Of a stretch of 64,000 nucleotides of DNA, positions 1 through 64,000 are shown piece after piece. Numbering within the stretch: position 1 is the first letter of the stretch; each line of letters begins with the position of its first letter. The position numbers and the translations under genes are program-made. The stretch covers positions 2,253 to 66,252 of the forward strand of contig CANSHI010000006.1 in the NCBI GenBank assembly GCA_947646655.1. The letters are read 5' to 3'. The notes below the pieces were generated by a model. It worked only from the letters and a program-made list of their open reading frames with translations. It did no database searches and had not been told where the DNA came from. This DNA is from an uncultured bacterium (GTDB lineage: Bacteria; Bacillota_I; Bacilli_A; RF39; UBA660).

Positions 1-108
1 CCGTTTTTCTTGCAAACAACAATATTTGACGACAGAATCATCTTTTTTCATTATTTCAATCTCCTCTAATAATTTAGTATATTCTTTTAATAGTATTTCT
101 AATTCCAA
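1..108 (-). CDS. 5' end of an unidentified gene running off the left edge (TTG start; an internal ATG is an alternative)
   Basis: AGGAGG lies 7 nt upstream of a minus-strand TTG at 108. The frame LELEILLKEYTKLLEEIEIMKKDDSVVKYCCLQEKR stays open to position 1. It is absent from the ORF track because it is truncated. Confidence 0.25.
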   Translation of the reverse strand, partial: MELEILLKEYTKLLEEIEIMKKDDSVVKYCCLQEKR

Positions 109-180
109 AAAATACCTCCTAAATAATATTATATTTTTCTATTTAATATATAGTTAAAAATTCACCTATTTTAGTGAATT

Positions 181-1563
181 TTACTTCTCATTATCGAACA
201 TCAACATTTTATAATACTTCCAAGATAACACCCTAAAGGCTAATTTATCTATTTGTGCTTCACTCAATTTGCCAGTCTCCAAAGCATTCTTAATTGAGTT
301 AAAACTTTCATCATAATCAGTAGTAATTATCAAATCATTACCAGCTAAAATAGCTTTAACAGTCACATCATCAACATTTCCAAGTGCTCCCATGGCGATA
401 TCATCAGTTACAATTATTCCTGTAAATCCTAATTCATTTCTTAATAAATTGTGTACATTTTGCGATAAACTAGCTGGATTATTACTATCAATAGCAGTTA
501 CAGTATTATGAGCAACTAACACAGCTTCAGCTCCAGCATCAATTCCTGCTTTAAAAGGTGGTATATCGTTTTTAATCAAATCATCATAACTTCTATTATC
601 AGTTTGGGCTCCCGCATGCGTATCGGCATTATTACCATACCCAGGAAAATGTTTTAAAGTATATGATACATGAGTATTTTTACTAGCATTAATAACAGTC
701 TTTGCAAACTCACTCGTAACAGAAGTATCTTGCTTCAAAGAGCGGTTATACATATAATCACTAGAATTAGTCGACACATCCACAACAGGAGCAAGATTTA
801 AATTGAGACCTAAGCCATTTAAAAATTTACTTTTCTCTATCGTATCTTCTTTTATTTTATCTAAACCACCTGCATTATAAAGTTCACTCGGAGACTCGAA
901 CTTACTAGCCCTCAAATTAGGATTACTACTGACTCTTACGACACTTCCACCTTCCTCATCTACTGCTGTAAGTAGAGGTATTTTACTTGAGCTTTGTAAA
1001 ACATTAATCATATCTTTAACTTGTTCCAAAGACTTATCTTTAAAATCTTTTTCGAAAAAAACATAACCTCCTAAATGATACTTATTCATAATTCCAACTG
1101 CATCTTTTGAAGGATATCTAACAAGTAACAGTTGTCCAATTTTTTCATCCAAAGTTAAACTCTTAAGTTTGTTCAAAGCCAAAGTATAGTAATCACTAAA
1201 TATTCCTTTATCAGCCCATTCAGCAGGCACAACCGACTTATCTTCTGAAGTATCTACCACTTCATAGCTTATAACTTCACAGCCCGCGATCGTATAATTA
1301 TTGTTTAAAATAGAAGTATATTCTAAAGTGACAGAATCTCCAACATCAAACGTAGCATTATTTACGTTACAAGTATATATCCCCAATTCTTCATCTTGAA
1401 TAGTCACGACATTATCATTATATTGCATGACAACTCCTGATAATTCATGTGTTTCTAAATCGTTTTTCTCATCATCTCTCAAAACAGAAATTAAAGAAAT
1501 AACCCCAATAAAAAGTCCCATAACAGCTATTAATCCAATTGTGATAAGCTTATTCTTATCCAT
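181..1563 (-). CDS. Glycoside hydrolase family 3 beta-N-acetylhexosaminidase (NagZ-like), N-terminally membrane anchored
   Basis: GH3 N-domain signatures KIGQLLLV, GGYVFF, AVDEEGG and LKHFPGYG. N-terminal TM helix IGLIAVMGLFIGVISLISV. Confidence 0.85.
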   Translation of the reverse strand: MDKNKLITIGLIAVMGLFIGVISLISVLRDDEKNDLETHELSGVVMQYNDNVVTIQDEELGIYTCNVNNATFDVGDSVTLEYTSILNNNYTIAGCEVISYEVVDTSEDKSVVPAEWADKGIFSDYYTLALNKLKSLTLDEKIGQLLLVRYPSKDAVGIMNKYHLGGYVFFEKDFKDKSLEQVKDMINVLQSSSKIPLLTAVDEEGGSVVRVSSNPNLRASKFESPSELYNAGGLDKIKEDTIEKSKFLNGLGLNLNLAPVVDVSTNSSDYMYNRSLKQDTSVTSEFAKTVINASKNTHVSYTLKHFPGYGNNADTHAGAQTDNRSYDDLIKNDIPPFKAGIDAGAEAVLVAHNTVTAIDSNNPASLSQNVHNLLRNELGFTGIIVTDDIAMGALGNVDDVTVKAILAGNDLIITTDYDESFNSIKNALETGKLSEAQIDKLAFRVLSWKYYKMLMFDNEK

Positions 1564-1789
1564 TAAATCACCCTCAATTAAGTTTATTTAACTTCCTGCA
1601 TAATATACAATAAATTAAAAAGAAACTAAAAAAATTAATCTTCTATTGTATTAATACACCGATTTGCAAAATTAAAACCACGCTCTTATTACAAATTATT
1701 ATAACAAAAAAAATCACTCTCTTCCATAATTTATTTATTTGAATATTATTCACTAGCTTGATATACTTATATAAAAAGGAAGTTAGATT

Positions 1790-2296
1790 ATGACAAAATT
1801 AAATAAAGAAAGAAAAGACTATATATCATGGGATACCTATTTCATGGCGATTGCTAAATTAACTGCCATGAGAAGCAAGGACCCAAGTACTCAAGTCGGA
1901 GCTTGCATAGTGAGCAACGATAATAGAATACTATCTATTGGATATAATGGGGCTCCAAATGGTTATCTTGATGATGAATTCCCTTGGGAAAGAAAAGGCT
2001 CTAATTTGGAAACAAAATATTTTTATGTTGTACATGCCGAACGTAATGCAATTTTAAACTATCGAGGCAGTAGAAAAGACTTAGAAAATTCAAAAATATA
2101 TGTAGACCTATTCCCTTGTAACGAATGTGCAAAAGAAATAATTCAATCAGGAATTAAGGAAGTAATATACCTTTCAGACAAATATGCTGATAGTGACGAA
2201 ACAAAAGCTTCAAAACACTTATTCGATAAATGTGGCGTAAAATATAATCAACTTCAAAATCTCGATACCAATATAAATATAGATTTACACCTTTAA
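1790..2296 (+). CDS. comEB: dCMP deaminase (ComEB family)
   Basis: Zinc-deaminase motifs VHAERNAI and PCNECAKEIIQSGIKEVIY; the size is typical. Confidence 0.9.
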   Translation: MTKLNKERKDYISWDTYFMAIAKLTAMRSKDPSTQVGACIVSNDNRILSIGYNGAPNGYLDDEFPWERKGSNLETKYFYVVHAERNAILNYRGSRKDLENSKIYVDLFPCNECAKEIIQSGIKEVIYLSDKYADSDETKASKHLFDKCGVKYNQLQNLDTNINIDLHL

Positions 2297-2439
2297 ATTT
2301 TTAATAACCATTTCCAAATTTCTTTTCTCTCCATCTTTCCTCCTGATAAAATTAGCAAATTGAAAGAATACTATACATTTATAATGATTTATTAAGAAAA
2401 TATTTCATAAAATACAAAAACGAGAGAAGGGAGAAAATT

Positions 2440-2913
2440 ATGGAAGGAACAGAATATATTTTAGATTTTTCCGTTCCACAAGGACCTACAGGACCTATGG
2501 GACCAAATTATCCTATTTGTTACGTAGATTATAATACTGTGAATGGAGGAAAGTATCTCACAATTAAAAGTGTAAAAACAATTCATTCTAATGGTGAATT
2601 TACTAGAGACGATAATGGGATTTATGTAGAAGCTGGAACATATGAGATAACTTTTTGTGGAAAAATGGAAATGGACAGTGCTTTTCAAAAAGAGGTATCA
2701 GTTGGTATACAAGAAGACTTAGGCGGAGGATATTCTTCCCCTATCGAAGGTATGAAGGCTATAATGCCCGTAGGAACTTTATGTATGCACTTTTCAGAGA
2801 CAAGAATTTTAGAGTTTGATGATAGAACAGATTTAGTTATAATGTTATTCAATCAAAATGCCAATCCCTTAGTAGTATCGATGGGATCTCTTATATTGAA
2901 AAAAATAATATAG
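2440..2913 (+). CDS. Small BclA-like protein: very short collagen-like tract plus a C-terminal beta-rich domain
   Basis: N-terminus PQGPTGPMGP (GXX triplets) followed by a roughly 130-aa beta-rich domain. GGGAG lies upstream of the ATG. Confidence 0.55.
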   Translation: MEGTEYILDFSVPQGPTGPMGPNYPICYVDYNTVNGGKYLTIKSVKTIHSNGEFTRDDNGIYVEAGTYEITFCGKMEMDSAFQKEVSVGIQEDLGGGYSSPIEGMKAIMPVGTLCMHFSETRILEFDDRTDLVIMLFNQNANPLVVSMGSLILKKII

Positions 2914-2939
2914 CTTAGAGATAATTTACAAAGTTTTAA

Positions 2940-2980
2940 GGGGATGTTAGAAAGAAATACAGCTATTTTCTAACATCCCC
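2940..2980. terminator. Bidirectional hairpin between convergent genes
   Basis: GGGGATGTTAGAAA / TTTCTAACATCCCC is a perfect 14-bp inverted repeat with a 13-nt loop. Confidence 0.75.
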
Positions 2981-2990
2981 ATTATTAATC

Positions 2991-3776
2991 TTATTTTTTC
3001 GTTATTTTTTTAATAATATCTTCGCCACTAATATTTTCTCTTCCAAAGGCTTGTAAAACCTCGACTGGAACAGCAAAAATTATTGTATTTGATTGATCAG
3101 ATGAAATATCATTTATTGTAGACAAAGTTCTCAAATGTAATGCCCCTGGTGTACTAGCCATAGTTCGAGCTGCTTCTGCCAAATTTTTACTTGCTTCAAT
3201 TTCACCAACTGACTTCGTAATAACTGCTTGTTTTTCTCTTTCAGCTTCTGCTACTCTCGCAATAACTCTTTGCATCTCTTCAGGTAATCTTATATCTTTC
3301 AACTCAACATTCTCTACCTTAATGCCCCAAGGATCAGTAGCTTCATCGATTATTTTACAAATCTTCTCACTAATCTTTTCTCTACTTGTTAAAAGTTCAT
3401 CCAAAGTAACTTCTCCGACAGCATTTCTCATCGTCGTTTGTGCCAATTGACCAACTGCATAATAATAATCTTGAACAGCCAAAATCGCTTTAGAAGCATC
3501 AAAAATATTATAATAGATCACAGCATTAATTCTTACAGAAACATTATCTCGCGTAATCGCATCCTGCTCAGCAACATCATTCGCTTTTGTTCTCACATCG
3601 ACTTTTCTAAAACTTTGAAACACGGGCAAAACAATATTCCAACCAGGATTTAAAATTCTTGAAAATTTTCCTCTCGTAAACAAAATACCACGTTCAAACT
3701 CTTCAACCTGTTTAATAGAAATCAATAAAATAACTACTACAACAACCAAAATGATTAACAAAAATTGCATAGACAT
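2991..3776 (-). CDS. SPFH / band-7 (stomatin-like) membrane protein
   Basis: N-terminal TM helix, then a typical SPFH core (ERGILFTRGKF, DVRTK, ITRDNV, AEAEREKQA). Confidence 0.9.
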   Translation of the reverse strand: MSMQFLLIILVVVVVILLISIKQVEEFERGILFTRGKFSRILNPGWNIVLPVFQSFRKVDVRTKANDVAEQDAITRDNVSVRINAVIYYNIFDASKAILAVQDYYYAVGQLAQTTMRNAVGEVTLDELLTSREKISEKICKIIDEATDPWGIKVENVELKDIRLPEEMQRVIARVAEAEREKQAVITKSVGEIEASKNLAEAARTMASTPGALHLRTLSTINDISSDQSNTIIFAVPVEVLQAFGRENISGEDIIKKITKK

Positions 3777-3926
3777 ACTCCTTTCAAATTCATTTTAACA
3801 CACTATATGTAAAAAGCAACAATACTATGACATTTTATCAACACTTATGATTTATAAATTGACACTTACTCTAATGTAAAGTAAAAGTCTTTTCCACATA
3901 AAAAGGCACATTTTTTGTCGATTCAA

Positions 3927-3955
3927 TTGACAAACTTAACAATTCATTATATGAT
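3927..3955 (+). promoter_or_regulatory. SigmaA-type promoter candidate
   Basis: TTGACA, 17-nt spacer, TATGAT, upstream of the 3980 gene. Confidence 0.45.
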
Positions 3956-3979
3956 TTAGGTAAGAATAGGGTTGGTTAT

Positions 3980-4519
3980 ATGAAAAGATACTTTTTTGTT
4001 CAATTAATGATCGACGTAGTAATAATTATCTTAGGCTTTATAGTTTGTCTTTTTCCTAGTGTATCAGCTTTTAATGCAAATATAGTATTTTACACCATGA
4101 TGAGTATATATGCTGGTCTAGAACTGTGCGAATACATTATAAGTTATCGAAAAGTTAAAGAAGGCTTGTACCTATTTTTCGCAAGTGGAACTGTCGCCTT
4201 CAGTGGATTTTTCCTAAGAGAATATCCCGATTATGCAGTTTTATCTATTTCTTTAATCGTTTGGCTTCTAATGATTACAATAATAAAAATGATCAACTTA
4301 GAAAACATAGAACACAAAAAGAGTAGGTTATTTATTATCAAATTGACTGCCATGAGCATGAACATTTTAATCGGTCTTTTAATAAGTGCAAACATATTTT
4401 ATCAAACTTCGACCATCGGTTATATGCTCGCTTTACTATATATAAGTTATGGATTTTTAGAGCTAGCTAGCGATTTTCTTGAATTTTTAAGCAAAGACAC
4501 AAAATTTTTAAAAGAATAA
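3980..4519 (+). CDS. Polytopic membrane protein of unknown function
   Basis: Five to six hydrophobic helices. No motif recognised. Confidence 0.6.
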   Translation: MKRYFFVQLMIDVVIIILGFIVCLFPSVSAFNANIVFYTMMSIYAGLELCEYIISYRKVKEGLYLFFASGTVAFSGFFLREYPDYAVLSISLIVWLLMITIIKMINLENIEHKKSRLFIIKLTAMSMNILIGLLISANIFYQTSTIGYMLALLYISYGFLELASDFLEFLSKDTKFLKE

Positions 4520-4533
4520 AAGGAGTAAACAGT

Positions 4534-5763
4534 ATGAACATTTTAGATATAATAGAAAGAAAAAGAGTAGGGGAAAACTTAACTAAAGAAGAAATAAAAT
4601 TCGCCTTTATGGAATATATGGAAGGACACATCGAAGATTATCAAATGTCAAGTCTTCTAATGGCCATAACTATAAATGGTATGAGCTTTGAAGAAACACT
4701 TACACTTACAGATGTCATGTTATCGAGCGGTAAAAAGATGGATACAAGTAAAATAAATGGCATTCAAGTCGATAAACATTCGACTGGAGGAGTAGGAGAT
4801 AAAACTAGTCTAATTATTGGCCCAATTATGGCGTGTCTCGGTTTAAAAATGGGTAAACTCTCAGGCCGTGGACTCGGTATCACAGGAGGCACTATCGACA
4901 AACTAGAAAGTATTCCTGGGTTTAGAGTATCTTTGACTTCACACGAATTTATCCATAATTTAAATAAAGTTGGATTTACGGAATGCGAACAGACCCCCGA
5001 ATTTACTCCCTTAGATAAAAAAATATATAATCTAAGAAGTGTCACAGGAACAGTTTCTTCGATACCTTTAATCGCTTCATCTATAATGAGTAAAAAATTA
5101 GCAACTGGAGCCGACTACATCTTGATCGATCTAAAAGTCGGAAATGGAGCTTTAATTCAAAATAAAAGTGACGGTGTAAAACTTGCCAATACTATGATCG
5201 AAATAGGTAAATCATACAACAAAGTTGTCATTCCTATCCTTACTAATATGAATAGACCCCTAGGCGATAACGTTGGAAATGCTTTAGAAATTTTAGAAGT
5301 TTTAGACATCTTAAAAGGAAAAACTGGCTTACTACGAAACCTATGTATCGAACTAGCAAGCAACTTATATAGTAAAGTTAAAAAGATCAACATCGACATC
5401 GCCACTCGAGAAGTAACTCGTGTATTAGATGACGGCAGTGCCTACACTAAATTTCTAGAATTTATAAAAGAGCAAGGTGGAAACATAGATGCCCTTGAAA
5501 CAGCACCAAATCTTATGCCGATTAAATCTATTACTAGTGGTACTTTAAAAGATATTAAAGCAAAATCGATTGGTAGCCTAGTACTACAATTAGGTGGCGG
5601 ACGTAAGAAAAAAGAAGACCATATTAACTATGGGGTAGGAGTAGTAATTAATAAACATATTGGCGATCAAATTAATGAAGGTGATACGCTATGTTACTTA
5701 TATCAAGTTGACAACACCGATTATAGTAGCCAAGCACTTGAAGCCTTTACGATTGTAAAGTAA
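4534..5763 (+). CDS. pdp: Pyrimidine-nucleoside (thymidine) phosphorylase
   Basis: DKHSTGGVGDKTSL phosphate-binding motif, SGRGLGITGGTIDKLESIPG, full length. AAGGAG RBS. Confidence 0.93.
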   Translation: MNILDIIERKRVGENLTKEEIKFAFMEYMEGHIEDYQMSSLLMAITINGMSFEETLTLTDVMLSSGKKMDTSKINGIQVDKHSTGGVGDKTSLIIGPIMACLGLKMGKLSGRGLGITGGTIDKLESIPGFRVSLTSHEFIHNLNKVGFTECEQTPEFTPLDKKIYNLRSVTGTVSSIPLIASSIMSKKLATGADYILIDLKVGNGALIQNKSDGVKLANTMIEIGKSYNKVVIPILTNMNRPLGDNVGNALEILEVLDILKGKTGLLRNLCIELASNLYSKVKKINIDIATREVTRVLDDGSAYTKFLEFIKEQGGNIDALETAPNLMPIKSITSGTLKDIKAKSIGSLVLQLGGGRKKKEDHINYGVGVVINKHIGDQINEGDTLCYLYQVDNTDYSSQALEAFTIVK

Positions 5764-5823
5764 ACACTAATTTTAGTTAAAAAAAACTAAAAATATTATA
5801 TAATTATGTGGGGAGGTTTACTA

Positions 5824-6906
5824 ATGAAAGTAATAGTAACCGCGGGCGGTACAGGTGGACACATCTACCCCGCATTAGCAATCATTGATAAAATAAAAGA
5901 AAAAGAACCAAATAGTGAATTTATATATATAGGAACTACCACACGCATGGAAAGTAAAATAGTTCCAGAATTGGGAATAAAGTATGTCGGAATCGAGATG
6001 TATGGACTCACCAAAAACATATTAAAAGATCTAAAAGTTCTTACTTTAATTCATAAAAATGAAAAGAAAGTTAAAGAAATAATTAAAAACTTTAAACCTG
6101 ACATAGTTATTGGAACAGGAGGCTATGTTACTTATCCAGTAATTAAAGCCGCTAAAAGCATGGGTGTTAAAACGTTTATTCACGAACAAAACTCCATTCC
6201 AGGCAAGTCTAATAAAGCACTTGCTAAACTAGCAGATAAAATTGGAGTAAGCTTTAAAAATAGCGTTCACTTTTTTGATGAAAGAAAATCGGTATTCACA
6301 GGAAACCCTTGTAGTGAAAGAGCGCTGAATACGAAGCCTATTTCCAAAACTCTTTATGGTCTCCACGAGAATAAAAAATTAGTTCTCATGGTTCAAGGAA
6401 GCCTAGGCAGCACTTCGGTCAATGAAAGAATGAAAGAGTTTTTAACTTCTATTGAATCAGAAGACTATGAAGTACTATATATAACTGGTGAAAAATCATA
6501 TGCTGAATTTTCTAAAAATAAATTTAGCAAAAATGTTTTCTTAAAACCTTATATAGAAAATTTAAGTGGACTTATGAAAGAAGCAGATGTGGTAATAAGC
6601 AGAGCTGGAGCGAGCTCTTTAAGCGAAATCATAGCTTTAAAAAAGTTTTCTATTCTAATACCTAGTCCATATGTTGCCAATAACCATCAGTTCTTTAATG
6701 CTTTAGAACTTGCTAACAATAAAGCAGCTTTCTTAATAGAAGAAGATTCTATCACTTCTAATATTCTTAAAAATCATATAAATAAAATTTTAAATGATAA
6801 AGAACTACAAATAAACATGCGACTAAATCTCGGAAAGATGAGTAAAAACGACAGTAGCACTGCAATCTATGAAATACTAAAGGAATTGATAAAAAAACAT
6901 GAATGA
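5824..6906 (+). CDS. murG: Lipid II-forming UDP-GlcNAc transferase MurG
   Basis: G-loop AGGTGGHIYPALA at the N-terminus. The start is moved to ATG 5824 (MKVIV), preceded by GGGGAGG. Confidence 0.92.
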   Translation: MKVIVTAGGTGGHIYPALAIIDKIKEKEPNSEFIYIGTTTRMESKIVPELGIKYVGIEMYGLTKNILKDLKVLTLIHKNEKKVKEIIKNFKPDIVIGTGGYVTYPVIKAAKSMGVKTFIHEQNSIPGKSNKALAKLADKIGVSFKNSVHFFDERKSVFTGNPCSERALNTKPISKTLYGLHENKKLVLMVQGSLGSTSVNERMKEFLTSIESEDYEVLYITGEKSYAEFSKNKFSKNVFLKPYIENLSGLMKEADVVISRAGASSLSEIIALKKFSILIPSPYVANNHQFFNALELANNKAAFLIEEDSITSNILKNHINKILNDKELQINMRLNLGKMSKNDSSTAIYEILKELIKKHE

Positions 6907-7627
6907 AAAGAAAGTTAAAACCAAAAAAGTAGTTAAAAGAAGACTTAAATTAAAAGGAGTCTTCATTTTAACGTTATTTTTTGTAATAATTTTCTTATCT
7001 GTAAAATTTATTCTTAAACTGCAAATTGGCGTAGTCACAGTTACGGGGAACAATTTTTTAAAAGACTCACAAGTCATAAAAGAGGCTGGATTAAATGAAT
7101 CTGTACAATACTTTAAATTTAATACGCGATCATCATGTGAACAATTGACAAAAAATCCTTACATAAAATCATGTAAATATAAAAGAAGTTTAAACCTTAA
7201 TTTAGAAATTGTAATCGAAGAAAATGCCCCACTATTTTATTATTTACCCGAATCTAAAATAGTTTTAAGTGATGCATCGAGAGTAGAAGGCGATGCTAAA
7301 GGATTGCCGACATTAATAAATTATACAACAGAAGACATTTTAACAGATTTTATAAGTAGACTTTCTAAAGTTAAAAGTGATATAATACTTTCCATCAGTG
7401 AAATCGAATATGTGCCGAGTACTAGTGAAGACGGAACGCCGATCGATAGCAACCGATTTATGATGATAATGAACGACGGCAATACTGTTTATATAAACAA
7501 CAAAAGAATGAACAATCTTAATCATTATGACACAGTTTTTGCAACTATCGGTGAAAAAAAAGGTATCATAAACTTTGACTGGGACTATGGCAACTATGGA
7601 TTTACTGAATATAAGGAGCAATCATGA
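6899..7627 (+). CDS. ftsQ: Cell division protein FtsQ/DivIB
   Basis: Basic N-terminus, single TM helix and a POTRA-like segment (VVTVTGNNFLKDSQVIKEAGL). It lies directly after murG. Confidence 0.8.
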   Translation: MNEKKVKTKKVVKRRLKLKGVFILTLFFVIIFLSVKFILKLQIGVVTVTGNNFLKDSQVIKEAGLNESVQYFKFNTRSSCEQLTKNPYIKSCKYKRSLNLNLEIVIEENAPLFYYLPESKIVLSDASRVEGDAKGLPTLINYTTEDILTDFISRLSKVKSDIILSISEIEYVPSTSEDGTPIDSNRFMMIMNDGNTVYINNKRMNNLNHYDTVFATIGEKKGIINFDWDYGNYGFTEYKEQS

Positions 7628-8229
7628 ATTACGATAAAGAAATGACGAATTTAATAAACGATCTTACGCACATACCGAGCCTATTGCTTCATTCTTGCTG
7701 TGCACCATGCTCAAGTGCTGTATTAGAAAGACTTATGCCTTATTTTGACATAACTATATTATATTACAATCCTAACATCGAACCGTTTGAAGAATATACT
7801 AGAAGGAAAAAAGAAGAAACAGATCTTATTTCTAAGCTTAAAAGTCCAAATAAACTAACTATTATAGACTATGACTATAATCACGAAGCTTTTGTTAAAC
7901 TGTCACAAAATCATGAGTCTGACAAAGAACGGGGGCCACGCTGTTACTTATGTTATAAAGAAAGATTAAGTTATACATTCAAAAAAGCGAAAGAATTGGG
8001 ATACGAATATTTTGGTACAACTTTATCAGTTAGTCCCTACAAAGTTGCTAACTGGATCAACGAAATCGGTTTAAGTCTCCAAACGGAGGATGTTAAATTC
8101 CTTGTTTCTGATTTTAAAAAACAGAACGGCTATAAACGTAGCATTGAACTATCAAAAAAGTATAATTTATATCGTCAAGATTACTGTGGCTGTATATATT
8201 CTAAAAAAGAAGCAGAAGAATATATTTAA
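7624..8229 (+). CDS. queH: Epoxyqueuosine reductase QueH (DUF208)
   Basis: LLLHSCCAPCS near the N-terminus and a C-terminal DYCGCIYS cysteine motif. Confidence 0.85.
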   Translation: MNYDKEMTNLINDLTHIPSLLLHSCCAPCSSAVLERLMPYFDITILYYNPNIEPFEEYTRRKKEETDLISKLKSPNKLTIIDYDYNHEAFVKLSQNHESDKERGPRCYLCYKERLSYTFKKAKELGYEYFGTTLSVSPYKVANWINEIGLSLQTEDVKFLVSDFKKQNGYKRSIELSKKYNLYRQDYCGCIYSKKEAEEYI

Positions 8230-8342
8230 AAGGGCGTACTTACTTATCACAATTAAAAACACTTTTAACTTGCAATATAATATTACTTGTGATAAACTTG
8301 TTATTGAAGAATATAAAAAGAATATGAAAAGGTGGTTTAATC

Positions 8343-9578
8343 ATGGGTGAAACCTTTAAAGCGTTTATCGCATTTATATCTGAAGATCCAATTATGCTAG
8401 GTCTTTGTATCGCGATTGTCGTACTTATTATAATGTTTATTTTAGTATTAGTTTTAGGAAAGAAAAAAGACAAAAAGCCTGAAGCTGTCGAAAGTACTAA
8501 TGAAGAATTATTGAAAACTAAAATTAATATGGAAGCTCTTAAGAGTACCAGTGAATTTAAACTTGACGAACTAGGTCAAACACCTACTGAGAAAACAGAA
8601 GAAAATGCACCAGTTGTAGAAGAAATTCCTGTTACTACAGAAGAACCTATAAAAGTAGAATTTGAAGACAAAGTTGAAGATACAGTCGCACCAACTATTG
8701 ATACTTTGAGCGAAAGTGAAGAAAAGACTAACTCAGAAATATCTGCATATCCTACTTTTGACAACATTCAGATAACCGAAAATAGAGAAACAAAAGAAGA
8801 AATTTCTGAACCTGTTATTGAAGAGGATCTAAATAATTTAAGTGTTTTAGAATCTGCTGAAATTCCTCTAGAAGGAGAAGAACTTCAAGAAAAAATAGTT
8901 GAGCCTATTAAAGAAGATCGACTAGAAGAAAATAAAGATATCGTGGAGTCTACTATCAATCCGATAGAAGTATCAGAACCTATAGAGACACCAACTTTAG
9001 AAGAAACTACTTTCCCTATCTTTACAGAGACTCCTACTTTAGATATTCCACCTATCGAAGCGGTAGAAATTCCAAGTGAACCTTTACCAACTGATTTATA
9101 TGAAATGCCTACTATCGACATTCCAAACATTACTTTAGATGATAATATTTTAAGTGTAACTCCACAAGAAGAAGAAATTACACCACCAGTTAAAGAAAAT
9201 ACTCCTATTGAGGAAACTACACAAATTGTTGAAGAAGAAAACGTTACTATAGAAAAACCTTACGAAGATGTTATCGAACCACTATCTGAACCTACAGTAC
9301 AGTTGGAAGAGCCAAAACCAATTGAAGATATACCAGTAGAACCAATTGAACTACCAGAAATGACTTCGGAAGAAGACGTAGAATTACCTGATTACAGTGA
9401 TATTTATTCTATCGATGATATCGAACTTCCAAACATCATTTTCGATGACCTAAACAATTCTCTAAATGGACCTGAAAAGCATGAAGACAACGAAGAAGAT
9501 TTAGACTTACCAAAATTGAATACTAATACTTCTCAGACACTTAATAATCTTCAAGGAGAATCGTTTAAAATTGACTAA
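8343..9578 (+). CDS. Membrane-anchored, highly acidic E/P/T/I-rich low-complexity protein
   Basis: AAGGTGG RBS and an N-terminal TM helix (IMLGLCIAIVVLIIMFILVLVLG). The remainder is E/P/T/I-rich with short repeats (ELP, IPxEP). Confidence 0.7.
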   Translation: MGETFKAFIAFISEDPIMLGLCIAIVVLIIMFILVLVLGKKKDKKPEAVESTNEELLKTKINMEALKSTSEFKLDELGQTPTEKTEENAPVVEEIPVTTEEPIKVEFEDKVEDTVAPTIDTLSESEEKTNSEISAYPTFDNIQITENRETKEEISEPVIEEDLNNLSVLESAEIPLEGEELQEKIVEPIKEDRLEENKDIVESTINPIEVSEPIETPTLEETTFPIFTETPTLDIPPIEAVEIPSEPLPTDLYEMPTIDIPNITLDDNILSVTPQEEEITPPVKENTPIEETTQIVEEENVTIEKPYEDVIEPLSEPTVQLEEPKPIEDIPVEPIELPEMTSEEDVELPDYSDIYSIDDIELPNIIFDDLNNSLNGPEKHEDNEEDLDLPKLNTNTSQTLNNLQGESFKID

Positions 9579-9579
9579 A

Positions 9580-9614
9580 CTGTTGATAAGCCAAAACTTA
9601 TGAACAGTTTTTTT
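9580..9614 (+). terminator. Rho-independent terminator
   Basis: CTGTTGATAAG / CTTATGAACAG stem (one mismatch) followed by a T-run. Confidence 0.7.
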
Positions 9615-9669
9615 CTTTTTCCTTTTCTTAAATCCTACTTAGTTACATATATTTATTTAGGTGGAGCTA

Positions 9670-9921
9670 ATGAAAATAAAGGATAATATTTTAAACTACC
9701 TTTGCGATAGAGACTATCTAATAAGTATGTATGATAACTATTTCTATATATTTAATTTTAAGTATTTAGAAACTTTTAATGAAAAACTTATAACAGTTAG
9801 TCTCAGCGATAGAAAAATAAATATTATAGGAAATAACCTTCTAATCGTCAAAATAACTAAAGAAGAACTTCTTATTAAAGGCGATATCGAAAAGATCGAA
9901 GTGATGAAAAAAAATGAATAA
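9670..9921 (+). CDS. yqfC: YabP-family sporulation protein YqfC-like
   Basis: Small protein with KINIIGNNLLIVKITKEELLIKGDIEKIEV, lying directly upstream of a yqfD-like gene. ATG 9670 follows AGGTGGAG. Confidence 0.65.
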   Translation: MKIKDNILNYLCDRDYLISMYDNYFYIFNFKYLETFNEKLITVSLSDRKINIIGNNLLIVKITKEELLIKGDIEKIEVMKKNE

Positions 9922-11059
9922 AATCAAAATAAAGATTCCTAGTGACAATCACTACATCATAAAAAAATTTCATAGAAAAAATATCGACATCTTTAATATC
10001 GAATACATTGGTAAAACGGCTATTTATACCATTGACGAAGCAGATTTAGAAAAAATAAACATCGAAGATATCGAAATCATTTCCTATCGAGGGCTTAAAA
10101 GTTTTATAAAAAAAATAAAATACAATATCCACTTTATCATATCTTGTCTTATTATTATTTTACTTTTATACTTTTTTGGAGGTTGTATAATAAAAGTGGA
10201 AGTAATACACTCCAATAAAGATATAAGAGCTCTTTTAGAAAATGAACTTTTCTCACTAGGCATAAAATCGTTTACATTTAAAAAATCTTTCGAAGAATTG
10301 CAAACTATCAAAGAGCACATAAAAAAAGAATATCCGAATGACATCGAATGGCTTGAGATCGTGGATGACGGTATGAAGTACACGATTAGAGTCGAAGAGA
10401 GAATTATTACAGAAAAAAAAGATCCTCCTAAATACTGTAATATAGTGAGTACCAAAGATGCCGTAATCATGAATATTACTTCTCATAAAGGACAAGCTAT
10501 TTTAGGAATTAACGATCATGTAAAAAACGGCGATATTATTGTAAGTGGAAAAATAAAATTTAACGAAGAGACAAAATCGCATACATGTGCAGAAGCAACA
10601 GTATACGGTAACACTTGGTACAGAGTAGGAGCAAACCTTCCCCTCGACCACGAAACGAAAGAATATACTGGAAAAAAGAAAAACAATCTTGCATTCGAAA
10701 TAGGTACTAAATACACAAGAATTTTTAAAATTCATTTTGACGAATATGACGTAGAAAAAAAATGTATATTTCGCCTCGGCCATTTTGCCATATACAAAGA
10801 AACTGTAAAAGAATACTATACCAAAAAAGAAAAATATACTGAAGAAGAAGCCTACAATGAAGCTCTAAAACAAGCCAAAGAAAAATTGGAAATTAAACTG
10901 AATAATCAGGCAACCATTTTAAGCGAAAAAGTTTTGCAAAGTAACACTTATAATAGTATAATTAGTATAGACGTTTTCTATTCAGTAAAAGAAATAATCG
11001 GCAAACAAGTCGAAGCACAAATTGAAGAAGAAATAGAACCAAAAGAGCCGTCTAATTAA
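9914..11059 (+). CDS. yqfD: Sporulation protein YqfD-like (stage IV)
   Basis: About 380 aa with a single internal TM helix (IHFIISCLIIILLLYFFGG). Overlapping start with yqfC and Bacillus-like synteny with ybeY/dgkA. Confidence 0.75.
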   Translation: MNKIKIKIPSDNHYIIKKFHRKNIDIFNIEYIGKTAIYTIDEADLEKINIEDIEIISYRGLKSFIKKIKYNIHFIISCLIIILLLYFFGGCIIKVEVIHSNKDIRALLENELFSLGIKSFTFKKSFEELQTIKEHIKKEYPNDIEWLEIVDDGMKYTIRVEERIITEKKDPPKYCNIVSTKDAVIMNITSHKGQAILGINDHVKNGDIIVSGKIKFNEETKSHTCAEATVYGNTWYRVGANLPLDHETKEYTGKKKNNLAFEIGTKYTRIFKIHFDEYDVEKKCIFRLGHFAIYKETVKEYYTKKEKYTEEEAYNEALKQAKEKLEIKLNNQATILSEKVLQSNTYNSIISIDVFYSVKEIIGKQVEAQIEEEIEPKEPSN

Positions 11060-11073
11060 GGAGTTGTACCATT

Positions 11074-11694
11074 GTGATAGCATTACCAAATGAATTTTAT
11101 AAAATTGTCGAAGGCGACTGGCCAATGATATTGATCTTTATAGTTGTTTTATCGACTATCAGGATATGTTATATTTTAGAAAAAGGGGAAAAATTTGTCC
11201 TATATAAAGAGTTCTTTAGTTTATTCTTTGTAATATACATTTTGCTACTCTTTGGTCTAGTTACCAACACAGATGTTCAAGGTGGGCACAATAACTTTAT
11301 ACCATTTACAGAAATTTTAAGATATCCAATCGGAAGCAAATACTTTTATTGGAATGTCATTGGAAATATAGTTATTTTTATTCCATTCGGCTACTTTATA
11401 AGTCTTTACCTAAATTCAGGCCGAGTGAATAAACCACTCTTAATTACGTTTATAACAAGTTTAACTATCGAATCAGTGCAAATGTTCATCGGAAGAATAT
11501 TCGATGTCGACGATATTTTGCTAAACTGTGTTGGTGGTATATGTGGATTCCTTCTCTATATAGGGTTATCTGCTATAAAAAAACATTTACCAAAATTTTT
11601 ACAAAGAGATTTGATCTATAACATATTGACAGTAATCTTCATTATCTTTATAATAATTTACATCTTGAATTTATGGGGGATTAAAGTACGATGA
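11074..11694 (+). CDS. VanZ-family membrane protein
   Basis: Multi-TM protein with the VanZ motif GRIFDVDDILLNCVGGICGF. GTG start 10 nt after AAGGAG; the start is uncertain. Confidence 0.75.
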   Translation: MIALPNEFYKIVEGDWPMILIFIVVLSTIRICYILEKGEKFVLYKEFFSLFFVIYILLLFGLVTNTDVQGGHNNFIPFTEILRYPIGSKYFYWNVIGNIVIFIPFGYFISLYLNSGRVNKPLLITFITSLTIESVQMFIGRIFDVDDILLNCVGGICGFLLYIGLSAIKKHLPKFLQRDLIYNILTVIFIIFIIIYILNLWGIKVR

Positions 11695-12131
11695 AGTATT
11701 ACAGTATTATAGATGAATTTAGTTACGAAAAAGACTTTTCATTTCTAAACGATTTGCTCGATATAGCTGTAGAAAAGCTAAAAGTTGACGGTATATTTTC
11801 TATTATATTTATCGACAATGAAAAGATTCACGAATTGAATTTAAATTACAGAAATATAGATAGACCAACAGACGTCATATCATTCGCCTTAAATGACGTT
11901 AAAAATTCATATGAAAGCGAAATAAACGTTTTAGGAGATATATACATATCCATTCCTAAAATGAAAGAACAAGCAGAATGCTATGAACACAGTGAAAAAA
12001 GAGAGCTATCTTTTCTTACAATTCACGGATTATTGCACCTCCTTGGTTATGATCATCAAACTCCTGATGAAGAGAAAGTCATGTTTGACTTGCAGAAAGA
12101 GGTATTAAACTATGCAAATATCACGAAATAA
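11691..12131 (+). CDS. ybeY: rRNA maturation endoribonuclease YbeY
   Basis: HGLLHLLGYDH zinc motif; the size is typical. Confidence 0.93.
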   Translation: MKYYSIIDEFSYEKDFSFLNDLLDIAVEKLKVDGIFSIIFIDNEKIHELNLNYRNIDRPTDVISFALNDVKNSYESEINVLGDIYISIPKMKEQAECYEHSEKRELSFLTIHGLLHLLGYDHQTPDEEKVMFDLQKEVLNYANITK

Positions 12132-12513
12132 AAGTAAATATAAAGGTATAAAGAGATTTTACTATAGTATTAAATACTCTTTCAATGGATTGTTTTACGC
12201 TTATAAAAACGAAAAAAGTTTAGGTATTCATGGAATCCTTTCTATAATAACTATCATATTAGGGTTTGTACTTAACATTTCACATACACAATGGGCTGTC
12301 ATCTTAATCTCTTTAGCAGCTATCCTTGCATTTGAGCTAGTTAATACTGCTATGGAAGCAGTTGTCGATATGGTCACATTGGAATATAACGAACTAGCGA
12401 GAATAGCCAAAGATTGTTGCAGTGGAGCAACATTCGTCATGTCCTTAATAGGCTTTATAATCGCCGTTGTAACCTTTGCTCCTAAAATTGCTCACATATT
12501 TGGCTGGCTTTAA
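12112..12513 (+). CDS. dgkA: Diacylglycerol/undecaprenol kinase DgkA family
   Basis: Three TM helices and ELVNTAMEAVVD. It follows ybeY, as in Bacillus. Confidence 0.85.
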   Translation: MQISRNKSKYKGIKRFYYSIKYSFNGLFYAYKNEKSLGIHGILSIITIILGFVLNISHTQWAVILISLAAILAFELVNTAMEAVVDMVTLEYNELARIAKDCCSGATFVMSLIGFIIAVVTFAPKIAHIFGWL

Positions 12514-12563
12514 CTTTTAAAAGCACAGAGTAGCAATCTGAGCTTTTTTTCATATAATATTAT

Positions 12564-13205
12564 ATGAAAAGAATTGCACATAGAGGATATAAAACTCTAA
12601 ATATTAAAGAGAATACTATGGAAGCTTTTAAAAACGCTTTCAATCACGATTTTGACGGAATCGAATTTGATGTCCGTAAAACTAAAGATAATAAATTGGT
12701 TATATGTCACAATGCATGGATCAACTTAACTAGTGACGGTTCAGGTCTTATAAGTGAGCTCAGTTATGATGAGCTAGAAGATTACAACTTTGGTTCAAAT
12801 GCAACTCCGAGCAAAATACCTCTTTTAAAAGATGTTTTAAAAGAATTTAAAAACAACGGTAAGATCAAACTTGTCGAAATAAAATCAAATATAAACCTCG
12901 ATGAAGTATTAGACTTTATAGACGAAGACACATACTTTATAAGTTTTGATACATCTTACATTGAAGCATTAAAAAAAATATACCCCAATCTCAAGTTTGG
13001 AGTACTAAACTATGTATTAAATACAGAACTAGATTACGACCTAGATGCTATATGTTTACTAGATAACATCGCGAACGACTTAATTGTAGAACATTTTTTA
13101 AACAAAGGTATTAAAGTCTTTATATATGGAATTGTAGGAAAAATAGATTATTTAAGAGATTACGATAACCTATATTACATTGTTAATGATTTATCGACTA
13201 ATTAA
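12564..13205 (+). CDS. Glycerophosphodiester phosphodiesterase family protein
   Basis: IAHRGY, ENTMEAF, GIEFDVRKTKDNKLVICHN. Confidence 0.85.
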   Translation: MKRIAHRGYKTLNIKENTMEAFKNAFNHDFDGIEFDVRKTKDNKLVICHNAWINLTSDGSGLISELSYDELEDYNFGSNATPSKIPLLKDVLKEFKNNGKIKLVEIKSNINLDEVLDFIDEDTYFISFDTSYIEALKKIYPNLKFGVLNYVLNTELDYDLDAICLLDNIANDLIVEHFLNKGIKVFIYGIVGKIDYLRDYDNLYYIVNDLSTN

Positions 13206-13541
13206 ATCATTGGCAGCATGAGAATAAGCACGGAGTAGAGGACCACTGCCGAGTTTTACACCACCGAAATAACGAACTACAACGATTAAGACTCCATCTA
13301 GTTTATTTCGTTCTATAACATTCCAAATAGGTGTACCAGCTGTACCAGAAGGCTCTTTATCATCACTCTTACGGGCTTCTGTTCCTACTTTATAAGCATA
13401 AGGCATATGCCTTGCTTTTTTATGTTCAAGTTTTAATTCGCTAAATATTTCTTCAACCTCATTAACACTTTTAATTTCATAATACAAGCCTATAAATTTT
13501 GATTTTTTAATAACGATCTCACTAGTATAAACAGGTTCCAT
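13191..13541 (-). CDS. IMPACT/YigZ-family protein, N-terminal domain only
   Basis: IKKSKFIG, HMPYAY, DDKEPSGTAGTPI. Only 116 aa. The 3' end overlaps the convergent 12564 gene by 15 nt. Confidence 0.75.
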   Translation of the reverse strand: MEPVYTSEIVIKKSKFIGLYYEIKSVNEVEEIFSELKLEHKKARHMPYAYKVGTEARKSDDKEPSGTAGTPIWNVIERNKLDGVLIVVVRYFGGVKLGSGPLLRAYSHAANDLISR

Positions 13542-13696
13542 ATAATCACCAACTTAATAATATAGTAAATATAAATTTTTGTCCAGTTATTTTAAATTCC
13601 GAAAATTACTAAACTAGAAAAAATCGGAATCCAAGCATTTAAAAATTATTTACTTATTTTGAAACTTCTGTAGTATAATAATCATGGTGATTACAT

Positions 13697-15469
13697 ATGT
13701 TTAAAAACGAACTAAGCCTGGTGCCACATCTACCTGGCTCTTACCAAATGTACGATAAAAATGACATCGTTATATATGTTGGAAAAGCTAAAGATTTAAA
13801 AAACCGCCTCTCGTCATACTTTACAGGTAGAGTAACAGGCAAAACAAAAAAACTAGTAAGCGAAATTGCTTATTTTAAATATATTGTCACATCGACAGAA
13901 AATGAAGCATTTATCTTAGAGCTTAACTTGATCAAAAAATATGATCCCAAATACAACATCTTACTCCGCGATGATAAAAGTTATCCATACATTGAATACA
14001 TTAGAAAACCATATCCAAGACTTAAAATAGTTCGTTACTTAAACGTCAAAAAAGCAAAAGATAGAAGACTCTTCGGTCCTTTTCCCAACCAATACGCTGC
14101 AAGAAGAATTGTTAACCTCATTAATAGACTTTATCCTCTAAAAAAATGCGAAGGAAACCCAAAAGAAGTCTGTCTTTACTATCATATAGGAGAGTGTCTA
14201 GGATTTTGTTCAAAAGAAATAAATAACTCTAAAATAGACGAAATGGAAGCCGAAATAATTTCTTTTCTAAGAGGAAATGACACTATCATCAAAGATAAAA
14301 TCATGGAACGAATCAATTATCATAGTGAGCAGATGAATTATGAAGTGGCCCTAGATTTAAAAAGAGAATTAGATTATATCACTATTATTTTAGCAAGACA
14401 AAAAGTCGAACTAACAGACTTAGTAGATAGAGACATCATCAACTACTATATCGAAAATGGTTACATAAGTATCAATTTCTTCTTTATAAGACATGGCAAA
14501 CTGCTCGGCAATAAAAACGAGATTTTTCCTATCATGGACGAATATATTGATGAAATAGAATACTTTATAGGCTTATTTTACACTAAAAATGAACTTCCTG
14601 CCGAAATAATTATAAATGATGAACTCGATGCTGAGGTTCTTAGTGAAGCATTAAATACTAAAGCGATACATGTTCAAAAAGGAAAAAAGAAAAATCTTTT
14701 AGAGCTTGCCAAAACTAATGCTAAAATTTCCTTACAAAACCAATTTGAAACGATCCACAGAGATGAGCAGAAAACTATTGAAGCCAATGAAGAACTACGT
14801 AAACTTCTAAACTTAGACAAACTTTATAGAATTGACATCTTCGACAATTCAAACCTTTTTGGAGAATATTCTGTCAGTGGTATGGTAGTATTTAAAGACG
14901 GAAAACCTTCTAAAAATGATTATCGTAAATTTAAAATTAGTTTAGAAAAAAACGATGACTATAATACTATGAAAGAAGTTCTTTATAGGCGTTACTATCG
15001 TATGCTAATGGAAAAGACAGAATTTCCCGACCTAATTATTTTAGATGGTGGAGAGAACCAAATTAATGCCGCCAAAGAAATTATGGAAATGCTTAATTTA
15101 AATATCAAATTAGTAGGACTTAAAAAAAACAATAAACACCGCACAGACGACTTAGTAGATGAAAATCAAGAAATTATTCCTATAGACAAGACTTCAAACC
15201 TTTTTCACTATCTAACTAGAATCCAAGATGAAGTACACCGCTTCACTATCAATTATCATAGACAAATTAGAAGTAAAGGGTCCATTCAAAGTGTTCTCGA
15301 TAACATTGAAGGCCTTGGCGAAAAAAGAAGAAAAGCCCTTATTAAAAAATTTGGCAGTTTAAAGGGTATCAAAGCTGCAACACAGGAAGAATTGGCTGAC
15401 ATCATACCAGAAAACATCGCTATAAGATTAAAAGAATATTTAAGTTCTTTAGACGAGATAAAAAAATAA
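13697..15469 (+). CDS. uvrC: Excinuclease ABC subunit C
   Basis: GIY-YIG N-terminus (PGSYQMYDKNDIVIYVGKAKDLKNR), full length, C-terminal HhH region. Confidence 0.95.
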   Translation: MFKNELSLVPHLPGSYQMYDKNDIVIYVGKAKDLKNRLSSYFTGRVTGKTKKLVSEIAYFKYIVTSTENEAFILELNLIKKYDPKYNILLRDDKSYPYIEYIRKPYPRLKIVRYLNVKKAKDRRLFGPFPNQYAARRIVNLINRLYPLKKCEGNPKEVCLYYHIGECLGFCSKEINNSKIDEMEAEIISFLRGNDTIIKDKIMERINYHSEQMNYEVALDLKRELDYITIILARQKVELTDLVDRDIINYYIENGYISINFFFIRHGKLLGNKNEIFPIMDEYIDEIEYFIGLFYTKNELPAEIIINDELDAEVLSEALNTKAIHVQKGKKKNLLELAKTNAKISLQNQFETIHRDEQKTIEANEELRKLLNLDKLYRIDIFDNSNLFGEYSVSGMVVFKDGKPSKNDYRKFKISLEKNDDYNTMKEVLYRRYYRMLMEKTEFPDLIILDGGENQINAAKEIMEMLNLNIKLVGLKKNNKHRTDDLVDENQEIIPIDKTSNLFHYLTRIQDEVHRFTINYHRQIRSKGSIQSVLDNIEGLGEKRRKALIKKFGSLKGIKAATQEELADIIPENIAIRLKEYLSSLDEIKK

Positions 15470-15528
15470 AAGTAAAACCACGCATTTAAATTGGTTTACT
15501 TTTTTCTTTATTATAAAACAATCTTAAT

Positions 15529-16467
15529 TTACAATATTTCTTCATCAAAACCCAATTTTTTTCTTGCAACATATATAGGTCTATTTTTTGTTTCGATAAA
15601 CATCTTAGCAATATACTCTCCTAGAATACCGATTGCAATAAGCTGTATTCCTCCTAAAAACAAAGTTAAACTCGCCAAAGTCGCAAAACCTGGAGTATCG
15701 ACACCACGTATTAAAGTTTTCACTATTAAGTAAACGAGATAAATGAAACCTCCTAAAGAAGACAAAGTACCAAAAAAGGTTGCTAGTTTTAAAGGCTTAA
15801 CAGAAAAACCGACTACACCGTTTATTGCATATTTAAAAGAGGACTTTAAGTTAAATTTAGTTTTTCCAGCCTTACGCTTTCCGACTTTATACTCCATTGA
15901 CTTTGTATTGAATCCGACCCAACTAAATATACCTTTTGAAAACCTATTTTTCTCAGGCAAATTCAATATAGCTTCTTTAACTGTTGATCTAAACATTCTA
16001 AAATCGCTCGCATCTTCGATAAACTTTGTATCGCTTAAAAAGTTAATAAACTTATAAAACAACTTTCCACCTACACGTTTAAAAATATTCCCATTTCTCT
16101 TTTGTATAGTCATAACTACTTGATCATAATCAGGATGATGATCTAAAAATGTCATCATATTTTCCAAATAAGTTGGATTTTGTTCCATGTCTGCATCTAT
16201 TATAGCTGTATATTCGCCTGCTGCATGCTCCATACCAGCATATATTGCCGCATCTTTTCCAAAATTTCTACTAAAACTGATAACTTTAACATGCTCCTTG
16301 TCATTTCGATATACAGACTCCAGTACCTTATAAGTTTTATCCTTGCTTCCATCATCGACAAAAACTACTTCAAAATTGATGTCAGAAAATATTGCTCGAA
16401 TATTATTATAAATACTATCTATATTAGCTTCCTCATTACACGCAGGGATTATTATACTTAACTTCAT
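15529..16467 (-). CDS. GT2 glycosyltransferase of the polyprenyl-phosphate sugar synthase type (GtrB/CsbB-like)
   Basis: IIIPACNEE, VDDGSKDKT and DADMEQ motifs plus two C-terminal TM helices. AGGAGG RBS. Confidence 0.9.
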   Translation of the reverse strand: MKLSIIIPACNEEANIDSIYNNIRAIFSDINFEVVFVDDGSKDKTYKVLESVYRNDKEHVKVISFSRNFGKDAAIYAGMEHAAGEYTAIIDADMEQNPTYLENMMTFLDHHPDYDQVVMTIQKRNGNIFKRVGGKLFYKFINFLSDTKFIEDASDFRMFRSTVKEAILNLPEKNRFSKGIFSWVGFNTKSMEYKVGKRKAGKTKFNLKSSFKYAINGVVGFSVKPLKLATFFGTLSSLGGFIYLVYLIVKTLIRGVDTPGFATLASLTLFLGGIQLIAIGILGEYIAKMFIETKNRPIYVARKKLGFDEEIL

Positions 16468-16490
16468 AAAAAGTACCTCCTAATACCATA

Positions 16491-16519
16491 ATTATAGAGC
16501 GTTTTAACCTTTTTGTAAA
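16491..16519 (-). promoter_or_regulatory. SigmaA-type promoter candidate for the GT2 gene
   Basis: Minus strand: TTTACA, 17-nt spacer, TATAAT. Confidence 0.5.
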
Positions 16520-16633
16520 TAAAAAATATTGCATTTTTTGAGTGTCTTCATACAAATTCTTAAATGTTATTATAATCTTTATTTATAAAGGTTTATGGCA
16601 TTTTTGTTTTACTCTATCAAATCTATCAATGAC

Positions 16634-16944
16634 TTGCCAAAAAGTTGTTTTTATGTTATGATGAATATGCCAAGGAAACTTGCATAAAATAAAAAAGGAA
16701 TACCTAGTTTTGTCGAGTTAGGTACTATTCCAAAATAATTTGTCTAGTACCGACTTATACAGTTGGTACTATTTTTATTAAAATGACTAAAATCACAATA
16801 ATAAGGAGTATTATGATAGTACAAAGATATTTCTCTGATTTTTCATAATTTCACCTCCTTCCACTTTAAAAGCAAAGGAGAATAGTACCCAAACTAACTA
16901 AATATTCCTTATTATATTGTACTATTAATGATAGATTAAAACAA
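16634..16944. promoter_or_regulatory. Structured intergenic element with convergent promoter candidates, TAGTAC/GTACTA repeats, mirrored mini-ORFs and terminators on both strands
   Basis: See findings. Plus strand: TTGCCA-17-TATGAT (16634-16662). Minus strand: TTGTTT-17-TACAAT (16916-16944). Hairpins at 16697-16731 and 16745-16771. Confidence 0.35.
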
Positions 16945-17051
16945 GTAAACAAAAAAATGAAGAATTATATAAAAATATTGGAGGCTTGCCAAAAAAACAG
17001 CCTTTATTTTCAAATAATAACAAGTCTTCATTCTGATACATATTTTAGTTT

Positions 17052-17075
17052 TTAAAAACACTAGATTCCCTAGTG
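17052..17075 (-). terminator. Rho-independent terminator of the GH25 gene
   Basis: CACTAG / CTAGTG stem directly after the stop codon, followed by a T-run on the minus strand. Confidence 0.6.
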
Positions 17076-17077
17076 CT

Positions 17078-17905
17078 TTATTCACATTTTTTATAAACAT
17101 TCAAAGCTTTCACATAACCAGGTTCGATTTTATAAGGTGCTTCTCTATCCTTTAACACTTCTTCAATTACAAATTCTCTGTCACATACTCTTTCGACGAC
17201 TTCTTCTCCATCACTATTTCTAAAAATATCACCCGTCACAAAAACCTTATCTCCACGACTAAATTTTAACGTTTCATCTTCATTTAAATGATTTAACCCA
17301 GCACGTCTTATGACATCAGGATAATCAATATATGCAATATCCCCATCGACTCTTCCGCGTATACCAGGAAGTTCTTCGTAAGCAGTATTTTGCCACATTC
17401 CCGCATGTCCCTTATATGTGAGACGATCATTCCATTCGGCTACCCACTTATCGAAGGCATCCAACTCCTCTGAATCTAAGTTACTATTAAATCTATCCAA
17501 ACTTCCATATATACCTACATAATATCCATTGCGTTCCATTTCTTCACAATAAAATTTGACAATTTCTGTAAGTTCATTCTTAGGTAAAGACATCATTCTA
17601 CGTGCTTCTACATCCAAGAAAACTGGATACTCGAGCTTTTTATCTTTGATCAATCTCAAAGTATGCATTACTTCACTACGGGTATCGTCTAAATTAGTTG
17701 CATAACTATATAAATAAACTCCATAAGGAATATTTAGTTCAGAACACGCACTCGCATTTCGTTCAAAATATACATCATCCTGCCTTCTAGAATCATTGCC
17801 CCAACCACATCTCAAAATAGCAAAATCGATATGTGGTTTAACTCTTTGCCAATCAATTTTACCTTGATAAGAAGAAACATCGATACCTCTTCTCACACGC
17901 ATCAC
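17078..17905 (-). CDS. GH25 muramidase (lysozyme) with a C-terminal SH3-like extension and no signal peptide
   Basis: GIDVSSYQGKIDWQRVK and DFAILRCGWG are typical GH25 N-terminal motifs. The protein starts MMRVRRGIDVS with no hydrophobic leader. Confidence 0.88.
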   Translation of the reverse strand: MMRVRRGIDVSSYQGKIDWQRVKPHIDFAILRCGWGNDSRRQDDVYFERNASACSELNIPYGVYLYSYATNLDDTRSEVMHTLRLIKDKKLEYPVFLDVEARRMMSLPKNELTEIVKFYCEEMERNGYYVGIYGSLDRFNSNLDSEELDAFDKWVAEWNDRLTYKGHAGMWQNTAYEELPGIRGRVDGDIAYIDYPDVIRRAGLNHLNEDETLKFSRGDKVFVTGDIFRNSDGEEVVERVCDREFVIEEVLKDREAPYKIEPGYVKALNVYKKCE

Positions 17906-18001
17906 TCCTCATAATATTCTATTCTTTAAACATTAAGAAGTTACAAAATCTTGAAAAAAGAATAATTTATTGTATAATTTTATTAGAATTTAGGTGATAA
18001 A

Positions 18002-18598
18002 ATGAGAATAGGAATCGACATAGACGGAGTTTTAACAGATTACGAAAGATTTTCCTACGACTACTTTAGTAAATACTGTTTAGAAAATAAAATCGACTAT
18101 CATATATTGGATTCACAATATGAAACATGTGATACTTTTAATGTAAGTAAAAATATAGAAAAACAGTTTTGGAAAAAAAATTTAAACTTTTATGCGACCA
18201 ATTATCCTGCAAGACCTTTTGCCAGTGAAGTCATTAAAAAACTTAAAGAAGAGGGAAACGAAATATATATAATCACGGCGAGAACTCTAACTGATAGACA
18301 AGATGAAAGTGGACAAAAAATGCGTGAAACTGTCGAAAATTGGCTTACCAAAAATATGATCGAATATAACAAAATCATTTATTGCAAACGTCCAACTTAT
18401 AACAAAATAAATGAGATCAATAATTATAAAATAGATTTAATGATAGAAGACTCCCCTCAAAATGTTGAAAAATTATCTAAACTCATACCAGTCATAATTT
18501 TTCACTCAGAATATAATAAAAATTGCAATCTTCCAAATACCACTAGATGCTATAGCTGGTATGATATATATCGATATATACAAAATAAAAGCTGTTGA
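18002..18598 (+). CDS. HAD-superfamily hydrolase, 5'(3')-deoxyribonucleotidase-like
   Basis: IGIDIDGVL HAD motif I and IITART motif II-like. The specific function is a guess. Confidence 0.65.
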   Translation: MRIGIDIDGVLTDYERFSYDYFSKYCLENKIDYHILDSQYETCDTFNVSKNIEKQFWKKNLNFYATNYPARPFASEVIKKLKEEGNEIYIITARTLTDRQDESGQKMRETVENWLTKNMIEYNKIIYCKRPTYNKINEINNYKIDLMIEDSPQNVEKLSKLIPVIIFHSEYNKNCNLPNTTRCYSWYDIYRYIQNKSC

Positions 18599-18624
18599 AA
18601 AACTACAACATTTCAACAGTTTTT

Positions 18625-18888
18625 TTATTGTCCTAAATACTTTGACTTATATTCGCTTACCAATTTCATCAATTTAGTAAAATTTTCTTCACTAAAGTGA
18701 CTTTTATATTTAGTTAAATCGATATTGGGATTTGCATACAAAGCCTCATAATTTTTTTTGACAAACCTATAGACAAAATCCACCTCAGATTCACTCAAAA
18801 TAATACCTTTTTTTGTACTAAATTTGACCACATCTTCACGAGTCATTTTAGCAACATAATTTTTAACTAGTTGAAACATTTTAATCAC
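18625..18888 (-). CDS. Small helical protein of unknown function (possibly DUF2624/YqfT-like)
   Basis: 87-aa ORF with a plausible RBS. The family assignment is from memory only. Confidence 0.5.
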   Translation of the reverse strand: MIKMFQLVKNYVAKMTREDVVKFSTKKGIILSESEVDFVYRFVKKNYEALYANPNIDLTKYKSHFSEENFTKLMKLVSEYKSKYLGQ

Positions 18889-18937
18889 CTATTTTATTAT
18901 ATGATTACTTCGCCAAAAATTAACCATACTATAAAAG

Positions 18938-20890
18938 ATGAATATGAAAAACGGTAAAACTATAATTTATTTCATTTTAATTTTATTTATGAGTATTACA
19001 ACATACCGTATATGTGACTTATCGATAAATAGTCATGCTTTTTATGTGAAAGAATATGAAAACCTAACTAGTAAGCTAGTTTCCGGCCCATCTGCGCCAA
19101 GAGGTCGTATATTAGATGTCAATGGAAAAGTCTTAGTGGACAACATAGGTGTCAATGCAGTAGTTTACAATCGTACCAAAAACTCTGAACTTTCCGAAAC
19201 AGAACTAGCATATAAGCTAGGTTCAATAATTAAATTAGATTACACTAAATTTACAACTAAGAAGTTTAAAACCTTTTATTTAAAGACTCATAACAATGGA
19301 AACGATTTAATCACCGAAGAAGAAAAAATATTGCGAAATGAAAGAAAACTTTCTAAAGACGACATCGAAGCTTTGAAATACGAAAGAGTCACTGATGATA
19401 TTTTAAACGCAATGACAGAAGAAGACAAAAATGCGAGTGCAATTTATTATCTACTTACAAATGGTTATTCTTACGAAGACAAATTCATAAAAACGGGGGT
19501 AACCGATGAAGAAGTCGTTCTAATAAATGATCTTCATCTTCCAGGCATTAAAACTACTCTTACTTGGGAGCGTACTTATCCCTACGGCGACACTTTAAAA
19601 ACATTGCTCGGTTCGATCAGCCAAACCGTTCCTAAAGAACTTAAAAAATATTACGAAGAGAAAGGCATATCGCCTAATAGTACAGTTGGTATAAGTTTTC
19701 TAGAACTAGAATACGATGAATACTTAAGAGGAACAGACAGTACATATAAAGTTAACGATCATGGACTAACAGAACTTGTAACTAAGGAAACAGTTGGACA
19801 TGATCTCTATCTTTCAATAGATATCGATAAACAAATCGAAATCGAAAACATTGTAAAAAATGAAATGTTAAAAGCAAAAAAAGCCAAAAACACAGAATAT
19901 TACAATCACTCATATGTACTAATAGGTAATCCTAAAACTGGTGAAATTATAACAGCTGTTGGTCTGCAACTAAACACTGATCACTTCGTCGACATAACTG
20001 CTAACATGATAAGCTCTAGCTATACTGTTGGAAGTATTGTCAAAGGTGCAACTATGTCGGTAGGATATGAACAAAATCTTATAAATGAAGGAACAAAAGT
20101 TCGAGATTCCTGCATTAAAGTATATGGAGTACAACAAAAATGTAGCTGGAAATCCCTAGGTTTAATCGACGACATCTCTGCCATGGCTCTCTCATCAAAC
20201 TACTATCAATTTTTAATCGCTACTAAATTAGCTAACTCCAATTATTCTTGGAACGCCAAACTAAATACAACTAAAGAACACTTTAATATATATAGAAACA
20301 TGCTTTCGAGCTATGGATTAGGTACTAAAACAGGTATCGATCTACCAAATGAAACGACTGGTATCATAGGACAAACTATTAATGATGACCTTTTATTAAA
20401 CCTCTCGATTGGACAATATGATACTTACACTCCGATCGAAGTATTGCAATATACTAACACACTTGCTAATAATGGCACTAAATTAAAACCTACTTTGATG
20501 AAAAAAATAGTCAAAGACGACAAAATTATAAAGGAAATGACTCCGACAACAATCGGCACAGTAAACCTTAATCCCGAAAAAATGGCGCGAGTTCAACAAG
20601 GCTTAAAAGCTGTAATGACTTATGGACTAGGTAAAAGTTATACGACTAATAAAGTGTCCTCGGCAGGAAAAACAGGTACAAGTGAAACTTTTATCGATAC
20701 GAACGGCGATGGTCGCATAGATACAAAAACTATATCCACATCTTTTATCATGTATGCTCCTTTCGAAAACCCCGAATACTCAGTAGTAATAATAAGTCCG
20801 AATATTGCTAAAAGAACTGGCAATAACAATTACAAATACTCGATCAATCTAAACATAAATAGAGCCATCATGAACTACCTATTCCCTTAA
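18938..20890 (+). CDS. Class B penicillin-binding protein (transpeptidase)
   Basis: N-terminal TM anchor, SIVK (SxxK), SSN and KTGT motifs in the correct order. Confidence 0.9.
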   Translation: MNMKNGKTIIYFILILFMSITTYRICDLSINSHAFYVKEYENLTSKLVSGPSAPRGRILDVNGKVLVDNIGVNAVVYNRTKNSELSETELAYKLGSIIKLDYTKFTTKKFKTFYLKTHNNGNDLITEEEKILRNERKLSKDDIEALKYERVTDDILNAMTEEDKNASAIYYLLTNGYSYEDKFIKTGVTDEEVVLINDLHLPGIKTTLTWERTYPYGDTLKTLLGSISQTVPKELKKYYEEKGISPNSTVGISFLELEYDEYLRGTDSTYKVNDHGLTELVTKETVGHDLYLSIDIDKQIEIENIVKNEMLKAKKAKNTEYYNHSYVLIGNPKTGEIITAVGLQLNTDHFVDITANMISSSYTVGSIVKGATMSVGYEQNLINEGTKVRDSCIKVYGVQQKCSWKSLGLIDDISAMALSSNYYQFLIATKLANSNYSWNAKLNTTKEHFNIYRNMLSSYGLGTKTGIDLPNETTGIIGQTINDDLLLNLSIGQYDTYTPIEVLQYTNTLANNGTKLKPTLMKKIVKDDKIIKEMTPTTIGTVNLNPEKMARVQQGLKAVMTYGLGKSYTTNKVSSAGKTGTSETFIDTNGDGRIDTKTISTSFIMYAPFENPEYSVVIISPNIAKRTGNNNYKYSINLNINRAIMNYLFP

Positions 20891-20957
20891 AACAGATTTT
20901 TCTTGACTTTATTTCAAAAATGTATAATAATACTTCCTACAAAAGGAGGGGTTGTAC

Positions 20958-21275
20958 ATGAACTTGGTAGACTTAATGGATTACTATATAAAATTATCTT
21001 TAAAAGAAAATTCAACCGAAGAACCATACAGTAGTCATTTGGATAATAGTCTAAAATATATAAATTCTCAAATTGAAGATATACTACATATTTCAGCTAA
21101 ACCTAAATTAGCAGGATTCAAAGATGCTCTAAAAAAGAGAATCGCATTTTTAACAAAAGCAGCCGAAATTGCTAAAACTGAAGAACAACAATTTGAGTTA
21201 AATTATAGAGCAGATTTTTATACATACTTCTTAAATGAAGTAGAGAAAAAATTAAATAGTTCCAAAAACTTCTAA
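20958..21275 (+). CDS. Small helical protein, paralogue A
   Basis: ATG 20958 follows GGAGGGG. It shares N-terminal (LMDYYI / ILENYI) and C-terminal (FYTYFLNEVE / FYKYFCQVE) features with the next gene. Confidence 0.6.
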   Translation: MNLVDLMDYYIKLSLKENSTEEPYSSHLDNSLKYINSQIEDILHISAKPKLAGFKDALKKRIAFLTKAAEIAKTEEQQFELNYRADFYTYFLNEVEKKLNSSKNF

Positions 21276-21347
21276 CACTTTATCATAAGTGTTTTTCTTG
21301 ACAATAAAATAAACAGCAATATAATAATATTAAAGGAGACACTAAAA

Positions 21348-21650
21348 ATGAATGTATTAGCTATTTTAGAAAACTATATAAACAGAGAAGTAGAGTACCA
21401 ATTAGATCCCGATAAAGATAATCGTTCTACCACTGAACAAAACCTTTCAATTCTTTACAATAAATTTAAGAAAGCTTTAGAATGCTTGAATAGACAAGAA
21501 ATTGAAGAATTGATTAATAAAATTAACGATAAAATAAATGATTTAGAAAATCGAGCAAATGAACAAAACACTAAATTGCAACTTGAATTTTATAAATACT
21601 TTTGCCAAGTAGAACTAGAGCCAAAAATTAAAGGATCTAAAAGAATTTAA
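21348..21650 (+). CDS. Small helical protein, paralogue B
   Basis: AAGGAG RBS; paralogous to 20958..21275. Confidence 0.6.
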   Translation: MNVLAILENYINREVEYQLDPDKDNRSTTEQNLSILYNKFKKALECLNRQEIEELINKINDKINDLENRANEQNTKLQLEFYKYFCQVELEPKIKGSKRI

Positions 21651-21669
21651 CTATTTTTAAACTAAACGT

Positions 21670-21697
21670 TTGAAAAATCAAAAAATTTTGATATAAT
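21670..21697 (+). promoter_or_regulatory. SigmaA-type promoter candidate for rpmG-efp
   Basis: TTGAAA, 16-nt spacer, TATAAT, with TG upstream of the -10 element. Confidence 0.5.
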
Positions 21698-21729
21698 ACT
21701 ATTGTCTTATTAAAAAAGGAGGGACTTTT

Positions 21730-21900
21730 ATGGCTAAAAAGAATGAAAACAGAGCACCTATTGGACTTAAATGTAGCGTTTGTGGTAACATCATCCGTCC
21801 TACTGAAAAAAATAAAAAAAATACTGTTGATAAACTTAATATCAGTAAATATTGTCCAAAATGTAGACAACATACTGAACATAAAGAAACTAAAAACTAA
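21730..21900 (+). CDS. rpmG: 50S ribosomal protein L33 (zinc-ribbon form)
   Basis: Not in the ORF track (56 aa): MAKKNENRAPIGLKCSVCGNIIRPTEKNKKNTVDKLNISKYCPKCRQHTEHKETKN. It has a CxxC...CxxC pattern and a GGAGGG RBS. Confidence 0.88.
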   Translation: MAKKNENRAPIGLKCSVCGNIIRPTEKNKKNTVDKLNISKYCPKCRQHTEHKETKN

Positions 21901-21919
21901 TTTAGGAGGATGATTACTT

Positions 21920-22480
21920 ATGATGATAAACATTAATGACATTAAAAATGGTATGACTGTTATAATCGATGGAAAACTTTGTGTAATCGTCGAATTCCAA
22001 CACGTTAAACCTGGAAAAGGGTCTCCATTTGTTAAAATTAAACTTAAAAATTTACGTACAGGAAGTATTGTTGTTGAAACATTTAACACTAATATAAAGA
22101 TCGAAAAAGCTCATGTCAATAAAGCTAAATCACAATTTCTTTATAGTGAAGGAGATATCTATGTTTTCATGAACAATGAAACGTATGAGCAAACTGAACT
22201 ATCTAAAGACAGTTTAGGTGAGGACGTTAAATATTTAAAAGAAAACATGGAAATTCAAATCAATTCATATGAAGGTGAGCTTCTAGGTATCGAACTACCT
22301 GAAAAAGTTGATTACAATGTAACTGCAACAGAACCTGCTACTAAAGGAAATACGACATCTTCTGCTATGAAGGATGCCACTTTAGAAAACGGTTTAACGA
22401 TTAAAGTCCCTCTGTTCATAAACGAGGGAGAAACTATAACAGTATCTACTATCGATGGCAGTTACTGTGGAAGAGCATAA
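21920..22480 (+). CDS. efp: Elongation factor P
   Basis: INDIKNGMTVIIDGKLCVIVEFQHVKPGKGSPFVKIKLKNLRTG; full length. Confidence 0.95.
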   Translation: MMININDIKNGMTVIIDGKLCVIVEFQHVKPGKGSPFVKIKLKNLRTGSIVVETFNTNIKIEKAHVNKAKSQFLYSEGDIYVFMNNETYEQTELSKDSLGEDVKYLKENMEIQINSYEGELLGIELPEKVDYNVTATEPATKGNTTSSAMKDATLENGLTIKVPLFINEGETITVSTIDGSYCGRA

Positions 22481-22503
22481 GTGGCTAAACTTATGTTTTT
22501 TAT
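22476..22503 (+). terminator. Rho-independent terminator after efp
   Basis: CATAAGT / ACTTATG stem followed by a T-run. Confidence 0.7.
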
Positions 22504-22504
22504 T

Positions 22505-22533
22505 TTGAACTTTCTAACATTTTATAGTATAAT
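22505..22533 (+). promoter_or_regulatory. SigmaA-type promoter candidate for hisS
   Basis: TTGAAC, 17-nt spacer, TATAAT. Confidence 0.55.
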
Positions 22534-22574
22534 TTAACATATAAAAAAACATTCCAACTAGGAGGAACTATTTT

Positions 22575-23879
22575 ATGAAAAAAGAAATCAATTTACAAAA
22601 CGTCAAAGGAAGTTATGATTATTTGCCAAAAGAACAAATAATTAGAAATTACATTCAAGATACTCTTAAATCGGTCTTTGAAAGCTTTGGTTACAAACCA
22701 CTTGAAACTCCTATACTATGCTACTACGATTTACTGGCGGGCAAATATGACGACTCTAATGATCTTCTAAAAGAAATATACAAACTCACAGATCAAGGAG
22801 AAAGAAATCTCGGACTACGCTATGATCTAACTGTACCATTTGCTAAATGTATTGCTATGCAAAAAGAACTGAGACTCCCATTTAAAAGATATGAAATAGG
22901 AAAAGTATTTCGTGATGGTCCAGTAAAAACGGGGCGAGATAGAGAATTTTTACAATGTGATGTCGATGTCGTAGGATTAGAAGGAGCGCCAATCGAAGCA
23001 GAGCTAATTAACCTTTGGTTAACCGGCTACAAAGCTTTAAACATAGAAGTTTACATCAAATATAACAGCAGAAACCTCCTTCGAGGCCTTATCAAAGAAG
23101 TTTCAAATAACGTAACAGAAAACTCATTGCCACTTTTCATAACTGTTATAGACAAAATGGATAAAATTACAAAAGATGAACTTATAGACGAACTCATTAA
23201 ATATGGCATGCAAGAAAAAGAAGCAGTTCGCTTACTAGATTATCTTTCATGGGATTTAACCAAGCTTGAAACACAATTTTCAAATACTACTAATGAAGAT
23301 TTAAAACAAGGATTGGACGAACTCACAAAACTAAAAACTATCTTAGAACAATTGAATTTGTCTGAACACTGTATTTTTTCACCTTCTCTTGCTAGAGGAC
23401 AAGATTACTATACAGGCAACATCTTTGAAGTTTATGCCAAAAACAATGAACTTTCCTGCAGTCTAGGTGGTGGAGGCCGCTACGATAAAATGATTACAAA
23501 CTTTATAAATAATGGATCTACTTATCCAGCAGTCGGCATCAGTTTTGGACTTTCTACCATTTTTGAAATTTTAAAATCACGAGCTACAAAAGAAAAAACA
23601 TCCCTTACAAATATTTTAATCGTTCCACTAGGTACAACTAGTGAAGCTTTAAAACTTGCTAATAGCATAAGAGCGCTTAATAAAAACGTCGAAGTAGATC
23701 TGACTGGAAAGAAAGTTGGGAAAAGCTTTGAATACGCCGACAAAGAAGGAATACCATTCGTCATAATTTTAGGCGAAAATGAGATAAATGAACAAAAATT
23801 TAAAATTAAAAATATGATTACAAAAGAAGAAACAGAAGTTAGTTTTGATAATTTAACAATTTTAAATACATTGATTTAA
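22575..23879 (+). CDS. hisS: Histidine--tRNA ligase
   Basis: GLRYDLTVPFAK and YEIGKVFRDGPVKTGRDREFLQCDVD, with a C-terminal anticodon-binding domain present. Confidence 0.92.
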   Translation: MKKEINLQNVKGSYDYLPKEQIIRNYIQDTLKSVFESFGYKPLETPILCYYDLLAGKYDDSNDLLKEIYKLTDQGERNLGLRYDLTVPFAKCIAMQKELRLPFKRYEIGKVFRDGPVKTGRDREFLQCDVDVVGLEGAPIEAELINLWLTGYKALNIEVYIKYNSRNLLRGLIKEVSNNVTENSLPLFITVIDKMDKITKDELIDELIKYGMQEKEAVRLLDYLSWDLTKLETQFSNTTNEDLKQGLDELTKLKTILEQLNLSEHCIFSPSLARGQDYYTGNIFEVYAKNNELSCSLGGGGRYDKMITNFINNGSTYPAVGISFGLSTIFEILKSRATKEKTSLTNILIVPLGTTSEALKLANSIRALNKNVEVDLTGKKVGKSFEYADKEGIPFVIILGENEINEQKFKIKNMITKEETEVSFDNLTILNTLI

Positions 23880-23947
23880 TTGGAAAAATTTTTCTTTCTT
23901 TTTCATATAATTAGTGTTACAATAAAACTAGAAAGGGAAGATAAGTT

Positions 23948-24412
23948 ATGTATAAGAAAATTATAGCAGCCGTTTGCTTAGTAGGAATGTTATTTGTAAC
24001 TGGATGCGGTAAAGAAGAATCAAAAACTCTTACTTGCACTAGAACTGCAACAATTCAAGCAGGTGTAGATATGTCGCTTAATTATAAGGTAACTTATAAA
24101 GGAGAAAATGTTCAATTAGTTGAATCAGAAGAAAAAATAACTGCTGATGATAAAGATTATTTAAAGACATATGAAACTACAGTTAACAGCATGTACAGCC
24201 CATATAAAGATGTTGAACACTATAATTATAATGTTTCAATCGACGGCAACACATTAACTAGTACTACTAAAATTGATTATGAGAAAATCGATACTGATAA
24301 AATGATCGAAATCGATTCAGCAAACAAAGCTCTAATCAAAGATGGTAAAGTTAAAATGAACGACCTAAAAACAGCTTATGAAGCTTTAGGCGCTACTTGC
24401 AAAGAAGAATAA
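23948..24412 (+). CDS. Lipoprotein (YehR/DUF1307-like)
   Basis: Lipobox LFVTGC. Size and beta-rich pattern fit. The family call is from memory. Confidence 0.7.
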   Translation: MYKKIIAAVCLVGMLFVTGCGKEESKTLTCTRTATIQAGVDMSLNYKVTYKGENVQLVESEEKITADDKDYLKTYETTVNSMYSPYKDVEHYNYNVSIDGNTLTSTTKIDYEKIDTDKMIEIDSANKALIKDGKVKMNDLKTAYEALGATCKEE

Positions 24413-24609
24413 TAGATCTTCTTTTTTTTGTCAAAAAAAATATTATTGGTAAAATTTGGAAAGAAAAAATAAGAATTTTATTAAATCACTCGCATAAAAT
24501 GATAATAGAGAGAATATTTTTATTAAAGGTATTGAAATGTCTTCGATTTTTTATTAATATATATATAGTATAATAAAAAGTTTTTTATGTGGTAAGGAGT
24601 AAAAATTTT

Positions 24610-27600
24610 ATGAGAAAAAAAGTTGTAGGAATAATTTCGGTATTATTGCTAAATTTACTATGTGTACAAACAGTTTTAGCGGCATCTAGTTTAAATGCCG
24701 ATTTGAATGCAGATAAGCAAAGTTTAAAGGCAGGCGAACAAATAGAACTCACTCTTGCTTTTAACAATTTTAATGACATTAAAAAAGGTATTAATGCTTA
24801 TATGGGAACATTAGAATATGACACTAATATATTTGAAAATGTTGTTGAAAAAAATTTTTTGTGCTTAAACAATTGGGAACAGTTTAAATTTAATCCCTCT
24901 AATGGTAAGCTTGTGGCGATAAGAAAAGTAGGTACTAAAATAGATGAAAATGTTTTAAAAGTTACTTTGAAAGTTAAAGAAAACATAGGAGCTACAAAAA
25001 CAGAAGTTAAGATTAAAAATATAGTAACTTCAGAAGGAAAAAAAGATATTTTTATAAATACTGCTTCTTCAACTATAAACATAATCGAAGAACAAACTAC
25101 AATTCCAACTAAACCAGTTAGCCCATCTAAGCCTTCTAAACCTAACTACAATACTTCAGGAAACAAACCAAATTCATCCGGAGGAAATAAAGTAGAATCT
25201 AACACCTCACCTAATCCAACTGATGAAAATGAAGATGATGAGACAAATAGTGAAGACGATGATGATGATGATCGATTAGATAAAGAAGAATCGAAAGAAC
25301 AATCTTCTAATAAAAATGAATCGACAAATAAAAATGATGATATAGAAGAAAATCCGATTAAAACTACATCTAGTAAATATATATGGGTTCTCATAATAAT
25401 ACTAATCCAAATAATTCTTATAATTTATGTATACTTTAGACATAAAGATAAAAACTCAAATAAACATCTTTCAGTTATGTTTTTAACGATTATATTAGCC
25501 GAATTTATTGGTACAACATGTGCCTTTGGAATCAGTTTTGCAGCTAAAGGTGATTTAAACGGCGACTCTGTTGTCGACTATGCTGATGCCAGTTTATTAG
25601 AACTGCACTTAGTAGATCTTAAAAAATTAGAAAAAGGAAATTATGAAAAAGCTGATATGAATCTAGATGGACAGCTTACTGTTACCGATTTAACTCTTCT
25701 AATTCAAAAGCTAGAAAACAATCTCGATTATGAAGTAACCATCATAAACTTCGAGCCTTCAAATAAACATCCTAACAAAAATCAAGATTTAGATATTAAA
25801 TTTGGCAGTGATGTCAGTTTTGGAGCAATTATTAAGAAGATAATAATCGATGGAAAAGAATACGATGTTACGAAAGAAGCAAATACTTCTGACTATACAA
25901 TTAGAGTTAACTCAGGAAGTGAAGCAGGTCTAAAAAGCTACCATGTAACAGAAGTTATTTTAGACAACAACAAAACAATAAAAGTAGATTATTCTTTCAT
26001 CTTAGATGTCTTAAAAGATAGTCCACACATAACCAATTATCGAGTAGAAGAAAACAAAGACGAATCGAAATTGATATTATTGTTCGACATCGTTGATGAT
26101 GAAGACAGTTTGACTTTAGCAACATTAGACGTTTACAATATAGACCAAGAAATAGTCACACAAACCTCATTAGCTAAAGGTCAAAATAGAATAGAAGTTT
26201 CTGTTGAAGAAACTAAAGAATACAAAGCCTACATTAAATTAGAATACAACTTAAGTGAAGATGAAAATAATACTGAAAGTATGGGTATTGAAAGTTATGA
26301 AAAAGACTTACAGCTAATAATCGATTACAACTTCAATATTTCCAATATAAAAACATATAAAGAAAATAAAGAACAAACTATTTTTGCTATGGGCGACCAA
26401 GTAAAGATTGGCTTCGAAAGTACTAACAGTACAATACACATACCTGCCTTCGTAAAAGTTAATGGAAAAGAATACGAAGTAACAGAAGAGAATGGAAAAT
26501 ACTTTGCAACACTCGACCCATTAAACACTTTAGGAGACTACCAAATCTTAGTCGAAGAAGTCAAATTAGCAAACGGTAAACAATTTGAACTTACAGAGTC
26601 TAATACCATTAATATAACTTGTCAAAAAAGAAAACCAGTTGTCGAAGATTTATCGATTACAGAGTTCACTGAAACAAACGACTTAAAAGTTATGTTCAAT
26701 TTAAACGACGAAGATAGAGCAGTCTCAGACATAACGATTCTTTTACTAGACGTCGATGGAAGTGAAATAGACCAAGTCAAACTATCTCGCGACGAAGTTA
26801 AAGACGATGGAACAGTAAACAAGTTCTTAAAAACTAAGATGACTACTAAATACAAAGTAAAAGTAATCATGAGTTATAATGTAACACAAAACGAAGACGA
26901 AAAAGTAGTCGATGAACTTGCCGCTCTAGAGGAATTTAATGCTGATCCAAGAGCAATAATTAAAAATATTACACCTAACAAAGACTATGTCGAAAAAGGT
27001 GGAGTTCTAAAACTCACATATGAATTAGAGACAAATAAAACAGAAGATGTAACTAGAATACTTGTCAACAACATCAACTGTATAGCCGTCAAACTAGACA
27101 ATGGAAATTATGAAGTTACACTCAATGTCGGCAGTAACAGTGGCTTATATGCCCTAACAACAACACGTCTAACATACAGCGATTCATCCGTTGCAACTAC
27201 TGACAAAACTGTAAATGTTGAAGTACTAAAAAGTAAACCTACTGTCAAAAACTTTACTCAAACTGACGACGTACAAAATCGCGAAGTCACATTAAACTTT
27301 GATGTCGATGATCCTGATAACAGTTTCCTAAACGGAAAAGCAGTTCTTACACTTGATGGTACAAGTACTGAAAGGGAAATCTCTAAAGGACACAATTCTG
27401 TAACTTTCCCAGTTGAAGCTTCAAGAAAATATACATTTGAAGTTAAAGTATCATATGATCTCGATGAACATGCCCTAACTAACAAACCAGAAGAAGATAA
27501 TCGTGTGACTGACGAGACGATTGATACTAAAGAAATTGAACTAATCGCTGATTATGAACTTAACATTTCTAACATTAAGACTTACAACGAGAAAGGCGAA

Positions 27601-30600
27601 ACAAAATACTTTAGCAAATCAGAACCGATTAAAATTAGCTTTGAAAGTACAAATATTACAACTTTCAAACCAGTAAGTGTAGTCATCAATGGAAATACAT
27701 ACCAATTAACAAACACAGATGACACTTACTACTTAACGATTGACAGTCACCGAACTTCCGGTGTTAAAACTGCTAAAATCGAAAAGATAATTTTAAATAA
27801 CTCTAAAGAATTATTTATAACAGAAAACAACGAAATAAAAGTTACAGTACTAAAGGACAAGCCAGTTGTAGAACAATTTGGTTACAAAGAAAACATAGAT
27901 GGAACAATCTCAGCTAACTTCAAAGTAATCGATGAAGAAGATACCATCACTGGTGGAAAAGTACTCATCATCAAAAATGGAGAAACCATCAAAGAACAAG
28001 ACATAGTTAAAAATGATAACACGATCAACTTCCAGCCTGAAGAAAACCAAAATTATTTAGTCAAAGTTTTAGCCGACTATGACTTAGACATGAATGTTTT
28101 AGAAGAAGATGCAAACGAATACACAAATGTTACACTTCTAGAAGCTGACATAACTCTAGGTGCACGTCGCTTTGAAATGAAAGACATCATTAGAACTTCT
28201 ATTTATAAAAATACCGAAAATGGAGTAGTGGAAATCAACACTCTTAGTGAAGCAGATTTAGCTAATCCAAGTGACTACATCGCTAAAGTTTACATGAGAG
28301 AAATGCCAACTTTCTATACAACAGTGACAGGGCATAAAGTAGAAGACGGAAAATTAAAACTAACTTTAGCTTATGACAACGTCGTACAATATTCTCATGA
28401 TAGCAAACAAAATAAATTAGAAATTGAATTTGGCGAACTAAATAATGGTGTTGCTCAAAATATCACATTAGAAGGACTTATCAAAGAAATAGAAGCTAAT
28501 CCATCTGGTTCATTCACACTTACTCGTGACTATGATGCATCTATCATAACGACAAATGAAGCAACATTAATCGCTGCTACATTTACAGGAACATTAAATG
28601 GAAATGGTCATAAAATTTACAATTTAACAAAACCAATGTTCGATACGATAGAATCAGCAACAATTGAAAACATCACTTTTGACACTCCAAAAGTATTTGG
28701 TACAACCAGCCGAGGAACTATTGCCAACAATGCGATTAATTCGACGATTAGAAACATCCACTTAAAAGATCTAACACTTATATCAGGTACAAGTAGAGTT
28801 GGGGGATTAATCGGAGAAGGTTCTTCTACTACCATCGAGCAAATAGAAGTTTCTAACTTTACAATAACGACTGCGGGACACATCAGAATAGCTTCTATCG
28901 TCGGAAACATGACAGGCGGAAGCATTAAAAACTGTGTAATCGATGGAGAATTAAAATCGACACAAAATAAAGATGGAAACGGAATTTCTGGTATTTTAGG
29001 TGCTACTGAAGGAACAGAAATCGTTACAATCGAAAACTGTATTACAAAAGTTAATTATTCAAGTAACGTAAGTCCTCGCTTAAACGGTGATATCGTAGGA
29101 CTTGCATTGAATAGTAATACTTCACTAAAAAACAATGTAAGTTTATCAACTGGATTAAACTTCTACCATGTACATGGTTATTCAATTCATTCTACATCGT
29201 CAAATAACTTTGAAATTATTGAGTCAGAACTAACTTCTAATGCTTCTGATAAAGTTACCCAAATATCTAAAAATGATATTAACGGAGATTTCTTTAAAAA
29301 CACAGCTCACTTTGATGAAACGATTTGGGACTTAAGTGATTCGTCTTATGACAACGTTCCTGAACTTATTTCATTAAAAGAAAACGTAGAGGAAGAAACA
29401 ACTGATAAACCAGAAAACAACAAATTATATATTCCAGATTACACAAGAATCCAAAAAGTTAATGGCTTCACAAACTCTAAAGATATCATATATCACAACT
29501 TAAATAAATTGATGCCTTACTATGATGCCAAATACTTAGTCGAAGATGGATTAAAAATTCCTAATACGAGTGAACTAAACGAAAAAATAATTAAACATAT
29601 TTTACCGTATGCTAATGACTCAATGGTCACATACTTGACTAGAGAAAACTATAATAGCATTTCGAAAATAAAAGTCATCTATGACGACCGAACTGCAAAA
29701 GAGTATAATGTCACATTTAAGGAATTTAAGCAAAATATTGCCATTTACGATATAGAAGGTTTAGACATCGAATACGCATATAGTAACTATACTATAAAAG
29801 AAGATGCTTCTATCGTAGGTACTATCAAAGAATATATTGATAACCTCGATTATACAGCAACACTCGATAGTTTAACAAAGGCCGCGGACAGCAGATTATA
29901 TAAAGATAACTTTAACGAAAAAGTAAAAGCTAAATCTAATGAAATCGCGCTTAAACTATTACAAAATGATACAGACAGTATTTTAACTATCGATAATAGC
30001 ATATTAAATAACAGAATTAAACAACAACTTATTGACAGTGGAAGACTAAACAAAATTATTTATGCATATAACTACTATGATAAGTGGTATGACTTCGAAA
30101 TCGGAGGCTCAAAAGTTACAGACATCTTAATGTTTGAAGGAAAAATATATAAAAATTCGATGACTATCGACAATATGACAAACGAAGTCCTTACAGGAAG
30201 TATGGCCACGAATACGACAAGTGCATTCTATGCAAATAACATTAAAAAATATACTGAAGCTGCAAACTTAGGATTATTCCTCGATGAAATTATTAAAAAC
30301 ATCGGAGGATATGAAGACATCAATGACTGGTTCACAGAGCATTTTACAAAAATAGGATTATTATCTGAAATACCAGTTGAAAATCACCCTGAAGTTAAAT
30401 ATCGTGCATGGGATAGATTAAAAGCATATCAAAACTTTATCTTGCCATTATCTACTTTACCAAAAGATGCTGGATACATCATTTCAGGACCAGCTCAACT
30501 TCAAGTAGGTGCACAAAGAGTATATACAAAAGACCCATCAACTGCACAAGCTACACTTAAAAACACTATTAAAAATCATAGTGCTCTAGTAAAAAGACAA

Positions 30601-38772: not shown

Positions 38773-39086
38773 TGGGATTAGAATATTTATATAGTATTGG
38801 ACTCGACGTTAATGACGTCGAATCACTTAAAGCGAATACAGATGATAATACTTACAGTGATCTTACACTTTTTGAACCTTTAGTATCTTTAAATATTAAG
38901 TATATGAAAGACTTTGGAATTAAAAACTATACAGATGTATTAATCAAATATCCAGGAATATTCTTAAGAGATAGTGAATCTTTTCAAAATATTTTTTCTA
39001 AGTTTGATAAAGAAGATTTAATTCAAAAAGTTGCAAAAAATCCAGCTGTATTTAAAAAAATGGTTGAATTTGTAGATAATAACTAA
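38772..39086 (+). CDS. Small helical-repeat protein (weak mTERF-like look)
   Basis: Start overlaps the stop of the upstream gene (TAATG). YLYSIGLDVNDVESL and YMKDFGIKNYTDVLIKYPGIFLRDSESF resemble mTERF-type repeats. Weak call. Confidence 0.5.
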   Translation: MGLEYLYSIGLDVNDVESLKANTDDNTYSDLTLFEPLVSLNIKYMKDFGIKNYTDVLIKYPGIFLRDSESFQNIFSKFDKEDLIQKVAKNPAVFKKMVEFVDNN

Positions 39087-39098
39087 TCGGAAGATTAG

Positions 39099-39335
39099 TT
39101 ATTTTTTATTTAATATACTTTTTGGATAAGGATGAGATTCGTCAGTTCTACTGACTAAATAATCGATAGAAGTGTTATAAAAATTTGCTAAAACATAAAT
39201 TTTTTCTAAAGGTATGACATTTATACCCAATTCATACTTACTATATTGTTGCTGTCTAATTCCTAAAACTTTGGCAATATCTTTTTGAGTTAAATCTCTG
39301 TCTTCTCTTATCTCTTTTAATCTTTCTATATTCAT
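39099..39335 (-). CDS. XRE-family HTH transcriptional regulator
   Basis: LTQKDIAKVLGIRQQQYSKYELGINVIPLEKIYVLANFYNTSIDYLV. AGGAGG lies 5 nt upstream of the ATG. Confidence 0.9.
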   Translation of the reverse strand: MNIERLKEIREDRDLTQKDIAKVLGIRQQQYSKYELGINVIPLEKIYVLANFYNTSIDYLVSRTDESHPYPKSILNKK

Positions 39336-39360
39336 TTCATCCTCCTAAGTATATTTTCTC

Positions 39361-39404
39361 ATACAACTTTAAATTGTATTGACACATACAACCACAAGTT
39401 GTAT
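39361..39404. promoter_or_regulatory. Two tandem operator-like palindromes ATACAAC-N5-(A/G)TTGTAT
   Basis: 39361-39379 is ATACAACTTTAAATTGTAT. 39386-39404 is ATACAACCACAAGTTGTAT, a perfect 7-5-7 palindrome. Confidence 0.6.
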
Positions 39405-39407
39405 AAT
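39379..39407 (+). promoter_or_regulatory. Consensus sigmaA promoter for the 39435 gene
   Basis: TTGACA, 17-nt spacer, TATAAT. The perfect palindrome occupies the spacer and the -10 element. Confidence 0.7.
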
Positions 39408-39434
39408 TTTTATATAAGATAGAGGAGTGGAAAT

Positions 39435-41324
39435 ATGAATAAAAAACAAAAGATAAGTATAGGATTTATGTTGGTGGCCATGATACTAATGCTTACATTT
39501 GGTGCATATTCATTTTTTATAACAAATGGACAAAACAATATCGATATGGAAACAAACATTAAAGCAGGAGAAATGTCATTGACATTCAGTGATGGAAACA
39601 ATGGAATAAACAAGTCTCTACAGTTTGGTGAAACTATAACAAAGTCTTTTACAATAGCAAATACAGGAAATGTCAGTAGTTCTTTAAGCCTACACTGGAC
39701 AAAATTAATTAATAAATACTTAAATGGCAGTCTCACTTATAATTTAACATGCAAAAACGAACATGAAGATAAAGAGTCAGAAATTATTCTCTTGAGTAAT
39801 GTGCCGACCTCTTATGAGCCATTAGAACAAATATTAGCGGGGGAAATATCAGTAGAAGCTAATTCCACAACGGATTGTAACTTAAATATAAAGTTAAATA
39901 ATACTGAATTTGATCAGACAAATGATATAGAAGCAATATTTCAAACAAACTTTAAAGCCGATCAACCACTTAAATACTTATATTATCTTTTACAAATTGA
40001 TCCCAATGGAGGTACTTGGAATGAGTTCACATCTACTCAAGAATACAGATTACTTAACAACGAAACTTTTAATATTCCCTCGCCTACAAGAATCGGTTAC
40101 ACTTTCGATGGATGGGAAAAATCTGGAAACTCTATTATAGACGGAACAACTTTAACTATGGGTATTGGTAACACAACATTACAAGCAAAATGGATAAAAA
40201 ACAAATATAAAGTGACAATCGATAATGGAATAGACCAACCAATAGAAGAAATTTGTGAATTTGGAAATACATTAAACCTGACTCAACCACTAAAAGAAGG
40301 TTACACATTTACGGGGTGGAGTACAACTGGGGGATCTATAGAAAATAATATTTTATCAATAAGTGAACCAAAAGATATCCGCGTTACAGCAAACTGGATA
40401 ATTAATCGTTACAAATACATCGTTTATCATAATAAAATGAACTTAAATGGTGAAGGCTATACTTTAGTAGAGGCTGACACTGAAGAAAAAGAAGCAGAAT
40501 TTAACTCAATAGTAACTCCTAGTGTGAAAACCTATCAAGGCTTTAAATTACCTCAAACAAAAGATCTAACAATTAAAGCTGAAAATACTTATCCGCCAAT
40601 ATTAAACAAAATAGAATATAATTACGAAAGAAATAAATATAACTTAACCGTTAATTTAAATGGTGGTGCCTCAGAAACAACTGGTGGAGAAATGTATTAT
40701 GAATCTAGTAAAAATTTAGGAATACCAACTAAAAAAGGATACAACTTTACTCACTGGACAACTACTTCAGGAACCATCACAGACAATATTTTCAAAATGG
40801 ATTCTAAAGATGCTACCATAACAGCTAACTTTACCCCCAAAGTCTATACAATAACGTTTAATCCTAATGGAGGAACGACACCTGAAGCAAGCAAACAAGT
40901 GTTATACGATTCAACATATGGATCTCTTCCTATACCAACTTACACTGGATACGAATTTTTAGGATGGTATACAAATAGCACTGATGGTAATCTAATTACG
41001 TCTGATCTTGTTGTCAATCTAGAAAATGATCAAACTCTTTTTGCCAAATGGAAAAGAAAACAAGTTACTATAACTTTAGATTCTCAATATTTCTTCTTTG
41101 ACACTAAAAATACTATATCAACCAAAACAAAAGTAGTCACAGTTGGCGAACCTTATGGAGAGCTAGAAATGCCTAATTCCTATGGTAACAAGCCTAATGG
41201 GCAGATTTGCTCTTTTAAAAGCTGGCAAATAAATGGCAGCGAAATAACAGATAAAACAATAGTAACAATAACATCAGACCATACATTAATCCCAAGAGAA
41301 GGAAGTTGTATCGCAACTGGTTAA
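39435..41324 (+). CDS. Secreted protein: TasA/camelysin-like N-terminal domain plus Listeria-Bacteroides (Flg_new) repeats
   Basis: Signal region ends FGAYSFF (SipW-type look), then AGEMSLTF and FGETITKSFTIANTGNV as in TasA. Repeats: GYTFDGWEKSG, GYTFTGWSTTGG, GYNFTHWTTTSG, GYEFLGWYTNS. Confidence 0.8.
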   Translation: MNKKQKISIGFMLVAMILMLTFGAYSFFITNGQNNIDMETNIKAGEMSLTFSDGNNGINKSLQFGETITKSFTIANTGNVSSSLSLHWTKLINKYLNGSLTYNLTCKNEHEDKESEIILLSNVPTSYEPLEQILAGEISVEANSTTDCNLNIKLNNTEFDQTNDIEAIFQTNFKADQPLKYLYYLLQIDPNGGTWNEFTSTQEYRLLNNETFNIPSPTRIGYTFDGWEKSGNSIIDGTTLTMGIGNTTLQAKWIKNKYKVTIDNGIDQPIEEICEFGNTLNLTQPLKEGYTFTGWSTTGGSIENNILSISEPKDIRVTANWIINRYKYIVYHNKMNLNGEGYTLVEADTEEKEAEFNSIVTPSVKTYQGFKLPQTKDLTIKAENTYPPILNKIEYNYERNKYNLTVNLNGGASETTGGEMYYESSKNLGIPTKKGYNFTHWTTTSGTITDNIFKMDSKDATITANFTPKVYTITFNPNGGTTPEASKQVLYDSTYGSLPIPTYTGYEFLGWYTNSTDGNLITSDLVVNLENDQTLFAKWKRKQVTITLDSQYFFFDTKNTISTKTKVVTVGEPYGELEMPNSYGNKPNGQICSFKSWQINGSEITDKTIVTITSDHTLIPREGSCIATG

Positions 41325-41358
41325 ACTAGAAATCAAAAAAACTTCTCATGTTATGACA

Positions 41359-41388
41359 ATACTAAAAGTTAAAACTTTTAGTATTTTT
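41359..41388 (+). terminator. Rho-independent terminator
   Basis: ATACTAAAAGT / ACTTTTAGTAT perfect 11-bp stem followed by a T-run. Confidence 0.8.
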
Positions 41389-41493
41389 ATATGAATAAAT
41401 GAATTAGAGTTTACGTCAAATTTTGACAATATTTTCCCCATACCTATGTAAATACGACTCTTTATGCTATAATTATTGAGAATAGGAGGACAA

Positions 41494-43503
41494 ATGAAAA
41501 AAATTCTTACTATATTATTAATAATTATATCGATATTCATATTCGATCAAAACGTATCAGCATTTACTTATAAAAGAGGAATTGTTACTAGCAAATACAC
41601 CATAAAAACTGCACCCTCATCGAGTGCCTCTGCAGTAAAAAACGATACTGGAGGAAGTGCCAGCTTATCATATCCTGAACCTGTAGAAGTTTTAGGGGAA
41701 AGTGGTAATTTTTATCAAATAAAATTTTGTAAAGGAGGTTTTTTCTACACTGGCTACATCGACAAAAGCAAAATAAATGTCTATACATACGAAACAGATG
41801 ATGCTTATGAAAATTCTCTTAAAAACCAAGGTTTCCCTGCCGACTATGCAAGAAAATTAGCTATACTTCATGCCATGCATCCAAACTGGTCATTCACACC
41901 TTCCTATACAGGTAGAACTACTGGAGGAATGGATTTCTACACTGCCGTAAATGGAGAAGCTAGCTCAGTAGGAAGAAATGCCATCAATGGTTCCAATGAA
42001 TCTCTTCGATCAACTGAAGACGGTGCTTACAAAAATGGAACATGGATACCTGTTGCTGGTAATGGATGGTATGCAGCTAGTCGTCAAACTATCGCTTTCT
42101 TTATGGATCCTCGTAACTTTTTAGACGAAGGAGAAGTATTTATGTTTGAGAATCTAGGCTTCAATCCAGCAACGCAAACAAAAGATATTGTAAACAAAGT
42201 TTTGGCAGGAACTTTCATGAATAATCCATTTGAATGTGGTGCCAATGCAGTCTCATGTGCAACAGGAACACACTACTATGCTGATACATTTATGACTGCT
42301 GGAACAGATAAAAAAGTTAGTCCCGTTCACTTAGCGAGTAGAGTTAAACAAGAGCAAGGATCTAACGGTTCAATTTTATCTCTAGGTAAAGGTTATAATG
42401 GAAAATATGTTGGATACTATAATTTCTTTAATGTAGGAGCTTCTGGAAAAACCGATGCCGAAGTCATCACTAATGGCTTTGAATGGGCAGTCAAAAAAAG
42501 CTGGAACAACCAACACAAATCGATTTATGACGGTTCTGATTTAATCGCGAACAATTATGTCAAAAGAGGACAATCAAACCTTTACTATCAAAAGTTTAAT
42601 ACAATCGTACCAGATTATTATGGTAACCAATACATGCAAAATGTTAAAGCTGCTTTCTCAGAAGGAAACAGTAATTACGAATCTTACTTTAAATCATTTT
42701 CAAAAATAGAAGAATGGGAAAAATCAACTTACGATTTCCTTATTCCTATTTATCAAAACATGCCTTCCTACACGACTCTCGATGTCAGTGGAAATGCCGA
42801 TACGACTTTAAAAAGCCTTGCCGTTGAAGGATGTAATCTTAATCCTGAATTTCAGTCAAGTGCAACATATTATGAATGCTTTGCATCAAAATCGACTTCA
42901 GAAATAAATATTCAAGCAGCTACGACTAATGCAAATGCCAAACTAGAAAATCCTGGCAAAGTAACCATTACAAATGATGAACAAACCGTTGAAGTAAAAG
43001 TTACAGCAATCAATGGTTCGACTGGTATTTATACGATCGTTGTAAAAAGAATAGACACCGATGGTGTAAGTCCTGAAAAAATATTAAATAGCATTGGTAT
43101 TAAAACTAACAACAACTTAATATCTAATATAGAAATGAACTCAGACGTTTCAAATATCATAAGCAACATTAAAAACCACTATCATTTTGCCCAAGTTACT
43201 GTCAAAGATGCCAATGGCAAACAGATTACTGAAGGCAAAGTCAAAACGGGACAAAGTGTTACAATCAATAATGCTGGACTAACGAACACATATAAAATAG
43301 TACTTTATGGAGATCCTGTAGGAGACGGAAATATCGATATACTAGATCTACTTATGGTTCAAAAACACATACTAAGATCAAAAGTCTTAACTGGAGAGTA
43401 TTTTACAGCAGCTGACATAAATCATGATGGCAAAGTTGACATTCTAGATTTACTATTAGTCCAAAAGCATCTTTTAAATAAATACCAAATAAGTCAAGAA
43501 TAA
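41494..43503 (+). CDS. Secreted peptidoglycan hydrolase (glucosaminidase/GH73-like) with SH3b, cadherin-like beta-sandwich and C-terminal dockerin
   Basis: ATG 41494 follows AGGAGGA. Signal peptide, SH3b-like segment (GESGNFYQIKF), VSPVHLASRVKQEQG ... YYNFFNVGASG ... LYYQKFN, cadherin-like TLKSLAVEGCNLNPEF, and dockerin GDGNIDILDLLMVQKHIL / DINHDGKVDILDLLLVQKHLL. Confidence 0.85.
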   Translation: MKKILTILLIIISIFIFDQNVSAFTYKRGIVTSKYTIKTAPSSSASAVKNDTGGSASLSYPEPVEVLGESGNFYQIKFCKGGFFYTGYIDKSKINVYTYETDDAYENSLKNQGFPADYARKLAILHAMHPNWSFTPSYTGRTTGGMDFYTAVNGEASSVGRNAINGSNESLRSTEDGAYKNGTWIPVAGNGWYAASRQTIAFFMDPRNFLDEGEVFMFENLGFNPATQTKDIVNKVLAGTFMNNPFECGANAVSCATGTHYYADTFMTAGTDKKVSPVHLASRVKQEQGSNGSILSLGKGYNGKYVGYYNFFNVGASGKTDAEVITNGFEWAVKKSWNNQHKSIYDGSDLIANNYVKRGQSNLYYQKFNTIVPDYYGNQYMQNVKAAFSEGNSNYESYFKSFSKIEEWEKSTYDFLIPIYQNMPSYTTLDVSGNADTTLKSLAVEGCNLNPEFQSSATYYECFASKSTSEINIQAATTNANAKLENPGKVTITNDEQTVEVKVTAINGSTGIYTIVVKRIDTDGVSPEKILNSIGIKTNNNLISNIEMNSDVSNIISNIKNHYHFAQVTVKDANGKQITEGKVKTGQSVTINNAGLTNTYKIVLYGDPVGDGNIDILDLLMVQKHILRSKVLTGEYFTAADINHDGKVDILDLLLVQKHLLNKYQISQE

Positions 43504-43516
43504 AAGGAGTAAATAA

Positions 43517-44926
43517 ATGAATAAAATTAGACATATTATTGTTGTTCTATTTACAACATTCGCATTTTTTACAAGTGTAAATGCCGCTAGTGGTTCTATT
43601 ACAGCATCCACAGGCACAAAAGTAGCAACAGTCGGCTCGACTTTTAAAGTCACTGTTAAACTAAATTGCTCAGAAGCTTTAGGGGCTTGGGATTTTGGAA
43701 TCTCTTATGACAGTTCCAACATCTCACTCGTATCGGGAGATACCCACGTTGTCGACTCAACTAAAGATGGAACATCACGCAGTAAAACTTATACATATGT
43801 TTTTAAAGCGATTAAATCGGGAACTGCTAATATACGTATAACGGGTGCTGCCATGACTGGATTCGATGAAATGAGAACATTTACACCTTCGACATCAGGT
43901 ACATCCGTAACTGTTAAGACAAAAGCAGAAGTTGAAGCGAGTTACAGTAAAGATAACAACTTAAAAAGCTTAAGTGTTGAAGGATATGAAATATCACCAG
44001 CATTTAATAAAGATACTACAGAGTACTCAGTCTCTGTTCCTGATACAGTAACATCCATAAAAATAAATGCTTCTCCAAATGATCAAACCGCTAGAGTAAC
44101 AAATACAGGAGATATCGACATATCAGAGGGAGTTAACAAAATAGAACTAGTTGTGACTGCCCAAAATGGAAGTACAAAGACTTACACTTTGATTGTCAAC
44201 GTTCAAGATTTAAATCCGATCACTGTAACGAACGGTGGTATCGATTACACAGTAGTTAAAAAAGCTGATCTTCTAACTGAACCAGTGGGACATACTCCTG
44301 TTACTATAACAATAAATGGTGAAGAAGTCCCCGCATTTAAAAGTGAACTTACTAACTTCACAATTGTCGGTTTAAAAGACGCCGACGGCAAAATTTCTCT
44401 CTTCATATATGATGAGGAAACGAACACATATACTCCATACATCGAGCTTAAAGGATCAAGCCTAATACTTTTTCCAAAAGAATTGCCAGAAGTATTAACT
44501 GGTTTTACAAAGACCACTCTCGACATCAATGAAATACCATGTGAAGTATTAACAAACGACATAGACCAAAGCCTCATTGTCATATACGCCTTAAATATCG
44601 AAAATGGTGAGGAAGGATATTACATATATGACAAAAATACTAATGGCTTCGTGACTTACACAAAAAGCTTATTCGACAAATTCATAGAAGAAAATAAAGA
44701 ACTAAAACTATATTTTCTAGCCTCAATAAGTGGAGCAGGTGTACTACTCTTAATATCAATTTATCTCGCTTCAAAAAAGGCTAAGCTTAAACGTCTTTTA
44801 AAAAAGTTTTCTAAAATAGAAGAAAATAAAGATGAAATAATAGAAAACGACGATTTAATTGAAGAAACTGTATCAGAAGAAATAGTCATTCAAAATCGAC
44901 CTAAAAAGAAAAAAAAGCGTAAATAA
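43517..44926 (+). CDS. Membrane-anchored cohesin protein (signal peptide, cohesin-like domain, cadherin-like beta-sandwich, C-terminal TM anchor with basic tail)
   Basis: VGSTFKVTVKLNCSEALGAWDFGISYDSSNISLVSGD; NLKSLSVEGYEISPAFNKDTTEYSVSV ... TAQNGSTKTYTLIV; TM helix YFLASISGAGVLLLISIYLA followed by a K-rich tail. Confidence 0.82.
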   Translation: MNKIRHIIVVLFTTFAFFTSVNAASGSITASTGTKVATVGSTFKVTVKLNCSEALGAWDFGISYDSSNISLVSGDTHVVDSTKDGTSRSKTYTYVFKAIKSGTANIRITGAAMTGFDEMRTFTPSTSGTSVTVKTKAEVEASYSKDNNLKSLSVEGYEISPAFNKDTTEYSVSVPDTVTSIKINASPNDQTARVTNTGDIDISEGVNKIELVVTAQNGSTKTYTLIVNVQDLNPITVTNGGIDYTVVKKADLLTEPVGHTPVTITINGEEVPAFKSELTNFTIVGLKDADGKISLFIYDEETNTYTPYIELKGSSLILFPKELPEVLTGFTKTTLDINEIPCEVLTNDIDQSLIVIYALNIENGEEGYYIYDKNTNGFVTYTKSLFDKFIEENKELKLYFLASISGAGVLLLISIYLASKKAKLKRLLKKFSKIEENKDEIIENDDLIEETVSEEIVIQNRPKKKKKRK

Positions 44927-44955
44927 AATCGGCATTCCAAATGCCGTTTTTTTTA
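44926..44955. terminator. Bidirectional terminator between convergent genes
   Basis: CGGCATT / AATGCCG stem flanked by an A-run and a T-run. Confidence 0.75.
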
Positions 44956-47298
44956 TGCAGACTGTTTATTTTTCATTCTTAAATACATTTTTTTCACTTT
45001 AGTTGCCGGTCCCAAATTATTAACACTTTCAGGATTTTCGATTATACTTATTCTTAGTCCAATTTTTCGTATAACAGACATAAAAGCTGATAGATAATGC
45101 GTAGCATCTTTCAAATATTCTTCTTGAAGTGAAGGATTACTTAAATTCATGCCACATCTAATAAATAATACGAATTTATCTCTTTCATCTAAAAGACCTA
45201 TGGCTTCATCGACGATACTTTTTTTCTTATCTTGAAAATAATCATACACAGTTTTTATTTTTGATCTCATATTATCGAATCTTAAAGTTTTCAATAATCG
45301 GCCTAATCTCGGTAACACTACATGATCTAATTTATTCTGTTCTAGAGTAGATAGTGATTTAGAAAAAAATGCGTTTAAATTATCTCCATATCTTTTTTTG
45401 AGTAATAAGAAACAATCATTAGGTAATTGACTAGCAGCCCAAACTATTTCTAAAAGACTATAGTCAGGAAATATTTCTGTTAAAGTTAAAATATTTCTTT
45501 TCCTTCCTTTATACATTTGCTCAAGTAATCTCTGTATTCGAGGAATCAAAGAATCTTTCATAAAATTACTTAAACTTGAATCCCAATATCTTTGGTAAGG
45601 ATTTTCTAAATTAAACCCATATTTCAAAAACAATACCATTCTATCATAATCTGATAATATATTTAAAACAGAATCCACTTGCTCTTTGGAATATTCATAA
45701 AATAAATCATAAATAGTAATAATATTTCTAGGATAATTTAATTTATATTTGTACAACTGATCAGTCCTTAAAGCACTGCCCAATTTTATTAAAGACTGCA
45801 ACAACATAGGCATACTATCTTCTTTAAAATTTAAACATAAGTCATCGTCTAAAGAAGACATGATCACATCCTGATCAAATGCATCTATAAAAGACATCAC
45901 TCTGTTAATATCTTTTTCACTTAAACTAAAAAACATTTCTTTAAAAATATTGAATAGACTGTTTTTGCTATAAATAAGCTCTATAAACTTTTTGATCCAT
46001 AATCTTACTTCGCTCAAAATATCCACATTATAACAACTAAAAATTTTATCCAGCATTTTATTCCATTCATCCATAGACACATACTTACTTAAATTAAATC
46101 CGATAAACTCGAAAATAAGCTTTTGAATTTTAAATGGGAAAAACGAAATAGCAAATTCGACAACATCTTGAGATTCATAAAAATACTCATAAAACTTTTT
46201 ATAATTTTCATTTAATGCGCCATTTCTTTCTTTAATACTATTGTCGAGAAAAGATAGTAGTTTAGAATGAATTGACAAATCACGTGCTGTTAGCTTCTTC
46301 TTCCGAAACAAATTATTTGAACCTAGTTTATAAATTTTAAAAAAGCTTACTAAATCATCTTGGTTTAATCTACTAACTGCATCTATAATATCTTCACTAC
46401 CATAGGGCAACTCATTAAAAATTGATGTATAATGCAACTCATCGATATCGTAATCTCCATAAAGTAATCCAGATGTTACAGGATCATATAATCCACAAGT
46501 TCTCCCACTCAATCCATCGAAATATAAATTAAATATACCTGTTTTATTCAACTTAATTTTTCTACATTGATATCTATTTATATAATTTTCTATTTTTTTG
46601 TATAATTTTTCATCCAAATATATAGCATTTAAACGACCGATATTTACAATTTCACTAGTTTCACATGGATCTTGATTAGCGTGTTCAGCATTAAATTCTC
46701 TAAACATATTTTTTACGAATCCTCTATCTATTTGGGATGGTAATTCATAATCCAATACTTCCACTAACATATAAGAGAGCGCATATTTTATCATTAAAAA
46801 TATTTCAAGAGAAGAGTAAGGTACTCTTTCAAATATTTCACTTAAAGTCATCTGCTCATATTCGAATAAACCTAATCTCATTTTAGTTACCAATTGGACG
46901 ATCTCAGGCAATTTATTAAACTTTTCTAAAAAGTTAGAAAATAAATCTCTATAATCACTTTGTTCACTCACATCATTTTCATGATCCACCAACATTGTAT
47001 TGACTACAACTTCTTCTTCGGTATGCAAAGAAGAAAAAGCACATTCTTTAGACAAAATATTTTTAATTTTTCTTCGCAAAGAAATTTTTACCGATTGATA
47101 AGCATAAGTAGAAAATTCAATCCCTTTTGTAATATCGAAAAGATCTACTGCATGTGTGAGAATGACGACTCCTTCTTGAAACAGATCATTTTTTATAAAA
47201 TAAAAGTCCGAATAACAGTCATGTATTACTTGCATTACTAATCCATAATTAGCATTTCTCGAGCATTCATATCCCCAGCCCAAAACTTTAAAAAACAT
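44953..47298 (-). CDS. Giant sigma-70-like protein: sigma regions 2 and 4 followed by about 580 aa of degenerate region-4-like repeats (main reading frame)
   Basis: DLFQEGVVILTHAVDLFDITKGIEFSTYAYQSVKISLRRKI (region 2). LPEIVQLVTKMRLGLFEYEQMTLSEIFERV (region 4). Repeats such as LSDYDRMVLFLKYGFNLENP and LDERDKFVLFIRCGMNLSNP. Confidence 0.75.
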   Translation of the reverse strand: MFFKVLGWGYECSRNANYGLVMQVIHDCYSDFYFIKNDLFQEGVVILTHAVDLFDITKGIEFSTYAYQSVKISLRRKIKNILSKECAFSSLHTEEEVVVNTMLVDHENDVSEQSDYRDLFSNFLEKFNKLPEIVQLVTKMRLGLFEYEQMTLSEIFERVPYSSLEIFLMIKYALSYMLVEVLDYELPSQIDRGFVKNMFREFNAEHANQDPCETSEIVNIGRLNAIYLDEKLYKKIENYINRYQCRKIKLNKTGIFNLYFDGLSGRTCGLYDPVTSGLLYGDYDIDELHYTSIFNELPYGSEDIIDAVSRLNQDDLVSFFKIYKLGSNNLFRKKKLTARDLSIHSKLLSFLDNSIKERNGALNENYKKFYEYFYESQDVVEFAISFFPFKIQKLIFEFIGFNLSKYVSMDEWNKMLDKIFSCYNVDILSEVRLWIKKFIELIYSKNSLFNIFKEMFFSLSEKDINRVMSFIDAFDQDVIMSSLDDDLCLNFKEDSMPMLLQSLIKLGSALRTDQLYKYKLNYPRNIITIYDLFYEYSKEQVDSVLNILSDYDRMVLFLKYGFNLENPYQRYWDSSLSNFMKDSLIPRIQRLLEQMYKGRKRNILTLTEIFPDYSLLEIVWAASQLPNDCFLLLKKRYGDNLNAFFSKSLSTLEQNKLDHVVLPRLGRLLKTLRFDNMRSKIKTVYDYFQDKKKSIVDEAIGLLDERDKFVLFIRCGMNLSNPSLQEEYLKDATHYLSAFMSVIRKIGLRISIIENPESVNNLGPATKVKKMYLRMKNKQSA

Positions 47299-47354
47299 TC
47301 TTTCTGCTTTTCATTAGTTAAAGGCTCTGGCAAATTAAAAATATCGAAATGCAT
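47238..47354 (-). CDS. Out-of-frame 5' fragment of the same sigma-like gene (38 codons)
   Basis: GAAGGGG RBS, then MHFDIFNLPEPLTNEKQKECFLKFWAGDMNAREMLIMD*. The GDxxAREMLI stretch is the usual sigma region 1.2/2.1 lead-in that the main frame lacks. Confidence 0.6.
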   Translation of the reverse strand: MHFDIFNLPEPLTNEKQKECFLKFWAGDMNAREMLIMD

Positions 47355-47442
47355 AAAATACAGCCCCTTCTTTTTATGGGAAATATAATACCATATCTTC
47401 TAAAAAATTGACATAAAAAATTCACATTATAATAAATTTAAT

Positions 47443-48201
47443 ATGAAGGGAGAGATTGATTTGAAAAAGATTATCAATTATGAGAAGGATATTGAGTTTA
47501 AAACTACTATAGGAGAAATATGCACTATTAGCCTAGAACACGACTTTACAGTAGACGACAGAACATTAAAAGGAGAATTTATAATAGAAGGCGACTATAA
47601 GCCAAATTCATTAAGTTTAAACAAGGAGGCCTTTACATACCGCCTACCACTAGAATACGATTTAGAAGATACATGTGACATCGAATCTTTAAACTATGAT
47701 ATAGACAATTTCGAGTACAATTTAAACGATAACAAACTAGAAGTATATATCGATTTTGGTGTACGCTATGAAGAAAAAACTGTCACACCAACTATTCCTG
47801 TCATTACTGAAGAAGACCTAAATAAAGACTTTGAAACTATCGAGCCTTCTGACCGCTTAGACAGTGTTGATCTAGATATAAACTTAGAAGAAACTATTGA
47901 ACAAAATGACATCAAGCCAATTACGACAGAAATCGATACAGAGTTCACTATCGAAGAAGAAAAGGAAGAAGAAGAGGAAATTCCTAATAGACTTGACGAT
48001 GAAGAACAAGAACTCATTCTAGATTCTACAATCGATGATGAATTTATTACTTATCACGTTCACATTGTGAGAGAAGGGGAAACACTAGAGACTATCGCCA
48101 TGAAATATGGTACTACAATAGACATTATTAAAGAATATAATTCTATCGAAATGCTTGAATTAAAATCTAAACTTATTATACCAGACTGCCAAAATGAATA
48201 G
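47443..48201 (+). CDS. spoVID: SpoVID/SipL-like spore coat morphogenetic protein (N-terminal SPOCS-like region, acidic middle, C-terminal LysM)
   Basis: LysM: YHVHIVREGETLETIAMKYGTTIDIIKEYNSI. Acidic linker. Followed by a ysxE-like gene, as in Bacillus. Alternative TTG start at 47461 after GGGAGAG. Confidence 0.7.
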   Translation: MKGEIDLKKIINYEKDIEFKTTIGEICTISLEHDFTVDDRTLKGEFIIEGDYKPNSLSLNKEAFTYRLPLEYDLEDTCDIESLNYDIDNFEYNLNDNKLEVYIDFGVRYEEKTVTPTIPVITEEDLNKDFETIEPSDRLDSVDLDINLEETIEQNDIKPITTEIDTEFTIEEEKEEEEEIPNRLDDEEQELILDSTIDDEFITYHVHIVREGETLETIAMKYGTTIDIIKEYNSIEMLELKSKLIIPDCQNE

Positions 48202-49087
48202 CTTAGAACTGATAAATAAACTATATAAACCTTATCGTATCACAAAAAAAGGCGTAACAACTATAATCGAATCGATGGACGGTAAATATGTCGTTAAACC
48301 CAAAAATGAAAAAGATGAAAACTCTTTATTCAAATATTTATCACACTGTGGTTTTAACCATTTTCCGACAATAGTTGATGAATCTCGTTCAGATGTTTTA
48401 ATATATAAATACATTGATAATATCGATTATCCCAAAGACCAAAAAGCTATCGACATGATTAAAGTTGTCGCTTCACTTCATTCCAAAACTAGTTACAGGA
48501 GTGAAGTAAGAGAAGATAAGTATAAAGAAATATATAATAATATTAAAAGCAACCTCAATTACAGTAAAGACGAATATAACAAACTAATTTTAGAAATCGA
48601 AGAAAAGATTTTCATGAGTCCAAGTGAATATCTTTTTATAAGAAATTCATCCAAACTCATGAACCAAATCGCTTTTTGTGAGAGCAAACTTGATGAATGG
48701 TATGAATCCGTCAAAGAAAAAAGAGAAACACGAATAAGTGTAATTCATAACAACCTAAGTCTCGACCATTATTTAAAAGGAGAAGACGAAGCACTTATAA
48801 GCTGGGGAAACTCGACAAACGACAGTCCCATTTTAGATATTTACAACTTTTATGAAAAAGAAGCCTTAAATCTCGAATTTTCTAGCATTTTAAAAGAATA
48901 CTTTCGTTATTTTGACTTAGATGAAGATGAAAAAAATTTACTATTCATTCTTCTTTGCCTACCACATAAAATCGATTTTAAAAGTAATGAGTTAGATTCT
49001 TGTATGAATATCGGTAGAACCCTTGACTATGTTTTCAAAACCGAATATTTAGTAAGGCCATATTATGCGATAGATAATGAAGAATAA
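48194..49087 (+). CDS. ysxE: CotS/YsxE-family spore coat kinase-like protein
   Basis: Kinase-like fold hints (VIHNNLSLDHYL). Its position directly after the spoVID-like gene matches the B. subtilis spoVID-ysxE operon. Confidence 0.7.
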   Translation: MNSLELINKLYKPYRITKKGVTTIIESMDGKYVVKPKNEKDENSLFKYLSHCGFNHFPTIVDESRSDVLIYKYIDNIDYPKDQKAIDMIKVVASLHSKTSYRSEVREDKYKEIYNNIKSNLNYSKDEYNKLILEIEEKIFMSPSEYLFIRNSSKLMNQIAFCESKLDEWYESVKEKRETRISVIHNNLSLDHYLKGEDEALISWGNSTNDSPILDIYNFYEKEALNLEFSSILKEYFRYFDLDEDEKNLLFILLCLPHKIDFKSNELDSCMNIGRTLDYVFKTEYLVRPYYAIDNEE

Positions 49088-49255
49088 AAGCATAATTTCG
49101 ATCAACAATATAAAAACATTAAACCTAATAGGTAAAATTAAGACGAGCAATGCTTGCCAAAAAATCATACAAGCGAGTATCAATGCCAATATGATTCCAA
49201 AAAAACCATTAAAGAATCCTCCGCCTTTGTTATTATTACAACAACAATTATTCAT
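49049..49255 (-). CDS. Small Cys/Gly-rich membrane protein (YjcZ-like look)
   Basis: MNNCCCNNNKGGGFFNGFFGIILALILACMIFW..., with GGTGATG upstream. It overlaps the 3' end of the convergent gene by 39 nt. Confidence 0.4.
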   Translation of the reverse strand: MNNCCCNNNKGGGFFNGFFGIILALILACMIFWQALLVLILPIRFNVFILLIEIMLLFFIIYRIIWPY

Positions 49256-49322
49256 AGTACATCACCACTATAATATATGTAACAAATATAAAATTGTCTA
49301 ATTTAAAAATATAGAGATATTA

Positions 49323-49354
49323 AGTGTAAACCGTGTCGAGTTTACACTTTTTTT
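49323..49354 (+). terminator. Hairpin plus T-run
   Basis: AGTGTAAAC / GTTTACACT 9-bp stem followed by a T-run. Confidence 0.6.
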
Positions 49355-49456
49355 GTCAAAAATAGTCGCAAATTTTTATTTTTTGCAATTTTTTTAAATT
49401 TTTCATGAGAAAAAAAACAACTTTCCGTAATAATAATATATTAGAGGGTGTTTTTT

Positions 49457-51226
49457 ATGAATGACAAAACTAAAAGTGATTTTCAAATAATTCAAAGTCA
49501 TGCTAATATAGTCGAAATCGTAAAATCTTACGTTCCTCTAGAAAGTCATGGTAAAAACTATTTCGGTGTATGCCCATTCCATGACGATCATAGTCCATCG
49601 ATGAGTGTTAGCCCTGATAAGCAAATATATAAATGCTTCGTATGTGGCGCAACAGGCAACGTATTCAACTTTGTTGAAAACTTTTTAGGAGTATCTTTCC
49701 TAGAAGCTGTCAAAATCGTGGCCGATAAAGTAGGAATAGGTTTCACTGTTCAAGAAAATAAAGAAGATTTAAAAAACAAAAAATATTATGACATCATGAA
49801 CTTAGCCACATTATTTTATGAAAATAATCTTCGTACAAACTTAGGCGCTGAGGCAAGAGAATACTTACACAAAAGAGGAATAACCGACGAAATAATAAAA
49901 GATTTTAGTATTGGTTTATCATTGAAAGAAAATAAAGCCCTGTATACTTTAATGCAAAACAAAAAAATAAAAAAAGAAGATCTCGATGCTTTAGGGCTCA
50001 TCGCCGAGGGAGAAACAGGCGTATATGACTTATTTAGAAATCGCATAATCTTTCCCCTAAAAAGTCCTACTGGTAAACCGAACGGTTTTTCGGGACGTAT
50101 TTATAACAGTGATTCGAACAGCAAATATATAAATACAAAAGAGACGATTATTTTTAAGAAAAGAGAAAATCTTTATAACTATCACCTCGCAGCACCAGTC
50201 GCTAGACAAGAAAAACAAATTATAATTTGTGAAGGCTTTATGGATGCCATACGTATATATGCGAGTGGTATTAAAAATGTAGTCGCCACCATGGGTACAG
50301 CACTAGCAAAAGAACAAATTGCATTGCTAAAAAAACTAAACGTCAAAGTTATAATAGTAATGGATAACGATAATGCGGGTGAACTTGCAACCATTTCTCT
50401 AGGCGAAAGCCTATTAAAAGAAAACATCGACACAGGAATAGTACGTTTAACTGGTAAGAAAGACCCCGATGAATACATTTTAACATATGGTATAGAAGCA
50501 TTTAAAGACAACATAAAAAATCCCATGTCTTACTTAGAGTTTATGAACATTACTTTAAGAAAAGACAAAAATCTTAAAAATCCGACAGAGCTTACAACTT
50601 TTATTAATGAGATGATCGCTTGTTTAAGTTCTGCAACCGATGAACTTCTTATCGAAACTTCCATTAACAAATTAGTAGAAGAATTTCATCTCGATAAAGA
50701 ACTTTTAAAAAGCCGCCTATTGAGTAAAGAATTGTTGACAAACATCAAAGTAGAAGAAACATCTCCCAAAGAAAACACTACCAAAACTGCCAAAACCAAC
50801 AATAAATTTACTAGGGCATTTAAAACTATGCTATATTACATGATGAATGATACTGACTGTATGAGATTATTTTTACACTATCAATTGAATTTGCCAAAAT
50901 GTAAATATAGACTTGTTTCTAATAATTTGATATACTACTTTGAGTTGAAACGGGAAATCGACTTTGCTGACTATCTAACCTTCTCTGAAGAATACCCTGA
51001 AGTAAACGAAGTAGTAAGAGAAATAATTAGAGATGTCCACATCAGTGAGTTCACACCAGAAGATGCAGAAGCTGTATTACTAGTAATAAAAGATATACTA
51101 GATAAACAAAAAATAGAAGAGCTAAAAAAAGAGATGTCTAAAGAATTAGACGTCAACCGAAAAAAGAAATTATTTGAAAGTATTATTGAAATAAAAAAAG
51201 GATGTGTAAAAAATGATAGAGATTAA
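49457..51226 (+). CDS. dnaG: DNA primase
   Basis: Zinc finger [35 protein letters not shown] plus a TOPRIM region. ATG 49457. Confidence 0.93.
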
Positions 51227-52310
51227 AACTTTAGAAGACAGAATACAAGATCTATTAAAATTAGGAAAAAAAGATGGTGTTATAACTTTTGAACAATTAG
51301 CCGATTCTCTAAAAGGACTAGATATCGACAACGATTCACTAGATAACTTATATAATATTTTAGTAGAAAATAATATAGCAGTCGTTTCTAGTACAGAAGA
51401 TAAAAATGGCGAAGATGATGATGAAGATGGTGGCAATGTCCTCATCTTATCTGATGAAGATATCACTAAAGATATGAACATCAATGATCCCGTCAGAATG
51501 TATTTAAAAGAGATTGGACGTATAAGCTTATTAAGTCCCGAAGAAGAGATGAACTTGAGTGTTCGTGTATCAGAAGAAGACGAAGATGCAAAAAAAATAC
51601 TAGCAGAATCGAACCTTCGTCTTGTCGTATCGATCGCTAAAAGGTATGTTGGACGTGGTTTATTATTCCTAGACTTGATCCAAGAAGGAAACATTGGACT
51701 TATGAAAGCTGTAGAAAAGTTTGACTACGATAAAGGATTTAAATTTTCTACATACGCTACATGGTGGATAAGACAAGCCATCACAAGAGCCTTAGCGGAT
51801 CAGGCAAGAACTATCAGAGTACCTGTTCACATGGTAGAAACTATTAATAAAATGGCTCGTATCCAAAGACAATTGACACTCGAATTAAATCGTGAACCGA
51901 CAGAAGAAGAACTTTCTAAAAAGATGGGTATATCTGTCGAAAAAGTTCGAGAAGTTATGAAAATAAGTCAAGATCCAGTCAGTTTAGACACTCCGATCGG
52001 TGAAGAAGAAGACTCCCATTTTGGAGATTTCGTACCTGATAAATCTAACATGTCCCCTGAAGAATATGCCACAAATGAAATACTAAAAGAACAAATAAAA
52101 GATGTCTTAAAAACACTGCAAAAACGCGAACAAGAAGTTTTAGAATTGAGATTCGGCCTTTTAGATGGAACATGCTATACACTTGAAGAAGTAGGAAAAA
52201 GATTTAATGTTACGAGAGAACGCATTAGACAAATAGAAGCAAAAGCATTAAGAAAACTACGTCATCCATCACGTGCTAAAAAGTTAAAAGATTTCCTAGG
52301 TGATGAATAA
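51213..52310 (+). CDS. sigA: Primary RNA polymerase sigma factor
   Basis: [82 protein letters not shown]. Confidence 0.96.
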
Positions 52311-52975
52311 TGATTAAAATAAAAAAAAGACTAGAAAGCTTAGTGAAATATGTCGAACCATACGATAAAATAATGGATGTCGGTTGTGATCATGCTCTAC
52401 TAGACATTTATTTAATCCAAAGTGGTCTTATAAATAATATATATGTCGGTGATGTCAATCCCAATGCTTTAGAAAATGGAAAACAAAATATCGAAAAGTA
52501 CGAACTAGAAAGCCAAATAACACCTATTCTAAGTTTCGGAATCGAAAAAATTTCCGATATAGATGTCGACACTTTAATAATTTCGGGAATGGGATCAAAA
52601 ACTATTATCGAAATACTTAGTAGTCCCAACTTGAACAAAATTTACAAGCTGATCTTACAGTCCAATAACAACCATTACGAACTCCGCAAATTTCTTATGC
52701 AAAATCAATTTATAATCATAGATGAAGAAGTTATAGAAGACGGTAAGAAAACTTATATAAACATCATCGCAGTCAAAAACGATCAAAAGTTACAATACGA
52801 AGAAGAGCAACTAGAATTTGGACCAATTTTAACAACTAAAATCCAAAACTTAGACTACTTCCATGCTCTTCATGACTCCTACATAACTTTAGCGGCTCAT
52901 TCAAAAAGTGAAGAATTTAGAGAAAAAATTCGCATGTTAGAAAAAATCATTGCAGAATTAACTAAAAACTTGTAA
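52310..52975 (+). CDS. trmK: tRNA (adenine22-N1)-methyltransferase TrmK-like
   Basis: MDVGCDHALLDIYL SAM-binding start. Size and position next to sigA fit. Confidence 0.78.
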   Translation: MIKIKKRLESLVKYVEPYDKIMDVGCDHALLDIYLIQSGLINNIYVGDVNPNALENGKQNIEKYELESQITPILSFGIEKISDIDVDTLIISGMGSKTIIEILSSPNLNKIYKLILQSNNNHYELRKFLMQNQFIIIDEEVIEDGKKTYINIIAVKNDQKLQYEEEQLEFGPILTTKIQNLDYFHALHDSYITLAAHSKSEEFREKIRMLEKIIAELTKNL

Positions 52976-53023
52976 GAAAAAATAAAATAGTATATAATAC
53001 GATTATGAAAGAAGGAATTACAC

Positions 53024-54268
53024 ATGAAAAACGAACATACCGTTACAGTAACATTAGAAAAAGAAGAATGGTCTTCTATTCTAGATAAAACATTTAAAAA
53101 CAAAAACAGCCAAGTTAAAATCGATGGTTTTAGAAAGGGTAAAGCTTCTAAAGAAATATTTTTAAAAAACTTTGGAATAGAATACTTATATCCTGATGCT
53201 ATCGATGAAGCACTACCAAAAGCATACGAAAAAGCTATGATGGAAAGCAAACTAGTACCAGCATGTAAGCCATCTGTAGATGTTAAAAATATCGATGAAT
53301 CTCATGTAGAATTTGAATTTAAAATCATCACAAAACCAGAAGTAAAAGTATCTAGTTATAAAAAGTTAGGTATCAAACGCGAAGAGGCAAAAGTTACTAA
53401 AGAAGAAATTCAAGCAGAAATCGAAGGAATTAGAAATAGAATGGCTGAAATAGTTGAAAAAACTACAGGTGAAATCGTTAAAGGTGACACAGCTGTAATC
53501 GACTTCGAAGGATTTGTAGATGGAAAAGCTTTCGAAGGTGGAAAAGGAACAGATTATCCACTTGAAATCGGATCAAATACTTTTATTCCAGGTTTCGAAG
53601 ATCAATTAATCGGTCTTAAAAAAGACGAATCTAAAGACATTTCAGTAAAATTTCCTGAAGATTATGTTGCAGATTTAAAAGGAAAAGATGCTACGTTTAA
53701 AGTTACAGTTAAAAATATTAAAACTCGCATTTTACCTGAACTTAACGAAGAATTTTTTAAAGATTTAGGACATGATGACGTTAAAACAGTAAAAGAATTT
53801 GAAGAAAAAACAAAAGAACATCTACTAGAACATAAAAAAGAAGATGCTGAAAATAAATACATCGATGCTTTGCTTGAAGCTGGTGTATCTAAAATGACTG
53901 TCGAAGTGAATGACGAGATAGTTGATGAAGAAGTTGAAAGAATGATCGAAGACTTAAAAAATCGTCTACAAATGCAAGGAATTCCTTTCGAATCATATCT
54001 TCAATTTACAGGCTCTAATCTCGAAGAATTTAAAAATCAATCTAAACCAGTCGCACTTAACAGAATAAAATCTAGATATTTAATCGATTATATTATCGAA
54101 AAAGAAGGATTAAAAACTACTGATAAAGAAGCAGAAAAACATGCTGAAGAACAAGCTAAAAAATACGGAATCGAAAAAAGTGAACTTATCGAATCTTATG
54201 GTGGCTTAGAAGTTGTTAAATATGACCTTCTAGTACATAAAGCTATAGAAGTATTAGAAAATAATTAA
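53024..54268 (+). CDS. tig: Trigger factor
   Basis: IDGFRKGKASKEIF, a central FKBP-like region (VIDFEGFVDGKAFEGGKG) and a C-terminal helical arm. Confidence 0.92.
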   Translation: MKNEHTVTVTLEKEEWSSILDKTFKNKNSQVKIDGFRKGKASKEIFLKNFGIEYLYPDAIDEALPKAYEKAMMESKLVPACKPSVDVKNIDESHVEFEFKIITKPEVKVSSYKKLGIKREEAKVTKEEIQAEIEGIRNRMAEIVEKTTGEIVKGDTAVIDFEGFVDGKAFEGGKGTDYPLEIGSNTFIPGFEDQLIGLKKDESKDISVKFPEDYVADLKGKDATFKVTVKNIKTRILPELNEEFFKDLGHDDVKTVKEFEEKTKEHLLEHKKEDAENKYIDALLEAGVSKMTVEVNDEIVDEEVERMIEDLKNRLQMQGIPFESYLQFTGSNLEEFKNQSKPVALNRIKSRYLIDYIIEKEGLKTTDKEAEKHAEEQAKKYGIEKSELIESYGGLEVVKYDLLVHKAIEVLENN

Positions 54269-54290
54269 GGGAAATCCCTTTTTTATTTTT
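54267..54290 (+). terminator. Rho-independent terminator after tig
   Basis: AAGGG AAAT CCCTT hairpin followed by a T-run. Confidence 0.6.
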
Positions 54291-54382
54291 TATAGAAATG
54301 AAATTTTTGGCATTTTTTCGAAAATTCTTGAAATACTTTTCGATCTATTATATAATTCTAATTAAGATAGGTGATTAAGTAA

Positions 54383-54739
54383 ATGGATAAAAATAGAGAA
54401 GTACTACGTCATTGCCCACATTTTTATACGATAATCAACTTCGAATACTACAGTGACGATTTTATATCAGAAAAGCTTATAAACGTATACGAAAAATACA
54501 TTTTTAATACAAATATCGATATAGAAGAAAATGCTGCCAAAGTAGAAAAACTGGACGAAGTGTTATTCAAATATATCAATGACTATACATTCAGAAATCA
54601 AATAAAAAAAGATATCGTCAACATCAAAGTTACTCGTGGTGAAAATCTATTAGATACAATTGTAAATACGATTATTAACTTATTTGAAAAATACGAAAAA
54701 TTGCTGACAAGAAAAGTGCCTATGACGAGGTGGATTTAA
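54383..54739 (+). CDS. Hypothetical cytoplasmic protein
   Basis: 118-aa ORF with a start adjacent to the next gene. No motif recognised. Confidence 0.5.
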   Translation: MDKNREVLRHCPHFYTIINFEYYSDDFISEKLINVYEKYIFNTNIDIEENAAKVEKLDEVLFKYINDYTFRNQIKKDIVNIKVTRGENLLDTIVNTIINLFEKYEKLLTRKVPMTRWI

Positions 54740-54740
54740 T

Positions 54741-55652
54741 ATGGATGAAGATTTTCTTGACGTTACTGAAAATAGTAAAAAAGTTTGGATATTTTTCATC
54801 TTCATCGTAGTACTTATAGTAATCCTCGGTTATTTTTTAATTTTTAGAAAGTTCAATTTTGGTGCTAAAACGATTCAACTAGAGTATGGCAGTACTCTAA
54901 GCGAAAATGTAGAGGATTATCTTACCAAAAAAGTTGTCAATCCTAAAGATTACAAATTAAATACTTCTAATGTAAATCCAAACGAAATAGGAACTTATAC
55001 TTACACAATAACTTATAATAATATAACCAAAAAAGGCACAGTAAATGTCGAAGATACTACACCTCCAGATTTCACCTTACAAGAATTTATCGTCGAAGAG
55101 GGTAGTGAAACCTATTATCTAGGTGATTTTCTAGCAACTTGCGAAGATGTGTCCAAGCCTTGCTTAGTGTCATTAAAAAATGAAAAAGATGAATCTCTAT
55201 TTAACAAAGTAGGAACTCACACCATCGATATAGTCGTAACCGATTTATATGGAAACAAAAAAGAAGGCCAAGCCACTTTAAAAGTTGTTGAAAAAGGTTC
55301 TTATGTTAACCCCAAAACTACTGATCTTGAAATAGCTTCTAATTCAAGAGAAGATTCCTCTTTTAAAGGTACAGTATATAAGAAACTCGAAAAGGCACTC
55401 GAACCCAACAGTGATGCAGCAGATGATGTGATGAGCGAGATAAGTGCTATAGATTTAGAACAATATATCATGACAAATTATGCAGGCTATCGCTTAGTAT
55501 CTTCAGAAATTATTGAATTGTATAACAAAAGTTCTTATGTCGTCGGCTATTCGATAGAAGCCACTATTTCTAATGGAACCGAAAAAGTTATATACATAGA
55601 AGAGTCTAAAGTGCCATCTAACGAGACAACGGATCAGACCAGTGAAGAATAG
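54741..55652 (+). CDS. N-terminally anchored extracytoplasmic protein with an Ig-like domain
   Basis: TM helix VWIFFIFIVVLIVILGYFLIF. TTPPDFTLQEF ... GTHTIDIVVTDLYGNKKEGQATLKV resembles bacterial Ig-like domains. Confidence 0.68.
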   Translation: MDEDFLDVTENSKKVWIFFIFIVVLIVILGYFLIFRKFNFGAKTIQLEYGSTLSENVEDYLTKKVVNPKDYKLNTSNVNPNEIGTYTYTITYNNITKKGTVNVEDTTPPDFTLQEFIVEEGSETYYLGDFLATCEDVSKPCLVSLKNEKDESLFNKVGTHTIDIVVTDLYGNKKEGQATLKVVEKGSYVNPKTTDLEIASNSREDSSFKGTVYKKLEKALEPNSDAADDVMSEISAIDLEQYIMTNYAGYRLVSSEIIELYNKSSYVVGYSIEATISNGTEKVIYIEESKVPSNETTDQTSEE

Positions 55653-55736
55653 TTTATGACAAACTGTTCTTTTATTATTTTATTTTTTTAAAACTTGTGG
55701 TAAAATAAAAATATAAAAAGAATAGGTGGTTAACTT

Positions 55737-56744
55737 ATGCTAAACATAAATTTTCTAATTTTACTTAACTTCTTGAATTTGAATAATCCTACACAAACTT
55801 TTGAAACTACTAAAATCGAGTACAAAGCACCTGCTAAAGCAGCTTCTAGTAACAATTTTCTTTCTACAGTTGAATTTAAAGATATCAGCTTTAAGTTTGA
55901 TAAAGAAAATACTAAATATACGATAGAAGTTCCCTATTCGAAAGACAAATTAGACTTAACTTATACCCAAGAGGACAAAACTTCAATTGTAGAAGTAGTA
56001 GGCGATGACGTTTTACAGGTCGGTAATAATTCATTAGCCATTTTAGTAACCGCAGAAGACGGTTCGCTGAGAGAGTATGACTTCTCAATAATTAGAAGTG
56101 AAGATAACACGATAGTGCAAAGTGATCCAAATTCTATTAAAGACGTTCTTACGAGCAGTGATTCTAAAAAGCTTACAGTAAACATGAGTACTGACAATTT
56201 ACTTTTGGATAGCAAAACCATCGACACTTTAAAGGAAAGCAAAAAAACTCTTGTATTCAGATGGGCTGATTACAATAACAAATTCCTTTCATCTCTAAGT
56301 ATAGATGGATCTAAGATAGAAAGTAGTAGCGAAATAATTCCTAAAATTAAAAACACTATTTCTAATAATAAGCTAAAAGATTATTTAAAAGACATCGAAT
56401 ATACATCACTTAGCACTAAAAACACTAATATTCCTAATAACAGTATTTATAAAATGGCAGTTACAACTACAGAAGACTTATACTATTTATTTTACTATGA
56501 AGATGATCTATTAATTCAAAAGCCTTTAAGAGTAATCGATAATGCGATAGAATTTGAAATCCAAGATGGCATCGATTATGCAATTACTACTAAAAGTAAT
56601 AAACCGAAAAGCAAAGAGTCATCAATCGGAGGAACCCATTGGCTTTGGATTTCTGTCTTCATAACAGTATTATTTATCGTTTTCTTTGCTATAACAAAAT
56701 ATACTGCTTTAAAATACGTTCAGCATAGCCACCATAAAGACTAA
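55737..56744 (+). CDS. Cadherin-like beta-sandwich domain protein with a C-terminal TM anchor
   Basis: NNFLSTVEFKDISFKFDKENTKYTIEV ... LAILVTAEDGSLREYDFSIIR. C-terminal TM helix LWISVFITVLFIVFFAI. AGGTGG RBS. Confidence 0.72.
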   Translation: MLNINFLILLNFLNLNNPTQTFETTKIEYKAPAKAASSNNFLSTVEFKDISFKFDKENTKYTIEVPYSKDKLDLTYTQEDKTSIVEVVGDDVLQVGNNSLAILVTAEDGSLREYDFSIIRSEDNTIVQSDPNSIKDVLTSSDSKKLTVNMSTDNLLLDSKTIDTLKESKKTLVFRWADYNNKFLSSLSIDGSKIESSSEIIPKIKNTISNNKLKDYLKDIEYTSLSTKNTNIPNNSIYKMAVTTTEDLYYLFYYEDDLLIQKPLRVIDNAIEFEIQDGIDYAITTKSNKPKSKESSIGGTHWLWISVFITVLFIVFFAITKYTALKYVQHSHHKD

Positions 56745-56810
56745 AAATAAAAGTAAAATATAATAAATGTTAAAAATCAACAATAATTGACATTGTTTTG
56801 ACTAATACGT

Positions 56811-56839
56811 TTGACATTTATATTAAATTAGTTTAAAAT
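56811..56839 (+). promoter_or_regulatory. SigmaA-type promoter candidate
   Basis: TTGACA, 17-nt spacer, TAAAAT. Confidence 0.5.
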
Positions 56840-56869
56840 TAAGTTATAAAAAGAAAGAGAGAGATATTT

Positions 56870-57247
56870 ATGAGTAATTTATTGATAACAGGTGCAGGTT
56901 TAAGTAATTTTTGTGCAAAAGCAAGTGAAATAGTAGGAATTGTAGGATGGGTTTTAACAGTTATTAAAATCGGTATCCCCCTAATAATAATTGCTCTAGG
57001 TCTTTTAGATTTAGGTAAAGCTGCTGTATCAAGCAAGCCTGAGGAAATTAAGAAAGCCGCTACTGGGCTAGTTTGGAGATTCGTTGGAGGAATTGCTATA
57101 TTCTTTATACCAACACTTGTAATGCTTATTTTTGGTCTAATAGGAAATAAGTTCGATGAGACTAAACAACAGACAGATTATAATATTTGTTATACATGTA
57201 TAACTTCACCATGGTCTTGTCCAGCACCGATTGATCCAACAGCTTAA
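56870..57247 (+). CDS. 125-aa two-TM hairpin protein, paralogue 1
   Basis: IGIPLIIIALGLLDLGKAAVSSKPEEIKKAATGLVWRFVGGIAIFFIPTLV, with a C-terminal DYNICYTC. Confidence 0.7.
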   Translation: MSNLLITGAGLSNFCAKASEIVGIVGWVLTVIKIGIPLIIIALGLLDLGKAAVSSKPEEIKKAATGLVWRFVGGIAIFFIPTLVMLIFGLIGNKFDETKQQTDYNICYTCITSPWSCPAPIDPTA

Positions 57248-57317
57248 TAATTGACAAAAGTCTTTAAACTGTATACTATATATTAGTATACTTTTTATTT
57301 TGAAAGTGAGGAAAATA

Positions 57318-57695
57318 ATGATAACTAGTTCTATAAATTCGATATGTACTAATCTCTCGCCATTGATACAAATTATAGGATATTTTATACTCATATATAA
57401 AATTTTTCTGCCCCTAATTCTTATTGTAATTATATCTGTAGATTTAACAAAAGTAATCGTCTCTAATAAATCGGACGAACTAAAAAAATGTCTAAAAAAT
57501 ATGGTCATTAAATTAGCACTCAGCATACTCATATTTTTTGTCCCCATGATTTCCATGCTGATTATGAGTTTTATTGGGCAATTTGAATATATAAAAAATG
57601 ATTCAGGAATCGACTACAATATTTGTTATGACTGCATGTTTAATCCGACGAGCAGTCGCTGTAATGAAGCTGTCGAAAACGCCGAGTTTAAATAA
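57318..57695 (+). CDS. 125-aa two-TM hairpin protein, paralogue 2
   Basis: ATG 57318 follows AGTGAGGA. IFLPLILIVIISVDLTKVIVSNKSDELKKCLKNMVIKLALSILIFFVPMIS, with a C-terminal DYNICYDC. Confidence 0.7.
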   Translation: MITSSINSICTNLSPLIQIIGYFILIYKIFLPLILIVIISVDLTKVIVSNKSDELKKCLKNMVIKLALSILIFFVPMISMLIMSFIGQFEYIKNDSGIDYNICYDCMFNPTSSRCNEAVENAEFK

Positions 57696-57702
57696 AATTT
57701 TA

Positions 57703-57731
57703 TTGTAATAAATCGCTCGAAATGATATAAT
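57703..57731 (+). promoter_or_regulatory. SigmaA-type promoter candidate
   Basis: TTGTAA, 17-nt spacer, TATAAT, with TG one nt upstream of the -10 (extended -10). Confidence 0.5.
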
Positions 57732-57755
57732 CTTCGTAGAGTAGGTGAAATTCAA

Positions 57756-59042
57756 ATGAAACACATTTTTAAATTAACTTTAATATTTATGTTATGTTTT
57801 TTATTAAATATCTTAACCGTTAAAGCACAAGAAGGTCAAATGATACTTTGTGAGTATGAAAAAGATGGAAAAAAGGTTGCAAAAATACAATTTAATCCTC
57901 TTACATTAAGTGCATACATGCCCGATGTAAATCCAGATCCAGGTCAATGGATGATACAATATCAAAAAAAGGATTCCAACAATTATGAATTTTTTCAATG
58001 GCAAGCAAGCACTATTGGTTCCTTTGATATGGCTTTTTATCAAGGCGATGTAATAAGCTGGGGAAAAGACAAAACCGATTTCCCAGAAAAGAGAAAAGAC
58101 AACTTTGCTTGTCCAAAATTTGTAAATATCGAATACGATGGTATGTGGCATAGAGCTTGTTTTTCTGATAAAGGGCGCTGTGCTGACAATGGAGCAATTT
58201 TCGAATATAATGCAAGTCTCTCTACCACTTCCGATACCATATATAATAAAATTAATGACTATGCAGTAAATAACTTATTAAAAGAATATAGTGTTTCAGA
58301 CTTACTTAAAGAAGCAAACCAAAAATATAAATCAGACAACGATGCTATAATGAAAGTTATCAAAGATAAAACCAAAATTCATGTTAAAAATAAAATACTA
58401 CCACAATACTCATTCGGAACTAAATATGCCACACCAAACTTTATAAAAAATATCGACAGTTATGTTGACGATTTAGATAATAATATCGATAAAAATGCGC
58501 TCCTTGAAAAATTTATTAAAGGTGCTGAAGATACAAAGCATGATATAAGTGCAGATAACATAGTACAAGGAGTTATAATTGGTGATGGTGTAGGTAAACT
58601 TCCTAATGCTACGCCAGAAGAAAAAGATAAGATTGAAGATGACATAGACAAAGCGAAAGATAAAGTGGATAAAAATAATGAAGAAATAGAAAAGATAAAT
58701 GATGCTATTAAATGGGCTAAAACAGCTCAAATAAAAGTAGACATACCAAAAGTTTATGATAAAACAGATTGTGAGGGGCTTCTAGGAGCTAATGTATCTA
58801 AAATTATAATCAACATCTTCAAAACTGTGCAGTTTGCGGGACCTTTATTAGTAGTGATACTTACTATATTAGATTTTGCCAAAGCTGCTGTAAGTGGAGA
58901 AGCAGAAGAAATGAAAAAATCTTCAAATAAGCTTATTAAGAGATTAATTGCGGCTGTCCTATTATTCTTTGTACCGTTATTATGTGAATTGATTCTCGAT
59001 TTTGCCAATATTACGACAATCGATAACTGCCGATTTAGATAA
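57756..59042 (+). CDS. Secreted Cys-containing ectodomain, coiled coil and a C-terminal copy of the same two-TM hairpin module
   Basis: Signal peptide MKHIFKLTLIFMLCFLLNILTVKAQEG. C-terminus FAGPLLVVILTILDFAKAAVSGEAEEMKKSSNKLIKRLIAAVLLFFVPLLC. Confidence 0.75.
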   Translation: MKHIFKLTLIFMLCFLLNILTVKAQEGQMILCEYEKDGKKVAKIQFNPLTLSAYMPDVNPDPGQWMIQYQKKDSNNYEFFQWQASTIGSFDMAFYQGDVISWGKDKTDFPEKRKDNFACPKFVNIEYDGMWHRACFSDKGRCADNGAIFEYNASLSTTSDTIYNKINDYAVNNLLKEYSVSDLLKEANQKYKSDNDAIMKVIKDKTKIHVKNKILPQYSFGTKYATPNFIKNIDSYVDDLDNNIDKNALLEKFIKGAEDTKHDISADNIVQGVIIGDGVGKLPNATPEEKDKIEDDIDKAKDKVDKNNEEIEKINDAIKWAKTAQIKVDIPKVYDKTDCEGLLGANVSKIIINIFKTVQFAGPLLVVILTILDFAKAAVSGEAEEMKKSSNKLIKRLIAAVLLFFVPLLCELILDFANITTIDNCRFR

Positions 59043-59071
59043 CCTTAATGGTTATTTTTTTTGTAATTAAA

Positions 59072-59095
59072 AACTATTGCTTAAAAACAATAGTT
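59072..59095 (-). terminator. Terminator candidate for trpS
   Basis: AACTATTG / CAATAGTT 8-bp stem overlapping the trpS stop, with T-rich sequence downstream on the minus strand. Confidence 0.5.
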
Positions 59096-60080
59096 ATCTA
59101 CCAACACCAATTTTTTCATATACTTGACGAACTTTTTCTTCAGCTAATTTACGTACTTTTTCATTTGATTCATCTAAAATTTTATCTACCATTCCACTGT
59201 CTAAAACTTCTCGATATTTTTTTTGCAAATTTTCTAAAAACTCTTCAACTACAAAAGCAACACATTTTTTAAATTCACCATAATTTGAATCTTTAAACTT
59301 CTCAGTGGCTTCTTCTATACTTATTCCCTTTAACGAAGAATAAATGACTAAAAGGTTTGAAACTCCTGGTTTATTCTCTTTATCATAATAAACTTTTAAA
59401 TCGCTGTCCGTTACAGCACTCATAATCTTCTTCTTAGCACTTTTGGGATCCTCTAAAAGCATGATACATCCTTTACCAGTCTCATCAGATTTACTCATTT
59501 TTTTGTTAGGATTCATAAGATCATATATTTTAGCGCCTTCTTGAGGAATGATCGGTTCAGGAATTTTAAAAGTATCACCATATTTGTTGTTAAATCTTGT
59601 AGCTAAATTTCTTGCCAATTCGACATGTTGTTTCTGATCGATACCTACTGGAACGACATCCGCATCATATATCAATATATCGGCAGCCATTAAAGCGGGA
59701 TAAGTAAACAGACCACAAGAAATGGCAGTCTCATTTTTATCTTTTGACTTATCTTTAAACTGTGTCATTCTCGATAACTCTCCCATATAGCTATTACACT
59801 CTAAAACCCACGCCAAATTGTTATGATAAACATTTTCAGATTGAATAAATAAAGTTGTATACTTAGGATCTAACCCACAAGCTAAATACATCGCAATTAT
59901 ATTTCTAATTCTTTCCTTTAATAAATGGGGATCATTATAAATAGTTAAAGCATGTAAATCTGCCACAAAAACAAAAGTTTCATAGTTACTTTGCATTTTA
60001 ACAAATTGACTGATCGCTCCAATATAATTACCTAAAGTCAATTCTCCTGTCGGTTTAATACCAGATAATAATCTCTTCAT
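59094..60080 (-). CDS. trpS: Tryptophan--tRNA ligase
   Basis: SGIKPTGELTLGNYIG (HIGH-type region) and KMSKS; full length. Confidence 0.95.
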   Translation of the reverse strand: MKRLLSGIKPTGELTLGNYIGAISQFVKMQSNYETFVFVADLHALTIYNDPHLLKERIRNIIAMYLACGLDPKYTTLFIQSENVYHNNLAWVLECNSYMGELSRMTQFKDKSKDKNETAISCGLFTYPALMAADILIYDADVVPVGIDQKQHVELARNLATRFNNKYGDTFKIPEPIIPQEGAKIYDLMNPNKKMSKSDETGKGCIMLLEDPKSAKKKIMSAVTDSDLKVYYDKENKPGVSNLLVIYSSLKGISIEEATEKFKDSNYGEFKKCVAFVVEEFLENLQKKYREVLDSGMVDKILDESNEKVRKLAEEKVRQVYEKIGVGR

Positions 60081-60157
60081 AATTCATCACCTATACCCAT
60101 TTTAACATAAAACGCATAATTTTGATATAACTAACCACAATATTTATAGGTGATAAT

Positions 60158-60712
60158 ATGAAGCACGCTTTTAAATATCTAATTCTTTTAATAACTTTAA
60201 TCGCGCTAGGAGGCTGTATAGGAAAAATGACTCCCAGTGAAAAAACAGAAGAATTTCTAAATCGATACATTAAAAACGATCCAATTATTATTTCTGAACT
60301 CGATACATATTTAAGTAAACAAGGACTTTCTAATGATCAAAGAAAGAAATACAAAGATATAATTCTAAACGAATATGCCAGTATAAAATATGAAATCAAA
60401 GAAGAAAGCATTGATGGTGACAATGCAACCGTAAAAACTGTTATAGACGTTAAAGATCTATATAGAGCTTCCAAAGATGCAGAAGATTATTTACTTGAAA
60501 ATCCCGAAGAATTTTACACAGACGATGAATACGATAAAGATAAATTTAACAATTATAAATTAGAAACAATGGAAAAATCTAGTCTTCGAATCGACTACAC
60601 GATCAACATAAAACTTAAAAATAAGGATGGTGTATGGACTATTGAAGAGCTAGATAATGAGACTCTAGAAAAAATTCATGGTATTTATAACTACGAAACT
60701 GACGAAAGTTAG
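60158..60712 (+). CDS. Lipoprotein of unknown function
   Basis: Lipobox ALGGC. Acidic soluble domain. Confidence 0.72.
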   Translation: MKHAFKYLILLITLIALGGCIGKMTPSEKTEEFLNRYIKNDPIIISELDTYLSKQGLSNDQRKKYKDIILNEYASIKYEIKEESIDGDNATVKTVIDVKDLYRASKDAEDYLLENPEEFYTDDEYDKDKFNNYKLETMEKSSLRIDYTINIKLKNKDGVWTIEELDNETLEKIHGIYNYETDES

Positions 60713-60788
60713 TTTTTTTATGTTTCGAATGTTGCAAATATTAACAGTTTGTGCTAAAATACCAAATATCAAAAGGGGATGTTTATTT

Positions 60789-61637
60789 ATGTATGTAGAA
60801 GATAGAGATGTTGAAACATTAGAACATTTATTAGATATTACGAATGTAATTTACACTTTATATTTCGAAGGTGACCCTAAACAAAATATCAGTGCACTTC
60901 AAATTGCTACCGAAGTAGAAAAAGAATTGATTAATAGATTAAATGTAAATCCTTTTAAATATGACGATATTATTGACCTTTTTAAAACAACTGTCAAGGA
61001 CATACCTATAGTCGATTTGTTATCTGGTACATCACCACTTTTAAGAAAAGAAACATACTCTTATATTAGAATACTTGCTAATTTAAAACACAAATTAAAT
61101 ATAAATGCCCAAAATCCTTTATTAACTTCTATTTTAACCGATCAAGAAGTTAGAATCCTATACATGCTTTTACAACAATCTATTAATACTTTACCAGGTG
61201 ATACTTCCCAAATAAGAGATTACAGCTACAAAATACTAATAGACTCCCCTACAGTTGAAAAAGAACTTTTGAATCAAAATTTTGAATCTCAAGGTAATAC
61301 AATTGCTGTTCACAATAGTAAAAGATGCGAATACATAATTTATAATATAATAACACGCTTATTTGTTAGAGTAGTTGATGAGCATGAGAAAGGAAATACT
61401 AATATTCAATACTCAGCTGAATTTCAATTACTAATCAACTATTTAAAAACTGCTTTAACTTATGTAGAACCTCAATTTAGAGAAGAATTAGTCGAAAACG
61501 CACTCCAAAAACAGCCATCTGTCGTTTCTGCAAAGTATATTTTAGCGTTAAAACAATATATTGAACCCATTTATGAAGAACTTCTGGCTTTAGAAAAAGA
61601 TAAAATTCGCCACTTCTCTATATTACCTATTAAATAG
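60789..61637 (+). CDS. Helical protein of unknown function, paralogue 1
   Basis: ATG 60789 lies 8 nt after AAAGGGGA. The track's upstream extension overlaps the preceding gene and was rejected. Confidence 0.62.
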   Translation: MYVEDRDVETLEHLLDITNVIYTLYFEGDPKQNISALQIATEVEKELINRLNVNPFKYDDIIDLFKTTVKDIPIVDLLSGTSPLLRKETYSYIRILANLKHKLNINAQNPLLTSILTDQEVRILYMLLQQSINTLPGDTSQIRDYSYKILIDSPTVEKELLNQNFESQGNTIAVHNSKRCEYIIYNIITRLFVRVVDEHEKGNTNIQYSAEFQLLINYLKTALTYVEPQFREELVENALQKQPSVVSAKYILALKQYIEPIYEELLALEKDKIRHFSILPIK

Positions 61638-61653
61638 AAAAGGAAACTTAATA

Positions 61654-62472
61654 ATGAATACAGAAGAATCGATTAGAGAATTACTTATTTTAGCCGAGCA
61701 TATTAATGACGAGTATCTTTCTCCTCATCCTAGCACATCAAACCTGGCTAATTTACTAAACCTAGAAAAAGATAAATTACAAACATTACAATCGCATCAA
61801 TCAATTATTTGTCAAATAAACAAAACTTGTAAGAAATTTGTTGTTGCAGATCAAAATGATTTACTCTTTGGCTTAATCTCTTTTATTGATCGCAAAGATT
61901 ATCCATATTATAGACTGCTGTCACATATTGAAGAACAGTATCCCCAAAGTATAAATGATTTAGTCATTACACTTCTATATGGCGAACTAATGAAGTTAAC
62001 TACTAAGAGTCAAGAGATTTCTAAAAGGGCTTATCAAATATTGATCAACTTTCCCATAGCCGAACAGCAAATAGTTGCTAATAATTTAGCACCATTAATG
62101 CAAGTATATGATACAATAGATTTTGAAATAAATTTAAACTCTTTAATAAGTTCATTAATACGTGGAGAAGTACAACCAGTAATTCTTACACCCGATGAAG
62201 AAAAAATATCTTATTTTATTGAAAAGCTATTAGATTTAGCAGATTACTTAGTGAAATCTGAACTTTTAATTTCGAACGATATTATAAAAATCGATATTGT
62301 TAAAAATTATCTTACAGCGTTAATAGCTATTTTTGATGAAGACGAATTACCTGACATGCTTAACAACTGTCTAGACTTATTACCTAACGACATTAAAGAT
62401 TTTGTTGTAGACAGATTTGACGAAGTTCCAAAACTTATCGCTCTTAAATCTAAGGTATTTATTAAAGCATAA
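61654..62472 (+). CDS. Helical protein of unknown function, paralogue 2
   Basis: AAGGAAA RBS. Similar length, composition and N-terminal pattern to the preceding gene. Confidence 0.62.
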   Translation: MNTEESIRELLILAEHINDEYLSPHPSTSNLANLLNLEKDKLQTLQSHQSIICQINKTCKKFVVADQNDLLFGLISFIDRKDYPYYRLLSHIEEQYPQSINDLVITLLYGELMKLTTKSQEISKRAYQILINFPIAEQQIVANNLAPLMQVYDTIDFEINLNSLISSLIRGEVQPVILTPDEEKISYFIEKLLDLADYLVKSELLISNDIIKIDIVKNYLTALIAIFDEDELPDMLNNCLDLLPNDIKDFVVDRFDEVPKLIALKSKVFIKA

Positions 62473-62536
62473 AATACAAAAAAAAGAATATAATAACAAT
62501 GAAAACTGAAAAAACATATTTTTTTAAAATTTTTCC

Positions 62537-62566
62537 TTGACTATAATACTGATTTAGTTATATAAT
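62537..62566 (+). promoter_or_regulatory. Promoter candidate for tRNA-Asn
   Basis: TTGACT, 18-nt spacer, TATAAT, ending 11 nt before the tRNA 5' end. Confidence 0.5.
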
Positions 62567-62577
62567 TAAGGAGCAAT

Positions 62578-62653
62578 GCCTGATTAGCTCAGTCGGTAGA
62601 GCGCACGGCTGTTAACCGTTAGGTCGCAGGTTCAAGTCCTGCATCAGGCGCCA
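62578..62653 (+). tRNA. tRNA-Asn (anticodon GTT), CCA encoded
   Basis: Hand-folded cloverleaf: acceptor GCCTGAT/ATCAGGC, D arm GCTC..GAGC, anticodon loop CTGTTAA, T arm GCAGG TTCAAGT CCTGC, then GCCA. Confidence 0.92.
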
Positions 62654-62666
62654 TTGAGAAATAAAC

Positions 62667-62696
62667 GCAAACTCTTATGATAAGGGTTTGCTTTTT
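62667..62696 (+). terminator. Rho-independent terminator after the tRNA
   Basis: GCAAACTCTTA TGA TAAGGGTTTGC followed by TTTTT. Confidence 0.8.
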
Positions 62697-62725
62697 AAAT
62701 AATCTAAAAACTTTATACAGTTTTA

Positions 62726-62755
62726 TTGACAGTCAATATCTCTTTATGATAATAT
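62726..62755 (+). promoter_or_regulatory. SigmaA-type promoter candidate for the structured RNA
   Basis: TTGACA, 17-18 nt spacer, TG-n-TAATAT (extended -10). Confidence 0.5.
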
Positions 62756-62760
62756 CTTGT

Positions 62761-62866
62761 CAGTGAGTGAGTAGTTCGCTGAATTGCTGAAGGGTATATT
62801 TTAAATATACCAGCAGGCTTGCCCTGTGGGTTCCTTCAGGCAGGGGAAAACTCACTATTTTTATTT
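62761..62866 (+). ncRNA. Candidate structured small RNA, antisense to the 3' end of the DUF3800 gene
   Basis: Locally GC-rich. Closing stem AGTGAGT / ACTCACT followed by ATTTTTATTT. Internal stems CTGAAGG / CCTTCAG and the perfect hairpin GGTATATT..AATATACC. Confidence 0.35.
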
Positions 62867-63570
62867 GAAATGAATAATACTAATTCTTTTAATTCAGGAG
62901 CATTGCTTTCTTTTGGAACTAACTTTAGTCCATAACTTAAATAATTATTATTTTTGCTATAAATTTTGTCTTTCTTTTTTAATACATATTTATAGTGATT
63001 GTTATTATTATATTTTAAAGCTTGGAATAATGCACTACAACAGCAGTCCGCCAGTTGCAGTAATCTTTTTCTTTCGTTAGGAATTATTTTAATGCTTTTT
63101 ATTTTAGAGACATCTATGTTAAATTTTTTATGATTTTTATCGTTTAAGTATTCACTCAGGCTATCTTTAGATAAATTCCCTCGTGAGCTGATACTAATAT
63201 TAGCGACACCTTGATTTTCATTCATAAACCAACATATACGTTCATATAAATAGCCACTAAAAAAGTTATAAATATTGCTAGAAGGTATAAACTTAATACT
63301 TTTAGTATCGACAATTACATTGATTATAACTAAATCTAATTTACTTACTATATCCATTATCATATTTTTGTTTGGCATACCTCTTAATAATTTCCAATGC
63401 AATTGTTTCTTTATATTCATTTCCAAATTTTGTTTGATGACATCCACTTTTTTAGCCGTTTCTAAGTCCTTACTTTTTTCCACAATAACGGCAGTAAGAA
63501 TAAAATATTTAGAACCTTTTTTAATCCCTTCATCACCTGATTCATCGATATAAACATTATAATCTTTCAT
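62836..63570 (-). CDS. DUF3800-family protein
   Basis: N-terminal YNVYIDESGDEG, typical of DUF3800. The start is moved to ATG 63570, after AGAGGAAGTG. Confidence 0.78.
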   Translation of the reverse strand: MKDYNVYIDESGDEGIKKGSKYFILTAVIVEKSKDLETAKKVDVIKQNLEMNIKKQLHWKLLRGMPNKNMIMDIVSKLDLVIINVIVDTKSIKFIPSSNIYNFFSGYLYERICWFMNENQGVANISISSRGNLSKDSLSEYLNDKNHKKFNIDVSKIKSIKIIPNERKRLLQLADCCCSALFQALKYNNNNHYKYVLKKKDKIYSKNNNYLSYGLKLVPKESNAPELKELVLFISNKNSEFSPA

Positions 63571-63734
63571 TTTCTGCACTTCCTCTCTATTCTTGATGTG
63601 AACATAAGTGAGTATTATTATAAACTTTTCACTAGACTTTTTCAATGTCTACCAAAGTCAAAGATTTGCTCCAGCCTTCTAAAAAATATTGACTTTTACA
63701 TAGTTAATAGTTAATATTTATATAGGTGAATAAA

Positions 63735-64000
63735 ATGACAAAAAAAGGTTTTACTCTAGTAGAATTGATCGCTGCAATAGCAATTATCGCATTACTTATA
63801 GTCTTAGTCGTCCCAGGCATTTCAGAATCTTCTAAAAAGGCCAAATACAAAAGTTATTTAACCAAACTCGAATCAGTAAGAAGTGCCGCTGTGACATATG
63901 GACAAGATCACTATAAAAAAATTATCGAAGAAGGAAGAGATGAACAAGATAGTGAGGGCGAGAACTATAAAGTTTATGAAATGCAATTTAAAGAATTGAT
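63735..64000 (+). CDS. Type IV pilin / pseudopilin-like protein (ComGC-type), truncated at the window edge
   Basis: MTKKGFTLVELIAAIAIIALLIVLVVPG is a prepilin leader with G|FTLVE and a hydrophobic helix. TAGGTGA RBS. The frame stays open to position 64000. Confidence 0.8.
   Translation, partial: MTKKGFTLVELIAAIAIIALLIVLVVPGISESSKKAKYKSYLTKLESVRSAAVTYGQDHYKKIIEEGRDEQDSEGENYKVYEMQFKEL

Follow-up and report, generated by a model that had tools for sequence, protein, structure and literature searches.

A giant M26 metalloprotease precursor from an uncultured gut bacterium carries a candidate cohesin-dockerin surface-display cassette

In the streptococcal M26 metalloproteases, the signal peptide is followed by an LPXTG motif, a transmembrane (TM) segment, a basic loop and a second TM segment that ends in GTFA before FE. 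For this N-terminal domain, Bender and Weiser are said to have proposed a non-covalent association in 2006. A second cleavage by signal peptidase has been proposed at the second hydrophobic segment of the streptococcal Zmp proteins (PMC3518915). As the LPXTG is at the N-terminus, cleavage by sortase should detach the enzyme, yet loss of sortase depletes the M26 proteases from the cells (PMC13604702). Cohesins and dockerins are known for joining separate gene products. One of each is present on a single extracellular enzyme in Amy4 of Ruminococcus bromii, the cohesin of which experimentally binds its own dockerin (PMC4611034); the principle of self-binding is therefore not new. Full-text literature searches returned no paper in which M26 occurs together with dockerin and cohesin, or IgA protease with dockerin, and no earlier account of M26 with either module; the initial annotation was likewise aware of no M26 enzyme bearing both.

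The protein analysed here is a secreted zinc protease of 2,874 residues from an uncultured gut bacterium, encoded in a stretch of DNA of 64,000 nucleotides (the window). Anchor and client are parts of one encoded chain, which is probably also exported as a whole and in which a putative internal signal peptide separates the two. The open reading frame, like all features below on the plus strand unless stated otherwise, occupies positions 24610..33234 and translates as a single frame of 2,874 codons plus a stop codon, without internal stops, as had been read initially. A ribosome-binding site, AAGGAG (24594..24599), is located 10 nt 5' of the ATG at 24610, and homologues begin at the equivalent methionine (the MKKK position). 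The closest relative (P0001) is 98% identical across 100% of the protein length. The first 371 residues, which we call the cassette, comprise a signal peptide, a cohesin, a disordered linker of about 95 residues, TM1, a basic loop, TM2 and a dockerin; they are followed by a repeat region of about 800 residues and then by the protease. We consider it somewhat probable (roughly 55%) that this cassette-bearing polypeptide is the precursor of a surface-displayed M26 zinc metalloprotease with its own anchoring device, and that this precursor is cleaved, leaving the cohesin anchored in the membrane and releasing a dockerin-protease that docks on it again.

The repeat region (residues 372-1185; 25723..28164) contains four tandem units of about 200 residues with two sub-modules each, corresponding to the four alternating pairs of 100-residue modules recognised earlier. 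When the region was compared uncut with itself by BLASTP, the identity match was the only one found; cutting it into four pieces revealed the units, with pairwise E-values of 1e-5 to 1e-25, and these were aligned with MAFFT. No Pfam family matched the region, which is probably a stalk. The M26 N-terminal region (residues ~1154-1590; 28069..29379), with FTGTLNGNGHKIYNL and GGLIG-type repeats, aligns to the N-terminal domain of IgA1 protease and matches Peptidase_M26_N (PF05342) with 95 bits over residues ~1154-1385; in the scan of the whole protein this family scored 135.7 bits over four stretches. The separate Pfam Glug model gave 11.5 bits, below its cut-off of 20.5, so the GLUG-type motifs of the initial annotation are backed as part of M26_N and not independently. 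At the C-terminus, residues ~2424-2874 (31879..33231) form two further M26_N-like modules with the motif FxGxLDGNGHxI (PF05342, 75.6 bits in three stretches), also as predicted.

The catalytic region (residues ~1709-2323; 29734..31578) matches Peptidase_M26_C (PF07580) with 84.3 bits, compared to a cut-off of 22, over profile positions 1-661 of 792 when residues 1598-2407 are scanned alone; the family is unlisted in the whole-protein scan, yet it is precomputed for homologues. Similarity to NCBIfam models is also present, and the region aligns with pneumococcal IgA1 protease (PDB entries 6xja, 6xjb and 7jgj) across about 960 residues with an E-value of 4e-35. The HEXXH motif noted initially reads H2098-E-Y-E-H2102 and, together with E2120, makes up the zinc site (30901..30969), aligned to the HEMTH...E of 6xjb_A; the column of this downstream glutamate ligand is kept in 19 relatives. 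Scores with the NCBIfam models for ZmpB, ZmpA, ZmpD and ZmpC are 177, 133, 114 and 108 bits, respectively, compared to equivalog cut-offs of 3000. Judged by these scores, the protein is a member of the M26 family, but not an orthologue of a named Zmp. From family and habitat, our best guess for the substrate is a host protein with O-glycans, for example mucin or IgA.

Directly 3' of the stop codon, a terminator-like scan found a hairpin with an 11-bp stem (33239..33264, no strand assigned), a possible terminator by consensus match only. The counts from the promoter and terminator scan of the window, which has 30% G+C, equal the shuffle expectation, making the scan uninformative on promoters. 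Among 82 related loci, none of the flanking genes (PBP, EF-P, HisRS, DUF1307, ECF sigma factor, a 262-residue reading frame, NMT1, LemA and DnaJ) is conserved beside the protease gene, and regulation by the downstream ECF sigma factor was dropped as an idea for this reason.

The signal peptide, MRKKVVGIISVLLLNLLCVQTVLA before AS (residues 1-24; 24610..24681), was identified from sequence features and a hydrophobicity scan; it has a K-rich N-region, a hydrophobic core and small residues at positions -3 and -1, with cleavage predicted between VLA and AS. The cohesin module (residues 27-160; 24688..25089) is absent from the output of the whole-protein Pfam scan and was detected only when residues 26-164 were scanned alone (PF00963, 40.2 bits compared to a cut-off of 24.1, E-value 4.8e-10, profile positions 5-139 of 139). 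Its AlphaFold2 model has a pLDDT above 93 for residues 27-158, and the top 30 or so matches of this model in a Foldseek search of the PDB are cohesins (2vo8, with a TM-score of 0.83; 2jh2, with 0.74-0.76; 4dh2, 4uyp and 1aoh), bearing out the cohesin-like beta-sandwich of the initial annotation. The linker (residues 161-255; 25090..25374) is rich first in P, S and T and then in D and E, as had been described, is predicted to be disordered (pLDDT below 50) and ends in IKTTS.

At the other end of the cassette, residues 313-371 (25546..25722) form a type I dockerin with two calcium-binding loops, in agreement with the two-loop dockerin noted initially. Dockerin_1 (PF00404) matches residues 313-368 with 43.0 bits, compared to a cut-off of 22.9, over profile positions 1-56 of 57, and there are weak sequence matches to solved dockerins. 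The loops, DLNGDSVVDYAD and DMNLDGQLTVTD, fit the pattern D-x-[ND]-x-D...D, with a helix after each; helices are modelled at residues 324-334, 342-348 and 358-371, and the pLDDT values of the dockerin are 91-97. Of the calcium-loop residues, Asp326, Asp349, Asn351, Asp353 and Asp360 are invariant among 30 relatives and Asp319 is kept in at least 90%. For the cassette, AlphaFold2 reached a pTM of 0.65 when the signal peptide was included and of 0.66 when it was left out, although some 80 residues are disordered. By our own estimate, independent domains should yield about 0.40, and a mutually fixed cohesin, hairpin and dockerin about 0.65; judged by its pTM, the model thus suggests that the cohesin is placed against the side of the dockerin.

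Between linker and dockerin, the TM helix and second hydrophobic segment of the initial annotation correspond to two hydrophobic helices. TM1 (residues 256-276; 25375..25437), assigned as a stop-transfer anchor from the hydrophobicity scan, a modelled helix at residues 256-278 and column statistics, contains the conserved Gln267. The basic loop RHKDKNSNKH (residues 277-286; 25438..25467), for which a cytoplasmic location is predicted, is K/R-rich at columns 277-285 in 75 relatives. In TM2 (residues 287-307; 25468..25530), Glu298 and G301-T-T-x-A305-x-G307 are conserved, and in the 75 relatives the segment follows the pattern of a signal peptide: a K/R loop, a hydrophobic core and G301-T-T-x-A305-x-A/G307. 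By column statistics, position -7 is G, and positions -3 and -1 hold residues that are small or aliphatic (A in 37, V in 12 and S in 9 at position 305; A in 35 at position 307), the -1 residue of the window protein being G as opposed to the commoner A; the dockerin begins 6-8 residues after this site. TM2 thus resembles an internal signal peptide bearing the site A-x-A/G, and motif conservation predicts cleavage after Gly307. An internal translation start before TM2 was rejected, there being no Shine-Dalgarno sequence 5' of Met290.

From this arrangement, a mechanism can be proposed. The N-terminal signal peptide would export the cohesin, TM1 would stop transfer, with the basic loop remaining in the cytoplasm, and TM2 would restart export for the 2,560 or so residues that follow. 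The key step would be a cut by signal peptidase I in TM2, the internal signal peptide, after A305-F-G307, leaving the cohesin tethered by the TM1-TM2 hairpin on a wall-spanning linker and at the same time freeing the protease with the dockerin as its new N-terminus. The dockerin may then bind the cohesin from the same polypeptide or from a neighbour, and this binding would hold the giant enzyme non-covalently at the cell surface with 1:1 stoichiometry. Relatives with an LPXTG motif before TM1 would reach the same end state through sortase; in others, the two halves have a gene each, lying side by side.

Relatives are encoded by at least 165 species-level genomes, all of them uncultured metagenome-assembled genomes (MAGs), mostly from mouse or rabbit gut, and the architecture is kept in about 80 protein clusters, at identities as low as about 25-28%. 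The protein is thus not a one-off. The cassette is present in about 75 of the 79 family clusters and as one reading frame in 29 of 64 testable species loci; the 80 loci retained came from a search with a catalytic alignment of six sequences and are therefore biased to close M26 relatives. In about 60 of 212 cassette or cohesin proteins, an LPXTG directly precedes TM1 and is followed by the basic loop, which amounts to a sorting signal. The IKTTS of the window protein sits, in the alignment, under the LPKTG or LPQTG of relatives (P0042-P0061), and by this comparison the window clade has lost its LPXTG before TM1. Since sortase must part the cohesin from the enzyme in the LPXTG relatives, the pair can only act in trans there. 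For the window protein itself, sortase anchoring was rejected: the protease has neither an LPXTG sorting signal nor a C-terminal anchor, as the initial annotation had also noted, and in the window as a whole there is no LPXTG sorting signal, TLxTC sortase motif or C-terminal LPXTG protein.

In about 20 species, the gene is split precisely between the two halves, which are 0-80 nt apart. The upstream gene encodes a cohesin adaptor of about 320 residues with a signal peptide, a cohesin, a linker, a small module and a different dockerin of its own, and the downstream gene a protein with a signal peptide, a dockerin and M26. The signal peptide of this split-form protease (a K-rich N-region, a hydrophobic core of about 18 residues and the site G-V-I-Y-A before V) is homologous to TM2; going by the sequences, the TM2-homologous segment is necessarily the N-terminal signal peptide in these species. 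The split-form cohesin protein is not membrane-anchored and bears its own dockerin, so the split and fused arrangements are not strictly equivalent. An exhaustive search of representatives also found the same cassette on GH5, DUF4874/4832, Sortilin/BNR and Big_2 cargos, which argues for an autonomous display module; throughout, across hundreds of clusters and unrelated cargos, there is strictly one cohesin and one dockerin per cassette. Tentatively, and at somewhat less than even odds, we propose that the cassette, with its optional LPXTG before TM1, may be a widespread and previously undescribed 'split-and-redock' display device of uncultured gut Firmicutes, in which signal peptidase (and sortase in the LPXTG variants) cuts the chain, and the anchored cohesin and the enzyme with its N-terminal dockerin reassemble 1:1, the device being portable between cargos (M26, GH5, DUF4832, BNR and Big_2). 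Self-docking, one of the two outcomes envisaged in the initial annotation, gains indirect support from the adjacency of the split genes and from the AlphaFold pTM; the other, chain formation, we rate as less likely than processing into an anchor and a re-docking enzyme.

A different end state would result if TM2 were left uncleaved. TM1 and TM2 would then be a permanent membrane anchor, and the protease, integral to the membrane, would have two arms outside the cell. Its cohesin and dockerin would bind either in cis, locking the protein or helping it to fold, or in trans with neighbouring copies, giving chains or patches of protease on the membrane; chain formation is the outcome named in the initial annotation. 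The conserved mid-membrane E/Q of TM2 covaries with a Q/E in TM1 (Q-E in 22 cases, E-Q in 15, E-E in 5 and TM1 only in none), which suggests a stable helical hairpin and agrees with an anchor that stays embedded and uncleaved; a conserved E/Q inside the hydrophobic core is also atypical for a plain signal peptide. However, TM2 does show the N-terminal, hydrophobic and C-terminal regions of one. AlphaFold2 gives cohesin, hairpin and dockerin as one confident assembly, and Amy4 shows that the cohesin of an enzyme can bind the dockerin of the same enzyme and multimerise (PMC4611034), but with an intact chain the dockerin would be only about 5 residues away from the membrane, compared to a cohesin on a linker of about 95 residues, and it is hard to see how such a bond would be arranged and what it would serve. 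The repeat stalk of about 800 residues could take the catalytic part through the wall. The LPXTG relatives, which need the sortase cut, and the split-gene relatives, which are two proteins, indicate that the family overall works with the modules on separate polypeptides. We therefore regard an uncleaved hairpin as unlikely, if worth serious consideration, and prefer cleavage followed by re-docking.

The cassette might instead be a node in a larger, cellulosome- or mucinolysome-like complex, with the dockerin plugging the protease into a scaffoldin encoded elsewhere and the cohesin recruiting other dockerin proteins. A candidate for recruitment is encoded 8 kb downstream (41476..43503): a second secreted protein, of 675 residues by translation, in which an HMM scan identified a C-terminal dockerin (PF00404, 56.9 bits). 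It is a possible alternative client of the cohesin, although its dockerin is clearly of a different sequence type and a link to the protease is speculative. The adaptors of the split forms bear a second, different dockerin, implying further cohesins in those genomes, and dockerin peptidases assembled on scaffoldins have been described for the mucinolysomes of Limousia (PMC12997984) and for R. bromii (PMC4611034). The window, on the other hand, contains no multi-cohesin scaffoldin, the only cohesin being that of the protease itself. The strict 1:1 co-occurrence of both modules in one cassette, in hundreds of clusters and on unrelated cargos, and the splitting of the gene exactly between modules that then remain adjacent, also argue against such a complex, which we think rather improbable.

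Finally, an assembly chimera or chance fusion of cohesin and protease genes, with modules that are chance profile matches, might be suspected from the cohesin missing in the whole-protein Pfam scan and from a source that is apparently a metagenome-type assembly, but is refuted for practical purposes by the recurrence of the full-length architecture in at least 29 independent species-level MAGs and about 75 clusters from different assemblies and sources, and the Cohesin, Dockerin and Peptidase_M26 profiles all score above their curated cut-offs when the regions are scanned alone, the structure model confirming the cohesin fold.

Taken together, the comparisons point to a conserved, self-contained surface-display cassette for which we found no published description; what appears to be new is the placing of a cohesin as the N-terminal piece, and of a dockerin after TM2, in the known Zmp layout. 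If confirmed, processing and re-docking would give Gram-positive-type bacteria a new means, compact at the genetic level, of displaying very large enzymes, and would amount to a monoderm counterpart of self-contained display systems. Being modular and present on several enzyme classes, the cassette could serve as a surface-display tag. The mechanism would also help to explain why streptococcal IgA1 protease and ZmpB have an LPXTG-TM-TM arrangement at the N-terminus, a long-standing puzzle: a wall-anchored stub would retain the enzyme non-covalently, and the cohesin-dockerin relatives offer a testable model of this. Giant proteases of this kind are common in uncultured mouse and rabbit gut bacteria and may act on host mucus or antibodies, making them relevant to microbiome work in mouse models.

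Of the known systems, the streptococcal IgA1 protease/ZmpA, ZmpB, ZmpC and ZmpD (MEROPS M26; PDB entry 6xja) share with the window protein the M26_N and M26_C regions and the HEXXH...E site, and both are giant proteins with a repeat region between anchor and enzyme. The order of their N-terminal elements is also the same: signal peptide, short extracellular piece, hydrophobic segment, basic loop and a second hydrophobic segment with a putative second signal-peptidase site. The contention of the initial annotation that the streptococcal enzymes are anchored by other means does not hold in view of these elements, shared by ZmpA, ZmpB and ZmpC, and of the LPXTG retained before TM1 by many relatives. 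The differences are nevertheless considerable: identity is only 22-28%; the window protein lacks LPXTG, a G5 domain and a YSIRK signal; its N-terminal piece contains a cohesin, and TM2 is directly followed by a dockerin; and it has two extra M26_N-like modules past the catalytic domain and an active site that reads HEYEH.

Amy4, unlike the window protein, is a GH13 amylase with a C-terminal dockerin, and its modules are not separated by a TM hairpin or an internal signal peptide; instead of splitting into an anchor and an enzyme, it presumably forms multimers and attaches via the sortase-anchored Sca2. Non-covalent surface display through a cohesin-dockerin bond, as proposed here, is a feature of the cellulosome-like scaffoldins, the Limousia mucinolysome and the cohesin (X82)-dockerin toxin complexes of Clostridium perfringens; the best structural match of the window cohesin is that of C. 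perfringens GH33 (2vo8), and the split-form relatives carry a classical monovalent adaptor, a cohesin with its own dockerin, as in scaffoldin systems. In those systems, however, different genes encode the anchor and the enzyme, many scaffoldins are multivalent and most dockerins are located at the C-terminus, whereas the window protein combines a monovalent anchor and its client in one chain, with the dockerin at the would-be mature N-terminus.

The open reading frame at 24610..33234 of the forward strand translates without interruption through 2,874 codons to a stop, as the initial annotation had it; its ATG, a start position shared by the homologues, is preceded by AAGGAG at proper spacing. 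A Pfam scan of the whole protein returned Peptidase_M26_N (136 bits) and Dockerin_1 (34 bits) and reported neither the cohesin nor the M26 catalytic region, but when pieces were scanned separately every module, including the anticipated M26, cohesin and dockerin, scored above its curated cut-off. The cohesin (PF00963) reached 40.2 bits against a cut-off of 24.1, over nearly the full profile length, with 43.0 bits for Dockerin_1, 95 for Peptidase_M26_N, 84 for Peptidase_M26_C and 76 for additional M26_N-like sequence within the C-terminal 450 residues. Residues 372-1185 form four tandem units of about 200 amino acids each. Against the solved structures of pneumococcal IgA1 protease (6xja/6xjb/7jgj), about 960 residues of the protease half can be aligned (E=4e-35), among them HEYEH (residues 2098-2102) and the downstream glutamate E2120. 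All items of the domain list first proposed (signal peptide, cohesin, dockerin, M26 regions and module pairs) are borne out by profile or structure tests; GLUG-type motifs are present as described, but the separate Pfam Glug model stays under threshold. An LPXTG sorting signal was looked for in the protein and is absent, as is a C-terminal anchor, in agreement with the original reading.

The N-terminal 378 residues were modelled with AlphaFold2 using a 30-sequence alignment. A confident beta-sandwich (residues 27-158, pLDDT above 93) is followed by a disordered linker (160-254), long helices at 256-278 and 285-312, and a confident three-helix dockerin (313-371). Foldseek matches in the PDB are almost all cohesins, the top one being the Clostridium perfringens GH33 cohesin 2vo8 (TM 0.83), so the expected cohesin fold is found. 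By profile, fold and calcium-loop pattern, the cohesin and dockerin satisfy their family definitions. The pTM of the whole chain is 0.65, and 0.66 when the modelling was repeated with the signal peptide removed; by our own estimate, for about 80 disordered residues, independent domains would give about 0.40, while about 0.65 requires the cohesin, hairpin and dockerin to be confidently placed relative to one another. The pTM value thus suggests a predicted intramolecular contact between cohesin and dockerin.

Two hydrophobic segments, TM1 (residues 256-276) and TM2 (287-307), precede the dockerin. Column statistics for the TM2 region in 75 relatives reveal a loop rich in Lys and Arg at positions 277-285, next the hydrophobic core, a conserved G301-T-T-x-A305-x-A/G307 at the end of TM2 and then Y-(N/D)-F-(A/S)-x-K-G-E-L-N-G-D of the dockerin. 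Judged from the sequence, the segment is built like a type I signal peptide whose site is A-x-A. Both segments contain a conserved polar residue in mid-membrane, Q267 in TM1 (25408-25410) and E298 in TM2 (25501-25503). In the 75 relatives the two positions covary, by counts that ignore phylogeny: Q-E occurs 22 times, E-Q 15 and E-E 5, both are apolar in 21 cases, only the TM2 position is polar in 9 and only the TM1 position in none. The pair suggests a direct contact between the helices, and its covariation indicates a real helical hairpin.

Among 5.8 billion proteins searched, about 80 clusters share the M26 and dockerin architecture (identity 25-98%, coverage mostly 100%), annotated solely as "hypothetical protein" and coming from Bacilli or Clostridia MAGs; nearly all have a signal peptide and cohesin first, then two hydrophobic segments and the dockerin motif. 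A GTDB scan of one genome per species turned up a relative in at least 165 species. The 80 loci kept are all from uncultured MAGs labelled Bacilli, Tenericutes, Mollicutes, Clostridia or Erysipelotrichaceae, the majority from mouse catalogues (MGBC, iMGMC, wild mice) or rabbit ("Lapin"), and no synteny of flanking genes is seen among the related loci. The recurrence in about 80 clusters counters the concern, raised at the outset, of an assembly chimera; going by these homologues, the ORF is neither chimeric nor rare.

Among 64 testable species loci, the ORF is fused in 29, cut by a contig end in 7 and split in about 20. In the split forms, an upstream adaptor gene of about 320 amino acids encodes a signal peptide, cohesin, linker, small module and a dockerin of another type, and the protease gene begins 0-80 nt after it. 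The protease product, ordered signal peptide, dockerin, M26, has a K-rich N-terminal region at its start, then about 18 residues of hydrophobic core and G-V-I-Y-A followed by V-S-N-F-S-T-K-G-E-L-N-G-D. The gene break falls precisely between TM1 and TM2, Rosetta-stone evidence that points to cohesin and dockerin being partners; here the TM2 homologue is itself the N-terminal signal peptide of a secreted protease, with the dockerin as the mature N-terminus. The stretches L001 2526-3695, L001 4983-5939 and L002 5010-5978 show two further features: in a split-form locus, two sortase genes lie immediately upstream of the adaptor gene, and in the adaptors a conserved module of about 70 amino acids (KITSEKYKIE..YI..I.P.TTV..F..NV) separates the cohesin from the adaptor's own dockerin.

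LPXTG (or IPxTG or LPxAG) stands just before TM1 and the basic loop in about 60 of 212 cassette or stand-alone cohesin proteins, including the M26 members P0042-P0061 and proteins with other cargos. By its elements this is a complete sorting signal, and sortase would have to sever the cohesin from the remainder. In the window clade IKTTS or IKKTT is aligned at this position, which argues that the sortase motif has decayed and TM1 is left as a membrane anchor. An exhaustive profile search (E<=1e-30) with the cassette, the stretch from signal peptide to dockerin, gave 343 cluster representatives; as we read the table, about 90 of the best 150 carry the entire cassette as a single N-terminal match. 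The cargos comprise M26 proteases, GH5 cellulase-family enzymes, DUF4874+DUF4832, Sortilin/BNR proteins and Big_2 arrays, and so many unrelated partners argue for an autonomous, portable module. The related cohesin or the full cassette is fused to Amidase_2 and SH3_3 (P0126), DUF4874 and DUF4832 (P0174), GH5 (P0205, P0287), Sortilin/BNR (P0201, P0218, P0230) and seven Big_2 domains (P0278). In some related loci the M26 gene is followed, a few kb downstream, by another gene of the cassette type (L023 ~8088-8465; L061 ~14619-15776), a hint that a genome may encode several cassette proteins.

The best-supported reading, to which we assign a probability of roughly 0.55, is cleavage at TM2, after which the cohesin recaptures the dockerin-protease. 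In the topology we infer, the cohesin would be exported by the N-terminal signal peptide, transfer would stop at TM1 with the basic loop remaining inside, and TM2 would restart export of the remaining ~2,560 residues. Signal peptidase I would then cut TM2 after G307; the TM1-TM2 hairpin would keep the cohesin on the cell, at the end of a P/S/T- and D/E-rich linker reaching across the wall, and the protease, its dockerin now first, would be captured by that cohesin. The chief evidence against this reading is the Q267/E298 pair, which is odd for a simple signal peptide and would fit equally well an uncleaved, hairpin-anchored protease with cohesin-dockerin bonds in cis or from neighbour to neighbour, an arrangement we consider possible if doubtful. 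It is improbable that the protein is a node of a larger complex, its cohesin recruiting other dockerin proteins: another secreted dockerin protein, 675 amino acids long and encoded at 41476-43503 (+), combines a C-terminal Dockerin_1 (56.9 bits) with a weak Cadherin-like domain, but its dockerin is of the symmetric DILDLLxVQKH type, unlike that of the protease.

The 675-aa protein is flanked by a Listeria-Bacteroides-repeat protein (39435-41324) and a Cadherin-like protein (43517-44926), and together they resemble a small cluster of genes for surface proteins. At 33239-33264, 5 nt past the protease stop codon, lies a perfect inverted repeat (11-bp stem) that may be a bidirectional terminator. 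Directly 3' of the protease gene, on the same (+) strand, are an ECF-type sigma factor (33430-33891) and a 262-aa ORF (33894-34682), which has no Pfam match and is possibly an anti-sigma factor; both are absent beside the M26 gene in 82 related loci, making a regulatory link unlikely. The sole Pfam match of a 781-aa ORF (44953-47298, minus strand) is a weak Sigma70_r2 hit near its N-terminus (23 bits); this ORF may join a sigma-like domain to a large unknown C-terminal part.

Judged by catalytic region, N-terminal region and zinc site, the window protein is a member of peptidase family M26. NCBIfam similarity to ZmpB, ZmpA, ZmpD and ZmpC (108-177 bits) is far under the equivalog thresholds; the protein is not orthologous to ZmpA-D and is without their LPXTG and G5 features. 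Streptococcal ZmpB, from the same search as the relatives, has a YSIRK signal peptide, about 55 residues, LPYTG, a hydrophobic segment, KKGRRE and a second hydrophobic segment ending in GTFA, then FEN; a second signal-peptidase cleavage has been put forward in the literature for that place (PMC3518915). The window protein keeps this order, but has the cohesin and a ~95-aa linker in place of the short N-terminal piece, and a dockerin starts 6 residues past the end of TM2. Both modules occur in the R. bromii enzyme Amy4, whose cohesin binds its own dockerin (PMC4611034), and Limousia "mucinolysomes" place dockerin-bearing peptidases on scaffoldins (PMC12997984); neither involves M26, and in neither are the modules separated by a TM hairpin or internal signal peptide. 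Full-text literature searches found no M26 or IgA protease combined with dockerin or cohesin. In recent proteomic work, a sortase A mutant was depleted of pneumococcal ZmpB and IgA1 protease, although their LPXTG is N-terminal to the enzyme (PMC13604702). Enzyme retention after sortase cleavage is a puzzle, to which the cassette family suggests an answer. A non-covalent association was reportedly proposed by Bender and Weiser (2006). M26 proteases and cohesin-dockerin display are known; what is new is a conserved fusion cassette, of which the full-text searches yielded no description, with a plausible processing mechanism.

Follow-up and report, generated by a model that had tools for sequence, protein, structure and literature searches.

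Few bacterial proteins have been studied as closely as sigma factors, and to our knowledge their elaborations comprise N-terminal regions, nonconserved inserts, and single C-terminal sensor domains. C-terminal extensions have been described on ECF sigma factors (ECF41, ECF42, ECF44, and ECF56 SigG1 with SnoaL_2), and those characterized regulate their own sigma factor in cis (PMC8999054, PMC7826278, PMC7730460). At a deeper level, sigma factors, TFB, and TFIIB have been seen as products of internal duplication of helix-turn-helix (HTH) domains (PMC4581349). In the 64,000-nucleotide stretch of DNA analyzed here (the window), we describe a single minus-strand gene, running from 47354 to 44953, in which a sigma-70-family core is followed by a linker and six modules. 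We consider it probable that the gene encodes a lineage-specific sigma-70-family protein with an array derived from sigma region 4 (sigma4), whose role we infer, and that the copy in the window is a young pseudogene. The features of the locus are as follows.

47385 to 47414, minus strand: promoter-like candidate from a consensus scan (ATGTCA, 18-nt spacer, TG-n-TATTAT as extended -10)
47364 to 47370, minus strand: Shine-Dalgarno-like GAAGGGG, 9 nt 5' of the ATG at 47354
47241 to 47354, minus strand: 5' coding fragment, codons 1 to 38, regions 1.2/2.1 (...FWAGDMNAREMLIMD), ending at TAG 47240-47238
44953 to 47298, minus strand: open reading frame of 781 aa, a mechanical call; homologous coding resumes at 47241 (LVMQVIH...)
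47243 to 47244, minus strand: site at which 10 bp have been deleted (CATAATACTA, codons for a portion of the HNTR conserved in region 2.1), from alignment with the conspecific allele L152
47235, minus strand: possible restart ATG within TAGTAATG, inside the 781-aa frame
47062 to 47333, minus strand: sigma2 domain, regions 2.1 to 2.4, broken by the deletion (Pfam Sigma70_r2 and NCBIfam sigma models)
46756 to 46947, minus strand: probable sigma4 domain whose recognition helix is degenerate (VPYSSLEIFLMIKY), from hhalign against the sigma4 profile
46444 to 46755, minus strand: linker of about 104 aa, common to the orthologue P0035 only, without a repeat-profile match
46213 to 46443, minus strand: repeat 1, degenerate (hhalign P = 1.5e-6, probability 90%)
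45958 to 46212, minus strand: repeat 2, degenerate (hhalign P = 1.3e-7, probability 94%, 68 columns)
45730 to 45957, minus strand: repeat 3, marginal (hhalign P = 1e-3, probability 22%, in register)
45499 to 45729, minus strand: repeat 4, canonical (HMM E = 8e-21; AF2 pLDDT about 88-89)
45268 to 45498, minus strand: repeat 5 (HMM E = 2e-9)
45049 to 45267, minus strand: repeat 6 (HMM E = 3e-11; BLASTP against repeat 4, E = 8e-11)
44956 to 45048, minus strand: 31-aa basic tail at the C terminus, lacking the sigma4-like terminal domain that many family members have
44930 to 44946, no strand: bidirectional terminator-like hairpin, common to the convergent cadherin-like gene

The 38-codon upstream frame, which opens at the ATG at 47354 and differs from that of the 781-aa call, translates as MHFDIFNLPEPLTNEKQKECFLKFWAGDMNAREMLIMD followed by two stop codons and can be aligned with the N termini of P0035 and other family members. 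The Shine-Dalgarno-like arrangement at this ATG recurs ahead of the intact orthologue (in L083). Promoter-like matches were no more frequent in this region than in shuffled sequence, so the one at 47385 to 47414 is a candidate only. An earlier note on this DNA had described a protein of roughly 800 aa; all the peptides it quoted are present, and the protein reconstructed from both frames has 800 aa.

The core consists of sigma2 and a probable sigma4, without region 3. The N-terminal sigma-70 factor proposed in the earlier note was recovered at residues 8 to 182 of the reconstructed protein, where SigK, SigE, and other sigma-70 models match (E = 6e-15). Against Pfam Sigma70_r2 (PF04542, cut-off 24), the window sequence joined across the deletion scored 22.4 bits, narrowly missing the cut-off through the loss of some of region 2.1; L152, the allele in which region 2.1 is uninterrupted, scored 32.2 bits (profile positions 1-66 of 71), and P0035, at 35.3 bits, also lies above the cut-off. 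Scores for the window copy, L152, and P0035 were below the cut-offs of the SigK equivalog (41.7, 60.1, and 69.3 bits; cut-off 298.65), the SigE equivalog (27.7, 41.9, and 64.1 bits; cut-off 348.6), and the ECF superfamily model TIGR02937 (28.5, 41.6, and 39.0 bits; cut-off 42.9). The match to MzaA, the sigma factor of the anti-phage MZA system, covered the region 2 segment only and was far below threshold (NF041931, 27.4 bits, cut-off 800; PADLOC, 18.4 bits). By profile similarity, the core is closest to SigK/SigE-type sigma factors and, in many relatives, is of the RpoD type, so that an ECF sigma factor with an extension, the comparison drawn in the earlier note, does not fit. The sigma4 segments of the window copy, L152, and P0035 were not matched by Pfam r4 or r4_2; in hhalign, the sigma4 segment aligned with the sigma4 profile at 96% probability (P = 5e-9, 51 gapless columns). 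The polar and basic residues usual in a recognition helix are missing from that of this segment, which is hydrophobic even in the intact orthologue, suggesting that this clade may have no conventional sigma activity at all.

Downstream of the core, the array comprises six modules of about 77 aa each, of which three are strong, two are supported by profiles, and one is marginal. BLASTP of module against module gave E values down to 8e-11. The family HMM matched residues 528-600 (8e-21), 608-671 (2e-9), and 682-746 (3e-11) of the open reading frame, with weak but in-phase matches at residues 299-342, 367-421, and 454-489. For repeats 1 to 3, hhalign was run with segments of this protein and its orthologue against a family profile from which this protein's own rows had been taken out; the linker, used as a control, did not match. 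Six repeats had been claimed at the outset: five are supported by the HMM or hhalign, with a period of about 77 aa, and repeat 3 stays marginal (P = 1e-3).

The claimed resemblance of the modules to region 4 was borne out when the repeat profile was compared with the sigma4 profile (93.6% probability, P = 2e-7, 52 columns). Among the open reading frames of the window, the sole other significant match of the repeat HMM was to residues 290-317 of SigA, in region 4.1 (E about 1e-6), and against the PDB the repeat profile found region 4 of SigA, RpoD, and FliA (E = 0.007-0.04). The modules of this protein itself gave nothing against PF04545 or PF08281 even at E < 10; across the family, r4 matched 14 of 105 modules and r4_2 matched 10 of 105 at E < 0.01. 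In whole-protein scans of relatives, both Pfam models covered only module/profile positions 1-29, and neither accounts for each repeat over its full length. The module keeps the sigma4.1 helices and the last helix; the conserved PK[IM]KRLL aligns with the sigma4 recognition helix, and the base-contacting positions, as mapped to residues of Escherichia coli sigma70, are replaced. Charge is split within the module (first half, -3.1; second half, +4.6), leaving a net charge of about +1.5; as whole proteins, several members of the family are acidic. On sequence grounds, the modules share ancestry with sigma region 4; tandem duplication of this region is the simplest account of their origin, a route that we infer.

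An exhaustive HMMER search (E <= 1e-3) defined a module-based family of at least 266 cluster representatives, nearly all from metagenome-assembled genomes (MAGs) of uncultured gut Bacilli; the family is known from uncultured organisms only. With at least two repeat-HMM modules downstream of a sigma core, the protein described here belongs to it. Within the best 149 of the at least 266 representatives, about 85 carry the sigma core, in N-terminal position, and 95 have a terminal sigma4-like domain of about 95 aa, which is absent in this protein and in P0035. Module copies range from 1 to at least 12, and repeat-only members exist (P0011, P0016, and P0020). True repeats were present at 55 of the 66 genome loci found by motif pattern, nearly all in gut Bacilli MAGs, and tandem paralogues are frequent among such loci. 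Source records give family members no name beyond "hypothetical" or "sigma-70 family." The module is not covered by any Pfam or NCBIfam model, and the literature searched does not describe the architecture; the observation that it is unrecognized thus stands, in that no curated family was found to cover it. Judged from sequence, the family is a real, undescribed sigma-factor architecture. As a separate observation, the NCBIfam model for the MG284/MPN403 C-terminal domain gave a weak match (27 bits, cut-off 37.3), and a literature search on that domain found nothing.

The positional orthologue P0035 is intact and syntenic, has 770 aa, and is 32% identical; its neighboring gene is 68% identical. 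A word-indexed search with the whole protein returned conspecific alleles only, a protein search with a short repeat profile returned no matches, and searching species-representative genomes directly with the protein gave no match. In 80 related species representatives, no syntenic orthologue was found beside dnaG-sigA, where tblastn finds SigA only; in the two closest species, an unrelated open reading frame without a Pfam match occupies the slot. Sporulation genes adjoin several members: spoVID-like and ysxE at this locus, and cotJB/cotJC and sleB-like at others. We judged this neighborhood too weak for a link to sporulation and claim none, because such genes are scattered throughout the genomes of spore formers.

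The state of the gene in the window is explained by a deletion. The conspecific allele L152 reads AREILIMHNTRLVMQ in a single frame; after the 10-bp deletion at 47244|47243, the frame is shifted, TAG TAA follow, and the reading frame is interrupted. The out-of-frame 5' fragment pointed out in the earlier note is therefore real and belongs to the sigma N terminus, and its cause, the deletion, had not been anticipated there. A disabling lesion is found in every conspecific assembly covering the relevant part. Four lesion types occur, all in the sigma domain or at the sigma-repeat junction, and repeats 4 to 6 stay open in each; L152 itself has acquired a nonsense codon and has lost 1 nt and, separately, 339 nt. 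The two internal deletions (513 and 339 nt) are both in frame. The dN/dS ratio of the gene, 0.19-0.27, suggests that the losses in this species are recent; in most neighboring genes the ratio is 0.01-0.07. Given the deletion and the damage in every covering conspecific allele, the window copy is, by its sequence, most likely a young pseudogene; it yields at most an N-terminally truncated product and should be annotated as a frameshifted pseudogene. A decayed pseudogene without intact homologues had been named earlier as grounds for rejecting the proposal; the gene is indeed disrupted here, but P0035 and hundreds of other family members are intact. As the C-terminal reading frame is open in all alleles and repeat-only members exist, a residual function of the repeats is conceivable.

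It might be argued that the locus works in pieces, either through translation ending at TAG 47240-47238 and restarting at ATG 47235 to give a 760-aa protein or because only the repeats matter and the species is shedding the sigma domain on the way to a repeat-only protein like P0011, P0016, and P0020. The stop and the restart overlap, all four allele types spare repeats 4 to 6, both internal deletions preserve the frame, the C-terminal part has a dN/dS of 0.19, and repeat-only members are known. However, neither ATG 47235 nor the internal ATG of the sigma-deleted alleles has a Shine-Dalgarno sequence (the GGGG-ATG spacing there is about 24 nt), the combined lesions of L152 are typical of decay, recent lesions would equally give a low dN/dS, and two deletions are both in frame by chance with a probability of 1/9; we regard function in pieces as unlikely, though not far-fetched. 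That the gene is intact, with the break explained by faulty assembly or sequencing or by programmed frameshifting, is scarcely credible, even though the two frames, once joined, give a plausible sigma N terminus: an independent ENA contig (L002) is identical to the window copy at the lesion, NCBI, Logan, and ENA records all contain the same 781-aa product, alignment with L152 shows a clean 10-bp gap that removes the conserved HNTR, and the site has no slippery heptamer. We rejected both error and programmed frameshifting on these grounds.

Composition and homology suggest how the array may function. In intact relatives, the core would probably bind RNA polymerase and start transcription as an alternative sigma factor. 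The array, in which each module pairs an acidic sigma4.1-like half with a basic long helix, would probably form a flexible, multivalent sigma4-like tail. Such a tail might influence the site or the strength of holoenzyme engagement, via partner proteins or nucleic acid, and probably does not read -35 elements module by module. AF2 modeling gave four helices in each module (pLDDT 88-89), and a three-module model (pTM 0.49) was consistent with beads on a string. The segment corresponding to the sigma4 HTH was modeled as one continuous helix (pLDDT about 93); this long helix, in the C-terminal half of the module, holds a conserved Pro, and the true fold could be an HTH that AF2 has merged. As modeled, without a formed HTH, the module argues against sequence-specific DNA reading in the manner of sigma4. 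Nearly all of the best 50 Foldseek matches in the PDB were sigma factors aligned across domain 4, with scores that were not significant (E >= 0.38, TM 0.33-0.40). The three-module model had no significant PDB match because its intermodule geometry is undefined, and a search of a viral structure library returned nothing significant.

The earlier note had put forward an in-cis anti-sigma or decoy, a scaffold, and a DNA-organizing factor as candidate roles. Other readings of the array in intact relatives are as follows. It could be an in-cis mimic of sigma4 that competes for the beta-flap or for sigma4-binding regulators, acting by autoinhibition or serving as a sponge or decoy that might take up phage anti-sigma proteins, for instance. 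The retention of the sigma4.1 and last helices with replaced base-contacting positions would fit this, as would variable copy number, fast evolution, tandem paralogues, and frequent losses, and the best Foldseek matches were to sigma4 in complexes with G1 ORF67 and WhiB proteins. On the other hand, those scores fall short of significance, no conserved partner gene such as an anti-sigma gene lies beside family members, where only a sigma paralogue recurs, and PHROGs and PADLOC returned generic sigma matches only; we think mimicry rather unlikely. Still somewhat less probable, in our estimate, is a DNA-binding or DNA-organizing tail in which each module is a working sigma4-type HTH that reads repeated upstream elements or coats DNA. 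Module length, the alignment of PK[IM]KRLL with the recognition helix, the basic second half, and the complete sigma4-like HTH domain ending many relatives speak for such a tail, whereas the continuous modeled helix, the TM scores of at most 0.40, the low net charge of the module, and the acidity of several family proteins speak against it, as does the window, in which no tandem DNA elements were conspicuous except one 13-bp doublet. That the modules are unrelated alpha-helical repeats with a convergent or chance likeness to sigma4 is very improbable: the lack of Pfam r4 matches in this protein's own modules and the insignificant Foldseek scores would allow it, but the profile-profile comparison (P = 2e-7), the specific matches to region 4.1 in the window and the PDB, the Pfam r4 and r4_2 matches in many modules of relatives, and the nearly constant fusion of the modules to sigma factors all contradict it.

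The preferred reading, a sigma-70-family protein with a multivalent sigma4-like tail, concerns a large, uncultured, fast-evolving group of gut Bacilli whose gene regulation is little known. A complete sigma factor followed by 1 to at least 12 copies of region 4 would be a new architectural theme, and the module of about 75 aa merits its own profile, so that these proteins lose the label "hypothetical." The family combines rapid divergence, copy-number change, and tandem paralogues with repeated independent gene loss in the host species. Initiation control would gain a new mechanism if the array tunes polymerase recruitment or sequesters sigma4-binding factors. As a more speculative and, on present evidence, improbable extension, sigma4 arrays might be a new regulatory device, either a multivalent decoy or sponge for sigma4-binding proteins (phage anti-sigma factors or host activators) or a string of modules with a terminal HTH that tethers the holoenzyme at promoters; repeated independent loss would then reflect an arms race or changing selection rather than mere decay.

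Among known systems, the Group 3-type sigma factors of Firmicutes (SigK/SigE-like) resemble the N-terminal 200 aa or so, which align over profile positions 22-210 of 235 and share the GD..AR..LI.HN..LV lead-in and the FSTYA motif. The differences lie in the scores (42-68 bits against equivalog cut-offs of 252-349), the lack of region 3, the hydrophobic sigma4 recognition helix, and the roughly 580 aa of sigma4-derived modules that follow the core. Extended ECF sigma factors likewise combine a minimal sigma2-sigma4 core with an additional C-terminal region; each of their extensions, however, is one domain with a different fold (SnoaL, TPR, or Cys-rich) rather than an array of sigma4 copies, and the core described here scores below the sigma70-ECF cut-off (28.5-41.6 versus 42.9 bits). 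Sigma region 4 itself (PF04545/PF08281; PDB 4g8x, domain 4 of Staphylococcus aureus sigmaA) equals the module in length and is clearly alignable with it in the sigma4.1 helices (KEEIDEVISKLSEEEKELLKLRYG versus KEQIEDVLGSLNDREQKVLKLRFG) and in the final helix, whereas the module has an extra short N-terminal helix (TIYEYF), a predicted loop and one long helix in place of the HTH, nonconserved base contacts, and TM values of only 0.33-0.40. The pattern seen in sigma factors, TFB, and TFIIB (PMC4581349) is shared insofar as an initiation factor grows through a repeated HTH-containing unit; that duplication is ancient, fixed, and four-unit, whereas the one in this family appears recent, varies in extent from 1 to at least 12 copies, and has its copies appended behind a complete sigma factor in one bacterial lineage only.

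Our analysis showed that the minus-strand sigma-like gene at 47354 to 44953 is a sigma-70-family gene carrying six modules derived from sigma region 4, that it is disrupted in the window by a 10-bp deletion, and that it belongs to a sizeable, unannotated and lineage-restricted family. The features of the locus are as follows.

44953-47298, minus strand: 781-aa ORF, from the ORF call
From ATG 47354, minus strand: 38-codon ORF just upstream, in a frame other than that of the 781-aa ORF, reading MHFDIFNLPEPLTNEKQKECFLKFWAGDMNAREMLIMD and then TAG TAA
Nine bases before ATG 47354, minus strand: GAAGGGG
47414-47385, minus strand: candidate promoter-like site with an extended -10, weak evidence because matches are equally frequent in shuffled sequence
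44930-44946: bidirectional hairpin terminator separating the gene from its convergent neighbor

A 13-bp unit, TAAAAAATTCACA, present 2.1 times in tandem (47401-47427), overlaps the promoter-like site; it lies in the 88 bp that separate the sigma-like gene from a divergent spoVID-like gene.

Alignment with the conspecific contig L152, which is 92-93% identical to the window at the nucleotide level and reads through the break site in a single frame (AREILIMHNTRLVMQVIYDCY), revealed that CATAATACTA is missing from the window between 47244 and 47243; with it go the conserved HN..LV residues of region 2.1, and the frame is shifted. L002, an independent contig from an ENA metagenome, has the same deleted form, and an identical 781-aa product is on record in NCBI, Logan and ENA. 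Translation could conceivably restart at ATG 47235 (TAGTAATG); no ribosome-binding site lies ahead of this codon.

The earlier note, whose quoted peptide strings are all present, had described a complete minimal sigma-70 factor once the out-of-frame 5' fragment was included. The sigma core was borne out, but its frame is broken by the deletion. Residues 8-182, joined across the break, match the NCBIfam SigK subfamily model (E = 6e-15) and many further sigma models, all with scores far under the equivalog cut-offs. Sigma similarity at the N terminus was also found with Pfam Sigma70_r2, at 22.4 bits in the joined sequence (cut-off, 24) and 32.2 bits over almost the entire model once the 10 bp are restored, as in L152. 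Region 3 is missing. The sigma4 segment (46947-46756) had no match to Pfam r4; it aligned without gaps over 51 columns (hhalign probability, 96%; P = 5e-9) to a sigma4 profile made from relatives and the window's own SigA. Its recognition helix, VPYSSLEIFLMIKY, has hydrophobic residues in place of the usual polar and basic ones, where relatives have [IL]SQSxVSR[IL]; since the intact orthologue is alike, this reflects the clade rather than decay.

The six-repeat array claimed earlier was upheld with graded support. Modules match one another within the protein (internal BLASTP E as low as 8e-11), and a family HMM made from 357 modules of relatives (consensus, KTIYEYFSEYSKEEIDEVISKLSEEEKELLKLRYGEDLENPVKSKKLTKEEKKKFYNSLIPKIKRLLENKEKK) gave three strong matches (residues 528-600, 608-671 and 682-746) and three weak, in-phase ones (299-342, 367-421 and 454-489). 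In profile-profile comparison with the target's own rows taken out, repeats 1 and 2 were supported (P = 1.5e-6 and 1.3e-7) and repeat 3 was marginal (P = 1e-3); the linker, used as a control, did not match the repeat profile.

The proposed resemblance of the modules to region 4 also held. The repeat profile aligned with the sigma4 profile over 52 columns (module positions 12-68 versus sigma4 positions 2-53 of 62; hhalign probability, 93.6%; P = 2e-7), and the sole other significant repeat-HMM match among all window ORFs was SigA residues 290-317 (region 4.1). Among PDB sequences at E < 0.1, the repeat profile matched exclusively SigA, RpoD, SigB, FliA or another sigma factor, over region 4; positions 1-29 of Pfam r4 and r4_2 were matched repeatedly in relatives. 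These sequence comparisons support a derivation of the modules from sigma region 4. In structure prediction, the AF2 module (pLDDT, 88-89) comprises a short helix (TIYD), two sigma4.1-equivalent helices, a 13-residue loop and one 23-residue helix, but a formed helix-turn-helix (HTH) is absent. Sigma domain 4 structures fill nearly all of the top 50 Foldseek places, without significance (E >= 0.38; TM, 0.33-0.40). Homology is therefore supported by the profiles, with a fold that has diverged.

What the array does in intact proteins must be weighed against these properties. A reading in which each module binds one -35 element is argued against by the HTH-less model, the small net charge (each module is bipolar, with -3.1 in the first half and +4.6 in the second) and the replaced base-contacting positions, even though a conserved Pro where the recognition helix would begin in the hhalign alignment means that a real HTH might still form. 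A role in protein interaction or as a low-specificity tether would fit the same points slightly better. The low pTM (0.49) of three modules predicted together suggests that inter-module packing is not fixed. The array may also serve as a decoy, in auto-inhibition or as a DNA binder. We propose that intact family members act as alternative sigma factors and that the array would form a flexible multivalent tail, tuning the holoenzyme by binding proteins or nucleic acid.

Within the species, six assemblies were sampled; all of their alleles are damaged, in different ways, and none is intact.

Allele A (window, L002): 10-bp deletion
Allele B (L153 and L154, with protein P0006; junction in protein P0008): 545-bp deletion (47354..46810) removing the entire sigma domain
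Allele C (L001): the 545-bp deletion of allele B plus a 513-bp in-frame deletion (46203..45691)
Allele D (L152): N terminus intact; nonsense codon after ...DMFR, 1-nt deletion and 339-bp in-frame deletion

Between the window and L152, dN/dS is 0.27 in the sigma part and 0.19 in the C-terminal part; between the window and L001 it is 0.25 for this gene and 0.01-0.07 for the majority of its neighbors. Moderate purifying selection therefore acted on the gene during most of the time since these strains separated, and its losses are recent and independent. The locus is most likely a young pseudogene. The earlier interpretation holds for the sigma core and the region-4-derived modules but did not foresee the disruption of the copy in the window. 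Repeats 4-6 stay open in all alleles; given this and the existence of repeat-only relatives, the repeat part may retain residual function. The 545-bp junction (upstream GLYF fused to LEIFLMIKY) is common to L001 (10039-10042), a haplotype ~93% identical to the window, and P0008, which resembles the window's haplotype; L153 and L154 (~98% identical) start at that point. This deletion either spread by recombination or arose more than once.

The possibility of a decayed gene with no intact homologues was only half realized: all conspecific copies are damaged, but the 770-aa positional orthologue P0035 is intact, full-length colinear with the target at 32% identity, and shares the six-module layout by family HMM. 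The cadherin-like gene convergent with P0035 is 68% identical to its window counterpart, and the sigma-like gene evolves fast. None of 80 related species representatives has it at the equivalent position. An unrelated ORF occupies the slot divergent from the spoVID-like gene in the two closest species (L004 2629-4251, 540 aa; L005 2495-4189, split into 285 and 270 aa); it lacks a Pfam match, appears internally duplicated on reading and may represent a second rapidly evolving gene at this position.

The C-terminal 601 aa, used as query in an exhaustive HMMER search, matched 266 cluster representatives at E <= 1e-3 (97 at E <= 1e-10), with lengths of up to ~1700 aa. A sigma core precedes the repeats in ~85 of the top 149, either short, SigK/E-like and at the very N terminus or a full RpoD-like r1.2-r4 at residues 200-460, as in P0009 (1465 aa, 11 modules); P0011, P0016 and P0020 are repeat only. 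A conserved sigma4-like domain of ~95 aa, not present in the target or P0035, occurs in 95 of the 149, at or near the C terminus in at least 73 of these (pattern, ...EAIi.sLRfGlvddkyFs..eIa.fLgI...; e.g., P0009 1351-1465, P0011 519-637 and P0016 525-639). Because it weakly matches the authentic sigma4 of the same proteins, it looks like a terminal copy of sigma4 that has diverged less. A degenerate module DNA pattern found 66 loci in species-representative genomes, 55 with true repeats, nearly all labelled uncultured Bacilli, Tenericutes or "Clostridium sp." gut MAGs. Two or three tandem paralogues are frequent (adjacent in L090, L110, L115, L122, L127, L128 and L147, with three successive repeat-only genes in L127), and a repeat-free sigma paralogue lies nearby in eight family loci. 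Neighborhood clustering across family loci, in this lineage-restricted gut Bacilli family, found no conserved partner other than further sigma paralogues. Genomes with the family also carry an ordinary dnaG-sigA (e.g., MAG Lapin-005__bin3, source of L065 and L101).

The source of the window (G+C, ~30%) is an uncultured gut bacterium of the class Bacilli. The SigA encoded in the window is 87-90% identical to that of four MAGs and 75-82% identical to many others, with labels including Bacilli, Tenericutes, Erysipelotrichaceae, Coprobacillus sp. CAG:605, Mycoplasma sp. CAG:776 and Candidatus Coprovivens. Such lineages have been described as relatives of Mycoplasmatales that evolve fast and differ in their capacity to sporulate (PMC10868615). 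Seven contigs deposited as "uncultured Muribaculaceae bacterium" (L003, L004, L005, L021, L023, L049 and L054) are clearly low-G+C Bacilli, given a dnaG-sigA operon whose SigA shares 79-90% identity with that of the window, and their label is probably a taxonomic mistake. The sigma-like gene is convergent with a cadherin-like surface protein gene and divergent from the spoVID-like LysM gene and ysxE, followed by dnaG and sigA. At 47443-49087, directly upstream of dnaG-sigA, lies a pair of overlapping genes: the first encodes 252 aa with LysM as the C-terminal domain and extends over the start of the second, which encodes a YsxE-like spore coat protein (TIGR02904, 105 bits, under the cut-off). 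This pair is arranged much like spoVID-ysxE of Bacillus subtilis and implies a spore-forming organism. Elsewhere, a 2881-aa ORF (24589-33234) has both a type I dockerin domain and, matched in three stretches (135.7 bits), an M26 IgA1-protease N-terminal region, and a cluster of probable surface proteins (39435-44926 and 54741-56744) includes Flg_new (Listeria-Bacteroides) repeats, a SagB-like glucosaminidase with dockerin and two cadherin-like proteins; dockerins are notable in a small-genome gut Bacilli lineage. The Flg_new-repeat gene (39435-41324) has a dN/dS of 0.19 between the window and L001, far above its neighbors, at a low dS of 0.11.

Source annotations of the family are limited to "hypothetical protein" or "sigma-70 family RNA polymerase sigma factor." In keeping with the unfamiliarity remarked on earlier, Pfam, NCBIfam, PHROG and PADLOC hold no model for the module, and our literature search found no account of a sigma factor with sigma4-derived repeats. 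Set beside known sigma factors, this one is novel in its extension, an array of repeats derived from the protein itself, and its intact relatives are worth experimental follow-up.
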